DNA of 64,000 bases from Candidatus Omnitrophota bacterium (GCA_029261035.1 JAJDCD010000012.1:6958-70957); one strand, 5' to 3'. Shown: positions 1 to 64,000, counted from the stretch's first letter. Made by a program: numbers and translations. The notes: generated from the sequence alone by a model not told the origin.

Positions 1-2
1 AG

Positions 3-176
3 AAAGTTAAAAGACATATATACGAGCCTTTTCAATCCACTAAAAAAGGTGGGACAGGACTAGGATTAGCTATTGTTTATAAAATTGTTCAAAGTCATGA
101 TGGAACTATTGAAATGAAGAGTCAGGAAAATATTGGAACAGAATTTAACATACGTTTTCCAATCTATGCGGAGTAG
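3..176 (+). CDS. Sensor histidine kinase, C-terminal HATPase_c fragment (5' partial); PilS-like by position
   Basis: Frame-3 translation ends ...GGTGLGLAIVYKIVQSHDGTIEMKSQENIGTEFNIRFPIYAE* (G2 box and C-terminal ATP-lid region). It lies immediately upstream of an NtrC-type regulator and the pilin/pilMNOPQ genes. Confidence 0.6.
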   Translation, partial: KVKRHIYEPFQSTKKGGTGLGLAIVYKIVQSHDGTIEMKSQENIGTEFNIRFPIYAE

Positions 177-180
177 TTGA

Positions 181-1563
181 ATGGATAAACTAAAAACACC
201 TATTATGGTTATCGATGATGAAGAAGGTATCTTGAGCTTCTTAAGCAAAGCATTAAAGAGAGAGGGGTATGATGTCCATTGCTATGACAACCCTCAGATT
301 GCTGTTGCGAAACTGGAAAGCATTCAACCTAAGATTGTAATATCTGATATTGTAATGCAGCCCATGAGTGGGCTTGAGGTTTTGAGTAGAATCAAGGGTT
401 TTGATTTAGAGATAAATGTTATTTTGATTACAGCACATGCATCAGTCGATAGTGCTGTCTCTGCTGTTAGAGGAGGTGCTTTTGATTATCTAACCAAGCC
501 TTTTGATGTGGATGACGTCTTATTAACTGTAAAACGAGCTTTGAGTGCAAAACGTCTTCAAACGACAAATATTGATTTGGAAAAGAAAACTCAAAATAAA
601 TACCAATTTTCTAACTTGGTGGGTAAGAGCAGCAAAATTAAGGAAATTTACTCCATGTTAGAAAAAATTTCTAAAACCGAAAGCACTGTTTTGATTGCGG
701 GTGAGAGTGGCACAGGGAAAGAGTTGGTTGCTCGTGCTATACATTTTAATTCAAAGAGAAAGTCAGAATCTTTTGTCAGCGTTAATTGTGCATCTTTACC
801 GGATCAGTTATTAGAGAGTGAATTGTTTGGACATGAAAAAGGTTCTTTTACTGGGGCAATAGAAACTAAGCCTGGCTTATTAGAAGTAGCAAATAAAGGC
901 ACATTTTTATTAGATGAAATTGGAGACACTTCTCTAAATGTTCAAGCTAAATTGCTTCGAGTTTTACAAGAGAGAGAAATTAAAAGAATTGGAGGCGTTA
1001 AAAACATTCCTGTCGATGTTAGGGTAATAGCTGCGACAAGTAAAAATTTACCTGCAGAAATTGAAAATAAATTATTTAGAGAGGATTTGTTTTATCGGTT
1101 GAATGTTATCCCAATTTTTATGCCTGCACTAAGAGAACGAAAAGAAGATATTCCTCTTTTGATACAGCATTTTATTACATCTCTTAAATATAAATACCAG
1201 ATGGAAAAGGAGCTTATATTTTCTGAGGAGACTTTAGCTTATCTTGGTGAATATAATTGGCCTGGAAACATTCGCGAATTAGAGAATATTGTAGAAAGAA
1301 TTTATATGCTTTCGGAGGATAAAAATATAAATAAGGAATGTATTAATGATTTATTAGGTAAAGAGTTAAAGCCTGTTAAAGATATGACTAAGGGTGGGAC
1401 AATGCTTATTGAGTTAAAAAATGAAACGGAACGATTCGAAAGACAAATGATTGGTGAGGCTTTAGATAAAGCAAAAGGAAACAAGCTTCAAGCAGCAAAG
1501 AGACTTCATATAAGTAGACAAACTCTTCAATATAAGATCAAAAAGTACAATTTAGATGAATAA
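181..1563 (+). CDS. pilR: Sigma54-dependent response regulator (REC + AAA+ sigma54-activator + Fis-type HTH), PilR-like
   Basis: N-terminal REC domain (phospho-accepting Asp in VISDIVMQP). Walker A GESGTGKE and GAFTGA-type motif (GHEKGSFTGA). C-terminal HTH (LQAAKRLHISRQTLQYKIKKY). It is adjacent to the pilin gene, which has a sigma54 promoter. Confidence 0.8.
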   Translation: MDKLKTPIMVIDDEEGILSFLSKALKREGYDVHCYDNPQIAVAKLESIQPKIVISDIVMQPMSGLEVLSRIKGFDLEINVILITAHASVDSAVSAVRGGAFDYLTKPFDVDDVLLTVKRALSAKRLQTTNIDLEKKTQNKYQFSNLVGKSSKIKEIYSMLEKISKTESTVLIAGESGTGKELVARAIHFNSKRKSESFVSVNCASLPDQLLESELFGHEKGSFTGAIETKPGLLEVANKGTFLLDEIGDTSLNVQAKLLRVLQEREIKRIGGVKNIPVDVRVIAATSKNLPAEIENKLFREDLFYRLNVIPIFMPALRERKEDIPLLIQHFITSLKYKYQMEKELIFSEETLAYLGEYNWPGNIRELENIVERIYMLSEDKNINKECINDLLGKELKPVKDMTKGGTMLIELKNETERFERQMIGEALDKAKGNKLQAAKRLHISRQTLQYKIKKYNLDE

Positions 1564-1672
1564 TATTTTTACAGACTGACAAGTTTTTTTACAAAAAGTA
1601 CCCTGTGTGTCATAAGTAAACAAAAAAAGGCTTTAGTCTAGGTAATAAAATACCGTATTAAAGATTAACGTT

Positions 1673-1688
1673 TGGCATTCTATTTGTA
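1673..1688 (+). promoter_or_regulatory. Sigma54 (-24/-12) promoter TGGCAT-N5-TTGT upstream of the pilin gene
   Basis: TGGCATtctatTTGTA: GG at 1674-75 and G(T) at 1686-87, correct 12-bp register. It sits ~45 nt upstream of the pilin ATG (1734). An RBS aaaggagg is at 1719-1726. Confidence 0.55.
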
Positions 1689-1733
1689 TGTATTATACGT
1701 AGTATTGTTAACTTTTTAAAAGGAGGCGTCATC

Positions 1734-2171
1734 ATGTTATGTAAATTAAATTCAAAAAAAGGTTTTACGCTTGTCGAAATTATGATTGTTGTTGCTATTA
1801 TTGCTCTACTTGCTGCTATTGCTATTCCTAACTTATTGCGAGCTCGATTAAACGCTAATGAGTCTGCTGCTAAGGCTTCATTAAGAACTGTTAGTAGCGC
1901 TTGTGAAAGTTTTCGTGCAGCACAGAATCCACCAAGCTATCCTGCGAATTTGGCAGCTCTTTCGGCTGCAAATCCACCTTATATTGATAACACGTTAGCC
2001 GCTGGAGCGAAACAAGGTTATACCTTTACTTATGCTCTAGTAAATGCCAATCAATATACGGTTACAGGAGCTCCAACAACAGCTAATATTACAGGTGTGA
2101 ATACATTTTTTGTTGATGAAACAGGTGTTATTCGATTCACCAATGCTGCGGGTAACCCGATTGAGGGATAA
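1734..2171 (+). CDS. pilA: Type IVa pilin (prepilin with class III leader)
   Basis: Leader MLCKLNSKKG followed by FTLVEIMIVVAIIALLAAIAIPNL (G-1/F+1/E+5 prepilin peptidase motif). 145 aa. Confidence 0.85.
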   Translation: MLCKLNSKKGFTLVEIMIVVAIIALLAAIAIPNLLRARLNANESAAKASLRTVSSACESFRAAQNPPSYPANLAALSAANPPYIDNTLAAGAKQGYTFTYALVNANQYTVTGAPTTANITGVNTFFVDETGVIRFTNAAGNPIEG

Positions 2172-2251
2172 ATTGCCTCTGTTATAAAAAACATCTTTCC
2201 AGGGATATCTTCAGGTATCCCTGGGATAGTATTTTAAAAGAAAGAGATGTT

Positions 2252-3304
2252 ATGAATCTTAACAGCTGGCAAAAAAAAACATTAGAATGGATAAGACCTG
2301 TTCCTATTGAGTATTATTTGTCTTTACATTTAGGGAATAGCAATTTAGTTTTATCTGAGTTTGAAAAAAATCAAGACACGTTTAAGTTAATACGCTTGTC
2401 TCATCACCCTCTTTCTAATCAACAAGATAAAAGAGAAGATTCATTTAAAACTCTTTTGGATAAAGAGGTTTTAGCTAATAAAAAAATTTTTATTTCTGTT
2501 CCTTGTGAATCAGGTATTTCTCGTATTATTCAATACCCTATTATGGACACAAAGCAGCTTAAAGATTCTCTAAACTTTCAAGCTGAAAAATATTTACCCT
2601 TTTCCTTATCTGAAATTTATTTTGATTGCCTGCCTATAAACCAATTTCAGAAAAAATCAAACTTAAATCAAATGGATGTTCTTCTCGTAGCTTGTAGAAG
2701 AGACGTTGTTATGAAAGCAATACAATCTATTCAAAAACATAATGGAGAACTATCTGGTATTAATTTGGATTCTATAGCGTCTCTTAATTCGTTTTTAAGA
2801 TGGGCTCCTTCAGAAAGTAAATCAATTTATCTTTATCTAGATGTTGGATATCACGTTACAAATATTAGTTTTGTACAGGGCGGAAAGCTTTTGTTTGTAA
2901 GAACGGTTTCTTATGGTGGTATGGATTTAATAGAATATTTAGCTAAAAACTTAAATATACCTGTTGCTGAAGCTGAAAGTGTACTGGTGAATGAAAATGA
3001 TTACAACGTTTCGACTAAAACGGTCTTTAAAAAAGCTATAGAGAAAATGATGAATGAAGTTAAGGTAACTATAAATTATATGGAAAGTCAAAGTGATCAA
3101 CCTTTAAGTTTGGAGAATATCTATTTATCAGGAGGCATTAGTCAAAATTTAATATTTAGAGAAGGTGTTGAAAGCAATCTTTCAGTTCAAGTCTACGATT
3201 GGGACCCATTAAAGGGAATCGACATTGACCCTTTAATTGATGGGGAATTGTTAAAAAAAATACGGGGGATTTTGCCAGTGTCTAGCGGTTTGGCTCTAGC
3301 ATAA
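2252..3304 (+). CDS. pilM: Type IV pilus assembly protein PilM (actin-like ATPase fold)
   Basis: 350 aa. The C-terminal LSGGISQNL... motif is typical of PilM/FtsA-like proteins. First gene of a pilMNOPQ block. Confidence 0.7.
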   Translation: MNLNSWQKKTLEWIRPVPIEYYLSLHLGNSNLVLSEFEKNQDTFKLIRLSHHPLSNQQDKREDSFKTLLDKEVLANKKIFISVPCESGISRIIQYPIMDTKQLKDSLNFQAEKYLPFSLSEIYFDCLPINQFQKKSNLNQMDVLLVACRRDVVMKAIQSIQKHNGELSGINLDSIASLNSFLRWAPSESKSIYLYLDVGYHVTNISFVQGGKLLFVRTVSYGGMDLIEYLAKNLNIPVAEAESVLVNENDYNVSTKTVFKKAIEKMMNEVKVTINYMESQSDQPLSLENIYLSGGISQNLIFREGVESNLSVQVYDWDPLKGIDIDPLIDGELLKKIRGILPVSSGLALA

Positions 3305-3311
3305 TAAAAAT

Positions 3312-3977
3312 ATGTTTGAAATAAACTTATTACCGGAAGAATTTAAAAAAATTGATGAAAAACCCAGAGTCGTTTCTTTCCGATTTGCCATGATTGTCAC
3401 TTCGGTATTAGGCATACTACTATGGTCATCCCTTTCTTTTATGGTTGGAACCATTAAAGTGGATCTTAATAACCTTTCTTTGCAAAACCAAAGTTTGCAA
3501 ACGAAATCAGTTGAAGCCGACAAAATTATAAGTGAAATAAACCAAAATTATTTAGAACGAAACAAAGTAATATTTAGTATAAATCGATTTAATCAGTTGT
3601 GGGCTTTTGTTTTTAGCGGAATCAGCAATCAGTTGCCGGAGACAATATGGTTTGAAAAAATCAAATTGCAAATGAAAGGCCCTAATACATGGGAGTTCAT
3701 GCTAAGAGGTATGGCTCAAGCAAGTACGGATGAACCTGCAATTAAAATTGTTGGGAAATACATTAGTTCTATAAAAAAAGTCTTAGAAAGTTCTATTAGA
3801 TTGAGTTATGTGTATGAAGGAAATGATCTGGGTGAGTTAAATAATTTAAGTGAGAAGATTTCTTTAGAAACATCTACAAATCAAAAGAATGTTGAAGATG
3901 TTACTGTAACAGAGTTCAAGAGCTGGTATTTAATGCTTGAGAATGAGGGGAGTCAGGATGAAACTCGGAAAAGGTGA
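3312..3977 (+). CDS. pilN: Type IV pilus assembly protein PilN
   Basis: Starts MFEINLLPEE (the classic PilN 'INLLP' start). Single TM, then a periplasmic domain. Confidence 0.7.
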   Translation: MFEINLLPEEFKKIDEKPRVVSFRFAMIVTSVLGILLWSSLSFMVGTIKVDLNNLSLQNQSLQTKSVEADKIISEINQNYLERNKVIFSINRFNQLWAFVFSGISNQLPETIWFEKIKLQMKGPNTWEFMLRGMAQASTDEPAIKIVGKYISSIKKVLESSIRLSYVYEGNDLGELNNLSEKISLETSTNQKNVEDVTVTEFKSWYLMLENEGSQDETRKR

Positions 3978-4548
3978 TCTTAAGAAGAAGTCTTTCAAAA
4001 TCCCTGATTTGAAGAGGAATAAATCCTCTTTTATTGGTGCTGCTTGTGTTCTTTTTATTTTTGCTGCAGGAATACTGCCAAGTAGTATCCAGTTTGTAAC
4101 TTTGAAATCTCAATCTGATAATGTAAAAAAACAGATCCTTCAATCACAGGAAAAAATTAGAAACCTTCCTCGTTTAGTTCAAAAGAAAGAAGAATACACA
4201 AAGAATATACGAAAATTAGAAAAACAATTTTTTGACGCTGTATTTTTACCTAATTTGATTGGTTTAATTTCCGAAGTAGCAAGTCAGGCCGATGTGAGAA
4301 TTTTATCTTCTAAACCAATGGAATTTGAGGGGGATGAAATGCTAGAAGAGAATAAATTCTACAAGCCTTTTATTATCAATTTAGAGTTAGAAAGTGGTTT
4401 TCATGAGTTGGGAAAATTCATTAATATTTTAGAGACGAATGAAAAGTGGTTTCGTATTAGTGAACTTAGTGTGACTAAGAAGAATGATGTTAAAGAGCAT
4501 AAACTGATTATTAATATGAGTATTTTGACTTTTTTGAAGAAAATTTAG
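3937..4548 (+). CDS. pilO: Type IV pilus assembly protein PilO
   Basis: 203 aa with a single N-terminal TM and coiled coil, positioned between pilN and pilP/Q. The true start may be the internal Met at 3958, since the 5' end overlaps pilN. Confidence 0.55.
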   Translation: MRMRGVRMKLGKGDLKKKSFKIPDLKRNKSSFIGAACVLFIFAAGILPSSIQFVTLKSQSDNVKKQILQSQEKIRNLPRLVQKKEEYTKNIRKLEKQFFDAVFLPNLIGLISEVASQADVRILSSKPMEFEGDEMLEENKFYKPFIINLELESGFHELGKFINILETNEKWFRISELSVTKKNDVKEHKLIINMSILTFLKKI

Positions 4549-4564
4549 TTAAAAGAGGTCTCGT

Positions 4565-4948
4565 ATGAAACATAGAATAAAGTTGAGTATTTGTCGTTTA
4601 TTTAAGGGAATAATTGGTGTAAGTCTCTTTTTTTTATGTATTTGTGAGATTTCATTTGGCGAGGAGGCAAAATTTTTGTATGATACCCATAGTCAAAGAG
4701 ATCCATTTATGCCTCTGATACAAAAAGTGGACCTTGAGAAGGATGCTGAGGATCCTAATTTTTCATGGGATCAGGTTAAACTACAAGGAATTGTGGTCGA
4801 TCCAATAGATGGTTCCTTCGTGATGATAAACGACGAGATATACCAAGAAGGCTCTCAAGTTGGGCCATATACAATTGAGCAAATATCAGATATGTTTGTT
4901 GTTTTTGCTTTTAACGATAAAAAATATCGTTTAGATATTGAGAGCTAA
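4565..4948 (+). CDS. pilP: PilP-like small pilus assembly protein
   Basis: 127 aa with a hydrophobic N-terminus. Located between pilO and the secretin. Confidence 0.45.
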   Translation: MKHRIKLSICRLFKGIIGVSLFFLCICEISFGEEAKFLYDTHSQRDPFMPLIQKVDLEKDAEDPNFSWDQVKLQGIVVDPIDGSFVMINDEIYQEGSQVGPYTIEQISDMFVVFAFNDKKYRLDIES

Positions 4949-4970
4949 TTTAAAAAACAAGGCCAATTAA

Positions 4971-6407
4971 TTGAAAAAAATCATATTCGTATTTCTTTTC
5001 CTATTCTTCATATCTTCATTCACGGTGTATGCACAGCCCGTTTTACTTGCAGAAACGAATGATTTAGTAGCTCAAGAAACTCAAGTTTCTCAGAGCGCTC
5101 CCGAACTCCCTGACGGTTATGTCAGTTTGGATTTTAAAGACGCTGAAATTCAGAGTGTTCTTAGAGTAATTGCATTGAAGAGTGGAGTAAACATTGTTGC
5201 CGGCCCTGAAGTTGAAGGCCGCGTTACTATGAGGCTGAAAGATGTGCCTTGGGAAAAGGCCTTAGCTGTTTTGCTTAAGACTTATGGATATGTATTTGAG
5301 AAAGATCAAAATATAGTAAGAGTAACAACTTCGGAAAACCTTCAGAAGGAACCTTTGGAAACAGAGGCTTATATACTGAACTATTCAAAAGCAGCAGAAA
5401 TTGCAAGTGCTGTTTCTGAACTTCTTAGTGAAAGAGGTCGGGTTAAAGCTGTTAATAGAACCAATACCATCATTGTGACGGACATGGCTTCTAATTTGTA
5501 CAATATTAGAAAGATTGTCAGAAATTTAGATAAGAGAACGCCACAAGCTGCGATTGATTCTAAAATAGTTAACACTCAACTTACAGACACTGAAAACTTG
5601 GGGATTGATTGGAATATTCTCGGAACTTTATCGGGTTCTAGTATTCCCACAACGTTCCCATTTAAAACTTCTACAGGAAGTGCTCTTCCTGATTCTTCCG
5701 CATTGAGTGGTTTTTTTCCAGTTCTAAACGCAGCGGGTGCAGGACCAATTCCAAATGCTTTAAACCCTAGAAATTTCCCATCCTTAGATGCCGCAGCAGC
5801 TACGATTGTAGGGGATACCTACACGTTGGGTGCTTTGAACTTTTCTCAGCTTACAGCTGTTTTTCAATTTTTAAAATCAAGAACAAACACAAAGATTGTT
5901 TCAAACCCACGTATCGTTGTTTTGAATAACGAAACAGCGAAGATTCAAGTGGGGCAAGAAATTTATATTCCCAAATTTGAACTTAATGAACAAACAGGAG
6001 CTTATGTAGTAAATGATTTTGAAGTAAGAGATACAGGGGTAATTATGAATGTTACCCCGCATATTAATTCAGCAGATGAAATTTTAGTAGAGGTACGACC
6101 AGAGGTTGTAAACTTTATCGGAGATCGTGTAGTTATACCTGGTGTTTTAACAGCCCCTCAGTTTGGAACAACTGAAGCTGAAACACAAGTGTTGATAAAA
6201 GATGGTGAAACAATTGCTATTGGCGGTTTATTAACTGACAATAGAGCTACAACTTATAATCGAGTCCCACTTCTTTCTAACATTCCTTATTTAGGAAAAG
6301 TATTTCGTTCCAAGAGAGAGACTGCGGGAACTGGGATCAAAGTTGAAACCATTTTCTTTATAACCGTAGACATTGTTGATACAGAAGGTCAAGATACTCG
6401 ACAATAG
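4971..6407 (+). CDS. pilQ: Type IV pilus secretin PilQ
   Basis: Signal peptide, N0-like domain (YVSLDFKDAEIQSVLRVIA) and a C-terminal secretin domain (...ETIAIGGLLTD...VPLLSNIPYLGKVFRS). Confidence 0.8.
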   Translation: MKKIIFVFLFLFFISSFTVYAQPVLLAETNDLVAQETQVSQSAPELPDGYVSLDFKDAEIQSVLRVIALKSGVNIVAGPEVEGRVTMRLKDVPWEKALAVLLKTYGYVFEKDQNIVRVTTSENLQKEPLETEAYILNYSKAAEIASAVSELLSERGRVKAVNRTNTIIVTDMASNLYNIRKIVRNLDKRTPQAAIDSKIVNTQLTDTENLGIDWNILGTLSGSSIPTTFPFKTSTGSALPDSSALSGFFPVLNAAGAGPIPNALNPRNFPSLDAAAATIVGDTYTLGALNFSQLTAVFQFLKSRTNTKIVSNPRIVVLNNETAKIQVGQEIYIPKFELNEQTGAYVVNDFEVRDTGVIMNVTPHINSADEILVEVRPEVVNFIGDRVVIPGVLTAPQFGTTEAETQVLIKDGETIAIGGLLTDNRATTYNRVPLLSNIPYLGKVFRSKRETAGTGIKVETIFFITVDIVDTEGQDTRQ

Positions 6408-6531
6408 TTATACAGAGTTGACATTGTAAGCACGGGTGCGTCCTCCTAAATAAAGTGAAAGTTACTTTATCTTCTAAAAGTTCATTCTGCCATATAAAAC
6501 ATAATATATTAAATGGAGAGAGTGAATTACC

Positions 6532-8079
6532 ATGGATAGAAAAATTCTAATTAGTTTAGAAGCAAATGAAAAAAGGGTGGCAATCCTTGAAAAAGGCCAT
6601 ATTGATGACTATTTTATCGAACGTCATGATAAACAGTATATGCTTGGTAATATCTACAAAGGTAAAGTAAGAACCATCATACCTGGTATTGAGGCCGCTT
6701 TTATTAATGTGGGCTCTGAGAAAGATGGGTTTTTATATGTTACCGATGCTGTTAGAAACCCTTTGGACGCGGAAGAGGAGCCAGAAATCGGTGGTACTGT
6801 AGCCGACGAAGAATGGGTTCCCAAGAAATTCAACAAGAATAAAGTGAAAATTAACGAGTTGTTGAAAGAAGGCCAGGAATTAATTGTTCAAGTTGTTAAA
6901 GAACCGATTAGAACTAAAGGCCCACGTTTAACGACATTCTTTTCTTTTCCAGCACGTTATTTAGTAATGATGCCCGGAGAAAATAAATTAGGAATTAGTC
7001 GAAAGTTAGACAACCCTAAAGAACGTGAAAGAATTAGAGAAATATTTAAGAGGTTAGATTACCCTTCAGACGTTGGTTTTATTGTAAGAACGGCTGGAAT
7101 GGGAAAGAGCGAGAAAGAGTTTAAGCGAGATGTTGATTATCTAGTTAGCATTTGGTCTCAAATTAAAAAAGATATTAATGTAAAGACTTCACCTTCTGTT
7201 ATTCATAAAGAATTAAGTCTTGTTGAAAGAATTATAAGAGATACCTTTTCAGAAGAATCAGATACGATCATTGTAGACGATCCTGCAACATTTAAAACAA
7301 TACAAGAATTTCTAAAAGAATATATGAAAGGGGAGAAGGTTAATCTTAAGCTTTACAAAGACACCGTCCCTTTATTTGAGAAATTTAATGTAGAGAAAGA
7401 AATTGAAAAATCTTTTCAGAAGAATGTGTATCTGAAGTCTGGTGGCCATATTGTAATTGAACAAACAGAAAGTTTGGTTGCTATCGATGTAAATACTGGG
7501 AAATTTACAGGGAGTCGAAATTTAGAAGAAACAGTTTACCGTACTAACTGTGAAGCTGCTAAAGAGATTGCTAAACAAATGAAGCTTCGAGACGTTGGCG
7601 GAATCATTATTATCGATTTCATTGACATGGAAGAAGAGGATCATAAAAAAAGCGTAATTAGAATTCTTAAAGAATCCGTTCGAAGAGATAGAGCTAAGAC
7701 AAATATTTTAAGAATTTCTGATTTAGGGTTAGTTGAAATGACACGTCAAAGAGTCCGCCCTTCCATTGAAAGTGCTTTATATCGTAATTGTAGTTATTGT
7801 AATGGAAAGGGTCTTGTAAAGTCAGAAACAACGATGGTGATACAAACGATAAAACAAATTCGACGTTCGTTTAGAGATGGCAAAAGAAAAACTCTAGAGG
7901 TCAATCTTAATCCAGATGTAGCGCAAAAGTTGCTACTTCAAGAAGCTAAGATGATTAAAACATTAGAACGCCAATATAAAAGTAAAATTATTGTAATTGC
8001 TAATCCATCTCTTCATATTGAAGAAGTGAAAATTGCTATAGTAAAGGCTCCTTCAAGATTGCGTATGTTTTCTAAGTAG
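6532..8079 (+). CDS. rng: Ribonuclease G / RNase E-family endoribonuclease
   Basis: N-terminal S1 domain followed by the RNase E/G catalytic core. 515 aa, a typical Rng size. Confidence 0.75.
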   Translation: MDRKILISLEANEKRVAILEKGHIDDYFIERHDKQYMLGNIYKGKVRTIIPGIEAAFINVGSEKDGFLYVTDAVRNPLDAEEEPEIGGTVADEEWVPKKFNKNKVKINELLKEGQELIVQVVKEPIRTKGPRLTTFFSFPARYLVMMPGENKLGISRKLDNPKERERIREIFKRLDYPSDVGFIVRTAGMGKSEKEFKRDVDYLVSIWSQIKKDINVKTSPSVIHKELSLVERIIRDTFSEESDTIIVDDPATFKTIQEFLKEYMKGEKVNLKLYKDTVPLFEKFNVEKEIEKSFQKNVYLKSGGHIVIEQTESLVAIDVNTGKFTGSRNLEETVYRTNCEAAKEIAKQMKLRDVGGIIIIDFIDMEEEDHKKSVIRILKESVRRDRAKTNILRISDLGLVEMTRQRVRPSIESALYRNCSYCNGKGLVKSETTMVIQTIKQIRRSFRDGKRKTLEVNLNPDVAQKLLLQEAKMIKTLERQYKSKIIVIANPSLHIEEVKIAIVKAPSRLRMFSK

Positions 8080-8092
8080 GTTTAAGTCTTAT

Positions 8093-8479
8093 TTAAGATT
8101 TGAAATTTTGAATGAATGAGATGAGCTTTTGTGAGAAATTTGGGTCGTTGCGCAGATTGGCAAGATCAGAGTCTTGTTTTAAGTGATCTATATCGTTATA
8201 GCCTAAGTTGAAGGCTTCCTTTATTGCACTCAAACTTTTTTCTAGTTCTCCTAGTAAACTATAGCTACAGCTTAAATTATAAAAGACAGTATCATCTGTT
8301 GGTAAAAGCAAAGATAGCTTTTTGTCCAGTATTAAACCTTCTTGAACTCTTCCTGATTTAGTATATATTTCAGCTAATGCGGATAAAGCTTCTATATGAT
8401 CAGGTTTTGAGGAAATGAGCTGTTCAAAAAAAGCTGTTTCATATTCCAATTGGGCTTTGTTTTCAGTAGAATCCTTCAT
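8093..8479 (-). CDS. TPR-repeat protein
   Basis: 128 aa. TPR-like helical repeats (ALSALAEIYTKSGRVQEG..., YNLSCSYSLLGELEKS...). Confidence 0.5.
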   Translation of the reverse strand: MKDSTENKAQLEYETAFFEQLISSKPDHIEALSALAEIYTKSGRVQEGLILDKKLSLLLPTDDTVFYNLSCSYSLLGELEKSLSAIKEAFNLGYNDIDHLKQDSDLANLRNDPNFSQKLISFIQNFKS

Positions 8480-8569
8480 AGGGTATATAGTAGCAGATTT
8501 TTGAGTATTAGAAAATCATGTTTCAATTCTGTTTTAAGCGTCATATAATAAGGTTCAAAGGAGAAATAA

Positions 8570-9682
8570 GTGGATATTAGTATTCTGTTTGCATTACTGC
8601 TTTTGCTGGTTTGCGGCTTTGCCTTATTTGTATTTTTTAGTCGTGAATTCAAAAGAGATCTATCTAACACACAAAATCGTGTTGAGGATTTTGTTTTAAA
8701 CCAAAACAAAGCCCTCCAACAAGAAGTTAAATTTTTATCTTCAGAGATATCAGATAAGCTTAAAGATCAAAACTCGGTTCTTAACCTAACTCAAAAAACT
8801 GTTGGAGAACGTTTAGAAGGTGCTAATAAAGTTGTTTCTGAGGTTCAACACCGTTTAGGACGATTAGAAGCAGCTTCTCAAAAAATATTTGATTTAGGAC
8901 AAGACATTAAAGATTTAGAACATACGTTAAAGGCTCCTAAATTAAGAGGTGTTTGGAGCGAGCTCTATTTAGAGGAAATTCTAGAGCAGATGATTCCAAA
9001 AGCACATTTTAAAATGCAATACACTTTCAAATCGGGTAAAACGGTAGATGCTGTTATTCAACTACAAGATGGGTTAATTCCTGTTGATGCTAAGTTTCCA
9101 TTAGAAAATTTCAAAAAAATTACTCTTGCTGAAACGGATACACTCAAAAAACAGACAAAGACTTTATTTGCTAATAACGTTAAAAAACATATTGATGATA
9201 TTCACGATAAGTATATTTTACCCAATGAAAATACTTTTGACTTCGCTATGATGTACATCCCCTCAGAAAGCATCTATTATGAATTGTCTACAGGAAGAGA
9301 TGAGTTCTTACGGGATAAAGAAATTTTTGAGTATGCCCGTAAAAAAAATGTGATTCCAGTTTCACCTAATACGTTTTATTCTTACTTACAAACTATAATG
9401 CTAGGGCTTAAAGGTTTAACGATAGAACAGAGTGCCAAAGAAGTTCTAGAACAATTATCTCGTTTAAAGCATGATTTTGATCGCTTCAAAGGAGATTTTA
9501 AACTTCTAGGAACTCATATTAAAAATGTAAAACAAACTCAAGAAAAATGCGAAAAATCATTAGGTAGATTTGAGGACGAGTTATTACAAGTTGAAAAAGA
9601 GTCTGACGAACCCCAAGCTTTAGAATCCTTGAATTTGGACTCTGAGAATGCTGAAAAGGAAAAATATGAAAAAATTGGCTGA
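8570..9682 (+). CDS. rmuC: DNA recombination protein RmuC
   Basis: N-terminal TM, long coiled coil, and the conserved RmuC core (...PNENTFDFAMMYIPSESIYYEL...). Confidence 0.7.
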   Translation: MDISILFALLLLLVCGFALFVFFSREFKRDLSNTQNRVEDFVLNQNKALQQEVKFLSSEISDKLKDQNSVLNLTQKTVGERLEGANKVVSEVQHRLGRLEAASQKIFDLGQDIKDLEHTLKAPKLRGVWSELYLEEILEQMIPKAHFKMQYTFKSGKTVDAVIQLQDGLIPVDAKFPLENFKKITLAETDTLKKQTKTLFANNVKKHIDDIHDKYILPNENTFDFAMMYIPSESIYYELSTGRDEFLRDKEIFEYARKKNVIPVSPNTFYSYLQTIMLGLKGLTIEQSAKEVLEQLSRLKHDFDRFKGDFKLLGTHIKNVKQTQEKCEKSLGRFEDELLQVEKESDEPQALESLNLDSENAEKEKYEKIG

Positions 9683-10016
9683 TTTGAATCATAAAAAAAT
9701 TGCTCGAATCTTATTTGGTATCTTACTCTTGTCCGTAATTTTTATCACACCGTTAGAGGCCCAGACTAAGAGCCCCATACCAGCATCCCTTTCAGATCTT
9801 ACAATTGTAAATGCAAGTAATGATGAAGTCATTGAAACAGGGGACGAGTTTACGGTTCTTGACATCCCTGAAAACTTCTTCTACTTTTCTCTTAAATCTC
9901 TTTCGGATTGCATAGCAAAATCCTGTGATATGACATTAAAAGGCGTTGACGCTTTTACTGGGTTGTTATTTAAACCCTTTAATCGTTCGGAAAAAGTAAA
10001 ACAATCTTCCTACTAA
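9648..10016 (+). CDS. Hypothetical secreted protein
   Basis: Signal-peptide-like N-terminus (ILFGILLLSVIFITPLEAQT). No recognisable domain. Confidence 0.35.
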   Translation: MLKRKNMKKLADLNHKKIARILFGILLLSVIFITPLEAQTKSPIPASLSDLTIVNASNDEVIETGDEFTVLDIPENFFYFSLKSLSDCIAKSCDMTLKGVDAFTGLLFKPFNRSEKVKQSSY

Positions 10017-10038
10017 TCCATAAGATAATTTCTCGAGT

Positions 10039-10671
10039 GTGACAACCATGGATTTACTCTCAATTACGGACTATCCCCAATTTAAAAACAAATTACAAAA
10101 GTCGAATTGCCAAAAATGCACTTTGTCTTCAAAACGAAATCATATTGTGGTCGATAGGGGAAACTTTGATTCAAAGATTCTTTTTATAGGGGAAGCCCCA
10201 GGAGCAAAAGAGGATGATTCTGGTCTTTGTTTTGTCGGAAGAGCTGGGAAGATGTTGGACCTTATGTTTTCTGAAATTAACATTGATACGAATCAAGACA
10301 CTTTAATAGCTAATATTGCTAAATGTCGACCTCCTAAAAATCGTGTTCCTAATAAAATAGAAGCCGCAGCTTGCTTTCCTTTTTTACTTCATCAAATTTT
10401 GTTAGTTAAACCACAGGTCATTATCTTATTAGGAGCATCTGCTTTAAAATATTTAGATAAATCAAAAACATCTTTTGAGATGATTAATGAAGTTGGACGT
10501 TTTTTTAGATTGAAGGAGTTTGACGAAATTGACTTTTTTCCTATCTTTCACCCTGCTTATCTTTTATACAACCCAGGGAAAAAAAATCTATTTAAAGAAC
10601 ACCTACAAATTTTGAATCAATATTTAATTAAACAAAAGATTCATCCAAAAATAAACAAGGTCTCTAAGTGA
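10039..10671 (+). CDS. Uracil-DNA glycosylase, family 4 (Fe-S type)
   Basis: GEAPGAKED...CFVGRAGKMLD motif and conserved Cys residues typical of family-4 UDG. Confidence 0.8.
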   Translation: MTTMDLLSITDYPQFKNKLQKSNCQKCTLSSKRNHIVVDRGNFDSKILFIGEAPGAKEDDSGLCFVGRAGKMLDLMFSEINIDTNQDTLIANIAKCRPPKNRVPNKIEAAACFPFLLHQILLVKPQVIILLGASALKYLDKSKTSFEMINEVGRFFRLKEFDEIDFFPIFHPAYLLYNPGKKNLFKEHLQILNQYLIKQKIHPKINKVSK

Positions 10672-10943
10672 AGAAGAAGAGAATTCATATTATTGTTTCG
10701 GGTCTTGTTCAGGGCGTTTTTTTTAGAGCTTCTACTTTGGATAAAGCTCGAAATTTAATAGTGGTAGGTTGGGTTCGGAATTTGCCAGATGGTACCGTTG
10801 AGATAAATGCAGAAGGCGAGGATGGGAAGCTTAGCCAGCTTTTAGACTGGGCTAGGAAGGGGCCGGTAGGGGCACGTGTTGATCATATTGATTATTTTTG
10901 GGATGATTATAGAGGTGAGTTTGAAAGCTTCTTTGTTAGATAA
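10668..10943 (+). CDS. acyP: Acylphosphatase
   Basis: 91 aa. VQGVFFRAST...GWVRNLPDGTVEINAEG matches the acylphosphatase signatures. Confidence 0.75.
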   Translation: MKKKRIHIIVSGLVQGVFFRASTLDKARNLIVVGWVRNLPDGTVEINAEGEDGKLSQLLDWARKGPVGARVDHIDYFWDDYRGEFESFFVR

Positions 10944-10958
10944 TTATAGGACTTAAAT

Positions 10959-12248
10959 ATGAACACAAAAATAAACCTCAAATATGAGGCTATAAGCATA
11001 GTAAAAACACTCAAAAAGGCTGGTTTTGAGGCTTTTTGGGCTGGAGGAGTGGTGAGAGACCTATTATTAAGAAAAAAGCCTCATGACTACGATATAGCCA
11101 CTTCTGCCCTTCCTAAAGATATTGAGAAGTTATTTAAGAAAGTTGTTCCAGTCGGTAGACAATTTGGCGTTATGATTGTGAATAAGGGAACTTATAATTT
11201 TGAGGTAACAACCTTTAGAGGAGAAGGTGCTTATTTAGATAACAGACACCCCACTAAAATATATTTCACTACGGCTAAAGAGGATTCAAAAAGAAGGGAT
11301 TTTACGATTAATGCCTTATTTTATGATCCTATTGAAAAAAAAGTGATTGATTTCGTTAAAGGGAAGAAAGACTTAGAGAAAAAAATAATTCGAACCGTAG
11401 GGGATCCTAAAGAACGTTTTACTGAAGATCATTTAAGAATCATCCGCGCAGTCCGTTTTGCTGCAAATTTGGGATTTGAAATTCATCCTAAAACTTGGAA
11501 ATTCGTTAAGGAAATGTCTCCTTTAATTAATAAAATGAGTCAAGAACGTATTAGAGATGAACTCATTAAAATGTTTACACGACCTAATCCAGGGGAAGCT
11601 CTTCATTTATTAAACGTCTCGGGATTACTTAAAGAAATTCTTCCAGAGATTGCTTTGATGAAGGGAATTAAAGAATCTAACAAAGATTTGTTGTTTTATA
11701 CTCAGCTCGTTTTAGAGTCTCTAAAGGAACCCAATCTAACAACAGTATTTTCTGCTTTATTTCTAGACTTGGGCAAAGCTTCTGCGAAACAGGTAAAAAA
11801 CATTCCCCATAGCTCTTCTGAATCTAGTGTTAAAATTGGAAATCGTATTTTAAAACGTTTAAAATTTTCAAATAAAACTACGAGCAGAATTATTTCTTGT
11901 ATAAGAAATCAAATCTTATTTGATGAAGTAAGGAGCATGAAAGAATCTCAATTAAAAAAACTAGCGGCTTCTGGTACCTTTGAGGATGCTCTAGAGCTCT
12001 TTCATGCAATCTGTTTGACGGGTAAGGGAGATTTGAGAAATTACCGTTTTATTAAAAATAAAATGAAGACGTTTCAAAAAATTAATATTAAACCAAAAGC
12101 TATTCTTTCCGGCTCGGACTTAATTGAATACGGATTGAAACCCTCAGCAGTTTTTAAGGACCTCTTATCAAGACTATACGATCTGCAATTAGAGGGTAAG
12201 GTTGAAACGAGGTCAGAAGCTTTAAAATGGCTCAAAAAACAACTTTAG
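10959..12248 (+). CDS. cca: CCA-adding tRNA nucleotidyltransferase / poly(A) polymerase family
   Basis: Pol-beta-type head motifs GGVVRDLLL, DYDIAT and RRDFTINAL. Confidence 0.65.
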   Translation: MNTKINLKYEAISIVKTLKKAGFEAFWAGGVVRDLLLRKKPHDYDIATSALPKDIEKLFKKVVPVGRQFGVMIVNKGTYNFEVTTFRGEGAYLDNRHPTKIYFTTAKEDSKRRDFTINALFYDPIEKKVIDFVKGKKDLEKKIIRTVGDPKERFTEDHLRIIRAVRFAANLGFEIHPKTWKFVKEMSPLINKMSQERIRDELIKMFTRPNPGEALHLLNVSGLLKEILPEIALMKGIKESNKDLLFYTQLVLESLKEPNLTTVFSALFLDLGKASAKQVKNIPHSSSESSVKIGNRILKRLKFSNKTTSRIISCIRNQILFDEVRSMKESQLKKLAASGTFEDALELFHAICLTGKGDLRNYRFIKNKMKTFQKINIKPKAILSGSDLIEYGLKPSAVFKDLLSRLYDLQLEGKVETRSEALKWLKKQL

Positions 12249-12276
12249 GGGCTTTTCATGAGCCCCTATTTTCTTC
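12245..12276 (+). terminator. Rho-independent terminator after cca
   Basis: GGGGCT-tttcat-gAGCCCC stem followed by a tattttctt T-tract. Confidence 0.6.
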
Positions 12277-12365
12277 CTTGAAAAGAGTTCTATATATGAG
12301 AGAATTAGAGAAGAAGAGTATTATCAAATCTTAGATTTAGAGTAAAAAGGGAAGGGGATAATAAA

Positions 12366-12830
12366 ATGAGTGTTCCTAAGAATTTAAAAAAATTTCTAGA
12401 TAAAAATCACGCATCTTACCAACCTTTGACTCATGAACGTGTCATCACGACATCCGAAGTGGCAGAAGTTCATCATACGCCAGGAAGAGAAGTGATAAAA
12501 TCTGTTGTCATTAAAGATAATGAGAATTATTATTTGTTTATTTTACCTTCTTCAAAGGAAGTAGATTTTTCGCGTATAAGAAAGATTTTGAATTCAAAGT
12601 CTGTTGATTTAGCTAGTGAAGAAGATTTTAAAGAGATATTTTCTGACTGTGAATTAGGGGCCATGCCACCCTTTGGAGAGCTTTATGGTCTTAAGACCTA
12701 TGCAGATGAAATGTTAAAAGAAGATGCTAATGTGCTTTTTAACGCAGGGACTCACGAAGATACAGTTAAAATGAGTTTTGAAGATTTTAACAAATGTGGG
12801 CATCCTATTTATGCTAACTTTGCAGCTTAG
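12366..12830 (+). CDS. YbaK/ProX-family aminoacyl-tRNA deacylase
   Basis: 154 aa with the YbaK-like editing-domain pattern. Confidence 0.55.
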   Translation: MSVPKNLKKFLDKNHASYQPLTHERVITTSEVAEVHHTPGREVIKSVVIKDNENYYLFILPSSKEVDFSRIRKILNSKSVDLASEEDFKEIFSDCELGAMPPFGELYGLKTYADEMLKEDANVLFNAGTHEDTVKMSFEDFNKCGHPIYANFAA

Positions 12831-12841
12831 AAAATTAAAAT

Positions 12842-13240
12842 ATGGATAAACCCGAATTACAATTTTCAGTCATCTGTGATGACATCCGTCGAGAAGATAA
12901 TGGTAAGTTTATGCTTATCGGCTTATTTGAAGCTATAGGAAGCGCAGTGTTTCCAGCTGTTCATTCTAAATTATTTATAGCTAATCGATGGTGTAAATGG
13001 GATGGGGAGTTTAAAGAAAGAACCCGAATCATCTTTTCTGAGACAAAAGAAATTATTGCTGAGAGCGCAGAAGTAGCCGTAAGTTTAAAGGATTTTTCGA
13101 CTCATCATACCGTTATATCTCAATTTAATAACATTCGCTTTCCTGAAGCGGGTAAATACTTTGTCGAAATTCTTTTCAATGATGATTTATTCCGATATTA
13201 CCCAATTAACCTCTCAAAGATTGAAAATGAAACATCTTAA
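12842..13240 (+). CDS. Hypothetical protein
   Basis: 132-aa ORF with no recognisable motif. Confidence 0.35.
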   Translation: MDKPELQFSVICDDIRREDNGKFMLIGLFEAIGSAVFPAVHSKLFIANRWCKWDGEFKERTRIIFSETKEIIAESAEVAVSLKDFSTHHTVISQFNNIRFPEAGKYFVEILFNDDLFRYYPINLSKIENETS

Positions 13241-14012
13241 ACTTATAACTACCGTCATAATTATAATCTTATGTCCCGGCCTTTCGTATGGGGATATCTA
13301 TTACAAAACTGAAATTCAATCCTCCTTTGAAACAGATAAACGAATAGAAGAAACTTTTATTTCTGGAACAAAAATGAAAACCTTAATTAATGGCACCTAT
13401 GGCTGGCTTATTGATTTAAAAGAAGGAACCATTCTAGATTATGATTTAAAAGAGGGTACTTATACCGAGTTAACAATAGAAAAGTTTAAAGAAAATTTAA
13501 ATTCACTGGGTGAGGATATGTTAGGGATGAGTGAACTGTATCAAAATGAAGAAGACCTTGTCGAAGAAAAAAAAGTGTTAGAGAAAACATCCGGACCTGT
13601 AGATTCGGCTCCCATAGGAAAACTTATGAGTCGAGATTTTCAACCTTTGCTTAAAAAAGTTAGAAAGAAAAAAGAAATAAATGGAGAAGAATGCTATTTG
13701 ATTAATGTCGATATTAGCAGAACTCAACAACAAGAAATGTGGGTTACGGAAGACTTACCTTATACTCAGGAAGTTATTAATTTTTGGAAGGCTTTCTACC
13801 GTCTATCAAGTGATACTTTAAAATCTTTTCCTGAACTCAAAAATCACTTTCAGGTTTTGTCGCAAATTGATGGATTCGTTATGTCTAGGAATATCACTAT
13901 GCAGATGGGGGTAGATCAGACCTATAAAGAATCAGAGCTTGTAAAAGAAGTGTCTCAGCAAAGTTTTGATGAAGATATGTTTGTGTTGCCAAAAAATCTT
14001 CGAAAAGTTTAA
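13227..14012 (+). CDS. Hypothetical secreted protein
   Basis: Start set at the internal Met, which gives a signal peptide MKHLKLITTVIIIILCPGLSYG. The longer ORF from 13161 overlaps the upstream gene. Confidence 0.4.
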   Translation: MKHLKLITTVIIIILCPGLSYGDIYYKTEIQSSFETDKRIEETFISGTKMKTLINGTYGWLIDLKEGTILDYDLKEGTYTELTIEKFKENLNSLGEDMLGMSELYQNEEDLVEEKKVLEKTSGPVDSAPIGKLMSRDFQPLLKKVRKKKEINGEECYLINVDISRTQQQEMWVTEDLPYTQEVINFWKAFYRLSSDTLKSFPELKNHFQVLSQIDGFVMSRNITMQMGVDQTYKESELVKEVSQQSFDEDMFVLPKNLRKV

Positions 14013-14032
14013 TTATAAGAAAAGGTGAAATT

Positions 14033-14572
14033 ATGGAAAAGGTAATCGTAACAGTCTTAGGAAAAGATCAGCCGGGCATTGTTGCTCAAGTAACACAAGT
14101 TCTACTTGATAACGGTTGCAACCTTGAAGATTCAAGTATGACGATTTTAGAAGGCGACTTTGCAATGTTAGTGATTGCATCTCTTCCAGAATCTATGAAT
14201 TTGCAAGAAATTAAAGAAAAGTTTAATGTCATGAACGACGCTATGAATTTGTGTGTAGAGGTGAGACCTTTTACAGAAAATAAAAGCCCTTCAAAACAAA
14301 ACGGCAAAAATTACATTCTTTCTGTCATTGGTGCTGACAAACCTGGCATTGTACAAAATATTTCACAATTATTAGCAGATAACAAAGTTAACATTACGGA
14401 TGTTGAGACGAAAAGAATAGGGACTGAAGGGAAAAGAGTTTACGCCATGATTATCGAAGTCTTTATTGATGAAAGCATGAATGTTAAAAGTTTAGAAGAG
14501 AAAATTTCTAATTTGTGTAAGAGCTTATCCGTTGATATGACTTTTAAACCTATAGATTCTCTAACTTTTTAA
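14033..14572 (+). CDS. Tandem ACT-domain protein (GcvR-like)
   Basis: Two ACT-like modules (VIVTVLGKDQPGIVAQVTQVL... and ILSVIGADKPGIVQNISQLL...). Confidence 0.6.
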   Translation: MEKVIVTVLGKDQPGIVAQVTQVLLDNGCNLEDSSMTILEGDFAMLVIASLPESMNLQEIKEKFNVMNDAMNLCVEVRPFTENKSPSKQNGKNYILSVIGADKPGIVQNISQLLADNKVNITDVETKRIGTEGKRVYAMIIEVFIDESMNVKSLEEKISNLCKSLSVDMTFKPIDSLTF

Positions 14573-14573
14573 G

Positions 14574-15071
14574 ATGCCGATACAGTCAGTCATTGAATAC
14601 CCCAATCCTATTTTAAGAAATCTCTCAGAGCCTGTAGAAAGCATAAACGACTCTTGTTTGAAGCTAATATTGGACTTAAAGGATACAATGTTCTCTTTTC
14701 CTGGTTGTGTCGGATTAGCCGCTAATCAGATAGGAAGTAAAGAGAGGGTTGCTGTTGTTGATGTTTCTAGTAAAATAGAAGGTTCAGAGTTACGGGTCCT
14801 TATTAACCCTAGAATTTTGCATCAGAGTAAACATAAGATTTTAAGAGAAGGCTGTTTAAGTATTCAAAATTTAACAGCTAATGTTAAAAGAGCAGAACAA
14901 GTTGAAATTGAATACATGGATGTTTCAGGTGAAATAATAAAATATCAAGCACAAGGTCTCGAAGCTATTTGCATTCAACATGAAATTGATCATCTGGATG
15001 GAAATCTTTTTATTGATCATGTGATATCTGCAAAAACGGATATTTTTCGGAGAAAAAGATATTTACATTAG
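14574..15071 (+). CDS. def: Peptide deformylase
   Basis: GVGLAANQIG, EGCLS and HEIDHLDG motifs. Confidence 0.85.
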   Translation: MPIQSVIEYPNPILRNLSEPVESINDSCLKLILDLKDTMFSFPGCVGLAANQIGSKERVAVVDVSSKIEGSELRVLINPRILHQSKHKILREGCLSIQNLTANVKRAEQVEIEYMDVSGEIIKYQAQGLEAICIQHEIDHLDGNLFIDHVISAKTDIFRRKRYLH

Positions 15072-15097
15072 AAATCTAGAATGGAGAAGGATGAAAA

Positions 15098-15916
15098 ATG
15101 GAAACGATGAATAAAATTCAATCTGTAATTGAAAAAATAATTAGAATATTTGAGGTTAATAATTCAGGCTCTAGTTTTAATGCGATAGAAAAAAAAGCTC
15201 ATAAAATTTTAGGGGTTATTATTATTCTAACTCTTATTCAGTTTTTTTTATTTATCATGACTCTAAATTTATTTTCAAAAATAAAAACGAATTTTCCTTC
15301 TGAGCCTATTGGAACCCAGGAATCAACGATCTCTGAAATTCAAACGCCACCAGAAACTCAGCGTAATCCAAAGGAGATCTTAAAGGAAGCTGTTCCAGCA
15401 TTTTCTCTTTCCTTCGATACAAAGTCTGAAATGCCTGTCATAGGGCAAGGGCTTAAGCTAGTTCAAACAAACCCTAATGAACTTATGAGTGCCGTCGATT
15501 TAGAATATGAAGAAAGCGCTGCTCTTGGGGATGATGGTTTTGGGTTGAAATTCAGTTATTATTTTGCTGAGACCTTGGATGTAACTGAGGGGAGTGAGGA
15601 TTGGTTAGGAGCTATTTTTACAATTCCAACAATTGAAGTCAGTGAAGAGATGAATATTAGCTTTTGGTTAAAGGGAAATCTTGATGATGGTTATAACTCT
15701 ACAATTACAGTAGCAATCGTCGATGACAAAGACAAAAATATAAAAATACCTGTTCATAAAATATCAAATCTATGGACAAAGAAAACATTACCTTTATCTC
15801 AATTGAAAACTTATTTAGATATAGAGAATATTAAATTTATTACCTTTTTTATTGGAGGAAAAGATCTCACTACAAAAAAAGGTTCTTACAGTATTGATCA
15901 AATAGAAATTAAATAA
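15098..15916 (+). CDS. Hypothetical membrane-anchored protein
   Basis: Single TM (ILGVIIILTLIQFFLFIMTL). No known domain. Confidence 0.35.
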   Translation: METMNKIQSVIEKIIRIFEVNNSGSSFNAIEKKAHKILGVIIILTLIQFFLFIMTLNLFSKIKTNFPSEPIGTQESTISEIQTPPETQRNPKEILKEAVPAFSLSFDTKSEMPVIGQGLKLVQTNPNELMSAVDLEYEESAALGDDGFGLKFSYYFAETLDVTEGSEDWLGAIFTIPTIEVSEEMNISFWLKGNLDDGYNSTITVAIVDDKDKNIKIPVHKISNLWTKKTLPLSQLKTYLDIENIKFITFFIGGKDLTTKKGSYSIDQIEIK

Positions 15917-16851
15917 TGATCACGACACTAACTTTAAATCCTGCCATTGATTTAACGATGGAAGTCAATGGAATTACGATTGAAGATGTAAATAGAGTAC
16001 AAACTTTTACAGAAGTTCCTGGTGGCAAAGGTGTTAATGTCTCCATAGTTTTAAATCGATTTGGATACAAACCTTTAAACACTTTAGTTGCCTTGGGTGG
16101 CTTGAGGGGAGAAAGGTTTAAAGAGGATTTAAGAGAAATCAATTTAAAATTCAGATCAATTGATATTAAAAACGAAACTAGAGTTAATTTAGTCTTATTC
16201 GATCGTGTGTCAAAAAAAACGACAAAGCTAAATCAACTTGGTCCTCATATATCCTCCAAAGAGCTTAATCAGCTGATTGATATTTGCAAGAAAAACGCTA
16301 AAAAAAGTCATTACTTTGTTCTTTCAGGGTCTTTGTTGCCTAATATGAGAAAAGGCTGGTACGCGCAATTAATCGCTAAAATTCAACGTTCAGGATTAAA
16401 TATTGTTGTCGATGCTGATGGGGATGTTCTTAAAAATGTCCTTAAGATGCGTCCATTTTTAATTAAGCCCAATATTCATGAAGCAGAAAGAGTTTTGGGA
16501 GCAAAGTTTCGAACCGAATCCTCTTATTGGAATGCCGCGAAATGGCTCCAAAAAAAAGGTGCTCAAAATGTTCTCTTGTCATTAGGCTCCAAAGGGGCTT
16601 GTTTTTTAGATGCTCAAGGAAATCAATATAGAGCTCATACGATACCTATAAATGTAAAATCGACAACAGGTGCAGGAGATTCTTTTCTTGCAGGGTTTTT
16701 ATACCAACTTAGTAATAAAAAATCTATTTCTGAATCATTAAAATATGGAATGGCCTGTGGCACTCACACAGCAATGACAGCCGCAAATGATTTATGCCAA
16801 AAGTCTTCAGTGGAAAAAATAGTCAAAAAAATTAAAATTAAAAAAATTTAA
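15916..16851 (+). CDS. PfkB-family sugar kinase (1-phosphofructokinase/tagatose-6-P kinase-like)
   Basis: TLNPAIDLT start and C-terminal TGAGDSFLAGF (PfkB signature 2). Confidence 0.7.
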   Translation: MITTLTLNPAIDLTMEVNGITIEDVNRVQTFTEVPGGKGVNVSIVLNRFGYKPLNTLVALGGLRGERFKEDLREINLKFRSIDIKNETRVNLVLFDRVSKKTTKLNQLGPHISSKELNQLIDICKKNAKKSHYFVLSGSLLPNMRKGWYAQLIAKIQRSGLNIVVDADGDVLKNVLKMRPFLIKPNIHEAERVLGAKFRTESSYWNAAKWLQKKGAQNVLLSLGSKGACFLDAQGNQYRAHTIPINVKSTTGAGDSFLAGFLYQLSNKKSISESLKYGMACGTHTAMTAANDLCQKSSVEKIVKKIKIKKI

Positions 16852-16876
16852 GTCACAAATAATTAAGGGGAGTGTA

Positions 16877-18535
16877 ATGGGAGCGAGTCCAATCATATCT
16901 AAAATGAGACAATTACTAACTTCAAACGACAAAGATCTAGTTATTTCAACAATAAAAGTTACAAGAGCTCTTAAATTAAAAGATGCTGGAATTATTAAAG
17001 CGCTCAAAAAGCACCTTGAATCAGAAGATCATCAACTGCAATTATTAGCCATAGATTCCATCGGAGATCTCGGAGGTAAAGAAGCGGGGCAACTCCTTTT
17101 TGATATCTTCAAAAAAAAGATTAATCTTCGATTACAAATTGGTAAGTCCTTGTCTCAAATTGGAGATCCAATTATTCCATTATTAAAAAAAGAATACAAA
17201 GAGCATAAAAATGATCGGATGTATAAGAAATCACTTATAAGTATTATTTCAAAAATAAAAACATTTAAATCTATTCAATTCTTACTCAATTGTCTTTATG
17301 AAACAGATTTGGAAATTTTAAAGCATGTTTGTTATGAGATAAGAAACCCATTAAGTGCTATTGATAAAAAAGGAATGCCCGCCTTAGTTAAAGAATTGAA
17401 TGCTCACTTAAAAGAGGCTAAAACTAAAAAACTTTCTAATGCTTTAGTTTCCTTAGTCATTATTATTGGGTATACCAAAGATCCTAAATTCGAAAAACCT
17501 CTTTTGACTTACTTAGACCCTAAGTTTCCCTTTGTTTTAAGAAGAAATACCCTCTTCGCAATAGAAAGACTGGGATTGACAGGGAAGGGGCATGAGACCC
17601 TTGTTAAGGCTTTATTACCCCTGTTAGAAGATCATCATTTTAGTGCAGTTACTCGCTCTATATCAGCTATATTAGAGAAAGTTAGCTTTGGTAAAATCTA
17701 TCAGAAAAAGATGATTAAATTAGTAGAATCCAGAAACTTTGAAGTTAAGAAACTGGCCATGAGTAAGATTGCTCAAATTGAATCTAAAGAAGTTGTAACT
17801 CTGTTATTAAATCATCTCTTTGACAAAAATTACGATATTAGAACAGCTGCTGAAAAGGCCCTCCAAAAAATGCCATCAAGCACAACATATCTATTTCCAT
17901 TACTCATAAAAAAAGACAAACCTGAAGAAATTAACGCCATAGGCAAAATCTTAGCTTACCACAAAGGAAAAGTAACCCCTTTAAGACTTAAAGAAATATT
18001 CAAATTAATGAATAAATCAATGGCCAAATGGGAAGATGAAAAAACTCAGAGTTATTTCAATATATTAAGACAAATTAATCCTGACTTTATCCATTCAACA
18101 TTCATTAAAGAATCCGCCTCATACAGAAAGAAGAAGAAATACAAACAAGCCATTCAGCTTTTAGAACTCTTATCCAAAACCACGGTTTACACAAAAGAAG
18201 TAAAGTGGGAATTAATGCTTAATTATTTACTTAGCTCAGAATTACAACTATCATCCGTTGAACGTAATCGCGATAAAGCACTTTTTATCATCCAAGGATG
18301 CTTAAAATCGGGTGATAAAGACGTGTTAAAAAAGATAAAAAAGGAAAAAGCCTTATCCATGGAACACCTATACTATATAGGATTCCATTTCTCAGAAAAA
18401 TTATTTGAATTGAAGGAATTTGGAGTTAGTCTTTTAAAGAGTATGATTAAAAAATCCCCAAGAAATAAATATTCCATTAATGCAAAAAAACGATTGCAGT
18501 CTGTTGGAGAAGCCTCAAAAATATTGAGTAAATAA
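16877..18535 (+). CDS. HEAT/PBS-lyase-like repeat protein
   Basis: 552 aa of repeated ~30-aa helical hairpins (…LLAIDSIGDLGGKEAGQLL…). Confidence 0.45.
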   Translation: MGASPIISKMRQLLTSNDKDLVISTIKVTRALKLKDAGIIKALKKHLESEDHQLQLLAIDSIGDLGGKEAGQLLFDIFKKKINLRLQIGKSLSQIGDPIIPLLKKEYKEHKNDRMYKKSLISIISKIKTFKSIQFLLNCLYETDLEILKHVCYEIRNPLSAIDKKGMPALVKELNAHLKEAKTKKLSNALVSLVIIIGYTKDPKFEKPLLTYLDPKFPFVLRRNTLFAIERLGLTGKGHETLVKALLPLLEDHHFSAVTRSISAILEKVSFGKIYQKKMIKLVESRNFEVKKLAMSKIAQIESKEVVTLLLNHLFDKNYDIRTAAEKALQKMPSSTTYLFPLLIKKDKPEEINAIGKILAYHKGKVTPLRLKEIFKLMNKSMAKWEDEKTQSYFNILRQINPDFIHSTFIKESASYRKKKKYKQAIQLLELLSKTTVYTKEVKWELMLNYLLSSELQLSSVERNRDKALFIIQGCLKSGDKDVLKKIKKEKALSMEHLYYIGFHFSEKLFELKEFGVSLLKSMIKKSPRNKYSINAKKRLQSVGEASKILSK

Positions 18536-18958
18536 TTCGGAAATAACGACAACTTAGAAGATCCATTCGAACGCCTAATCAGCCAAAAAGAAATGACAGA
18601 CCTCCAAGAAAAACACCCAAACAAAAACTATTGATTCTGACGTACTGTGGTAATGCTGGATAATCTAAGCTCTAACTTATCCAATATTACCACAGCACTT
18701 GGACAACTCTAAAGAGTTGACCACAGACTCAACAGTACTACGACTATATTTTAGTTAAGAAAAGAAAAGCTTTGATTATGGGCCTAATTTAAATAGACAT
18801 AGGATTAAATGGACCATAATCAAAGCCATATTACAGGATTTATATAGCTATTTGAGGATAGAGGAAAAATAAGTATATAGTCCTATAATGTATCTTATGT
18901 TAACTTTACCATATAGTAAATGCATAAATAACGTAAAAACAGCCTTTAATACAAATCC

Positions 18959-19315
18959 CTAAACTTCATACTGCTTTTGAAGCTTTTTTAACCCTTCGCA
19001 ATAATCCAAGGAATCCTTAGTCCGCCAGGCAAACGGAAATTCTTTACACTGTTTTGGTTTAACTTCTTGAATCATGCATTGATTATCTTTCAAGAATATA
19101 CAACTATCATCTTCATTAGTTTTTAATGTTAATCGCGGTTTCATGATCAAATCGCAATAATGATCTAAGAAGAACTTATGATCTAAATTCAGATGTTTTG
19201 ATATGGTTTCAGACTCATCCAAACCTATGTAAACATAGCCTGGATTTCGACAACAATTACCACATTTCTGACACTCAAATTTATCAATATGCTTAAGGTA
19301 ACCGTACTTATCCAT
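18959..19315 (-). CDS. YkgJ-family CxxCxxCC cysteine-cluster protein
   Basis: N-terminal CQKCGNCCRNPGYVYI plus further Cys residues (UPF0153 pattern). Confidence 0.55.
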   Translation of the reverse strand: MDKYGYLKHIDKFECQKCGNCCRNPGYVYIGLDESETISKHLNLDHKFFLDHYCDLIMKPRLTLKTNEDDSCIFLKDNQCMIQEVKPKQCKEFPFAWRTKDSLDYCEGLKKLQKQYEV

Positions 19316-19761
19316 TAAGCCAATAAAGATGCTACGATCTGGTTAATAGCCTTTCCATCCGCTTTACCGCCAACTTCAGCCATAATCAGCTTCATAGCCT
19401 GTCCCATTTGAGCTTTAGTTTCTATATTATTGTCTTTTAGCACCTTTTCTACGATAGGTTTTAACTCATCATTAGACATTTGTTCCGGTTGATATACCTT
19501 TAAAATATCTAACTCATCTTGTTCTTTTTTAGCCAAGTCCTCACGGTTGGCCTTATTGTATTCTTCAATACTGTCTTTACGTTGTTTTATCTGCTTCACA
19601 ATCATTCTTAACACATCTTCATCTGAAGCTTTATCAAGCTTATTGTCAATAAGATGAGATTTTATTGCGGATTTCAACATTCTTAAGGTCTGTAATTTTA
19701 ATTCTGATTTAGCTTTCATTGCGTCGATCACATCTTTATTTATAAGTTCTTCTAATGTCAC
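19315..19761 (-). CDS. GatB/YqeY domain protein
   Basis: 148 aa. LKSAIKS..., ...DEDVLRMIVKQIKQRKDSIEEY... matches the YqeY fold. Confidence 0.65.
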   Translation of the reverse strand: MTLEELINKDVIDAMKAKSELKLQTLRMLKSAIKSHLIDNKLDKASDEDVLRMIVKQIKQRKDSIEEYNKANREDLAKKEQDELDILKVYQPEQMSNDELKPIVEKVLKDNNIETKAQMGQAMKLIMAEVGGKADGKAINQIVASLLA

Positions 19762-19782
19762 AGGATGCTCCTTTTGTTATAT

Positions 19783-20274
19783 TTAATAAACTTCTCCTAA
19801 TTCATGAATATCTGCATTACTTGTTTCTAAATCCAACAAAGCTACCGTTGGTTTTCCTGTATTCGTACCACAACCTTCGCCAGGATTAATAATTACAGCA
19901 CGGTTCATTTTCTCTATTCTTGGCTTATGCGTATTACCGCAAATGATGTAATCCACAACTTGACTTTCTTTATCCATATTAACCGTAGATTCATCGTGAA
20001 TAATGAGAAAAGATTTTTCTTCTAGAATTAAATAATACGGAGGTTCTTTGATAGATCCTCCAGAGATTTCACGGGGTCCCTTTGTCAAAGAATCCATATT
20101 ACCCAAAACAGCATAAAATAAAATTCCAGAATTAATAAATTCTTTAGCTGCTTCCTGTGTTGTAAAATCACCCGCATGAATAATTGCTTTCACATCATTC
20201 TTTTTGAAAAATTCTATCGCACTGTGTATTTCCAAAAATGCATCATGTGTGTCTGAGATAATTCCAATTTTCAT
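19783..20274 (-). CDS. YfcE-like metallophosphoesterase
   Basis: MKIGIISDTHD, GDF, GNMD and GNTH calcineurin-like motifs. Confidence 0.7.
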   Translation of the reverse strand: MKIGIISDTHDAFLEIHSAIEFFKKNDVKAIIHAGDFTTQEAAKEFINSGILFYAVLGNMDSLTKGPREISGGSIKEPPYYLILEEKSFLIIHDESTVNMDKESQVVDYIICGNTHKPRIEKMNRAVIINPGEGCGTNTGKPTVALLDLETSNADIHELGEVY

Positions 20275-20330
20275 TTTAAACTTTCTGGTAATTCATTTTG
20301 TTTTCTTTTAAATAAATCTTCGCTTTCAAA

Positions 20331-23057
20331 CTACCAATCTTTAGCAACTTCTAGGTTCCTTGATTGCTCAGGAGGACGTCTAAGATATAACAAATCTTTC
20401 TCTGCTTCTTGTAAGGCATTTAGTATGCGCATAGCGCTATCTTTAGATATCTTACTTCCTTTTTGCTGATATCCACCCTGACCTATAGACTGCGGCAAAT
20501 TCTGCTCTCCTGGCTCACCTCCCCCACCTCCATTCATACCCTCTTCCAGTTCCTTTCTAAGCTCTTCTGTTGACTGTGGCCCCATAGAAGAACCTGCTCC
20601 TTCTTGCTCATTTTTCTCATCTAAAGTAGGGTCGTCTTCAGGGAATGGAATTGTTTCATCTTCTAAAGAATCTTCTTCTGGAGTTGGTATTTCAGCCTTC
20701 CCTTCTTCATCATCCTTCTCTTGATTAGAACCGTCTTTTTTCTCTTCATCTTCAGCCCCTTCACCCTCAGACTTCTTTTCCTCAGACTCTTCTTCGCCCT
20801 CATTTTTATCTGACTGATTCGACTCTGATTCCTCTCCCTTTTGCTGAGATTTTTCTTGTTCTTTTTGCTGCTGATTCCGTTGGTTGGTACCAGATTGAGA
20901 TTTTTGTTCCGACTGACTCTGTTGCCCATTCGACTGCTGGTCCTGGCTTTGAGATTGATTATTTTCTGAGTCTTCTCCCTGATCTTTCTCTTCTAACTTT
21001 TCTTGCTCTGATTTTTGTTCTTCTTCAGATTCACCTTTTTCTTTATCAGACTCCCCTTTACTTTCTTCTAATTCATTTTTGTCTTTGTCACTTTTCTCTT
21101 TACTGGATTGAGCGCTTTGATTATTGCTTTGTTGAGACTGCTCATTTTCATTTTGTTTCTCTTGCTCAGATTGCTGATTTTTAGATTGGGATTTCTGCTG
21201 CTCATTACCTTGCTCCTGAGAAGACTCAGACTGCTGTTGCTGATTTTCTTGACCTTCCCTGTTCTGCTGCTCTTGATTTTGCTGCTGAGATTGGCTTTGA
21301 GATTGTTGTGACTGTTGATCCTGGTTTTGTTGTTGTTGATTTTCTTGGCTTTGCTGCTGCTGAGACTGACTCTGGCTTTGTTGTGACTGTTGCTGTTGTG
21401 ATTGTTGATCCTGGTTTTGTTGTTGATCTTGCTGCTGACTCTGAGATTGCTGCTGAGATTGGCTTTGGTTCTGCTGGGACTGTTGTTGTTGATCTTGATT
21501 TTGCTGCTGATCCTGTTGCTGGTCTTTGTTTTGTTGGTCCTTTTGGTCTTTTTCTTTCTGTTGTTTTTCGTAATCTTCGTTTTCTTTCTTTTCCTCTGGA
21601 GACCTTCTCTCATCCTGCTCTTTTTCGTAATCTTCTTTTTTCTTTAACAAGAACTCTAAATTGTATTTAGCGTCTTTATCCTTCGGATTCAGGTCCAACA
21701 CTTTTTTATAAGCTGAGATAGCTTTATCAAAATTCCCTAAACGATATTGAGCATTTCCATAATTATACAAGCTTTTACCTATCAATTTTCCTTCTTCAGT
21801 CTTGTCTAAACCCTTTAGAGAAGTTTCAAAAGCGTTATTCGCTTCCTTAAATTGTTTTAACTGATACAAGGAACTCCCCATGTTATATAAAATTTTAGGG
21901 TTATCCTTATCTTTCTTAGCCGCTTCCCTATAAGTTTCCAAGGCTTGTCGGTACCTTTTTTCTTGGAAGAGTTCATTAGCCTTATTATTCAAAGCTGTTT
22001 TTGTTTCAATAAAACCCGTTAACATAGGGTACATAAGAAGTAAGAAAACAAAAGCTTTCATTTTTTTTCTATCCGTTAAAAGAAGTTCTGCTATAAACAG
22101 CAGAAAAGCCACAAAAAGAAAAAGTTGAAAATGATCTTCCTTCTCTGTAATTTCTCTTTCTTTAAAGGTTTTCTTTCCTAATCCTTGGATATGTTTGTAG
22201 ATAATATCTATTTCCTTTTCTCCAGGAGTTGAAGGAAAATATAGCCCCCCTGTTTCTTTCGCTATTTCCTCTAATTTAGAGCCATTTAATTTAGAGATGA
22301 CCACTTGCCCTAAACGATCCTTTTTAAAGCCTGTAATACTGTTTCTACCCCCTTTTAAGGGTATAGGGGCACCTTTTCTAGTCCCTACCCCCACGGAATA
22401 GATTCGAATATTGGATTCTTGCGCTTTTTTAACAATCCCCTCCAAACCTCCACTATGCTCTTCCCCATCCGAAAACACGATCATAGCCTTGTGCTTCCCC
22501 TTAGTATCAGGAAATGCTTTCAAGCCCGTCTTTAAGGCATTAGAAAGAGAAGATCCTGGGTCTGGAATATACCCAACCTTCACCGTATCTAAAAAGAGAT
22601 AAAAGGCTGAGTAATCAATCGTAAGAGGCGTTTGAAGAAAAGAGCTTCCGGCAAAGGCAACTAATGCAATTCTATCTCCTTTAATTCTACGAACAAAATT
22701 TCTGATTTCAAGTCTCGCTTTTTCAATTCGATTTGGTTTTATATCTTCAGCCAGCATGCTCAGTGAAGTATCTAACAAAAAGACAATATCCACTCCTTTC
22801 CTCTGAATTTTTCTTTTCTCCTCTCCCCATTGCGGTTGTGCTAAAGCTAAAATCAGAAAGAGAAAAGCCCCCAAAATTAGAGCGATTTTTATTTGAGCTT
22901 TCTTTTCTGAAGTAAATGGGGATAGTTTAGGAATTAATTTTAGAGAAGCAAATTGAGACAGAATACTTTCCTTTCGCTTCTTTCTCCAAAAAAAGAGTAA
23001 AGCAACTAAAGGAATTCCTAAAATAAAAAAAAGTATTGTTTCATTATAAAATTGCAT
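20331..23057 (-). CDS. BatB/BatC-like protein: TM + vWA + TPR + long Q/S/E/K low-complexity tail
   Basis: N-terminal TMs, vWA MIDAS motif (VDIVFLLDTSLSM), TPR repeats (...AISAYKKVLDLNPKD...), then ~330 aa of QQQSQ/EEK low complexity. It follows batA in the cluster. Confidence 0.65.
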   Translation of the reverse strand: MQFYNETILFFILGIPLVALLFFWRKKRKESILSQFASLKLIPKLSPFTSEKKAQIKIALILGAFLFLILALAQPQWGEEKRKIQRKGVDIVFLLDTSLSMLAEDIKPNRIEKARLEIRNFVRRIKGDRIALVAFAGSSFLQTPLTIDYSAFYLFLDTVKVGYIPDPGSSLSNALKTGLKAFPDTKGKHKAMIVFSDGEEHSGGLEGIVKKAQESNIRIYSVGVGTRKGAPIPLKGGRNSITGFKKDRLGQVVISKLNGSKLEEIAKETGGLYFPSTPGEKEIDIIYKHIQGLGKKTFKEREITEKEDHFQLFLFVAFLLFIAELLLTDRKKMKAFVFLLLMYPMLTGFIETKTALNNKANELFQEKRYRQALETYREAAKKDKDNPKILYNMGSSLYQLKQFKEANNAFETSLKGLDKTEEGKLIGKSLYNYGNAQYRLGNFDKAISAYKKVLDLNPKDKDAKYNLEFLLKKKEDYEKEQDERRSPEEKKENEDYEKQQKEKDQKDQQNKDQQQDQQQNQDQQQQSQQNQSQSQQQSQSQQQDQQQNQDQQSQQQQSQQSQSQSQQQQSQENQQQQNQDQQSQQSQSQSQQQNQEQQNREGQENQQQQSESSQEQGNEQQKSQSKNQQSEQEKQNENEQSQQSNNQSAQSSKEKSDKDKNELEESKGESDKEKGESEEEQKSEQEKLEEKDQGEDSENNQSQSQDQQSNGQQSQSEQKSQSGTNQRNQQQKEQEKSQQKGEESESNQSDKNEGEEESEEKKSEGEGAEDEEKKDGSNQEKDDEEGKAEIPTPEEDSLEDETIPFPEDDPTLDEKNEQEGAGSSMGPQSTEELRKELEEGMNGGGGGEPGEQNLPQSIGQGGYQQKGSKISKDSAMRILNALQEAEKDLLYLRRPPEQSRNLEVAKDW
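20420..21620 (-). repeat. Low-complexity coding repeat (CAG/CAA/GAA-rich) with near-identical ~30-nt units
   Basis: The plus-strand motif tgttgtgactgttgatcctggttttgttgttg recurs at ~21303 and ~21396. Encodes poly Q/S/N/E. Confidence 0.6.
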
Positions 23058-23072
23058 TCTTTATCACCTGTT

Positions 23073-24053
23073 TTAAGGAAGCTTTAAAAGAATCGTACTT
23101 CCTAACAATATTTCCAAAATCAAAAGCAGAATCGCTGGCCACAATAAATAAGGAAAGAGCTCGTTATAATTTGCATACTCCTTAACCTTAACTTCTGTTT
23201 TTTCTAATTCATCAATCTTTTTATAGATCTGTTCTAAACTACGCTCATCTCTTGCTCTAAAAAAAACTCCTCCTGTCATATCTGCTATTTGTTTTAACAT
23301 CTTTTCATCAATATCTACTTTTGCTTGAACATAACGTCTTCCGAAAAGAGGATCGTCCACAGGAAAAGGAACAAGACCTCCCCTGCCAATTCCAATAGTA
23401 TATATTTTAATGCCAAAACCTTTGGCTAGCTCAGCCGCCGTAACGGGATCAATGTTTCCAGAATTATTTTCACCGTCGGTAATTAATATGACAACCTTAC
23501 TTTTAGCATCGCTTTCCCTCAATCTATTGATTGCATTAGCTATAGAAAGGCCCACAGCTGTGCCATCTTTGATCATCCCAATCTTAACTTCGTCCATTAA
23601 AGAAACTAAAACATCATAATCTAATGTTAAAGGACATTGAGTGTAGCTTTGCCTTGCAAAAACAACTAAACCAATACGGTCATTCTTCCTTCCTTTTACA
23701 AATTTCTTAGCTTCTTCCTTTGCTACATAAAGACGGTTTTCAGGGGCAAAATCTTCAGCCTGCATTGAACCCGAAACATCCAGAGCTATAACAATATCAA
23801 TACCTTTTGTACTTAATTCTTTTTCACTTTCAATGGCCTGAGGACGAGATAAAGCGAGCACAATTAAAATCAACGTAATTATCCTCAACATCGAAAGAGC
23901 TCTTATAGGGTTCTGAGAACCGGCAATTTTAATCTTCTTGATCTCATTCAGAGTCGGAAACCTCAAACTACTACTTTTCTTTCGTATCGAAATAAAGTAC
24001 AAGAAAGGCAAAACGATTAAAAATATTAAAAATAAAGGCGATTCAAAATGCAT
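23073..24053 (-). CDS. BatA-like vWA-domain membrane protein
   Basis: N-terminal TMs (MHFESPLFLIFLIVLPFLYF), vWA MIDAS (DIVIALDVSGSM) and a C-terminal TM. Confidence 0.7.
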   Translation of the reverse strand: MHFESPLFLIFLIVLPFLYFISIRKKSSSLRFPTLNEIKKIKIAGSQNPIRALSMLRIITLILIVLALSRPQAIESEKELSTKGIDIVIALDVSGSMQAEDFAPENRLYVAKEEAKKFVKGRKNDRIGLVVFARQSYTQCPLTLDYDVLVSLMDEVKIGMIKDGTAVGLSIANAINRLRESDAKSKVVILITDGENNSGNIDPVTAAELAKGFGIKIYTIGIGRGGLVPFPVDDPLFGRRYVQAKVDIDEKMLKQIADMTGGVFFRARDERSLEQIYKKIDELEKTEVKVKEYANYNELFPYLLWPAILLLILEILLGSTILLKLP

Positions 24054-25036
24054 TATCCAATCTCCTTTTCATTAATAACTTTCATTTTTTCTTCCCCATC
24101 TTTTTCTAAAGGCTCAGCTTCTCTCTCATATGTGTTTTCAATGATTTTCCAGGCCATCTTAAAGTCTTTTTGTATTTCTTCTGTTTGAGGGGTGTGTTTT
24201 GCGTATTTAACCATTTCCAAGGAATTAAAATATTCCATAATTAAACGGACATCTTCCTCAGATAAATTTAATCTCTTTATAGATTTAAATATTTCTAATT
24301 TCGTTTCCTCGATAGCATTAAATTTATATCTTTTTGAGAGGTACAATTTAATCACTTCGGATAAACCATAGTAGTAAGCCTTATGTTCTCCTCTAACCAA
24401 CATCCCACTATCTTTTATTCGATTGAGTGACTGAAAGGCTGCTTCATGAATCTTTAAAGGGGGTGTCTTAAAACGATCTAGAAGGTGAGGGTTTTTCCTT
24501 AAGAAAAAGAAAAGAAATATAAGGAAGAGAAAAAAAACAGCTCCGAAAATTATAAAAAAGAACTTCCAAAATTGAGAAGGTATTTCTGTAACCCCTTTAA
24601 TCCCTCGTATATCCTTCTTAACGGCACCCTTTTTATCAATGGAATGTACCGTGATATATAGTTTATTTGTTTTAATCTCTTTTTCTTTTCCGTCAATATC
24701 CTTAAAGCGAAGAGTTATTGGATCGATTACGTATTCACCCAACGTATAACTTGTTATTTCATAAGTTTTACCTTCAATGACCTGAGCTCCTTCTTTTCGA
24801 GGGGTAATATCAAGGGAAGACTTTATTTCAAAATTTTTTAACTTTTTTTGATCTAAAGAACTTAAAATCTCAATTTGCGGGTTTCTTTTAATTTCAATTC
24901 GATATTCTACTTTATCTCCTACGGTAATAAATGCTTTATTCACCGAAGCTTTAACAGAAATATCACCCACATCTTGAGAGTAAATTAATGGAGTCATTAG
25001 GGAAAACAATATTAAAAATAAAATCGACCGTCTCAA
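24053..25036 (-). CDS. BatD/DUF4381-like membrane protein (signal peptide + extracellular domain + TM + cytoplasmic helical tail)
   Basis: Signal peptide, mid-protein TM (FFFIIFGAVFFLFLIFLFFFL). Genomic context between DUF58 and batA. Confidence 0.4.
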   Translation of the reverse strand: MRRSILFLILFSLMTPLIYSQDVGDISVKASVNKAFITVGDKVEYRIEIKRNPQIEILSSLDQKKLKNFEIKSSLDITPRKEGAQVIEGKTYEITSYTLGEYVIDPITLRFKDIDGKEKEIKTNKLYITVHSIDKKGAVKKDIRGIKGVTEIPSQFWKFFFIIFGAVFFLFLIFLFFFLRKNPHLLDRFKTPPLKIHEAAFQSLNRIKDSGMLVRGEHKAYYYGLSEVIKLYLSKRYKFNAIEETKLEIFKSIKRLNLSEEDVRLIMEYFNSLEMVKYAKHTPQTEEIQKDFKMAWKIIENTYEREAEPLEKDGEEKMKVINEKEIG

Positions 25037-25074
25037 ATTATATCCTCTTCCTCATATAAGCTAACTCTAACAAT

Positions 25075-25959
25075 CTACTGCCTTCTTTTGCGAGCGTCTC
25101 TTTCTTTGAAAAATTTCATCAATGGATCTACATAAGATTCAGTAATATCTATTTCTATCTTATCCAATCCCGTCTTCTTAAATAGCTCGTCTATTTGGTC
25201 TAGATTTGCTTGAGTTTTCATGCAAAATTGTTTTTGAAATTTTTTACTTTGTGTATTTACAATTACCTCATCCCCTGTCTCCAAATCCTCTAATGCGAGA
25301 TAACCTATCTTAGGAATATCTCTTTCTCTTGGATCAAAAAGATGGACCCCAATAATGTCATGCTCTTTCCCTAAAATTTTTAGAGGCTTTTCGTAGTTTG
25401 AGTCTATGAAATCTGAAATTAAAAAGATAACTGCTTTTCGGGTTAGCACCTTATGCATGTATTCCAACACCATAGAAAGATCGGTTTTGTTATACTTAGG
25501 TTCATATGAGAGAATTTCTCGGACTACACGCAAAGCATGTTTTCGACCCTTCTTAATAGGAATGTATTTCTCAACTTGATCTGTAAAAAATATAAGTCCC
25601 ACTTTGTCGTTATTCTTCACAGCTGAAAAAGCGAGAAGCGCTGTGATCTCTGCTGCTATTTCAGATTTAAGCTTTTCACCCGAACCAAAAAAACAAGAGT
25701 ATGAAGCGTCAACAACAAAAAAAACAGTAAGTTCCCGTTCTTCAACAAACTGTTTTATATAAGCAGTTTCACTTCGCGCTGTTACATTCCAATCAATAGA
25801 ACGGATATCATCGCCAGGGACATATTCTCTAACGTCTGAGAATTCAATCCCCTGCCCCTTAAAAACAGACTCATATTCTCCTCCAAACAAATCATTAACT
25901 AAACGATTTGTTTTTATTTCAATGAGTTTTACTTTGCTTAATAGTTCTTTTGGTAACAA
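25075..25959 (-). CDS. DUF58-family protein (vWA-like, MoxR partner)
   Basis: 294 aa with a DUF58-type vWA-like core (VFFVVDASYSCFFG...). Sits immediately downstream of moxR. Confidence 0.65.
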   Translation of the reverse strand: MLPKELLSKVKLIEIKTNRLVNDLFGGEYESVFKGQGIEFSDVREYVPGDDIRSIDWNVTARSETAYIKQFVEERELTVFFVVDASYSCFFGSGEKLKSEIAAEITALLAFSAVKNNDKVGLIFFTDQVEKYIPIKKGRKHALRVVREILSYEPKYNKTDLSMVLEYMHKVLTRKAVIFLISDFIDSNYEKPLKILGKEHDIIGVHLFDPRERDIPKIGYLALEDLETGDEVIVNTQSKKFQKQFCMKTQANLDQIDELFKKTGLDKIEIDITESYVDPLMKFFKERDARKRRQ

Positions 25960-26075
25960 TTTAAGCTCCTTAAGGGACTGTCACTCATCTCCATTCAAAA
26001 TTTTAGCAATTAAGTTCTTAAAGTAAATTAATTTATATTTTGCATCTTCACTTTTTTGGCCCTGCCCTTTACCTA

Positions 26076-26209
26076 GGGGACACGCACTTTTGCCACAATT
26101 GCTGTCGCAATGGTTACAAAAGTCCATGTCCCCAACTTCGAGCTGTGCTAATTTGGGGACATGGATTTTTGATACTGTTGCTTGCAACTGTGTCAAAAAT
26201 GCGTGTCCC
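26076..26209. repeat. 134-bp imperfect palindrome with nested hairpins, intergenic between moxR and the DUF58 gene
   Basis: Outer arms GGGGACACGCACTTTTG and CAAAAATGCGTGTCCCC (16/17). Inner hairpin CATGTCCCCAA-N16-TTGGGGACATG. The intervening segments are also partly complementary. Confidence 0.6.
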
Positions 26210-26231
26210 CTTCCTCAATATTAACCTTCTA

Positions 26232-27233
26232 CTACGGAACTTCTATTTGGTCGAATATTTTCTTAACAATATCTTCGGAAGTCATGTCTTCAGCTTCCGC
26301 CTCATACGTAATTAGGATACGGTGTCTTAGCACGTCCAATCCAATTTGCTTCACGTCTTCAGGTGTAACATAAGCTCTTCCTTTTAGAAAAGCATGAGCC
26401 TTTGAAGCTTTCGTTAACATAATACTTGCCCGAGGAGACCCTCCAACTGAGATTAAATTCTTTAATTCTTCCAATTTATATAATTCTGGATTACGCGTAG
26501 CAAAAACAATATCCAGAATATAATCTTTTATTTTTTCATCGATATAAATATCATTAACCAAACCTCTTAATCGAAGAATGTCTTTAGGATTAATCACTGC
26601 ATTTACATCAATTTCATCGCTTTTAGTAACTTTTTCAAGAATTAATTTTTCTTCTCTTTTATTGGGATAAGTAACGTTAAGTTTAAGCATAAATCGATCT
26701 ACTTGAGCTTCAGGTAGCGGATAGGTCCCCTCTTGCTCAATTGGATTTTGAGTTGCCAAAACTAAAAAAGGTTCTTCAAGCTTATATGTATTTTCACCAA
26801 TAGTAACTTGTCTTTCTTGCATCGCTTCCAGCAAAGCACTTTGCACTTTTGATGGAGCACGGTTAATTTCGTCAGCCAGAATGATATTGGAAAAAATAGG
26901 TCCCTTTTTAGTCGTAAAATTACCGTCTTTTGGGTTATAGACAAGAGTACCAATTAAATCTGCCGGCAAAAGATCTGGCGTAAACTGAATTCTTTGAAAT
27001 TTAGTGTCGATGGCTTGAGCCAAGGTATGAACAGATTTTGTTTTAGCAAGGCCCGGAAGACCTTCAATCAACACATGACCATTTGCCAAGATGCTGATAA
27101 GAAGTCTTTCTATCAGATACTCCTGCCCCACAATCACTTTATGAATCTCAGTGATGAGAGCTTCCACCAATTTGTGTTCATTTTTTACTTTTTCTGTAAT
27201 TTCTTTTATTACTGCTTCCATGACTACCTCCAT
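26232..27233 (-). CDS. MoxR-family AAA+ ATPase
   Basis: Walker A GLPGLAKT. MoxR-type length and C-terminal lid. Confidence 0.85.
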   Translation of the reverse strand: MEVVMEAVIKEITEKVKNEHKLVEALITEIHKVIVGQEYLIERLLISILANGHVLIEGLPGLAKTKSVHTLAQAIDTKFQRIQFTPDLLPADLIGTLVYNPKDGNFTTKKGPIFSNIILADEINRAPSKVQSALLEAMQERQVTIGENTYKLEEPFLVLATQNPIEQEGTYPLPEAQVDRFMLKLNVTYPNKREEKLILEKVTKSDEIDVNAVINPKDILRLRGLVNDIYIDEKIKDYILDIVFATRNPELYKLEELKNLISVGGSPRASIMLTKASKAHAFLKGRAYVTPEDVKQIGLDVLRHRILITYEAEAEDMTSEDIVKKIFDQIEVP

Positions 27234-27264
27234 ATTCTATAGTTATTACGAATGAAAATTCATT

Positions 27265-28164
27265 TTAGTTTCTTGGTTCAAACTCACCTTTGGGTTCGTT
27301 AACCAGTTTTGATTCAAAAAATCGTTCTGACAATCTTTTAACTTCAGTGCTTTGTGCATATGTTAATTTAGTTTGAGAGTACTTACAGGATTCTAATTTT
27401 AATATTATTTCTAATAAAATATTTTTATCTTCGTCTGTCAAAGATTCACAGGACTGTATGTTGTTTTCATCCAAAACAATTAACTGATAGGTGTCACTCA
27501 GATATTTACTTATTTTTTTGGACAACAATTCCATAAACTCTGAAAATTGTCCATCTTCAAGCAAGCTACCCAATCTATTAATTTCATTTAAAACCTCTTG
27601 CTCTATACTAGGTTTTGAATCTTCAATTATCTTCTTCTTTTTTTTCTGTTCTTTAATAAAAAAAACGAGCATCAAAAGAAAAACCACAATTCCAGCAGAG
27701 GTTATCCATTTCCAAGGAATAACTAAGGGTGGTTTTCTAATAGATACATTTTGACCTGGGACTTCAATTTGACTCATAGAGCTCTTCCCCGTCTCTATGT
27801 ATTGAATAGGAAAGGAAGGAATAGTCACTTTGCCAGCTCTTGCTGCAATAAGTGTGAAATTAAAAATTCTTCTTTGAATTAACCAACCATTTTCAGTTTG
27901 AGCAGATTCAGACGATACCCCTGTGTTTTCAATTGTAAAACCTTCTATTTCTAATACGGGTGGAATAAATTTGACCTGATCTTCATTTCCTAACCATTCG
28001 ATGGAAACCTCTAAAATAGCCTTAGAACCAATAGTTGGCTCTTCGTCTTGAAACGTTATACTCTTATTAATGGTTAAGGATATAGGAGAATCTTCTTGAG
28101 CATATAAAGCATTGGCGGGTAATACAAAAAGGACAAGAACTGTAAAAATATAAATCCATTTCAT
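27265..28164 (-). CDS. BatD-like membrane protein (paralogous architecture to 24053..25036)
   Basis: Signal peptide, extracellular domain, TM (ITSAGIVVFLLMLVFFI) and a cytoplasmic helical tail. First gene of the cluster. Confidence 0.4.
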   Translation of the reverse strand: MKWIYIFTVLVLFVLPANALYAQEDSPISLTINKSITFQDEEPTIGSKAILEVSIEWLGNEDQVKFIPPVLEIEGFTIENTGVSSESAQTENGWLIQRRIFNFTLIAARAGKVTIPSFPIQYIETGKSSMSQIEVPGQNVSIRKPPLVIPWKWITSAGIVVFLLMLVFFIKEQKKKKKIIEDSKPSIEQEVLNEINRLGSLLEDGQFSEFMELLSKKISKYLSDTYQLIVLDENNIQSCESLTDEDKNILLEIILKLESCKYSQTKLTYAQSTEVKRLSERFFESKLVNEPKGEFEPRN

Positions 28165-28219
28165 ATTTAAACACTTTACTGTTAATAGGTTAGTAAAATT
28201 ACTTCAAAAGAGAATCCTT

Positions 28220-28228
28220 ATTATAGCA
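28220..28228 (-). promoter_or_regulatory. Extended -10 (TGcTATAAT) sigma70-type promoter for the Bat/MoxR cluster
   Basis: Minus strand reads cTTGCTATAATaagg ~50 nt upstream of the ATG at 28164. Confidence 0.4.
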
Positions 28229-28384
28229 AGAAGGAATGAAGAGTAAAAGCAGGGATTTTTGGATCGGCACCAGATCTCAACACTTGGCACTGTTTCAGCT
28301 AATGCAAAATAGGGTTTTTCAATGGTTTAGAGGTTTGAGTGCCTGATCTTTAGACCTGACATTGTTGGGGCTTAAAGGTTTGTG

Positions 28385-28410
28385 TGTGCCAGACCTGAAG
28401 GCCTGGCACA
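28385..28410. promoter_or_regulatory. 26-bp palindrome TGTGCCAG-N10-CTGGCACA (candidate operator/UAS) within a GGCAC-motif cluster
   Basis: Perfect 8-bp arms with a partly palindromic centre CCTGAAGG. Further GGCAC/GTGCC copies at 28266, 28284, 28339 and 28424. Confidence 0.5.
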
Positions 28411-28482
28411 TTCGGTACGAAACTTGGTACACCCAACAAAAGTGATTGAGTTTGAATCAAACCTTTATTTTGAGATCAAACG

Positions 28483-31400
28483 TTAGGCAGCTGCTTGAAT
28501 GGCTTTCCAAGCATTGATGTCAGCAAGTAATGTATCCCAAAGAGCGGCTCCACCTGCTAATTCAATACCGGTATATATCTTGGTATCAAATTGCTTACGA
28601 CTGAAGTCCAGAAGTTTCTTAGCAAGCAAGGTAGCTGTTAAGTTGTGTTGTGTTGTATCGCCAGAAGAGACTTTAGCTAATAACAGTCCTCTTTGAGCCG
28701 TTACATCTCCAACAACCTCTTCAACACCCACAAGACCTGTCGGAACTTTCTGCAATTTAATTGTTTCATTTAGACTACGATCGAGATTCTCTGGAGCAGA
28801 AACAATCACTAAGTTATCTGGATAGAGACCATATTCAGCAATAGCCAGATCTCGAACCTCCGTTTTTAAGGCTGCTATTCGTTCAGCATTACCAGAAAAC
28901 CACAAGGTCAACTTTAATGCTTTATCCATACCTGCAAGCAAGACAAGTTCTTGTAAATCAGTAGCCACTGTCTTGTCTGTCACTTCTCTATGCACAAACA
29001 AGGCTCGTGATGTACTTGTATTTGCATCTGGAAGTACATTAAAGATTCGCCCCAATTCCTGAGTTGCCGTTGGTGTTAAGCGAATAACATCCGCACTCAA
29101 GATCGTATTATCTGCGATTTGAGCCAACTCAGCTGGAAGAGCAATATCGAAAGAAGTTAATACTTGTTCTTGAAGTTCTCTTCCGTACTCTTCTAAGACC
29201 AATGGTAGAGTTAAATCTCTTGGTCCTGTAAAAATTGTTTTAAACTCAGGAGTAACAAAGCTTGCAACCTGAGCTCCTAAACTTTTTGCTGCTGTTTGAG
29301 CTTCAACAATTACTCTTGTTTTATCGAGTACCTTAGAAGCATTCTCGATTATAGCTTCAGTTGCTATTGGTGTAACCACTTCAAGAGGTGAACTATTTTG
29401 TCTTATAGATTCCCCCACAAGAAAACCAACACGTTCACCTATGGATTCAACAATACTTGGCATATCTAATCCAAGTATCGTCGTAAATACACCAGAAACA
29501 CCACCCCCATTAATAACGTAGTCTACAGCCCACAGAATACCTGTGTCGAATAATTGCGCAGATAATTGACGTGCTTTATTAGCAACAAATTGTTCATTTG
29601 CAGCACCTGCAACAATTTTAATTCCAGCTTCACTCAATCTTGCAATAGTATCCTGATCCAAAATATATTTAATTGCTGTTGGACTAAATACAGATGCCGG
29701 AACATCATAAATCTGATCTGATTTTGCAAGCAAAGCAACACTTCCATTCTCAAGACTACCAAAATTAAATGTTGAAACATCTGGAATTGTAGGAACGTTG
29801 GAATAAGTTTCTTTGACAATAGCATGTTGACTATCAAGTTCACTCATAACGACAATAGCTCCCTCTTCTATCAAAGCTTTAACTAAAGGAGTTCCAACAC
29901 CACCCTGTCCGCCTTGAACAGCTATTATTTTACCTTCAAGAGTTACATCTTCACCAAATACTTTTTGAATAGAAGCCTTAATCCCATTAAAAACACCTCT
30001 TGCTGTCCAAGGAGATGCATTATCACCCCCAAGAGCAAGATCTTTGTGCCCTACAACGTGACTTGGGGAAGTTTCCCCTATCGTCAACAATAAGGGTAAT
30101 GGTGTATTCATGTCTTGTCCCACAAATGTCACTGGTATATTCTCTAAAACTCTACCAAGACTGAGATATGCATCTCTTAATTTTCCTCTTTCAACCTGAG
30201 AAAGGTTCTCAATTTTTTTATTTGGATCAAGACCATCTACCTGAATCATTGTCTTTGACCCGCCTAAAGGTAATAAATCGAGACCAATCATGGCATTCTT
30301 ACTTGTCATAGCTCGAGATAAAGTCAAAGCTGAAATCATTTGAGCTTCTCTAGAATCCCATTTTAATCGGCGAACACCTCCAATAGCACCAGACATCAAC
30401 CATTGTTCTGTTCCATATTTCTTATAAGGAAGTAAATGATGTAAACCAATAATAGCTGTATAACCAACACTCTCATTTCTAGCAATAACAAGTCCCACAT
30501 GACCTTCCCAAACATCACTTACATGAGAAGGTAAACTAGAAGGATCTGTTATTCTGGTTACCTTTGTTCCATCATTTAATGTCAGACCTTCTTCAGGAAT
30601 CAAATTCTCAACCCATTGACGTCCTAGTATTTGCATTTCCTTGAATGCTCCATCCCCCAAAGAATTTGCTATAGCAGATTCTAATTTAGATTGTTCATCA
30701 ATAATAAACGAAGGAACATTTTTAAGCTTTCCTAGAAAATCTCTTCTACCAGAAACTTCTTGTTCCCAATAACCAGAATCAACTGTAGTTGTAATGCTTA
30801 AAAGATCTGATGGATCAATATCCACCCCATCAAAATGAACACTCCCCTTTTTAGGGACAAGACCAACAGAAGTTTCAGTATAGTTATCAGCTCCACTAGC
30901 TCTCTCTAACGCCCAAAGAATAACTCGAAAGTTTTCCATAAACCCAGGCCAAATATAACTACCATCTTCGTTTTGTCTAAACCAATTAACATGAAAGAAA
31001 GCTGGAGCTTGCTCTCCAAGAGAACCAATCACTCTTAATTTATTTTCCATATCTGCTGCTTCTGTTTGAGAAAAGAAAGGACGATTTGCAAAAGGATCTC
31101 TTTTCATAACACCTTCTTCTCCAGCTGCTGCTGCTGTACCCATAACACCCATAACAGCACCATCATAGATACCTGATTCTATCGTAGGAAGCTGACGTAC
31201 TAAAAGTTCTCCTTCAGGAATACGACCACCCCAGAAGATTGCGCTAATACGAACACCCTTAGGATCTCTCCAGTGTTCTGACATGATTTCATCTTGAACA
31301 CGTTCTGCAGATGCTGCATAGCGTGCATTTGGATGAGCCCATTCTCTTGGCTCTAGCTTTTTGGACACTTTATTCTTTTGAAGTCGTTCTCCAGAAGACC

Positions 31401-34400
31401 AGTCAGCAATCTTTTCTCCGGTCCAATCTTCCCAACCTTCTAGATCTGGAGTTCCAACTTTAAGGGTTTCAGACCCTTCTATATATGTTTCTTCTCCAAA
31501 TGCCCATGCTTTGTAATGAGCTTTACTTTTAAATCCTGGAGGGAATTTGGTTTTATCTGTCCACCATACTTCATTTGTAATTGTGTTAATTGCAACATTG
31601 GTAAATATTGTCCCCGTGTTTGGACCAATGGCTACCATTGCTTTTGGTGTTTGCTCCGCATTCGTACCTTTTGCAACACCAAAATAACCATTCTCAGCAT
31701 TGGTTGCATAAAGCCCTTCACCTTCACGAGCACGTGCGAAAATAATGTCATCACTGACAACACGAACTTCGTACTTACCTTTAAGAGCATCTGGAACTTC
31801 GATCATAGCAAAATTCGTTTTCCCAGAAGCACTTGGCGCTGCATATGCTACATAATCAAGTTTTCCTGTTTCAAGATTCTTGATTTCAACCACAGCCATA
31901 TGCTCTGCTAACCAACCTTCTTTAATTGCACTCCAAGTTGCATAACGAAGTGCATGAAACTTTTTGTTTAATAGAGCATTCCCACCATAATTAGAGCCGT
32001 AAGACATAATCAACATTTCATCAGGAAAAATACCGTAATTCCTTAAATCGACACCATCTTCAGCTTCTTCAATAAACTCTTTTCTAGCATCGCCTTCAAG
32101 ACCCAACTCATTCGCTTCTTGTGTTGCTTTCTCATTCGCTTCTGCAATAAGAGAGTATATTTTATCTATATCACCAGGTTCATGAACACCACGAACAAAT
32201 TTTTCTTCATCACCTAGTTCTGCCAGAGCTACATTACCTACCTTAGCAAGTCTGAACATATTTAAAGCCACATATCGACTTGATGTTACCTGAACACCCA
32301 CCTGAGAAAGGTCAGAGCCAGCAGTTCCCATTAGATATGGAAGAACATACATTGTTTTGCCAGCCATAGAACCTTTTAACAGACCTTCCATAACTTCTTT
32401 CTTTTCTGCTGTTGGACTCCAGTTGTTATAGTGCCCTGCATCCTCTGGGTTTTCTGTTGCGACAAACGTCTTTTTAACAGAACGCGCCGTATCTTTTTTA
32501 TGAGAACGTGTGTAATAGTTACCATCTGCGAGTTTTGTTAATTCTCCTGCGGCAACAGCTTGCTCAAGTAAAGCAGCGTCATCTGATTCGTCTACAATCT
32601 GAATATCCGCAGCCCCTGTAAACTCAACCATTTCACGAATCCAGCTTTGCAACGCAACATTAGATAAAGTTGAAATCTTATCTTCAATTGCTGCACCTAA
32701 ACTAGAAGCTTCTGTTGTTGTTTGAGTCCAATCGTATACGCTCAAAGGAAAAGTATCATAAACAAAGTCATGAGCCTCCAAAGCTTTCTGAGCTAAAGTC
32801 AATCGACTTATATTTTGAATTGTTGCTTTTTCTGATACTTTCGCTTTGGCATTACTAAGTTTTTTAGTAACATTTTCACGAGAATCAAAAATTGCATCCA
32901 ACAAAGCATCTCTCTCAGAAGCATTCGATTCAATTACAGCTAGCAGCACACGCGAACCATAAGTAATCCATTCATCGTGAGTCAATTTTCTTTTTAATAT
33001 TTCCATAATGACAGGAGATTTGCTTTTATCAAAAGCCCCACCTGGATTATCATTAAAGTATTCAGTTACCGTCAAATCTCTTTCTTGTAACATTTCAAGA
33101 ATAAGTTCTTTAGTAACTTTTTCGCCATTTTTAACTTCTCTACCATCATGAAGAATTTGTCCACCTTCATCCAACTCGATACCATGAATTTCTAACAACT
33201 TAACCCAATGCCAGAAAATTTCATAAGTAGCAAAGTCGTTCATTAAACGTTTACCTGTAAATACGTGTTTACCCGCATCATTGGTAAGACGTTCTTTTTC
33301 CGTTTTATAATCATCAACAGCGGCTGCATTATTTCCATTCAACTGTTGGAACCCATACTCTGAAGCCATAAAAATTGCATAACGAATTCCATCTAGTGTT
33401 ACTTTACCAGTTGGAGTTGTGAATATTTTCGCATAAGCTTCTTCAGAGAATAACTCATCTAAATCTTTTTGAGTAACGATATAAGGAGTAATTCCTCCTG
33501 CATCAGAAACAAGTCCTAAGTTAATGAATTTTTGTCTTTCTTCTACAGATAAACCATCTACTAAAGCTTGCAAGTCTTCTCTAGTTGCTTGTAACGGTTT
33601 AGCGCCTGCCTCTACATATTTCGTGGATACAGTAGCAACCCAACTTTGACGATAGGCATCAAACTCAACTCCATCTATAACAAGAAGACCTGTTAATCGT
33701 TCACGGAGTTTATCTAAAAACATTGCTTGAACAGCACCGTCATTAGTAGCTTTCTTAGCCGCAGCAATCTCTTCCGTGTCTGTTGCTTTAATTGGAGTTT
33801 CCATTACAGCAGACATTCCACCGATCGGCATACCATTCTCCAGAGCACCCGTTTCACGATTTCCTGTTACTAGTACTGTAATTAAAGCATTCCTACGCGT
33901 GTATTCCGTCATAGAGGCTTCTGTCATACCAACGCTATTAGGATCAGGAAATACTTTTGAAGGGTCATCTTTAACCATCTCAAAACGCCCATTAATATAA
34001 TCCCAACGACCTACATTAGGTCCAATTAAGTTTTCTCTTAAAATCCAAAGAATTACTTCTTGCTGAGCAGCATAAGTCCCTCTTTCATTCAACATTTCTA
34101 TTTTTATAGAACCCCTTTCAAGACCTAGAGTTTCTTCAAATCGCTTAAGAATCTTAGAAATAATCAAAGCTTCTTCAGGAGATTCAATTTTAGGGACATA
34201 AAAGTAAACATTACTCTCATTTTCTTTTTGAGCATCATAGTTATTCAATAAATGGATTGTAAATGCTGCAATCGTCGCAGGAATATTTCTACCATCTAAA
34301 GTAATTTGTCTGTTTTTTAGATGAAGCCCAGGAACACGATGAAAAATGGTTGGCCATTGATCACGATCCACTTTGATACTATATTCTTTAGGTTCACCTT

Positions 34401-37400
34401 CTTTATTTTTCTTTGTAGGATGTTTGAACGCACGTCCTATCCAGGTACCCGATATCACTTCCTTAATATAAGTCCATGCTTGATAGAGTTTTTGTTGATA
34501 GTCATTACCCGCGTCCTCCCAGTCAAACATCCAAGACACAGCGCCTTTTAACCCTGCGTTAATAGCTCCCATCAACATACCCATATCATCGGCTGGCCCC
34601 GTTCCTTGCAGACCGGCTTTTAGAACTTCTGCTGGGACTGGCACTGTTGAGTTCATAACCCAACGATACTGAGAGTCTTTATTTATTAAACCTTCACGAA
34701 TTTGTTCAACCGTTAAAGTGTTTCCATCCGCGTCGGTCAATTCTTTTGAAGGGTCCGCAAAACCATAACCTTCACCCGAATCTCGTCGAGCTTTTCTAGC
34801 GTGTAGTTGCTTTCCAATTTCTAAACCAAATTCACGCGTCAACGATTCAATCGTTCCTTCTACATTTACCGTTCTGCCATTTACTTCTTTATCACCGAAA
34901 AGACCTGAAAAATCTTCAGCCAAATCTTCGCGAACTACAAGCCCTTCTGTTGTGGTATTTACATCAACATCAGATTTAGCAGAAAGATTAAATTGATTAG
35001 ATGTATCAACATCATTACCTTTTTCTCTTGAAGAGGCTGTTCCATTTGCTATTCTGTTAATAGATGCTAATTGAGCACCTCTCACTTCAGCACCTGCAGA
35101 ATTTTGATGTCTATTGGTGAAAGGAGATCCTATTTTCTGACCCACCTGCTGAACCATAGACACAAATGCATAAGCACCCACTTTAACTAATTCTCTCATT
35201 ACTCGATAAACGTTTAAATGAGCAACATGATCTTGAAAAATGGTTACGAATTGGAATGCAAAACCTTGCTTACCCATATCCGTACTAAAAGTTCTTAAAG
35301 CATCAACCATCGCCTGAACATCTTCAGGGTTGTCACCCCATGTATCCGGTTGACCCCAATCAAAATCTTTTGATTGCATTGCTTTTTTAATATTAGCTCT
35401 TTGCTCTAAGCTCAAAGCAGCATGCCAGTTATCAGGGTTATTCCAGTTAAAAGATGGAGATAAATTCACTGCCTTAAGTGGTTTAAAACCTAACTCTGGA
35501 TCATTGTCTACAATATCAGCAAACGCTTTTGCATTTTTTAAATCGGGTTCTTTTTGTTCCATCCACAAAATATCTGCTGCACGAGCTGCCATTCTCAAAC
35601 GGATCCCTGCATTTGTAACACCCAACGAGTTATCAATTTGAAAAAAACCTTCACTTGTTTGAGCTAACGTGTGATCCCAATAAATTTCAATATTAAAACT
35701 ATTTATTGCTAACTCTCTTAAATCCTGAAAATCCAAAGTAATCTCTAAAGGATTAGTAGCTTCGTTCCATGCCTCGACTTCACCGCTACGGCCAGCTTCC
35801 ACCAAAGCTCTTTCAACAGCTTGAGGATAAGTCATAACATCTGCTTCTTGAGCCCAAACATTAGTCAACCTAGAAGATGCCGCAACCTCCTCTTCCCAGC
35901 CGGAGACTTCCGCATCTAAGACTTCTTGAATTGTCCACTCTTTACCAGAAGCATCAACAACAACGTTATTTAAACGCACTCTAAAGTTCGGATCTTCTAG
36001 CTCAATAGCAAGTCTATTCGACCAAAGTTCATCCACATAAACAGGGTTTCCACCATACTTTGGAGTCAAACTTTCATTATGCTCTAAAAGCCTCTCTTTT
36101 TCTTCTCCTCTAATATTCCAAACCTCTCTAATAGAAGCCGCAATTTTGGGAAAATTAGCTTCGATTTCCGAAAGCCTAACTTCAGGGTCAACACCTCTGT
36201 TATATTCTTTTTTATGAGATAAACGAATCACATCTTTTAAAGAAGGTATTCCTTCAACTGTAGCACCTTTAATAAAGTAATGATCTTCAGCTGAATTATC
36301 ATCTTCAAGTAACTTTGCTCCTTCAGCATCACTGCGTGCAATAATTACCAAAGTTGAGCTTCGACGAATGGCTTCATAACGAATATCCCATAGACGCTTC
36401 ATAAACTCACCTAAAGAAGTCAACACTTTACCAGCCATATGACCACATTTTTTTTGTCCATGTGCTTGGTCTTCAATATGAATCGATGCTGATTTTGCAG
36501 CAATAAACAAAGAAGCTAATTGAGTCGGAGATTTATGAGCAGTATCTCCATCAGCGTAAATAGGAATTAATGCATTTAATAAAACATCATTCAAATTTTC
36601 AAGAACTCCAGCCACTGCTTTCTCTCTATTTGCCTTTAAGTTGTCACTAGAAAAGCCTACATAATTTTCTCGATTACTAATTAATTCAGAAATAAAGCCA
36701 TCCCCTAATTCTGTAGCAAAGTTTTCAAAATCTTCTCTAACTTCTATTGTAAATATATACTGTCTTGCTCTAACAGAATCGACAAACGAGCGAATCAATG
36801 CTGGCTTCATTTGCTCTAAAGATGCTTTGTTAGGAGCCCTTCTTAATATTTGGAATAAATTGGGAAAGAACTTTTTAGTTAGATCTCTAGACAAAGTTCT
36901 GAATTGATATTGTAAGTTTTTGTCCAAGTTAACTAAACCCGTGTAAATTTCTTTAACTTCATTTGGAACACTATCCAATTGGTACTGAGCTAAATCTGGC
37001 TCCCCCATATGATGCGATGTTTGCCAACCACTTAAATACAAAGCTTCTGCCCCTGCCTCAACAGCTGCTTTAGCTGTTACAGAATCCATCACACCACCGG
37101 TCGCTGCAAAAGTACCTTGCTCCGCATGCTTCATAACAAGATAATACAAAGAATCTGCTAATGCATTAGCTGTTTCTGGCACATCTAAAACGCTCCCTGC
37201 CAATCTGTGAAACTCTTCAGCAGTCCATTTCTTATCCTCTCTCATAAATTTAGCAATTCGACTAAATCGATCTTGAGCTAAGAATTTTTTAAAATGTGCT
37301 ACTGTGGGTTCAATTCTTTTAGCCTCTGGCAAAGCACCCAAACTATTGGCAGATACATTAACCACTTCATTAAAAACTGGAAATTCCGCCAACAGATCCT

Positions 37401-39195
37401 GCCCCTCAACAGAAAGTTGAATTCCAACTCTGTTATTCCAGGAAGAAAATTGTTTTCCCCAAGGACTTTCGTTAAGCGTAGTCTGAAGCCCTAAAATATC
37501 CCCAGCTTCTATAACTCCGCTACCAACCAAAGCTCTTCTAGCAGAAATGATGAATTCAGGAGCAACACCACCAAAGTAATCAACACCTAAAGCAACCAAT
37601 GCTTCTACAGAAGTTCCTCCAAAGAAAGGTGTTTCAATTGTTGAGTCCTTTAAACCATGGCTACTTGTCTTAAGGAATGAATGAACGTAAGTTTCTTGCC
37701 CTTCAACAGAATCAATTTGAGGAGCAATTAAAGAATAGTTCGATTTGTCTTCATAATAATTCTTAAAAGATTCAGAGTGAAACCCCCCTGTAATAATGGC
37801 TACATTCTTAGCTCTTCTAGATTCAATTAAAGAAGTAGCTTTATCAAACATACCTGAATCACGCTGAATAGCACCTTCGTAAAATTGCACCGATTTCCCG
37901 AATAGAGCTTTCACTTCTTCTAAATTCTCAATTTGTGTTTTCTTGACACGAGACAATGTATTGATTTCATGAATAATTCGACTAGGGTCTAAAGTGTTTC
38001 CTTTAGACTTCAATGCCTTATAGTCTTTTGGTGTTAACTGTAGCTCAAATAACCGGCTCAATAGTTCAAAGTTTAAAATCAGTTCCAACACCCTCTTCTG
38101 TTCTTTAGACTCTGTTAATTTATCTAAGATCTGAGCATTTAACTTCTCAGATTCATTAAACAACCTATCTCCAACCAACTCATTTTTCAAAAGAAAGTTT
38201 CCAACAAAAAATGAAACATTAGGATATACATCAAAATTAAAATTTGCTGGCAATTTCCTAACCACAGATTCCATCAACAGCGCAAGAGCACCCTCAGCAT
38301 CAGAATCAACAGAGTTAAAAAATGCTTTCAACTGTTTGTGCTCTTTAGCAGAAACAGTTTTGCGTGCAAGTTTTAAAAAAGCATTTTTTTCTTTGTGAAA
38401 CTGTTCTAAATTAAATTGATCTTGAAACTTTTGGAGTTTAAAAACTCTAAAAAGCATTGGCCAATCCAATTGCTGACCCGGTTGATCAAAATCAATATTT
38501 AAGATTTGATTCGCTTGTTTTTTTAAATTTTCTAATCTCTGAATAAATGTGATTTTCTTCTGGTCAAAGTCTTTTTTGTTTTTTAAACTAAGTCGAATAT
38601 CTGCATTCAACAAAGAAGACTTGAGGCCTTCTACCTTAGCTTTTATATTGGATAAAAACAAACTCGTCTTCTCTCTTTGAGATAATACAGCTACAAAGTC
38701 TTTTGAGTTACTCATATAAGATGCTTCATCTTCTATACCATAAGCTTTAACTTTAGGATTATTCATTAAGAATAATTCTGCTCCCTTAAGATAAGCTTTG
38801 CGAGTTAAATCATCTGCAATTTGTGCGTTGATTTTTTTATCACGAACAAACTGAAGCAGTTCAGGTTCTAACTCCGAAACGGAGCCTTCTAAAAGAAGTA
38901 AGTCTATTTTTTTGTTTTGATTTAAATAATTAAGAATGGATTCTATATTTTTTTGGGCTTGATAATTACCATGAGCTGTTTGAATATGAAATACATTTGT
39001 TTCATGTATTTTGGGTGTTTGATGCTGAATAACACCAAGCTCACGAGGTAATGTAAAATTTGAATTGTTAAGTGATACGGATGAAACTGTATTTAATTGC
39101 GTTAAACCTTGCGAATATCCAGTCCCTGAGAAAATAAAAGTTAATGCAACGAACAAGTTTATTGCCTTTAATCTAGCGAAGTAATTAAGAAACAT
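28483..39195 (-). CDS. Giant 3570-aa multidomain protein: signal peptide + unknown N-domain + isocitrate lyase (long form) + malate synthase + PEP carboxykinase (GTP) + Glu/Leu/Phe/Val dehydrogenase-like + unknown C-domain
   Basis: One ORF with no stop over 10.7 kb in AT-rich DNA. RBS GGAG 9 nt before the ATG. Signal-peptide-like N-terminus. ICL: [139 protein letters not shown]. GDH-like: [31 protein letters not shown]. Confidence 0.8.
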   Translation of the reverse strand: [3570 protein letters not shown]

Positions 39196-39687
39196 ATGAT
39201 GAATCTCCTTTTCGAGGATTATTTTTTTGAAAGCAAAACAAGTTTGCTAGGGTATTTCTTTTGCTAAATTTAAATACATGTTTTGAAAGAACAAAACGAT
39301 AATTACGTTTTCCGCAATCCGTTGATTTTTTTCGAATTCATCCGTGAAGAGAGATCAAAATATAATAGAATTTCAGATAAAAGTCAATTTAATGTTGAAT
39401 GAAAAGAAAAAAAAATAATTAAAAAAGTAGTGTTAAAAACATTTAAGAATTTACTTTTCGATTCATTTCTCTCTTATTTTGAATATTGCTAAATTATTTA
39501 CATTAAAAAAATACTTATTAAATTTATTTATAATATTATTTATTAAGCTGATTTTAAAATACTTACATCATCCCCTATTATTTATAAGGAAGAAGTTCAA
39601 TAATTGATTGTAAAAATAGCATATCTATCATGAATATTAATTATAATAATAGAGGTAATTCAATATAGGATATATTTCTTAGGCAGG

Positions 39688-39726
39688 AATAAAAAAATAA
39701 GGGAGCAGTGCAATAACCGCTCCCTT
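39688..39726 (-). terminator. Rho-independent terminator downstream of dnaK
   Basis: Minus strand reads AAGGGAGC-ggttattgcact-GCTCCCTT followed by ATTTTTTTATT. Confidence 0.6.
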
Positions 39727-39746
39727 ACCTTAAGCATTACTTAATA

Positions 39747-41690
39747 CTATTTAGTTTCTTTATCTTTGTCTTTATCTTCGTCAACAACTTCGAAATCAGC
39801 ATCAACAACATCTTCTTTTTTTTCTTCTGGTTGTTCTTTGCTATCACCTGTTGCTTCCTGATTTTTAGCAGCTTCTTCTTGCTGTTTTTTAGCGGCTTCT
39901 TCATACATTCTCTGAGCCAACCCTTGAGAAGCTTGCCCTAACTTTTCAGAAGCTTTATCTAAAGTTTCTTTGTCTTCAGTTTTCAAAGCTTCTTTAGCTT
40001 TCTTAATGGCATCTTCAATACTCTTTTTCTCTTCGTCCGTTGCTTTGTCTCCACTTTCTTTCAAGGTTTTTTCAACAGAATAAACAAGAGTATCCAAGTT
40101 GTTACGTGATTGAATCAGTTCATGCTTTTTCTTATCTTCTTCTGCATGAGCTTCCGCTTCTTTCACTAGCTTTTCAACATCATCTTTAGACATTCCAGCA
40201 GAAGACTCAATACGAATTTTTTGTTCTTTTCCAGTAGCTAAATCTTTAGCGTGAACATGAACAATACCATTCGCATCAATATCAAACGTAACTTCGATCT
40301 GAGGAACACCTCTAGGAGCTGCTGGAACACCTACAAGATCAAACCGGCCTAGCGTTCTGTTATCCGTAGAGATTTCTCTTTCTCCTTGAAGAACATGAAT
40401 GCTTACAGCTGTTTGATTATCTGCAGCTGTAGAAAAAATTTCTGATTTTCTGATAGGAATAGTGCTATTTCTATCAATTAAGCGAGTCATAACACCCCCT
40501 AAGGTTTCAATACCCAAAGACAAAGGTGTAACATCCAACAAAAGAACGTCTTTAACGTCCCCTTGAAGAACTCCTGCTTGAATTGCAGCACCGATAGCAA
40601 CCACTTCATCCGGATTCACCCCTTGGTGAGGATCTTTTCCAAACAATTTTTTTACTCTTTCTTGAACAGCAGGCATACGACTTTGTCCGCCTACCAAAAT
40701 TACTTCATCAATCTCAGAGGCACTAAACCCTGAGTCTTTTAATGCTTTTTCACAAGGCGAAATAGAACGATCTACTAAATCACTTACTAATTGCTCTAAC
40801 TTTGAACGTGTAAGCGTCATTACTAAATGCTTTGGCCCAGATGCATCGGCTGTAATGAATGGAAGATTAATTTCTGTTTCCATAGAGGTTGAAAGTTCAC
40901 ACTTTGCTTTTTCAGAAGCTTCTTTTAAACGTTGAAGAGCTGTTTTGTCTTTAGACAAATCCACACCTTCTTGTTTTTTGAATTCTTCCATAATATGTTC
41001 TGTTACTGCATGGTCAAAGTCATCTCCACCTAGATGAGTATCTCCATTAGTTGCTTTTACTTCAAAAACCCCATCTCCAATTTCTAAAATAGAGATATCA
41101 AAAGTACCTCCGCCTAAATCGTAAACAGCAATTTTCTCATCCTTCTTCTTATCTAAACCATAAGCAAGAGAAGCCGCTGTTGGCTCATTAATAATACGAA
41201 GTACTTCTAAGCCAGCAATTTGCCCAGCATCTTTAGTTGCCTGTCTTTGACTGTCATTAAAATAAGCAGGAACAGTAATAACAGCTTGAGTAACAGGCTC
41301 ACCTAAATAAGCTTCTGCATCTTGTTTTATTTTTTGAAGTATGATGGCTGAAATTTCTTGAGGCGTTTGATCTTTACCATTAGCTTCAATAAGCACATCC
41401 GAATTTTTTCCTTCTTTTACTTTAAAAGGAACAAGCTCAGCTTCCCTACCAATTTCATTGAAATTTCTTCCAATAAATCTTTTGGCGCTAAAAATAGTAT
41501 TTTCAGAATTGGTTACCCCTTGTCTTTTTGCGGGCAAACCAACAAGTCTTTCCCCAGCTTTTGTAAAAGCAACAATAGAGGGCGTTGTTCTATTACCTTC
41601 TTTATTTGCAATAACCTTTGGTTCTCCACCTTCCATGATTGCAAAACATGAATTCGTTGTTCCTAAATCGATTCCGATAACTTTTCCCAT
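39747..41690 (-). CDS. dnaK: Chaperone DnaK (Hsp70)
   Basis: [18 protein letters not shown] and other canonical Hsp70 signatures. 647 aa. Confidence 0.95.
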
Positions 41691-41715
41691 GACATTTCTC
41701 CTTCTTTTGATTAAT

Positions 41716-41729
41716 AGCTAAATTTAGCT
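41716..41729. promoter_or_regulatory. Perfect 14-bp palindrome AGCTAAATTTAGCT upstream of dnaK (candidate operator)
   Basis: Located ~25-40 nt upstream of the dnaK start codon on the transcribed strand. It does not match the CIRCE consensus. Confidence 0.4.
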
Positions 41730-41859
41730 TACCCTATTACTATCAAGTAGCATGCCAAAGACCTATTCTCTGATAGTTTCTTTAACTTATTGATATATAA
41801 TCATTTAGGATTTTTTAGTATTTTGATTATTGAGTCAGAAGTGTAACCCTGTAACGGGA

Positions 41860-41878
41860 TGGCACAAATAGTGTGCCA
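41860..41878 (-). promoter_or_regulatory. TGGCACA-N5-TGTGCCA palindrome: sigma54-like -24/-12 element (minus strand TGGCACactatTTGTG) or hairpin terminator of the upstream TCS operon
   Basis: Same TGGCA(C/T)-N-CTATTTGT core as the pilin sigma54 promoter. Lies 22 bp downstream of the NtrC-type regulator stop and ~170 nt upstream of dnaK. On the plus strand it is followed by a T-run, so it could equally act as a terminator. Confidence 0.35.
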
Positions 41879-41899
41879 TTTTTAATAAAAATAGCTCTA

Positions 41900-43270
41900 C
41901 TACAGTTCGTATTCGTCAATTTTTCTATATAACGTTCTACGAGATATTCCTAATATCTTTGCGGCTTTAGATTTATTACCATCTGCCTCAACGAGTTTCT
42001 GACGAATCATTTCTTTTTCCATATCATGAATATTACCTTGGGTCCTGTTATCCCCAGAAAAAGCTAAACTATTATCAGAAGAAATGTTCTCTCCCCTTAT
42101 ATCATTTGGAAGATCAAATAGCTCTAAAACAGACTCATTAGCAAGAACGATCAATCTTTCTATTACATTTTTTAGTTCTCTAATATTACCAGGCCAATTA
42201 TAATGTTTCATTGCCTCTAAAGCATTATCTGCAATGCCTGTAATTGTCTTGTGATTGATCGCCGCAAAATGCTTAATGTAATGCTCGACCAACGGCTTTA
42301 TATCTTCTAGTCTTTCTCTTAAAGGAGGGGCTTCCAACAAAATAACATTAACCCTGTAAAATAAATCTTCTCGAAAAGTTCCTTTCCTTACCTCATCTAG
42401 AAGGTTTCTATTAGTAGCAGCAATAAGTCGGACATTAACCTTTATTGTTTTCGTACCTCCAACTCGTTCAAACTCTCCTTCTTGAAGCACCCGAAGAAGC
42501 TTTACCTGCATTGACTCTGGAATTTCCCCAATTTCATCCAAAAACAATGTTCCATTATGAGCTCTCTCAAATCTACCGATCTTTCTCTCTGTAGCTCCAG
42601 TAAAAGAACCTTTTTCATGTCCGAACAACTCACTTGCTAATAAGGTCTCTGTTAAAGATGCACAGTGGACTGCGATAAAAGAATTATCTTTTCTAGGACT
42701 CATATTATGGATTAAATGAGCAATCAGCTCTTTTCCTGTTCCGGTTTCACCTTGTATTAATACGGAGGAATCGGATTGAGCCACTTTTGTTGCCATATCA
42801 ATAGCTTCTTTCATCTTTTGAGATTCACTGATTACCTCAAAAGCTTCGTATTTATCTTTAATAATATCTTTTTTTAATTCCTTATTCTCCAATTCTAATT
42901 TTTGACTTGATAATGCTTTCTTAACCATAAACTCTAACTCATCTAAATTAACAGGTTTAGTCAGGTAGTGAAACGCCCCTGCCTTAATAGCTTTTACCGC
43001 ATTTTCTACAGAACCATAAGCAGTCAGTAATATTACCGGAATTTGAGCATCAAGGGCTTTAATTTGGTGAAGTAAGGACATCCCATCAACATCTGGCATT
43101 CTTATATCCGAGAGAACTACATTTGGAGCTTCGCTTTTTACTATGGCTAGAGCTTCTTCAGCTGAAGAAGCTAAAGAAATATCGTAGCCCAAAGAACCTA
43201 AGAATTTACCCAAACCTTCTCTCGTGTTCTTTTCATCATCAACAATTAAAATGGTTTCCCAATGCGACAT
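41900..43270 (-). CDS. Sigma54-dependent NtrC-family response regulator
   Basis: REC domain, AAA+ activator (GETGTGKE, GHEKGSFTGA) and Fis-type HTH (KAAKILGISRRTLYRKI). Confidence 0.85.
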   Translation of the reverse strand: MSHWETILIVDDEKNTREGLGKFLGSLGYDISLASSAEEALAIVKSEAPNVVLSDIRMPDVDGMSLLHQIKALDAQIPVILLTAYGSVENAVKAIKAGAFHYLTKPVNLDELEFMVKKALSSQKLELENKELKKDIIKDKYEAFEVISESQKMKEAIDMATKVAQSDSSVLIQGETGTGKELIAHLIHNMSPRKDNSFIAVHCASLTETLLASELFGHEKGSFTGATERKIGRFERAHNGTLFLDEIGEIPESMQVKLLRVLQEGEFERVGGTKTIKVNVRLIAATNRNLLDEVRKGTFREDLFYRVNVILLEAPPLRERLEDIKPLVEHYIKHFAAINHKTITGIADNALEAMKHYNWPGNIRELKNVIERLIVLANESVLELFDLPNDIRGENISSDNSLAFSGDNRTQGNIHDMEKEMIRQKLVEADGNKSKAAKILGISRRTLYRKIDEYEL

Positions 43271-43299
43271 TTCAAGCTCCTTTTTTACAAAATTCAGAA

Positions 43300-44466
43300 T
43301 TACTTATCATTGAAAGACAATTGCTTCTTCTCATTTCTCATAGGTAATAACAAAATGAATTCCGTTCCTTTATCATTCAAATTCTTAACCTCTATCTTTC
43401 CACCATGAAGAAGAACAACACTGTATACAATAGTCAAGCCTAACCCAGAACCTTCTTCCTTTGTTGTAAAGTATTCTTCAAAAATATGCTCAACCTTATC
43501 CTCCGATATTCCGACTCCAGAATCTGCGAAAGAAATAGAACAAACCTGATCCTTAAAACTTGTTTCAACAGATAAAGACCCTCCTTTAGGCATTGCTTCC
43601 ATCGCATTTTTTATAAGATTAACAGAAAGCTGATAAATTTTATTTCGATCAAATAAAAAGTCAGGAAGTTTTTTATCTAGTTTCAAACTAATCTTAATCT
43701 TCATTTCATTCAATTCGGGCTCAAAGAAACGAACAGCCTCTTCTATGGGTTCATTTATAGCTCCTAACTCAAAGTCCGCAGGCGTTTGCCGTGTTGTCTT
43801 TAGAAAATTTTTAATTATTTGATCCATTCTAGAAGTCTCCTCCAACAAAACCTGTATGGACTGGTTAAATTCATTTTGATCTTTCTCAGGAAGGGTTTCT
43901 GATTTTTGAGAAAGAAGCTTTAAATGAATTAAAATAGAATTAAGAGGATTTCCAAGTTCATGAGCAATTCCTTGCGATAGCTTAACTAGGGATGAGATTC
44001 TTTCTAACTGTCCTAACTCCTTATCTTTTATTCGAATGGATGTAATATCCATAAGAACAAATAGAAAATAATCCACATTGCCTTCATTATTATAAAAAGG
44101 TTTTATGCTTAATATCAGAAAACGAGGCTTTGGATAAAACACTTCCTTTTCTTCACTCAATATCCCATCTTGTTTATCCATTTTATCTTCAGCCCAATGA
44201 AGCAAATCTGCATCAAAAATCATTTCTGAGAGGACTGTACTCTTATTAGGGTCAAATGAGACCCCTAAAGTACTTTGCGCAATTTTATTTGCCCATAAAA
44301 TCTTTTGATTGGGTTCTACAGCCATAAGACCTATAGGCAAATCCACCAATAATTCCTTTAGATCTTGTCTCTCTTCTTCAATCTGTAGGATATATTTCTG
44401 AACCGCTTCTTTGTCTATCTTTTCTAAACGTTCTAATAATTTATTTGTAAATAATGATTTAGACAT
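43300..44466 (-). CDS. Cytoplasmic PAS-domain sensor histidine kinase (NtrB/AtoS-like)
   Basis: N-terminal PAS domain, HisKA (GIAHELGNPLN), HATPase_c (GSGLGLTIVYSVV). No obvious TM. Confidence 0.75.
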   Translation of the reverse strand: MSKSLFTNKLLERLEKIDKEAVQKYILQIEEERQDLKELLVDLPIGLMAVEPNQKILWANKIAQSTLGVSFDPNKSTVLSEMIFDADLLHWAEDKMDKQDGILSEEKEVFYPKPRFLILSIKPFYNNEGNVDYFLFVLMDITSIRIKDKELGQLERISSLVKLSQGIAHELGNPLNSILIHLKLLSQKSETLPEKDQNEFNQSIQVLLEETSRMDQIIKNFLKTTRQTPADFELGAINEPIEEAVRFFEPELNEMKIKISLKLDKKLPDFLFDRNKIYQLSVNLIKNAMEAMPKGGSLSVETSFKDQVCSISFADSGVGISEDKVEHIFEEYFTTKEEGSGLGLTIVYSVVLLHGGKIEVKNLNDKGTEFILLLPMRNEKKQLSFNDK

Positions 44467-45250
44467 TTTTCCCTACCAATTCTTTTGTTTTCTCCAGTAT
44501 TTTTTTTGACTTAAGCAAACTTGTCCCAATTAAGAAGGCATGTACTCCTTTTGATAAAAAAGTTTCAATCTCTTCTCGAGTAGACAGGCCACTTTCAACC
44601 ACAACTGTTTTGTTTTTAGGAACTCTGGACAACAATCTTTCTGAAACCCCTAGATTTGTAGACAATGTACTTAAGTTCCTATTATTTATTCCTATTATAT
44701 CGCAATCAATTTTCAACACTTTATCCATATCCTCTTCAGAATGAACTTCTACAAGAACATCTAGGTTTAGAGATTGTGCTAATTGATAAAACTCTCTCAA
44801 TTCTTCCTCCGTCAAAAACATAGCAATAAGAAGGATCGCATCTGCAGACAATACTTTTGATTCATATATTTGATAAGTATCCAGAATAAAATCTTTTCTT
44901 AGAATGGGGAGCTTTGTTACTTTTCGAATGGTTTTTAAATAACTAGGTCTTCCTAAAAAATATTTCGTCTCCGTTAAAACCGACAACGCTTTTGCACCAC
45001 CCTGTTCGTACCACTCTGCTATCTTAAGAGGATTAAAATCCTCAACGATAATCCCATTTGATGGACTCGCCTTTTTTATTTCCGCAATAATATGAGTTCC
45101 CTTATTAGAAGAAATTGCTTTTTTAAATGAAAAAGAATCTGGCTTAAAGCTATTTTCCTCAATAGATTTAATTAATCTTTTTTCAGGAAAACGGAGTTTT
45201 AGCTCCTCAACTTCCCTTTTTTTGTTCTTTATAATTTCATCTAGAATCAT
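44459..45250 (-). CDS. trpC: Indole-3-glycerol phosphate synthase
   Basis: MILDEIIKNKKREVEEL start. TIM-barrel IGPS motifs. Confidence 0.75.
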   Translation of the reverse strand: MILDEIIKNKKREVEELKLRFPEKRLIKSIEENSFKPDSFSFKKAISSNKGTHIIAEIKKASPSNGIIVEDFNPLKIAEWYEQGGAKALSVLTETKYFLGRPSYLKTIRKVTKLPILRKDFILDTYQIYESKVLSADAILLIAMFLTEEELREFYQLAQSLNLDVLVEVHSEEDMDKVLKIDCDIIGINNRNLSTLSTNLGVSERLLSRVPKNKTVVVESGLSTREEIETFLSKGVHAFLIGTSLLKSKKILEKTKELVGKNV

Positions 45251-45282
45251 TTCTTCACACCTTGATTAGTTAGAAAAATCAA

Positions 45283-46308
45283 TCAACTTGGCAACACAAT
45301 TCCATTAGATATTTCTATCGCTTTTTTAAGTTGAGCATAAGCTCTGCCGGTTTCTATAGAATACAATCCTAGCGCAACTCCCTCTTTAATGCTAGAGGCT
45401 CTTCCAGAGGCAAACAACCCCAAAGCCGCATTCGCAAGAACAACATTTCTTCTTGGACCCTTTTCCTTTCCTTGCAATATATCTAAAGCTATTCTTTTAT
45501 TTTCTTTAAGGTTCTTAGTATTCAAATCCTTAGGGTTTATCTTTTTCATTCCAAAATCAGAGGGCGACAATGTATGTTTTTGGATTTTGCGTTTATATAA
45601 TTGAGTCCCATGAGCATCTCCTGTTAGAGAAATTTCATCATATCCCCCCTCACTCATAAATACCCACACATGTTTAGAACCTAGTTTTTTTAATATATCT
45701 ATATACACACCCACCAAAGAAGGTTCTGAAACACCTATAATTTGATTTTTAACTTTAGCAGGGTTTAGTAAAGGACCTAAAAAATTAAAGATAGATTTGA
45801 TTTTCAGTTTCTGACGAATGGGTTGAATCTTAGCAAATGCTGGATGATAAAATGGAGCATGCAAATAAGTGAAATTGCTTTTTTTAACTAATTTAGTAAG
45901 ATCAGACTTCTTAAGTTCTAAGGAGTACCCAAAAGCCTCCAACAGATCTGAGCTGCCACACTGAGAAGAAATAGATCTATTTCCATGCTTAATTATCTGA
46001 GCTCCAGCTCCAGCAGCAATCAGAGCGGCAATCGTAGAAATATTAAATGTGTTTTTCCCATCCCCTCCGGTACCACAAAAATCAACTGCAAAAGGTTGAT
46101 TATGATGAACAACATTCATTTTCTTTCTCAACAATTGGACGGCAGACAATAGTTCTACAGCAGATTCTCCTTTTTTTCTTAATAAAAGAAGAGAAAGTAA
46201 GTTAGAATACATAGAATTAGAACTATTGAAGTAACTCTGAATAAGCTCCAGAGCTTCTTTCGAGTTTAAATCCGTATTATTTAATAGCTTTTGTATAATA
46301 GCATCCAT
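45283..46308 (-). CDS. trpD: Anthranilate phosphoribosyltransferase
   Basis: CGTGGDGKNTFNISTIAALIAAGAG motif. Confidence 0.8.
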   Translation of the reverse strand: MDAIIQKLLNNTDLNSKEALELIQSYFNSSNSMYSNLLSLLLLRKKGESAVELLSAVQLLRKKMNVVHHNQPFAVDFCGTGGDGKNTFNISTIAALIAAGAGAQIIKHGNRSISSQCGSSDLLEAFGYSLELKKSDLTKLVKKSNFTYLHAPFYHPAFAKIQPIRQKLKIKSIFNFLGPLLNPAKVKNQIIGVSEPSLVGVYIDILKKLGSKHVWVFMSEGGYDEISLTGDAHGTQLYKRKIQKHTLSPSDFGMKKINPKDLNTKNLKENKRIALDILQGKEKGPRRNVVLANAALGLFASGRASSIKEGVALGLYSIETGRAYAQLKKAIEISNGIVLPS

Positions 46309-46323
46309 ATAAGGCCCATCTAA

Positions 46324-47085
46324 ATGAAAATAAAATATTTAAAATTACTTCTAATTTATTCTTTCTTACTCTGTTTACCCTTAAGTTCCTGCAGTAAACT
46401 TTTTCCGCCAAAAGAGATTACAGTTCAAATAATACCTCAGGAAAAAGGCTTCATTGCTCATTTAAACATTTCAAGAAAAGGTCAGGTTCTAATTATACAA
46501 ACTGAGGAAATCAACCCCTCTCATCCAGAACTTAAAAAAATATTAGAGACTCCAAACACTTCTTTTACGCTTATTCTTCCATTAATAAATGAAACTTTAA
46601 TCAAAACAATTTCTCAACCCTTATGGATTGAGAAAATGAATGAATTTCACTATATCGATCTTAACTCAGTACCTGAATATCTTAAAAAGTATTTGTTAGA
46701 GCTTAAATCAAAAAAAATATTTTCCAAACCAACACGTCAAAACAGATACGTCCCTCTTAAAGACGCCGTTCTTATCTCTGTCTCACCTCACGAAAGCCTC
46801 GAATATAAAGAATCAACTAAAATTTGCTTTAAATTAATTCGAGGAAAAACTTCCTTTGTATTCACCCCAGAACTTACCCTGAAACTGATTGCGGATATGA
46901 AGAAAACATTTGGCAAACGTGGCATGAGAACAGACTTACTTGTCTCCAGCTCCATAACAGACGTTCCAGATATACTTTTGAATGAGTTCTTTGGAACACC
47001 TCATGTTATCAACATATCTCAAAGCGATTATACAGAAACTCCTATTTTTGAATCACAGGGTAAAGTAATAAAACAAATAAACTAG
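46324..47085 (+). CDS. Hypothetical lipoprotein
   Basis: Signal peptide with lipobox (LPLSSCS). The only plus-strand gene inside a minus-strand trp/his block. Confidence 0.4.
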   Translation: MKIKYLKLLLIYSFLLCLPLSSCSKLFPPKEITVQIIPQEKGFIAHLNISRKGQVLIIQTEEINPSHPELKKILETPNTSFTLILPLINETLIKTISQPLWIEKMNEFHYIDLNSVPEYLKKYLLELKSKKIFSKPTRQNRYVPLKDAVLISVSPHESLEYKESTKICFKLIRGKTSFVFTPELTLKLIADMKKTFGKRGMRTDLLVSSSITDVPDILLNEFFGTPHVINISQSDYTETPIFESQGKVIKQIN

Positions 47086-47088
47086 CTT

Positions 47089-47661
47089 TTACTTCACACT
47101 CAAAAAATTCTTAAGCAAGATCTTGCCTTCTTTAGTCATAATCGATTCTGGATGGAATTGAACACCCCATGTAGGATAATTTTTGTGTTTAATACCCATA
47201 ATTTCTTGACTGCTCGTCCATGCATTGACAATAAAATCCTTAGGCAAGGTGTTTTTGTCAATCAATAAGGAATGATAACGTGTTGCAATAAAAGGATTAC
47301 TCATAGATTTATAGATTGGATCATTCTTATGTTTAACCTCAGAGGTTTTTCCATGCATAATCTTTTTAGCACGAACAATTTTAGCTCCGTAACTATAGCC
47401 TATACATTGATGCCCTAAACAAATTCCTAATATGGGTATTTTTCCATTAAACTCTCTTATGACATCATTAGAAATCCCTGCTTCTTTTGGGGTACAAGGA
47501 CCTGGAGATATTACTATTTTATCTGGTTTCATCCGTTTAATTTGCTGAATACTCGTTTCATTGTTACGAAACACCTTCAATTTACCTCCGAGTTCACCTA
47601 GGTACTGTACGACGTTATAAGTAAATGAATCAAAGTTATCTATCATAATAATTCTATTCAT
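47089..47661 (-). CDS. trpG: Anthranilate synthase component II / class-I glutamine amidotransferase (TrpG/PabA type)
   Basis: GICLGHQ catalytic Cys motif and a C-terminal HPES-like region. Adjacent to trpE. Confidence 0.7.
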   Translation of the reverse strand: MNRIIMIDNFDSFTYNVVQYLGELGGKLKVFRNNETSIQQIKRMKPDKIVISPGPCTPKEAGISNDVIREFNGKIPILGICLGHQCIGYSYGAKIVRAKKIMHGKTSEVKHKNDPIYKSMSNPFIATRYHSLLIDKNTLPKDFIVNAWTSSQEIMGIKHKNYPTWGVQFHPESIMTKEGKILLKNFLSVK

Positions 47662-49094
47662 AACAAATCATTTCCTTCTGATATCTGTATCGCATGAATC
47701 AATGCTTTTGCTTTATTAACAGTCTCTTCATACTCTTTTTCTGGATTAGAATCATAAACAATTCCTGCTCCTGCTTGAACATAAGCGTGATCTTTATCTA
47801 CAACCACTGTCCTTATAGCAATACACATATCCATATCTCCCGTTAAACTAAAATAACCTACAGCACCCGCGTAAGGGCCTCTTTTATCCTTCTCAAGCTC
47901 GTCAATAATTTCCATTGCTCTAATTTTAGGAGCTCCAGACACCGTCCCCGCAGGAAATGTAGCTTTCAATAGATCAAAATCTGTTTTGTTTGACTGTAAT
48001 GTTCCCGTTACATCCGTAACTAAATGCATCACATGAGAATAACGTTCAACCCGGGCGTAATCATCCACTTCCACAGTATTCGTTTTTGAAACACGCCCCA
48101 AATCATTACGCCCCAAGTCAACTAGCATTAAATGTTCTGCCATTTCTTTCTTCGAATTCTTAAGGTCTTGTTCTAATTTCTTGTCTTCTTTCTCAGTCTT
48201 CCCTCTGGGTCTTGTTCCAGCAATCGGACGAACCTCTGCCGTCGTTCCTGTTTTCTTAACTAGAAGCTCGGGACTAGAACCAATAAGTTTCAAGTTATTG
48301 TGTCTAAAGTAAAACATATAAGGAGATGGATTCAAGGATCTTAAAACGCGATAAATAGAAAAATCATCTTGAACTTTTCCCAAATCAAAACGTTGACTCA
48401 TTACAACCTGAATACAATCTCCTTGGCGAATATAGTTCTTAATTTTCTTAACTTTACTCGTAAAACTTTGCTTAGATAAATTAGATTTTAATTTAAAAGC
48501 TGAAGGTCGAGTAGCTCTTTTCTTAACAACAACTTTCGTATCTAAAAGTTTGTGGTATTTATTTAGGTCGACCTGCACTTTCTTATAGTTACTTTCTAAG
48601 TTCTTATCACACTCTATAAGTTGAACAATACGCATCTTTTTTTCTAAATGGTCAAAAAGAATAAAGTGATCAACCCAATAAAAAACACTTTCAGCAATGG
48701 GAAGACTTGGTTTTTTATTTTGAATTGATACCGATTCAAAATAACGAACATTTTCATAGGACAAGTACCCAACAAGCCCACCTTGAAAATCAGGCAAATA
48801 TTCTGATTTTTGAAATTTCTTTCTTTTGGGTTCAATCTCTTTTTCCAAAGTTTCTAATACACTTTTATCTTGATTAAATACAAACTCTTTCTTTGGAGAT
48901 GGGCAAATAAAAGAGTATCTACCTAGTTGAGCCCCTAATTCTACCGACTCTAAGAGAATGGCGGGATTGTCTTCCTTATTTAATTTAAGAAAAACAGACA
49001 CAGGAGTCTCTAGATCAGCCATAATCTCCTTGAAAACTGGAGTAATTGTTCCTTTTTTATATTTTTTCAACTCGCTCAATGAGGGTGATATCAT
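47658..49094 (-). CDS. trpE: Anthranilate synthase component I
   Basis: Chorismate-binding family motifs (GAVGYFSLTGDMDMCIAIRT, AGAGIVYDSNPEKEYEET). Confidence 0.7.
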   Translation of the reverse strand: MISPSLSELKKYKKGTITPVFKEIMADLETPVSVFLKLNKEDNPAILLESVELGAQLGRYSFICPSPKKEFVFNQDKSVLETLEKEIEPKRKKFQKSEYLPDFQGGLVGYLSYENVRYFESVSIQNKKPSLPIAESVFYWVDHFILFDHLEKKMRIVQLIECDKNLESNYKKVQVDLNKYHKLLDTKVVVKKRATRPSAFKLKSNLSKQSFTSKVKKIKNYIRQGDCIQVVMSQRFDLGKVQDDFSIYRVLRSLNPSPYMFYFRHNNLKLIGSSPELLVKKTGTTAEVRPIAGTRPRGKTEKEDKKLEQDLKNSKKEMAEHLMLVDLGRNDLGRVSKTNTVEVDDYARVERYSHVMHLVTDVTGTLQSNKTDFDLLKATFPAGTVSGAPKIRAMEIIDELEKDKRGPYAGAVGYFSLTGDMDMCIAIRTVVVDKDHAYVQAGAGIVYDSNPEKEYEETVNKAKALIHAIQISEGNDLL

Positions 49095-49097
49095 AAT

Positions 49098-49856
49098 TTA
49101 CCTTCTTACAGGAACGTCCTTATTCATTAAATACTCTTTTACTTGCGTTACTGTTAATTCGCCAAAATGAAATAAACTTGCAGCCAAAGCAGCGTCTGCC
49201 TTTCCTTCTTTAAAAGCTTCTTCAAAATGCTCCAATTTCCCAGCCCCACCCGAAGCTATCACAGGTACAGAAACGGCATCAGATACTTTTTTTGTCAGGT
49301 CTAAATCATAACCTTCCTTAGTGCCATCACAATCCATACTTGTTAATAAAATTTCTCCTCCTCCAAGACTTACAACTTCTTTTGCCCATTCGACAACATC
49401 TCTACCTGTATCTATTCTCCCACCATGAGTAAAAACATTCCAACTACCTTCGGAATTTCTTTTAGCATCTATGGCAACAACAATACATTGAGAACCAAAT
49501 TGGTCTGAAGCTTTTTTTACGAGCTCGGGCTTTTCGACTGCTCTTGTGTTCAAGGACACTTTATCGCATCCTGCTTTAAGCAAATCTCGAATATCTCCAA
49601 CCCCTTGAATTCCTCCACCTACCGTAAAGGGGATATAAATAGATTCCGCTACTTTCTCAACGATCTTTAGTAAAATAGGTCTTTCCTCATGAGAAGCTGT
49701 AATATCCAAAAAAACAAGCTCATCCGCATTCTGCTTATCATAGGCAATAGCACACTCAACAGGATCTCCAGCGTCTACAAGGTCAACAAATTGAACCCCT
49801 TTAACAACACGGCCTTCATGAACATCTAAACACGGTATAATTCTTTTTGTTAACAT
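49098..49856 (-). CDS. hisF: Imidazole glycerol phosphate synthase cyclase subunit
   Basis: [12 protein letters not shown]...GGGI... matches HisF. Confidence 0.85.
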
Positions 49857-49874
49857 TCAATAATCTCCAGCGAG

Positions 49875-50600
49875 TTACTTTTTAACCAACTCAACGGCTT
49901 CTTTTAAATTAATTTTATCTTCATATAAAGCACGGCCAATAATAGTTCCATTAAAATTAGGTTCTTTAATTTCCAAAACTTTTTTTACATCCTCAATATT
50001 TGCCATGCCTCCAGACAATATAAACTCAATGGATGGTTGCAAGTTCAAAACCTCTTTCAAACCTTCTATATTAGGCCCTTGCAGCATTCCATCTTTAGAA
50101 ATATCCGTCCAAACACCGTAAGAAGCTCCCATCTCCGCAATATGATTTAAGAAATCTTCTTGGTTAACTCCGCTCCCTTTCTTCCAACCATGCGTTTGAA
50201 CTAACCCGTCACGCACATCCATACCAATTGCAATCTGACTAGAAAATTCAGAAAGAATCTCTTTAACAAATCCTTTATCAACAGCACGAGTTCCAACAAT
50301 AACTCTGGAAACACCTATATCTAAAGCCGTCTTAATTTGCTCAATTGTTCTTACACCTCCACCAAGCTGAACTGGGGTATGAGTCTCATCAATGATCTTT
50401 CTTACGTATTCAAAATTTTTAAATTCACCATGAACTGCTCCATCTAAATCAACTACATGTATAAAATCTGCTCCCGCTTCTTGCCACCGCCTAGCATAAT
50501 CCACAGGTTCTCCTGGATACTCTGCCACCTGAGCAAAATCACCTCTTCGAAGTCGTACTACTTTTCCGTCCAAAATGTCAATAGAGGGGTATAACAACAT
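49875..50600 (-). CDS. hisA: ProFAR isomerase
   Basis: LYPSIDILDGKVVRL start. (beta/alpha)8 HisA motifs. Confidence 0.8.
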   Translation of the reverse strand: MLLYPSIDILDGKVVRLRRGDFAQVAEYPGEPVDYARRWQEAGADFIHVVDLDGAVHGEFKNFEYVRKIIDETHTPVQLGGGVRTIEQIKTALDIGVSRVIVGTRAVDKGFVKEILSEFSSQIAIGMDVRDGLVQTHGWKKGSGVNQEDFLNHIAEMGASYGVWTDISKDGMLQGPNIEGLKEVLNLQPSIEFILSGGMANIEDVKKVLEIKEPNFNGTIIGRALYEDKINLKEAVELVKK

Positions 50601-50613
50601 AACTTTTTCTCCT

Positions 50614-51258
50614 TTAATAATTAATAAAGTTTTCTAAAATTTTAAGTCCTTCCGATTGGCTTTTCTCAGGGTGAAACTGAGTCGCCCAAACATTCTCTTT
50701 TTCAATAATTGCAGGAAAATCCACACCGTAAGACGCCTTACCAACAACAATGGAGGGGTCTTCTGGAATGGCATAAAAAGAATGCACAAAATAGAAATAG
50801 GTATCTTTTTTTGTATCCTTAAAAATACCGCTCTGACCTTCATTTGGAACAATCGAGTTCCATCCCATATGAGGTACTTTTAAATCCCGGTTTTGAAATC
50901 GAGCTATTTTCCCCTTAAATATATTCAACCCCGGAATATCTGGATTTTCATCGCTAGATGAAAATAAAACTTGTAATCCTATGCATATGCCCAAAAAAGG
51001 TTTGTTATTCTGAATCACTTTTTTAATCGGAGAAATTAAATTTCTTTTTCTCAGTTCACACATCGCGTCTCCAAAAGCACCCACTCCCGGAAGAATAACC
51101 TTATCCGCCTGAAGAACGACATCCTTATCTGATGTCACAACAACACTCGCTCCCAATTTTTCTAACGCCTTGGATACACTTCGAAGATTTCCTGAGCCAT
51201 AATCAATAACTGCTATCATTAAAAAAACTCCCTTAAAGATTGCATCAAATTTACACAC
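50614..51258 (-). CDS. hisH: Imidazole glycerol phosphate synthase glutaminase subunit
   Basis: IAVIDYGSGNLRSV and GICIGLQ motifs. Confidence 0.85.
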   Translation of the reverse strand: MCKFDAIFKGVFLMIAVIDYGSGNLRSVSKALEKLGASVVVTSDKDVVLQADKVILPGVGAFGDAMCELRKRNLISPIKKVIQNNKPFLGICIGLQVLFSSSDENPDIPGLNIFKGKIARFQNRDLKVPHMGWNSIVPNEGQSGIFKDTKKDTYFYFVHSFYAIPEDPSIVVGKASYGVDFPAIIEKENVWATQFHPEKSQSEGLKILENFINY

Positions 51259-51306
51259 TTTATAAGCAAAACATGCCCTATTATAAATTAACAGAATTGC
51301 CTTAAG

Positions 51307-51960
51307 TTATTCTTTTAACTTTCCCTTAGTAGAAGGAATGCCTTTGCTACGGGGATCAATTTGAGTGGCCATATCTAAAGCCTTAGAGACACACTTAAAG
51401 AGCGCCTCTATGACATGGTGAGGATCTGTACCAAACTGAATAATCACATTCATATTAATTCCAGCGTGTTGGACAAAAGTCTTAAAGAATTCTCTAGCAT
51501 CATTTAAAAGATAAGAATTCTTGCGCTCAGTAATTTTCACCTTACGGTCTACTGTGTAATGAAATGAAGGTCGATCTGATATGTCTAGTGCTACTTGAAC
51601 TAAAGCCTCATCCATTGGAAGTATAAAAAAACCATAACGCTTAATTCCTTTTTTCGTACCCAAACACTCGCTAAAAGCTTTCCCCAAACAAATGGCCGTA
51701 TCTTCATTAGTATGGTGTATATCAATGTGAATATCTCCAACAGCCTTAACTTCTATATCGAATAAACCATGCTTTGCGAATCCTTCTAACATATGATCCA
51801 GAAAAGCAACGTCGGTCTTTACTTTTGATTTTCCACTTCCATCAATTTTTACTTTAACTTGAATATCTGTTTCGCTTGTCTTTCTCTTAAAACTTGCGGA
51901 TCTCTTATTAGATTTAACTGACTTTGTATTCATTCGATTCTCTTTTCTTATGCCTAACAT
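51307..51960 (-). CDS. hisB: Imidazoleglycerol-phosphate dehydratase
   Basis: HHTNEDTAICLG and related IGPD motifs. The true start may be the internal Met. Confidence 0.8.
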   Translation of the reverse strand: MLGIRKENRMNTKSVKSNKRSASFKRKTSETDIQVKVKIDGSGKSKVKTDVAFLDHMLEGFAKHGLFDIEVKAVGDIHIDIHHTNEDTAICLGKAFSECLGTKKGIKRYGFFILPMDEALVQVALDISDRPSFHYTVDRKVKITERKNSYLLNDAREFFKTFVQHAGINMNVIIQFGTDPHHVIEALFKCVSKALDMATQIDPRSKGIPSTKGKLKE

Positions 51961-51980
51961 TTAGGGACTACTATAAAACG

Positions 51981-53225
51981 TCATTTTTTCTTAGTATCTA
52001 CAAAACGTGCTTCCATTGAAATTTTGTGCAAAATAAGACCCTCAATATCTGTTAACACCTTTACAAATTCTCGTCCTTTATTCAACGCATCTTTAGTATA
52101 ATGAATCACTTGAAAGCTCTTTATAAAGCTTGAAGAGCTTAAGGGTGAAAAAAAGCGTGCTGTCCCTGCTGTCGGTAGGACATGACTAGGCCCTGCGATG
52201 TAGTCTCCAATAACTGTCGGAGAATAAGGTCCTATAAAAACTGTCCCTGCATGTTTTATCTTTTTTAGATAAATATTAGGAGATTTAGTGATAATCTCCA
52301 AATGTTCCGGAGCCATCTCATTTACAACCTCACAACCCTCTTCTAAAGAAGATACCATAATAATATAGCCCGGTTCGACTCTTTTTCTAATCTGCTCTGC
52401 CAACTTCTTTGAGTTCGTCACCAAAAAGCCAGACCCACCAATATGTTCTGTTTGAGCTAGAAGGTCACAGGTGACAAAATTAGGATCGGCTGACGCATCT
52501 GCTAAAATACAAATTTCACTTGGTCCAGCCACCATGTCAATGTCTACATAACCATACACCTGCCTCTTTGCTTCTGTTACATAGGAGTTTCCAGGCCCAA
52601 CGATTTTATCGACTTTCTTAATTGTTCTTGTTCCAAAAGCCAAAGCAGCAATTGCTTGAGCACCACCACAACGATAAATCTCTTTAATCCCTAACAAATT
52701 AGCCACTACTAATATTTGAGGATTGATATCTTCTGTATCCCTTTGAGGTGGAGTAACCAAAACCAGATCTTTTACCCCTGCAATTTTCGCAGGTAATGCT
52801 GTCATCAAGACAGTAGAAATTAATGGTGCTTGTCCTCCAGGAACATAGATGCCAACACGCTCTAAAGGAGAATAACATTTACTTAATTTCGCTCCATCGC
52901 AGCCCTTTACAGAGTAACTCTTTTTAATATCTTTTTCGTAAAACTGTTTAGCGTTACTCTGAAACTCTTTTATTAAAGGAACAAAATCATACCCTTCTAC
53001 TTTTTCATAAGCCTTGTTAATTTCCCCTTCGGAAACTCTTAATTTTTTCAAAGGTATATCAATACGATCAAACTCCTTAGTAAATCTTCTCAATGCTGCA
53101 TCTCCATGAGTCCGAACTTCTTGAAGAATCTTATGCACTTTTTTAAAAAGTAGCTCATCAAACTCAACTTCTTTGAGACGGCTAATCTTTTTTTGAGTTG
53201 TCTTATCCCATTGCACGACTTGCAT
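51981..53225 (-). CDS. hisD: Histidinol dehydrogenase
   Basis: GGAQAIAALAFGT...VDKIVGPGNSYV...AQTEH motifs. Confidence 0.85.
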   Translation of the reverse strand: MQVVQWDKTTQKKISRLKEVEFDELLFKKVHKILQEVRTHGDAALRRFTKEFDRIDIPLKKLRVSEGEINKAYEKVEGYDFVPLIKEFQSNAKQFYEKDIKKSYSVKGCDGAKLSKCYSPLERVGIYVPGGQAPLISTVLMTALPAKIAGVKDLVLVTPPQRDTEDINPQILVVANLLGIKEIYRCGGAQAIAALAFGTRTIKKVDKIVGPGNSYVTEAKRQVYGYVDIDMVAGPSEICILADASADPNFVTCDLLAQTEHIGGSGFLVTNSKKLAEQIRKRVEPGYIIMVSSLEEGCEVVNEMAPEHLEIITKSPNIYLKKIKHAGTVFIGPYSPTVIGDYIAGPSHVLPTAGTARFFSPLSSSSFIKSFQVIHYTKDALNKGREFVKVLTDIEGLILHKISMEARFVDTKKK

Positions 53226-53241
53226 AATAGATTTCCTTTTT

Positions 53242-55845
53242 CTACGATTCTAATATCGTAATAATATTACTCATCAATTCTTTAATTTTCTCGGGGTTTC
53301 TGCCCCCACCCTGAGCCATATCTTTCCGACCTCCTCCAGAACCTTCTAAAGGAATAACAACTTTCTTTAGAATATCGTTGGAGCTTACATTGCTTTCTTT
53401 CATATCTTGACTAAGGGCCACAATCACATTTGATTTTTGCTCTTCAATTGAAAATAAAATTAAAATAGAACTCTTTGTTTTTTGTTTCAAAACATCAATA
53501 GTATGTCTCAATTCAGAAATCGGAATGGAATCAAAACATGCTGCAATCACATTAAAACCATTCCATTTTTTGGCATTTGAAATCAATGAATTTAAATCTA
53601 TCGATTTAGCTTTTGCTCCCCTATTTCCTTTTTCAAGTTCCCTCATCCTAATTTGTAGTTTTTCAATACGTTGAGAAATATCCTCTGGACTCGATTTCAA
53701 CGTATTAGCCACTTCTAAAATCTTAACTCGCTGTTCTTGAATTGCTTTAAGAGCATTTATTCCCGTCAAAGCCTCAATTCTTCGAGTCCCACTTGAAACA
53801 GATGAATCCGAGGTGATTAAAAAAGCTCCAATATCTCCTGTACGAGAAACATGAGTTCCTCCACAAAACTCCAAACTCACTTCACCCACTCGTAGAATAC
53901 GAACCTTATCCCCATACTTATCACCGAAAAAAGCTAATGCACCTTCTTTTCGTGCTTCTTCTAGCGTTTTCACTTCTGCTTCAGCTGGAATATTTTCTAA
54001 AATAATTTCATTAACTCTAGTTTCTAACTTTTCTATTTCACTCCTTGTTAATGCTTGAGAATGGGCGTAATCGAATCGCAACTTATCTTCATTAACCAGA
54101 GACCCCATCTGCCTTACATGAGACCCTAAAACATCTCTCATAACAGCCTGGAGAATATGCGTCGCTGTATGATTTCTTTTCGTAGACGCCCTCAAAGCCC
54201 GATCAATAATTGCATTAACATGATCTCCAACCATAACAGAGCCTTTTTTAATCTCTACATAATGAACAATTCTTTCCCCGTCTTTTTTAGAATCTTTAAC
54301 TACAGCGGAAAAATTAGAGTTCTCTAACTCACCTCGATCTCCTACTTGCCCACCTCCTTCACCGTAAAAAGGAGTCTTATTCAATATCACTACCGCTTCA
54401 GTCCCTGACTGTTCAACGAAAAGAACTTCAGCTTCCTCAAATGAGCATAGATCATATCCCAAAAACTCTGTATCTGGAATATCCGCAATTTTTTTCGAAA
54501 GCTCAGATACAACAAAGATATCCCCAGAGATTCCACTGGACTGCTTTGATCTTTCCTTTTGCTGCCTCATCTCAAGGTCAAACCCTTTTCTATCAATCGT
54601 AAGTCCTTCAGCATCTAAAATCAACTCAGTCAACTCGTCAGGAAATCCAAATGTGTCATAAAGTTTAAACACATTACTGCCTGTAAGCTGCTTTTTCTTA
54701 TCTTTCTTTGCTACGAGAATCATTTTATTTAAAATATCAATTCCCTGCTCCAAAGTATCCCAAAAACGTTCTTCTTCCATTTTCATATTCAGAAAGATAG
54801 AATCTCTATTTGATTTAAGCTCTGGATAAACCCCTGCCATCTCATCAATAATAATATCAACTAACTCATTTATAAAAGGGCCATCGGCACCCAATTGTTT
54901 TCCATACCAAGTCGCACGTCTTATTAACTTCCGAATAACATAACCCCGACCTTCATTTACAGGAACGGCGCCGTCGTTAATAGCAAAAATCGAAGCTCGA
55001 GCATGATCAATAATGGTATAGACAATACTTCTGTTATTTTCTACAGCCTCATTATTTAAACCTAAAACCTTAATCAGCTTTTTAATCATAGGTTGAAATA
55101 AATCTATTTCAAAATTTGTTTTCTTACCTTGAAGAACACACACCAAGCGTTCCAGACCCATACCTGTATCAATATTCTTATTTGATAATGGCTCAAGAAC
55201 TCCTCCGTCTTTCCGATCAAATTGAGTGAATACTAAATTCCAGATTTCAGCAAAGCGCCCACACTCACAATCAATATTACACGCCTCATTACATTTAGGA
55301 TTTTTCCCTTGATCGTAATAAATCTCTGAACAAGGTCCACAGGGTCCGTTAGGACCATCCTTAGGGGCATTAGAAGGCCAGTAATTAGACTTATCTCCCA
55401 GCTTCGTGATGTGAGATTCTTCTATTTTTATTTCATCTTTCCAAATTTTGTAAGCCTCATCATCACTTTCATGCACACTGATCTGAAGTTTTTCAGCTGG
55501 GATTGAAAGTTCCTTTGTTAAAAACTCCCAAGCCCATTCAATAGCTTCACGCTTAAAGTAATCTCCAAAAGAAAAGTTTCCTAGCATTTCAAAGAAAGAA
55601 TGATGATAAGGAGTTTTCCCTACATTCTCCAAATCTCCTGTTCGTATACATTTTTGAGAACTTGTTGCACGGGTCATATCTTTCTTTATACCTAAAAAAT
55701 ATTCTTTAAATTGATTCATTCCAGCACCCGTAAAAAGGAGGGTCGGATCATTTTGAGGAATCAATGAATCAGAAGAGACAATACGATGGCCTTTTGACTC
55801 GAAATATTTTAAATATTTATCTCTAACTTCATTAGTTGTAATCAT
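53242..55845 (-). CDS. alaS: Alanine--tRNA ligase
   Basis: 867-aa class II aaRS with AlaRS N-terminal motifs and an HxxxH/CxxxH editing domain. Confidence 0.9.
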   Translation of the reverse strand: MITTNEVRDKYLKYFESKGHRIVSSDSLIPQNDPTLLFTGAGMNQFKEYFLGIKKDMTRATSSQKCIRTGDLENVGKTPYHHSFFEMLGNFSFGDYFKREAIEWAWEFLTKELSIPAEKLQISVHESDDEAYKIWKDEIKIEESHITKLGDKSNYWPSNAPKDGPNGPCGPCSEIYYDQGKNPKCNEACNIDCECGRFAEIWNLVFTQFDRKDGGVLEPLSNKNIDTGMGLERLVCVLQGKKTNFEIDLFQPMIKKLIKVLGLNNEAVENNRSIVYTIIDHARASIFAINDGAVPVNEGRGYVIRKLIRRATWYGKQLGADGPFINELVDIIIDEMAGVYPELKSNRDSIFLNMKMEEERFWDTLEQGIDILNKMILVAKKDKKKQLTGSNVFKLYDTFGFPDELTELILDAEGLTIDRKGFDLEMRQQKERSKQSSGISGDIFVVSELSKKIADIPDTEFLGYDLCSFEEAEVLFVEQSGTEAVVILNKTPFYGEGGGQVGDRGELENSNFSAVVKDSKKDGERIVHYVEIKKGSVMVGDHVNAIIDRALRASTKRNHTATHILQAVMRDVLGSHVRQMGSLVNEDKLRFDYAHSQALTRSEIEKLETRVNEIILENIPAEAEVKTLEEARKEGALAFFGDKYGDKVRILRVGEVSLEFCGGTHVSRTGDIGAFLITSDSSVSSGTRRIEALTGINALKAIQEQRVKILEVANTLKSSPEDISQRIEKLQIRMRELEKGNRGAKAKSIDLNSLISNAKKWNGFNVIAACFDSIPISELRHTIDVLKQKTKSSILILFSIEEQKSNVIVALSQDMKESNVSSNDILKKVVIPLEGSGGGRKDMAQGGGRNPEKIKELMSNIITILES

Positions 55846-55848
55846 GAC

Positions 55849-56364
55849 CTACCAATCTATGCTACTATTTGAATCCATTTTTTCAACAATCGTTCTACAT
55901 ATTTCAAAATCAAAGCCTTTTCGTGCAAGAAAATTATAAATTCTGTTTTTTACCTTATTATCAAATTCTCCGTTTGATGGCATTCGAGATTGAGCTAACT
56001 CCATAGCTCTTTCCATTTGAGATGTGCTATTTTCAGGTTCAAAATTTTCTTCAATTTGCGTTGTTGTAATTCCTCTTTGTTTTAGCTTATTTACAATCTG
56101 AAGATTCCCAACACCTTTGTCTCTTAGCTCTTCAACATAAACCTCTATAAAACGAACGTCATTAATCAACCGGTTCTTTTTTAATACGTCTAATGTTTCT
56201 TTTATATCAGCAGAAGTGTGTTTCTTTAATACCATTTTCTTAGTTAGCTCTGCTTCCGAATGCATCCGAATGCCTATCACTCTCAAAGCATAAAGAAGCG
56301 CTTTATTCTTTACTGGCTCTTTATTCTCTTTAGATTTATTCTCTTTTAATTGCCTCATAATCAT
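55849..56364 (-). CDS. recX: Regulatory protein RecX
   Basis: 171 aa. Conserved recA-recX-alaS synteny. Confidence 0.65.
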   Translation of the reverse strand: MIMRQLKENKSKENKEPVKNKALLYALRVIGIRMHSEAELTKKMVLKKHTSADIKETLDVLKKNRLINDVRFIEVYVEELRDKGVGNLQIVNKLKQRGITTTQIEENFEPENSTSQMERAMELAQSRMPSNGEFDNKVKNRIYNFLARKGFDFEICRTIVEKMDSNSSIDW

Positions 56365-56437
56365 GCTTTTCCATAAAAACAGAAACGGCTCCCTGGAATT
56401 CGTAAAGAAGGAGCCGTTCTAAGAATAAAGTTATTAA

Positions 56438-57505
56438 TTAAACAGTTACTGGTTGAGCAAATATTTTATCTTTTACTTTTGTTTCGATCTCATCTAAAAC
56501 CTTAGGGTTCTCTTTTAAGAAGGCTCGAACATTCTCTCTTCCTTGACCAATTTTTTCATTCTTATAAGAAAGCCAAGATCCTGATTTTTCAAGAATATCA
56601 TTTTCCACAGCCAGATCAATAATCGTTGCAGAGCGAGAGATTCCTTCATCAAACATAATGTCGAATTCAGCTGTTTTAAATGGAGGAGCCACTTTATTCT
56701 TTACAACCTTAACACGCACTCGGTTTCCAATAATCGAATCACCTTTCTTGATTGACCCAATTCTTCGAATATCCATTCTCAACGATGAAAAGAATTTCAA
56801 AGCCTTTCCACCAGGAGTTGTCTCAGGGTTACCAAACATAACACCAATTTTATCTCGAATTTGGTTAATAAATATAACGCTGGTTTTAGATCGACTAATA
56901 ACAGAGGTTAGTTTTCTTAATGCTTGAGACATCAAACGTGCTTGAGAGCCCATTTGATGATCCCCTATATTGCCTTCAATTTCCGACTTAGGAACCAAAG
57001 CAGCTACCGAGTCTACAACAATCAAATCAACAGACTCTGATTTCACTAACATTTCCACAATCTGAAAAGCCTGTTCTCCATGATCCGGTTGAGAAATTAT
57101 CAAGTCCTCCACTTTTACACCTAGTTTTTCAGCGTAGATAGGATCCAAAGCATATTCCACGTCAATAAAAGCGGCAACGCCACCTTGTTTCTGTAATTGA
57201 GCTATTACTGAAAGAGTTAAAGTTGTTTTTCCACTCGATTCAGGTCCAAAGATTTCCATAACGCGACCTCTTGGAACGCCGCCAATTCCAATAGCCATAT
57301 CTAACGTCATTGCGCCTGTAGGAATGGATTCAATTTGTTCAAGATTGTTTTGGTCTCCACCCATTTTCATGATGGAACCTTTTCCAAACTGTTTTTCAAT
57401 ACTTTGCAATGTTTGCTGGAGCATTTTTTGTTTTTGGTTTTCGCCCCCAGCTGTTCCTGCTTTTTCTTTTGTTTTTGCTGTCTTTTTTTCTGTTTTATCT
57501 GACAT
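56438..57505 (-). CDS. recA: Recombinase RecA
   Basis: [10 protein letters not shown] Walker A and canonical RecA core. Confidence 0.95.
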
Positions 57506-57620
57506 TTTTAAGCTCCTATTTACAGTTAAATCGAGTTTTCCCAGTTAAATATTATAATCCCGAAGCCTCTCAAAGTAAAGCCTCTGTAAAGGTTCCGGAT
57601 AGAAAGTTACAAAATTGTGG

Positions 57621-58274
57621 TTAAGACCTATTTCTCTTAAAGACCGGGCTTTCAGTCCCCTTAAAAAGCCTTGAAATATTCGTCCGATGCATAACGATAA
57701 TAAGCCCACAAAGCAGCGAAGATAAAGCTATTAAAAATCCAAACTCAGGAATAGCACTATAATACAGGAAAATAAAGCCCACAAAGGCAATACTGGCTAC
57801 TATTGAACCTAAAGCTATGTAGTTAAAGACGAAAACACAAAACACAAATACAACAAATGCACTAAGAGCCGCTAAAGGCAATATAGCCAAAAAGACCCCC
57901 AAAGAGGTGGCTACACCCTTTCCACCCTTGAACCTAAGCCATACTGGCCAATTATGTCCAAAAATAGCTGCAATTCCAAAAACCAAAGATAATGTGATTG
58001 AAGAAAAGGTAAATGGAAATACAGAATTAAGCTTCTCAATAGAAATCAAATGCCAAAACAACAATGCAGGAATAAAACCTTTTAACAAATCTACAAATAA
58101 AACAACCGCCCCCCACTGCTTGCCAATAACACGAAAAACATTGCTCGCACCAACATTACCACTCCCATGCTCTCGAATATCAATTTGCTTTACCCACTTA
58201 CCAATCAAAAATGCTGTTGGGATGGATCCGACCAAATAACTAAAAAATAGCAGCAGAATAAAAAGTATCATCAC
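57621..58274 (-). CDS. plsY: Glycerol-3-phosphate acyltransferase PlsY
   Basis: HGSGNVGASNVFRV motif. Multi-TM, 217 aa. Confidence 0.8.
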   Translation of the reverse strand: MMILFILLLFFSYLVGSIPTAFLIGKWVKQIDIREHGSGNVGASNVFRVIGKQWGAVVLFVDLLKGFIPALLFWHLISIEKLNSVFPFTFSSITLSLVFGIAAIFGHNWPVWLRFKGGKGVATSLGVFLAILPLAALSAFVVFVFCVFVFNYIALGSIVASIAFVGFIFLYYSAIPEFGFLIALSSLLCGLIIVMHRTNISRLFKGTESPVFKRNRS

Positions 58275-58281
58275 AGACCCT

Positions 58282-59625
58282 TTATTTTTCCTTTGTTTTT
58301 TCTTCTACCAAATTCATTTTTAAGCCAACTCCACGAACTTTAAAATGGCTCATAAATTGATTTTCTAGAAACCCCCAATAATCTCTAGGGACTCTCTGCT
58401 TTCCTTTAACAAATAAATTAAACCGCAAGGGACGTCGATGTGTTTGAACTAAATACTTTAGCTTCCCACCTTGTGGAGGTTTTTTCTTCTTAAGCATTTC
58501 TAAAAAGTCATTCAATTCTTTAGTACTAAATAACTGATTGTAGTACTCAAAAATTTTAAAAGATTCTTCAATAGGCTGTAAAATATTCTTAGCTTTTAAT
58601 CCTGAAGTAAAAAAAATAGGGAAATGTTTCAAAAAACCATTTGCCTCAACAAGGTCATTTTTATAACGAGCCATTTCTCTCTGACTCGATAGATCCCATT
58701 TATTACCAACCAAAATCAAAGCTTTTCGTTCCTCTAATATTTTTTTTAATATATTTTTAGAATCTCTTTTCAATCCTAAAGTAGCATCAAACAGCAAAAC
58801 AATGACATCCGCTTTTTTAAGAGCCTCTTTAGTTCTAGTAAAACTAAAAAACTCTGTTGCAGACTTCATTTTTTTCTCAGATCTCAACCCAGCAGTGTCT
58901 ACAAGTCGGATTTTTTTACCTTCATATTCAAAAGATTCTTCTACTAGATCTCGAGTTGTCCCAGGAATCTCAGAAACAATAACCCTATCTTTTTCCAACA
59001 AAGCATTTAGATAGGTGGATTTTCCAACATTAGGCTCTCCAATAATAGAGAGATTAAAAAGATAAGGATCTTCTTCAATCAACTCATGCTGTTCTGGGAG
59101 ACTTTTACACATATCAGTTAACAATTCATCAATCCCATGCCCGTGTGCCGCAGAAATTCCTAATACCGTATCAAACCCCAAATGATAAAACTCCCCCAGC
59201 TGTAAAGGCCCACGCTTATCATCCAGCTTATTTACCACAACTCGGACAGGTCTATTAATTTTTCTTAAAATATCGGCAAATCGTTCATCTGTATGCGTAA
59301 TCCCACTTGCTCCATCTACAACAAATAAAATCTCATCTGCTTCTGCAATTGCTTTCTCAACTTCCTGATCAACCATAAATTCCATTGTATTTGATTTTGC
59401 AAACTGAAATCCTCCAGTATCGACAATACGAATAGACTGATTGTCCACTTGAATGGTTTCATAGTTCCGATCTCTCGTAGTGCCGCTTTCTCTTTGAACA
59501 ATAGCCTTTCTTCTTCGGATTAATCGATTAAACAGAGTAGACTTTCCTACATTAGGTCGCCCCACAATAGCAACGAGAGGCAAAGCACTCATTAATGAAT
59601 TTGTCACTGTTAAATTTCCTTCCAA
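58282..59625 (-). CDS. der: Ribosome-associated GTPase Der (EngA), tandem GTPase domains
   Basis: Two P-loops (GRPNVGKSTLFN and GEPNVGKSTYLN) plus a KH-like C-terminus. Confidence 0.9.
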   Translation of the reverse strand: MEGNLTVTNSLMSALPLVAIVGRPNVGKSTLFNRLIRRRKAIVQRESGTTRDRNYETIQVDNQSIRIVDTGGFQFAKSNTMEFMVDQEVEKAIAEADEILFVVDGASGITHTDERFADILRKINRPVRVVVNKLDDKRGPLQLGEFYHLGFDTVLGISAAHGHGIDELLTDMCKSLPEQHELIEEDPYLFNLSIIGEPNVGKSTYLNALLEKDRVIVSEIPGTTRDLVEESFEYEGKKIRLVDTAGLRSEKKMKSATEFFSFTRTKEALKKADVIVLLFDATLGLKRDSKNILKKILEERKALILVGNKWDLSSQREMARYKNDLVEANGFLKHFPIFFTSGLKAKNILQPIEESFKIFEYYNQLFSTKELNDFLEMLKKKKPPQGGKLKYLVQTHRRPLRFNLFVKGKQRVPRDYWGFLENQFMSHFKVRGVGLKMNLVEEKTKEK

Positions 59626-59707
59626 ATCAAACTAAAAAAGCTCTTAAAAAACAAAAAACCACAGCCATAGAAAATTAAAAAACTCTTCTATAGCTGTGGT
59701 TTGGAAA

Positions 59708-60148
59708 TTACTGTAAAAATTTTAATTCGTCGCCAGATGCAGGGTCGAATTTAAATCGCTCAGGAAATGTTTGACCTGTTTTAGGATTATATTTCGTGTG
59801 AACTTCTTGCACTTGAGACTGAGGCGTAAACGCTTGCTGCTGAGGAGCTGCATACCCCTGTGATGCCAATTGCTCTCTTCTCAACTCTTCCTTAATTTCT
59901 CGTTTAGCTGATTCTTTAGACCTTCTCATCCCTTCTCCAACTAAAGCTCCGAGTAAGGCTCCAGAACCTGCTCCGATAGCAGTACCCGCTCCCGTATGAC
60001 CCGTAGTACTTCCAATAATTGCTCCCAAACCAGCACCCGCAGCAGCACCACCTAAAGCACCTGCAGCTGGTTCATTAAGCGTAGTTTCACAACCTGTCAG
60101 TGAAACCATAATTAATAACAATAAAGCTAAACCTTTGTTAATAGACAT
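59708..60148 (-). CDS. Glycine-zipper lipoprotein
   Basis: Lipobox LTGCE and a Gly-zipper (GALGGAAAGAGLGAIIGSTTGHTGAGTAIGAGSGALLGALVG). Confidence 0.55.
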   Translation of the reverse strand: MSINKGLALLLLIMVSLTGCETTLNEPAAGALGGAAAGAGLGAIIGSTTGHTGAGTAIGAGSGALLGALVGEGMRRSKESAKREIKEELRREQLASQGYAAPQQQAFTPQSQVQEVHTKYNPKTGQTFPERFKFDPASGDELKFLQ

Positions 60149-60153
60149 ATTCT

Positions 60154-63100
60154 TTATTCCTCCTTATTATCTAACATTCCAACTAATTGAGACGACTTTT
60201 CATTGTCTTTATTCACCTTAACAGACACAACCTTAGAAACCCCTGTATCTTCCATTGTTACTCCATACAATGCATCCCCCATAGCAATGGTTTTACGACT
60301 ATGAGTAATGATAATAAATTGAGACTGATCCAAAAAGGTCTGCACTACCTTCAAAAAGCGTTCAATATTAGCCTCATCCAATGGAGCGTCAATTTCGTCC
60401 AAAACACAGAAAGGCGAAGGTTTAATTTTAAATAATGCAAACAACAAAGCTATAGCAGTCATCGCTTTTTCTCCCCCCGAAAGGAGCGTTATATGTTGCA
60501 ACTTTTTCCCAGGAGGTCTCACCATAATTTCTATTCCTGACTCCAAAGGATTAACCTCATCCACCATAGTCAACATAGCTTCACCCCCATTAAATAGGGT
60601 GGAAAAAAATCCTTGAAACTCTCTTTGAACAGCATCAAAAGTATCTTGAAACAACTTCTTAGTTGTTTTATTTATCTTACGAATTGCACTTAACAGAGAC
60701 TCTCTCGCTTCTGTCAAATCATTCTGTTGGCCTGTTAAAAAATCAAACCTCTCTTTAAGTTCGTTGAATTCATCTACCGCCAGCAAATTAACAGCTCCAT
60801 ATTTATCTAATTTTTCTTTTAAATGATCAATTTGAAGAGACAACTCTTCTGTAGACATATCCGTATTTTCTAATGCATCAGAGGTCGCTTCTAATAAATC
60901 AATTTTGTAAGTTTCTTTAATTCTTTCTAGAATAGCTTGCTGAGAATAATTCGCTTCAACTTTTTTCATTTCCAGATGATGTAACTCTTCTTTGAACTGT
61001 TCTAATTCTTTTCTTATATCTTCTACGTCAAGAGCCAATTGTTTGGTTTCCGTTCTTTTCATTTCCAAATCAGCAAGAATACCTCTTAATCGGTGCTCAA
61101 TCTCAGAGTGATTTACTGCCAAGCCTTGGATTTCCGTTTGATGCTGTTCATTCTCAGAAGACAACTGTAGAATCTGCTCTTCTCCGTCAACAATTCCTTT
61201 TTGTTTTACTTGGATTCTCTGACTCTCTTCATGAATTGATTTATTATTTCTTTCCAAATTACTTTTTAGAAAAGTTAACCTTTCATTTAAATTCTTAAAT
61301 TCTGTTTCCAATTCCACCTTTTTAAATCTCTCTGACTCTAAAACTTTAGATTGCTCAGATTCTTTATTTCTAAGTAATAAGATTTTTTGTTTAACATTAT
61401 TTTCTTCATGATTCAAATTTTGTTCTTTTTCTGTATGCTCCAATATCTGAGCTTCCGTTTCTTTCAAGCCTATTTCGGCAGCAGCAATACTTTGCTCTAT
61501 CTGTTCTATCTTTTGATGGAATTGCTTTAAATCTTCGTTAAGACGCTCAAGAAATTGATTTTCCGTTTCTGATTTAATTTGCAATTTAGAATATTGATCT
61601 TTTCTTATCTCAAATTTATTGTCAAAATCAGATTTTTCTTGAATGAATCGCTTCTCCTTTTCTCTGTTTTCAGATAAACGAATCTCTAAGCTCGCTTTTT
61701 CATCCCGTAAACTTTTTAATTTATCCTCAAATTCAACAACTTCAGATTGAGCAGATTGCGGTAATGTAAGTTGGTTACCCGGTCCCAAAAGAATGCCATC
61801 CTGTGTCAAAACTTGATTTTGAAATAAAAAAGAACGCAAATCTTTTTTCAAGAACTCCGAGGCCTTCAAATCAGTCAAGTAGATATGATTTAAAACACTC
61901 ATCAGCTCATGAGGAAACTCACCCTTCAGGTCAAGCATAAAACGCACCGGCTTCAACTCGACGCCATTTAAATTTACAATCTCTGGATTATTTGACTCGT
62001 TGCTTTCTTGAACAAATGTGGTCAAAGACTTATTTCGAGATCTATCTGTAAGCTCAGATAAATCATCAATTAACTCCGATTTACACAACACCAAAACTTC
62101 TTCAGAAAACAAGTGAGCAAGCTTTTCAAAAATCAATTCACAACCTTCTTTAGGAGCTAGAATATCTCTCAAAAAATAAGCTTGATTAAACAAACTTGAG
62201 CTCTCATCGGTCTGCTTTTCTTTTATTGTAGAGAGTAACTTTTGTGTAAACTTCTCAGAACTCTTTTCTAGAATAATCTCAATTTGAGCATCAATTTCGT
62301 TTGATCTAGATTCAGACTTAATCAACCAAGCTCGTAACTCCGAAAGCTCCAATTCCTTTCTCTGTAAAGCCTCTCTGGTTGCTTCTAATTCATTTGAAAG
62401 CGCTCCTCGCTCTTCATTAAGATTTTTCTCCGATTCTCTTCTTTTGCTAGATTCCTCTATGTTTCGATTTAATTCATTTTTAAGCACAACCAAAGATTCT
62501 TCTTGGTGGTTGAATTGTGCTTTAAAAGAAGCTAAGTTACTTTCCAATTGTATCTTTTCATGATGACATTTTGTCTTCTCTTCATGAATTAAGTTTTGTT
62601 GATTAAATAGATTTTGAATATTTGTTTGTACCGAAGAGAACTTAGAAGTTTCTTCAGCAATTTTAGCTTCTAATTGAGCGAATTGTTCATTAAATTGATT
62701 AAAGGTCGTTTCTTTTTCAAGGGTTTCAGTATTATTTTTTTCATTTTCCTGATTGAAGTTACTAATTCGATTCTTACACAGCTGAATTTCGTTCTCAGCT
62801 TCATCCTTTTGATTTTTTAAAGATCCGACTCTTTCTGTATTAAAATATGTTTTATCTTTCAGAGAGTTAATCTTTGAAGAAAGCTCCACCTTCTTAACTT
62901 CCCCTTCGTTATACTCTGTTTCGAGTTTTCTCACGCCTTCTAGCTTCTGATTCAAAAATTCTTCTTTTTCATTAAAAAGCTGCTGCGTTTCTTTTACGTT
63001 ATTATTGGTCTGATTCTTTTTATCTTCAAAGGCCAAAAATTGTTTTTTTAACTCATCCAACTCAAGGCTAGCTTTAGTTAGTTCTAGTTTTTTAAGGGTT

Positions 63101-63759
63101 TCAAATTGTTCTTTGTATTTTTCAGCTTTTTTTGCTTGTCTCTCTGCATATTTAATATTCTTTTCAACTTCAGCAACGATATCCCCAAGTCTTAAAAGGT
63201 TACCTTCCGTTCTCTCTAATTTTCTTATAGCTTCTTCTTTTTTAGATTTAAACTTAGAGATTCCAGCAGCTTCCTCAATGAGATACCTTCTTTTTTCTGG
63301 GTCCGCAGTTAAAATGTAATCAATACGACCTTGCTCAATCATGGAATAAGAACTTGATCCGATTCCCGTATCCATAAGCAAATCTTGAATATCTTTATAA
63401 CGACACTGCGTTTTGTTTATAAAATATTCACTTTCCCCAGAACGATAAAGCTTTCTAGAGATAACAACTTCATCATATTCAATAGGCATGATTTTGTTTT
63501 GATTATCAATGGTGAGGTGAACTTCAGCAAATCCTAGAGGCTTCCTAAAATCAGTTCCATTAAAAATAACATCTTCCATTTTGGAACCACGAAGCATTTT
63601 CGCACTGCGTTCTCCGAGAACCCAGCGAATAGAGTCAGACACATTGCTCTTTCCGCAACCATTAGGACCTACAATACAAGTCACTCCTGGCTCAAAGAAC
63701 ACTTCCGTCTTATCTGCAAATGATTTAAATCCAAAAACTTCAATTTTTTTAAGGCTCAT
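60154..63759 (-). CDS. smc: Chromosome partition protein SMC
   Basis: N-terminal Walker A (GPNGCGKSN), long coiled coils, hinge, and a C-terminal signature/Walker B (LSGGEKAMTAIALLFAL...VLDEIDAPLD). Confidence 0.9.
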   Translation of the reverse strand: MSLKKIEVFGFKSFADKTEVFFEPGVTCIVGPNGCGKSNVSDSIRWVLGERSAKMLRGSKMEDVIFNGTDFRKPLGFAEVHLTIDNQNKIMPIEYDEVVISRKLYRSGESEYFINKTQCRYKDIQDLLMDTGIGSSSYSMIEQGRIDYILTADPEKRRYLIEEAAGISKFKSKKEEAIRKLERTEGNLLRLGDIVAEVEKNIKYAERQAKKAEKYKEQFETLKKLELTKASLELDELKKQFLAFEDKKNQTNNNVKETQQLFNEKEEFLNQKLEGVRKLETEYNEGEVKKVELSSKINSLKDKTYFNTERVGSLKNQKDEAENEIQLCKNRISNFNQENEKNNTETLEKETTFNQFNEQFAQLEAKIAEETSKFSSVQTNIQNLFNQQNLIHEEKTKCHHEKIQLESNLASFKAQFNHQEESLVVLKNELNRNIEESSKRRESEKNLNEERGALSNELEATREALQRKELELSELRAWLIKSESRSNEIDAQIEIILEKSSEKFTQKLLSTIKEKQTDESSSLFNQAYFLRDILAPKEGCELIFEKLAHLFSEEVLVLCKSELIDDLSELTDRSRNKSLTTFVQESNESNNPEIVNLNGVELKPVRFMLDLKGEFPHELMSVLNHIYLTDLKASEFLKKDLRSFLFQNQVLTQDGILLGPGNQLTLPQSAQSEVVEFEDKLKSLRDEKASLEIRLSENREKEKRFIQEKSDFDNKFEIRKDQYSKLQIKSETENQFLERLNEDLKQFHQKIEQIEQSIAAAEIGLKETEAQILEHTEKEQNLNHEENNVKQKILLLRNKESEQSKVLESERFKKVELETEFKNLNERLTFLKSNLERNNKSIHEESQRIQVKQKGIVDGEEQILQLSSENEQHQTEIQGLAVNHSEIEHRLRGILADLEMKRTETKQLALDVEDIRKELEQFKEELHHLEMKKVEANYSQQAILERIKETYKIDLLEATSDALENTDMSTEELSLQIDHLKEKLDKYGAVNLLAVDEFNELKERFDFLTGQQNDLTEARESLLSAIRKINKTTKKLFQDTFDAVQREFQGFFSTLFNGGEAMLTMVDEVNPLESGIEIMVRPPGKKLQHITLLSGGEKAMTAIALLFALFKIKPSPFCVLDEIDAPLDEANIERFLKVVQTFLDQSQFIIITHSRKTIAMGDALYGVTMEDTGVSKVVSVKVNKDNEKSSQLVGMLDNKEE

Positions 63760-63881
63760 GAATAGTCTCTATTATCTATAAGAATGTTGAGTGGTGTATC
63801 TAAAAACAGAGCGATTCTAACATTCTACAGAGCGAATCTCAAGATATGTCTTAAATTAGAGGAAAACTTCTAAGTATTGTG

Positions 63882-64000
63882 CTACCCATCAAATCGACCA
63901 AAACACAACGTGGCGTTATGCCCCCCAAATCCTAAAGAGTTAGAAAGGGCAAAATCAACCTTTCTTTCCTTAGCTACGTTTGGAGTATAGTCTAAATCAC
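63882..64000 (-). CDS. fabF: 3-oxoacyl-ACP synthase II C-terminus (5' partial, runs off window)
   Basis: Minus-strand translation ...[20 protein letters not shown] matches the KAS C-terminal motif N-S-F-G-F-G-G-x-N. Confidence 0.55.

Follow-up and report, generated by a model that had tools for sequence, protein, structure and literature searches.

We describe a gene from an Omnitrophota bacterium whose predicted product joins isocitrate lyase (ICL), malate synthase (MS), GTP-PEPCK, and an amino-acid-dehydrogenase-like module (DH) in one chain behind a signal-like N terminus. Our best explanation as a whole, to which we give a probability of roughly 0.5, is that the gene is real, lies on an Omnitrophota chromosome, and has a modular multi-enzyme product. 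The gene was found in a 64,000-nucleotide stretch of DNA (GCA_029261035.1 JAJDCD010000012.1:6958-70957; herein the window), and coordinates are those of the window. The proposed order behind the signal peptide is a conserved N-terminal domain (N-domain), ICL, MS, GTP-PEPCK, a LeuDH-like dehydrogenase, and a conserved C-terminal domain (C-tail). Related fused proteins are present in public metagenomes and have not been studied.

A Single Reading Frame of 3570 Codons

An ORF search confirms that 28483..39195 on the minus strand is one frame of 3570 aa with an ATG start, as the first-pass annotation had proposed in place of four adjacent genes; the sole further ORF of at least 100 aa inside this interval encodes 131 aa on the plus strand. 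By arithmetic from the base composition (∼38.5% GC), the odds of 3570 sense codons in a row are (1-0.0655)^3570, or ∼1e-105. The good ribosome-binding site noted earlier is present: direct reading of the sequence places AAGGAG (39205..39210, minus strand) 9 nt 5′ of the ATG. The best match to a sigma70-like promoter (TTGACT-17-TATATT, 39359..39387, minus strand), a consensus match only at 10/12 positions, sits within the 551-nt gap 5′ of the gene, which has a GC content of 23.6%, and a strong dnaK terminator (39694-39731) lies between dnaK and the giant gene. Across its modules the gene keeps a uniform GC3 (0.20 to 0.26), in line with that of other window genes (0.21 to 0.32); a compositional sign of a chimeric join is therefore absent.

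Pfam models for the four enzyme families proposed from the sequence (ICL, MS_TIM-barrel, PEPCK_N/PEPCK_GTP, and ELFV_dehydrog) all score above their gathering thresholds. The domain limits first drawn hold to within ∼50 residues, with two adjustments: the PEPCK module extends to ∼aa 2845 and the DH core spans ∼aa 2935 to 3255. All module coordinates below are on the minus strand.

A Signal-Like N Terminus and a Conserved N-Domain

On inspection, residues 1 through 28 (39112..39195; MFLNYFARLKAINLFVALTFIFSGTGYS|QGL) resemble a Sec-type signal peptide, with a positive n-region (R8, K10), a 14-residue hydrophobic core (AINLFVALTFIFSG), and a c-region (TGYS|Q) with small residues at -3/-1 (G-Y-S|Q). 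R8 and K10 precede the helix, and the 25 residues after it are without charge. Start and signal are kept in orthologues, including the 3060-aa protein P0156 (MYLNRFVGMRTVS...GLA|QGL) and P0001, and a signal is kept in every N-domain protein examined; AXA-type c-regions occur in the signal-like N termini of very divergent family members. This n-h-c organization and its conservation in orthologues bear out the Sec-signal-like N terminus claimed at first pass. No second transmembrane (TM) segment was found in the window protein or P0156.

The N-domain (aa 29 through 525; 37621..39111) has a candidate Tiki/erythromycin-esterase/ChaN/TraB-like α/β core with a large helical insert. Three of its residues (H75, E103, and H473), a possible His/Glu/His catalytic set, are invariant in 8/8 sequences. 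Its structural neighbors include ChaN, the injected effectors HopBA1 and RRSP, and the toxin PMT; ChaN, HopBA1, and RRSP are secreted or extracytoplasmic members of the candidate fold family. Relative to the Tiki/EreA-C/ChaN/TraB-PrgY/RRSP/HopBA1 superfamily, the N-domain carries ∼300 residues of helical insertion, and neither Foldseek nor a sequence-profile search gave a significant match to the Tiki/EreA/ChaN/TraB superfamily. The domain may be an esterase or non-catalytic. Relatives carry it joined to other partners as well: AceK, polytopic membrane proteins, and, in P0003, a SecA-like protein. The junction region that follows (aa 526 through 634; 37294..37620) contains a weak hydrophobic stretch (aa 532 through 550) that is not a convincing TM segment, and its counterpart in P0156 has charged residues.

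Catalytic Signatures Are Retained in the Enzyme Modules

The long-form ICL module (aa 635 through 1390; 35026..37293) was delimited from Pfam, PDB matches, and a motif survey. Pfam ICL (PF00463) scores 204 bits against a cut-off of 26, split over four stretches by insertions, and the module falls below the NCBIfam (TIGR01346) equivalog cut-off (229 vs. 275.9). The best PDB matches are the fungal long ICL 7ebe and Mtb ICL2 6edw; aligned to 7ebe, the module retains SGWQ, ADGDTAH (aa 882), IHIEDQ (aa 907), KKCGHM (aa 915), and NLSPSFNW (aa 1246). Among the giants surveyed that bear ICL, MS, or PEPCK, most keep these enzymes' signatures: KKCGH, of the catalytic loop, is found in 9/9 ICL modules, and some giants lack other motifs. 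An N/S/T/D-rich linker (aa 1391 through 1424; 34924..35025) leads to the MS module.

Profile and alignment evidence assign aa 1425 through 2164 (32704..34923) to a divergent long type of MS, with ∼50% identity to MS genes that stand alone in MAGs of Acidobacteria, Verrucomicrobia, and Lindowbacteria. With MS_TIM-barrel (PF01274) the module reaches 112 bits (threshold, 26.4); with TIGR01344 it reaches 128 bits, below the equivalog cut-off of 594.5, and it is therefore not an A-type equivalog. Equivalents of R166 (the catalytic Arg) and of E250 and D278 (the Mg ligands) are kept where the module aligns with E. coli MSA (3cuz); its C-terminal half gave no alignment with 3cuz and has no MS_C Pfam match. 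Judged by its motif, MNDFATYEI is likely the catalytic-Asp motif (D447 equivalent).

The GTP-PEPCK module (aa 2165 through 2847; 30655..32703) has two insertions. PEPCK_N and PEPCK_GTP (PF00821/PF17297) score 186 and 306 bits, and NCBIfam PRK04210 (GTP-PEPCK; NF003253) reaches equivalog level over aa 2172 through 2844 (523.9 bits against a cut-off of 504). The match to Mtb PEPCK (5i67) scores 329 bits, and the alignment to 5i67 shows the signatures PSASGKTN, YGGNALLNKK, EGWLAEHM, SDDI, NWFR, and WPGF to be kept; these cover the P-loop (kinase-1a), the KK and His residues for metal and substrate, the DD motif, and the guanine-binding NWF/WPGF motifs.

The next module is a leucine/aromatic amino-acid-dehydrogenase-like cassette (aa 2848 through 3304; 29284..30654). 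ELFV_dehydrog (PF00208) scores 38.5 bits against 23.4, and ELFV_dehydrog_N (PF02812) falls below its threshold (16.9 vs. 25.3). LeuDH 8hpe is matched at 96 bits and ScyB (NF035922) at 106 bits against a cut-off of 600. Alignment to LeuDH shows that equivalents of K68 (carboxylate-binding), K80 (catalytic), D115, and N262 are kept (TSKNA, GGSKT, GQDMNT, and GAANEQ), as is the Gly-rich NAD loop (QGGQGGVG); hydrophobic residues (M, G, V, V) occupy the pocket. The cassette is 45% identical to modules of the long proteins P0013, named Omnitrophota, and P0016. Pfam matches and catalytic signatures together show that the four families called at first pass are all present, and all four modules are apparently catalytically competent, judging by the signatures retained.

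The C-tail (aa 3305 through 3570; 28486..29283), which ends in ...AA, has the motifs GPRDLTLP, SRALF, LKLTxW, IPTG, NLTATLLAK, and IHTGEELAGG and is 42 to 43% identical to the C termini of P0156 and of L018, a contig of assembly JACROU01. It gave no Pfam or PDB match, and its AF2 single-sequence model has a pLDDT of 40.

Orthologues, Relatives, and the Locus

The search for orthologues in other MAGs was successful. Together with the window protein they form a series, from N-domain-ICL-MS-C-tail in the JACROU01 MAG (without PEPCK and DH, and with a frameshift in ICL), through P0156 (also P0006) with PEPCK added, to the window protein with PEPCK and DH. P0156 was read on six contigs, three of which are NCBI GCA_973787085.1 CCZJPZ010000003.1, JGI 3300019487, and Logan SRR7811987; the DH-containing 3570-aa version is recorded on a single NCBI contig. 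P0156 is syntenic and shares the signal peptide, N-domain, ICL, MS, PEPCK, C-tail, and SLG junctions (below), aligning colinearly over window aa 1 through 2847 and 3305 through 3570 with 36.5% identity. It differs in that a ∼107-aa Ala/Pro-rich linker replaces the DH cassette and in that its MS module is of another subtype (26% identity) with a Pfam MS_C match. Stepwise growth would account for the series, with PEPCK and later the DH cassette inserted between MS and the C-tail at “AAxSLG” junctions.

The conserved order of the locus is trpDC, histidine kinase, sigma54 response regulator, dnaK, giant gene, and MoxR/Bat operon. In the window, the upstream block (39747..44466, minus strand) comprises the histidine kinase (43300-44466), the sigma54 response regulator (41900-43270), and dnaK (39747-41690), in agreement with the neighbors named earlier (dnaK, an NtrC-type response regulator, and a histidine kinase); its order is the same in the JACROU01 locus (L041) and in L042/L043, with 47 to 77% identity. 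The downstream block (20331..28164, minus strand) encodes BatD-like, MoxR AAA+, DUF58/VWA, BatD-like, BatA (VWA), and VWA-TPR (BatB-like) proteins. It has the same order in L042/L043, where MoxR is 84% identical, and size-matched ORFs follow the gene in L018. Synteny with L042/L043 and with L041 places the giant gene in an Omnitrophota genome. Its modules are 26 to 47% identical to the orthologue; among the flanking genes, 7/9 are at 47 to 84% and the downstream BatD-like gene is at 35%. Divergence of the giant gene is faster than that of 7/9 compared neighbors, a pattern typical of exposed proteins. The window also contains a type IV pilus/secretin cluster at 2252-6407.

AceK adjoins a giant ICL/MS gene in two lineages (L029 and L042/L043). 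At the P0156 locus (L042/L043), a 1165-aa gene combining signal peptide, N-domain, and AceK is placed downstream of dnaK and before the giant gene; in L042, the AceK protein itself thus bears the signal peptide and N-domain, and it also has an SLG motif. The corresponding position in the window holds only the 551-nt AT-rich gap; tblastn found no AceK within the 64-kb window, which is also the genome scope for stand-alone copies of the enzymes.

More distant giants come from Elusimicrobia and other groundwater MAGs (L007, 6930 aa; L009, 6135 aa; L014, 3252 aa; L029, 3322 aa; L032, 4040 aa). Like the window protein, they join homologous MS (34 to 45%) and ICL (32 to 37%) modules in one chain, with signal-like N termini, an N-domain fused or encoded next door, and extra gluconeogenic or DH modules. 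Unlike it, they have the order MS then ICL, as in stand-alone aceB-aceA-like pairs of other MAGs; none has PEPCK, with TIM or FBPase instead; their junction motif is GFG rather than SLG; and those from Elusimicrobia are rich in TM helices. In one Omnitrophota relative, PGAM, PEPCK, TIM, and DH modules occur together.

Proposed Function and Location

If active, ICL would convert isocitrate to glyoxylate and succinate, MS would condense glyoxylate with acetyl-CoA to malate, GTP-PEPCK would convert oxaloacetate and GTP to PEP and CO2, and the LeuDH-like module would oxidize a hydrophobic amino acid with NAD+ to a 2-oxo acid, NH3, and NADH. Together, the modules would form a fused glyoxylate-bypass-to-PEP node with the malate dehydrogenase step supplied in trans; the chain itself lacks that enzyme, which leaves a gap in the pathway. 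The metabolon suggested at first pass gains support from the catalytic residues retained in every module and from relatives that tie ICL/MS modules to AceK, TIM, and FBPase or, in one case, join PEPCK with PGAM and TIM. The retained residues and these linkages point to a coherent theme of glyoxylate bypass and gluconeogenesis; we infer enzyme activity and channelling of the giant chain from sequence.

As to location, we lean toward Sec export and action outside the cytoplasm, where the chain might serve an episymbiotic or predatory cell at its surface or at its interface with a host, using leaked or host cofactors. A cytoplasmic location ranks below this, as a sizeable minority possibility. 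Acetyl-CoA, GTP, and NAD(H) are cytoplasmic, as are ATP and the substrate IDH in the case of AceK, and we know of no bacterial periplasm that supplies acetyl-CoA, GTP, NAD(H), or ATP. Export and catalysis are hence hard to reconcile unless a host or prey is the source, and an exported enzyme chain is puzzling.

The alternative that survives best, possible though distinctly less probable than export, is a membrane-tethered cytoplasmic metabolon whose N-terminal helix is an uncleaved anchor or no export signal; it would run an ordinary glyoxylate bypass with PEP synthesis, AceK/IDH-regulated like an aceBAK operon. The need of all modules for cytoplasmic cofactors, the kept catalytic residues, and the AceK genes adjacent in two lineages argue for it. 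Topology is also consistent with it in part: between the N-domain and the nucleotide-dependent domains, the number of TM segments is zero or probably even (0 in the L042 AceK and the window protein, a hydrophobic stretch of hairpin length, ∼42 aa, in P0011, and 1 to 2 in P0003), and the polytopic Elusimicrobia giants have three TM helices behind the signal peptide, an arrangement that would keep DH and FBPase inside. West-Roberts et al. 2023 (bioRxiv 10.1101/2023.11.21.568195) raise the possibility that the localization of glycolytic domains is mispredicted. However, under the positive-inside rule the charges flanking the window protein’s helix put the N terminus inside and the chain outside, the family-wide AXA-like cleavage motifs would not be needed by a plain anchor, the window protein and P0156 lack a second TM segment, and the gene diverges faster than 7/9 of its flanking genes.

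A polyprotein precursor, which would fit either location, is doubtful. Here, cuts at AAxSLG junctions by the chain’s own Tiki-like N-domain or by another peptidase would release the enzymes. Tiki and RRSP are peptidases. SLG occurs eight times in the window protein against 1.6 expected (P = 0.0004), beginning at aa 618 through 620 in the junction region (37336-37344, minus strand). It marks 4/5 module boundaries, standing at aa 2165 and 2845 around PEPCK and flanking the DH cassette; the ICL-MS linker is the sole boundary without it. In P0156 all five of five boundaries have the motif, which also follows the N-domain in P0001 and the L042 AceK and precedes the C-tail in L018; the L029/L032 lineage has the analogous GFG at its boundaries. 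Against processing, four SLG copies lie inside folded modules, the motif may be a shared flexible linker or recombination scar, and the N-domain is perhaps an esterase or non-catalytic.

Slightly less probable still, and a special case of the exported reading, is a host-directed set of metabolic effectors. The signal peptide and Tiki/RRSP/HopBA1-like N-domain would act as an export or delivery tag for a metabolic chain working at or inside a host, joined by tagged AceK in sister lineages and perhaps processed at AAxSLG. AceK would inactivate host IDH, while the fused enzymes would turn isocitrate, acetyl-CoA, oxaloacetate, and amino acids of the host into small acids and PEP for uptake by the episymbiont. 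This would reconcile the signal peptide, retained catalysis, cofactor need, and signal-tagged AceK; the N-domain’s structural neighbors (HopBA1, RRSP, and PMT), the fast divergence, and the pilus/secretin cluster in the window are in keeping with it, as are reports of host-dependent or predatory Omnitrophota with giant surface proteins. Yet the gene has no linked delivery system, proteins that are not effectors also have the Tiki/EreA fold, the host is hypothetical, and passage of a 390-kDa chain across two or more envelopes is without precedent. Were this reading true, host central carbon would be re-routed into exportable C4 acids and PEP, the AceK of sister lineages would shut down host isocitrate dehydrogenase, and the effector would be of a new kind, a secreted metabolic pathway rather than a toxin.

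It is improbable that the modules are enzyme-derived, non-catalytic scaffold or adhesin parts of a giant surface protein. Adhesin or coat roles are often suggested for the giant proteins of Omnitrophota, the gene diverges fast, the ICL, MS, and PEPCK modules have large insertions, and ICL and MS fall below equivalog cut-offs. Against this, active-site and cofactor signatures are kept in four modules and in most relatives at 26 to 50% identity, which argues for selection on catalysis, and the AceK linkage also points to catalysis. Of the roles first proposed (secreted or periplasmic metabolon, surface display, or structural modules), the structural one is made the least likely by retention of the catalytic signatures.

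That the gene is an artefact of assembly or annotation, through a chimeric join or through sequencing errors that merged neighboring genes, has very little probability: the exact 3570-aa product is on one contig only and the JACROU01 frameshift shows that MAG genes can be error-prone, but the frame runs 10.7 kb of AT-rich DNA without a stop and with uniform GC3, it is colinear with an orthologue on six contigs from at least three sources, its flanks are syntenic on both sides, and the DH cassette fits exactly into the space between two junction motifs and resembles modules in other long proteins, among them P0013.

Comparison with Described Systems

The first-pass view of an isolated architecture unprecedented in bacteria is not borne out. 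The 3060-aa orthologue already combines signal peptide, N-domain, ICL, MS, PEPCK, and C-tail, there are many other long PEPCK- or DH-bearing Omnitrophota proteins, and long “multi-enzyme” proteins of Omnitrophota that have signal peptides or TM helices are on record in two preprints. These are the “multi-enzyme metabolic cluster” proteins of Nielsen & Lui 2026 (bioRxiv 10.64898/2026.06.07.730766) and the “Archaeovorins” of West-Roberts et al. 2023. Both sets share with the window protein an Omnitrophota origin, a single polypeptide tiled with many central-metabolism enzyme domains (TIM, GPI, FBPase, PGM, aldolase, PPDK, and hexokinase), and, nearly throughout, signal peptides and/or TM helices, and so the same localization paradox; a signal peptide or TM helices are reported for 94% of the Omnitrophota proteins that reach 10 kAA or more, as is a “multi-enzyme metabolic” class. 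They differ in that the catalogues admit proteins only from 10,000 or 30,000 aa upward and the proteins are mostly polytopic and HEAT-, GT-, and SecA-rich, whereas the window protein has 3.6 kAA and a signal peptide only.

The content of the chain also sets it apart. ICL, MS, PEPCK, and glutamate dehydrogenase are absent from the 2023 text; of ICL, MS, and PEPCK, the 2026 preprint has only ICL and aceB, scored absent, and it scores the glyoxylate shunt absent in 176/176 complete genomes; AceK is absent from the covered sections of either. Set beside the 2026 multi-enzyme class, the window protein has four single-copy enzyme families and a signal-like N terminus at a length of 3570 aa, below the threshold of at least 10,000 aa, and so would not be catalogued by Nielsen & Lui 2026. 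It is also unlike Archaeovorins, having neither a length of at least 30,000 aa nor numerous TM helices, a divergent SecA DEAD domain, or HEAT/GT/TPR repeats; a SecA fusion was seen only in the N-domain relative P0003.

The architecture goes well past nematode-type ICL-MS fusions, with which it had first been compared. The bifunctional glyoxylate-cycle protein of nematodes and Euglena joins ICL and MS in one polypeptide, with ICL N-terminal in nematodes; it is eukaryotic, peroxisomal or glyoxysomal, and ∼1000 aa long. By description, it is set apart by having no Sec signal, N-domain, PEPCK, DH, or C-tail. In the E. coli aceBAK operon, MS, ICL, and AceK are functionally linked as separate soluble cytoplasmic proteins. 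An adjacent aceK, as in aceBAK-type loci, is not found in the 64-kb window. Relatives of the window gene do keep AceK beside the fused ICL/MS gene; the difference from E. coli is that the enzymes are fused and that a signal peptide and N-domain stand at the head of the enzyme chain and, in relatives, of AceK.

Enzyme modules and catalytic signatures

The giant minus-strand ORF described in the first-pass annotation is borne out by the ORF listing (28483..39195, minus strand; ATG start, 3570 codons), and Pfam searches recover the four enzyme families attributed to it, all above gathering scores. A signal-like segment (residues 1 to 28) and an N-terminal domain (N-domain; residues 29 to 525) are followed by isocitrate lyase (ICL; residues 635 to 1390; Pfam ICL, 204 bits), malate synthase (MS; residues 1425 to 2164; MS_TIM-barrel, 112 bits), GTP-PEPCK (PEPCK; residues 2165 to 2847; PEPCK_N, 186 bits, and PEPCK_GTP, 306 bits), a leucine-dehydrogenase-like module (DH; residues 2848 to 3304; ELFV_dehydrog, 38.5 bits) and a C-terminal tail (C-tail; residues 3305 to 3570). 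The PEPCK module passes the NCBIfam GTP-PEPCK equivalog (523.9 vs. a cut-off of 504); the ICL and MS modules score under their equivalog cut-offs.

Alignment to solved enzymes reveals that the catalytic signatures are retained. The PEPCK module keeps YGGNALLNKK, EGWLAEHM, the PSASGKTN P-loop, SDDI, NWFR and WPGF, and the ICL module, whose nearest solved relatives are the fungal long-form ICL and M. tuberculosis ICL2, keeps SGWQ, ADGDTAH, IHIEDQ, KKCGHM and NLSPSFNW. Equivalents of R166, E250 and D278 of E. coli MSA are present in the MS module, in which MNDFATYEI is the likely catalytic-Asp motif. The nearest solved match of the DH module is leucine dehydrogenase (96 bits); equivalents of K68, K80, D115 and N262, the Gly-rich NAD loop and the hydrophobic side-chain pocket are all kept. 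These signatures are also kept in most other giant proteins with the same modules (KKCGH in nine of nine ICL modules, other motifs being absent in some), which argues for selection on catalysis and against a purely structural use; the earlier suggestion that the enzymes serve as structural modules is thus disfavored. The enzymes of the window protein are quite probably active.

Orthologues, cassette insertion and module exchange

The first-pass annotation did not recognize such an architecture from bacteria; both a series of orthologues and a wider family of giant ICL/MS proteins were found. The public collection has the exact window protein on a single NCBI contig. From trpD/trpC on, the gene order of the window also flanks related giant genes in the Omnitrophota MAG NC_groundwater_1969 (JACROU01; loci L041 and L018), in GCA_973787085.1 and in a JGI metagenome (L042/L043). 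This synteny, along with the flanking-protein identities to L042, assigns the window to an Omnitrophota chromosome. The JACROU01 orthologue, which is split by a contig end, comprises signal peptide, N-domain, ICL, MS and C-tail. Its gene call is broken into 1213 and 584 aa by one frameshift in the ICL “SPSFNW” region (L041, ~13560-13640), past which ICL and MS run on in one frame; the frameshift may be a sequencing error or real pseudogenization. The orthologue at L042/L043, P0156/P0006 (3060/3052 aa), adds PEPCK between MS and C-tail and is read on six contigs, the three shown being from JGI, NCBI and Logan. The window protein is colinear with P0156 over residues 1 to 2847 and 3305 to 3570, with a 457-aa DH cassette between; the closest relatives of this cassette (~45%) are modules of P0013 and P0016, long proteins of 6218 and 1634 aa, respectively, the former named as Omnitrophota.

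The MS of P0156 is of a different subtype, with 26% identity to the window MS. The latter shares ~50% identity with MS genes that stand alone in MAGs of Acidobacteria, Verrucomicrobia and Lindowbacteria, where a separate adjoining gene encodes a long ICL and neither has a signal peptide. Together, the orthologue series and the difference in MS subtype indicate that modules have been inserted and swapped in place; the series is an unusually clear bacterial case of an enzyme gene gaining and exchanging domains where it stands.

Giant ICL/MS family and its association with AceK

In more distant giants the homologous ICL and MS modules are arranged with MS ahead of ICL. Two from Elusimicrobia have many TM helices: L007 (6930 aa; DH-like, MS, ICL) and L009 (6135 aa; DH-like, MS, ICL and, by Pfam, FBPase). 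Others are found at L014 (3252 aa; MS, ICL, glpX-like FBPase), L029 (3322 aa; N-domain, TIM, MS, ICL) and L032 (9911-22030; 4040 aa; N-domain, a tandem MS pair, ICL). In P0005, P0011 (5945 aa), P0013 and P0015 (3029 aa; like P0013, named as Omnitrophota), a PEPCK or DH-like module is joined to PLP enzyme, PGAM, TIM, methyltransferase or GalE-like domains; in P0005 (4177 aa), for example, a PLP enzyme and two ELFV domains occur together with a PGAM-type phosphatase, PEPCK and TIM. Signal-like N termini are present on P0005, P0011 and P0015 but not on P0013. The recurring theme of the family is glyoxylate bypass and gluconeogenesis.

In two lineages, L029 and L042/L043, an AceK homolog directly adjoins the giant ICL/MS gene, which ties the fused genes to a genuine aceBAK-like function. 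Both AceK proteins (L042, 6234-9731; L029, 19954-22533) have signal-like N termini, and that of L042 is also fused to an N-domain of the giant-protein type, with an “AASLGG” junction. This 1165-aa signal peptide, N-domain and AceK gene sits where the window has a 551-nt gap (39196-39746); no AceK or AceK remnant was detected in the gap (tblastn, blastn) or anywhere in the window (tblastn). An IDH kinase/phosphatase with an export tag is no less of a paradox than the enzyme chain.

N-terminal domain and C-terminal tail

The N-domain has no Pfam match and no homologs in a single-sequence word-indexed search; homologs were found with a profile built from locus-derived homologs. It is conserved in P0001, P0002 and P0003 and at loci L007, L009, L014, L029, L032 and L042, as a separate gene beside the giant in some and fused to polytopic membrane proteins, a SecA-like protein or AceK in others, and a signal-like sequence precedes it wherever the protein N terminus is available. 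Downstream genes at L029 (22500-26654) and L032 (25372-31815) encode proteins in which ~15 TM helices come after a signal peptide and N-domain, indicating that the latter is a general N-terminal module of membrane and giant proteins in these bacteria. Its invariant residues are H75, E103 (28 residues on) and H473, which we take to resemble the His-Glu-His set of esterases. The domain probably adopts a Tiki/erythromycin-esterase-like fold; its profile had no match among PDB sequences, and Foldseek against the PDB was not significant. L012 was dropped as an N-domain homolog; its different N-terminal domain belongs to a second conserved type (“QSLPTILNLPxPG”) common to L012 and P0015, close variants of which occur in P0009 and P0020.

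All three orthologues conserve the C-terminal 266 residues. A single-sequence word-indexed search found no homologs of the C-tail, profile searches against PDB and Pfam yielded nothing above noise, and an AF2 single-sequence model (pLDDT 40) is unusable for fold. The window protein (nt 28486-28494), P0156 and L018 all end in Ala-Ala (QAAA, ESAA and QVAA, respectively), resembling C-terminal Ala-Ala degradation or recognition tags.

Localization and the SLG junction motif

The Sec-like N terminus proposed earlier holds up on inspection, with an n-h-c layout and small residues at -3 and -1, and no other segment of the 3570 residues is convincingly hydrophobic. The same is true of P0156, of the L029, L032 and L012 proteins and of most of the long relatives that carry PEPCK, all of which have an AXA-like motif. 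Read literally, such an N terminus would put the whole chain outside the cytoplasm. The cofactor needs of the enzymes are at odds with export: MS requires acetyl-CoA, PEPCK GTP and DH NAD(H); in relatives, the tagged AceK requires ATP and IDH.

On balance we favor export to the surface or host interface, with a probability of roughly 0.55. The giant modules are 26 to 47% identical between the window protein and its orthologue, a divergence that saturates synonymous sites, vs. 47 to 84% for seven of nine flanking genes (against L042, the first downstream BatD-like gene is an exception at 35%); they diverge much faster than most of their neighbors, as exposed proteins often do. A cytoplasmic metabolon tethered to the membrane, with which the cofactor needs would agree, is the less probable reading. 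A second TM helix at residues 532 to 550, which would return the enzymes to the cytoplasm, was rejected: its KD score is only 1.53, it contains Asp and Glu, and the equivalent stretch of P0156 is clearly polar. A host-directed “secreted pathway” is unlikely.

The tripeptide SLG occurs eight times in the window protein vs. 1.6 expected (P = 0.0004). Four of the five module boundaries, at residues 618, 2165, 2845 and 3305 (nt 37336-37344, 32695-32703, 30655-30663 and 29275-29283), each have a copy in the context [A/N/K]-x-SLG-[A/D] (recurrently “AAxSLG”), and two of these copies bracket the DH cassette. In P0156 SLG is found at all five boundaries; it also stands right after the N-domain in the L042 AceK and in P0001, and before the C-tail in L018. 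The L029/L032 lineage differs in having GFG at the equivalent boundaries. The motif may serve for processing, for docking or as a linker where cassettes recombine; processing at these sites would be compatible with either localization.

Fused enzymes in the Omnitrophota

West-Roberts et al. (bioRxiv 10.1101/2023.11.21.568195) assign TIM, GPI, FBPase, PGM, aldolase and PPDK domains to those portions of Omnitrophota giants that are predicted to be extracellular, and note that localization may be mispredicted. Nielsen and Lui (bioRxiv 10.64898/2026.06.07.730766), whose catalogue begins at 10 kAA, distinguish a “multi-enzyme metabolic” class; a signal peptide or TM helices are found in 94% of the catalogued proteins, and a signal peptide only in 9 to 13%. 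Their section 12 scores ICL (K01637), aceB (K01638) and the glyoxylate shunt as absent in 176 complete Omnitrophota genomes. PEPCK is mentioned in neither preprint, ICL and MS are not mentioned in that of 2023, and that of 2026 names ICL and aceB only as absent; against these texts, the set of glyoxylate bypass, PEPCK and LeuDH-like dehydrogenase has not been described before. Among the fused multi-enzyme proteins of Omnitrophota, a poorly understood class, the window protein is a small member that has a signal peptide only; its predicted Tiki-like tag domain is also found on AceK.

Active modules would mean that a glyoxylate bypass and a PEP-forming step lie hidden in fused, signal-tagged giant genes of some Omnitrophota, and, as the 176-genome survey scored ICL and MS absent, metabolic reconstructions of host-dependent Omnitrophota may need revising. 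KO-style annotation may miss fused, divergent modules, the ICL and MS studied here falling below equivalog cut-offs; alternatively, the trait may be confined to lineages outside the survey. The family offers a compact test case (3 to 4 kAA, few or no TM helices) for a question raised by much larger Omnitrophota giants, namely why cofactor-dependent cytoplasmic enzymes sit fused behind export signals and where they work; one-cassette differences between orthologues, the SLG junction motif and the N-domain common to AceK provide handles on it.

Gene integrity, expression signals and locus

The window gene order is alaS, hisDBHAF, trpEG, trpD, trpC, histidine kinase, sigma54 response regulator, dnaK, giant gene and a Bat block (BatD-like, MoxR, DUF58, BatD-like, BatA, BatB-like), in agreement with the dnaK and sigma54 two-component neighbors named in the first-pass annotation. 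The good RBS it reported is an AAGGAG box 9 nt 5′ of the giant-gene ATG. The giant gene is set apart from dnaK by a strong terminator and the 551-nt gap (23.6% GC), inside which sigma70-like promoter matches are found. A sigma54 promoter for the giant gene was rejected: TGGCAC-N5-TTGCW matches are at chance (19 vs. 20.2 expected window-wide), with none in the upstream gap. Two -24/-12-like sigma54 matches with two mismatches each (41742-41757 and 41863-41878, minus strand) lie just upstream of dnaK and adjoin the sigma54 activator gene; their window-wide frequency is not above chance.

Within 28483..39195 just one further ORF reaches 100 aa, a 131-aa frame on the opposite strand. With ~0.065 stops expected per codon at ~38.5% GC, the chance of such an open frame is ~1e-105 from base composition. 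GC3 is 0.20 to 0.26 across all modules vs. 0.21 to 0.32 in other window genes, so composition hints at neither the chimeric join about which concern had been raised nor recent foreign DNA; a recent horizontal origin of the PEPCK-DH part was likewise rejected on the host-like GC3 in each module. The giant gene is real, and an assembly or annotation artifact is highly improbable.

Several other features of the locus were observed. The BatB-like VWA-TPR gene (20331-23057, minus strand; 908 aa) contains a compositional outlier (AT skew -0.375 in 20001-22000) and, especially at 21018-21489, imperfect 90-nt and 15- to 21-nt tandem repeats, probably a low-complexity linker. The sign of GC skew flips at ~18500-19800, with the cumulative maximum near 18 kb, and gene orientation turns from plus to minus at the same switch such that genes converge, a pattern consistent with a replication terminus region. 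Giant Omnitrophota genes have been reported near T2SS/T4P-like systems. A second sigma54 response regulator (181-1563, plus strand) precedes a type IV pilus-like cluster on the same strand (PilM, 2252-3304; secretin, 4971-6407), ~22 kb from the giant gene.
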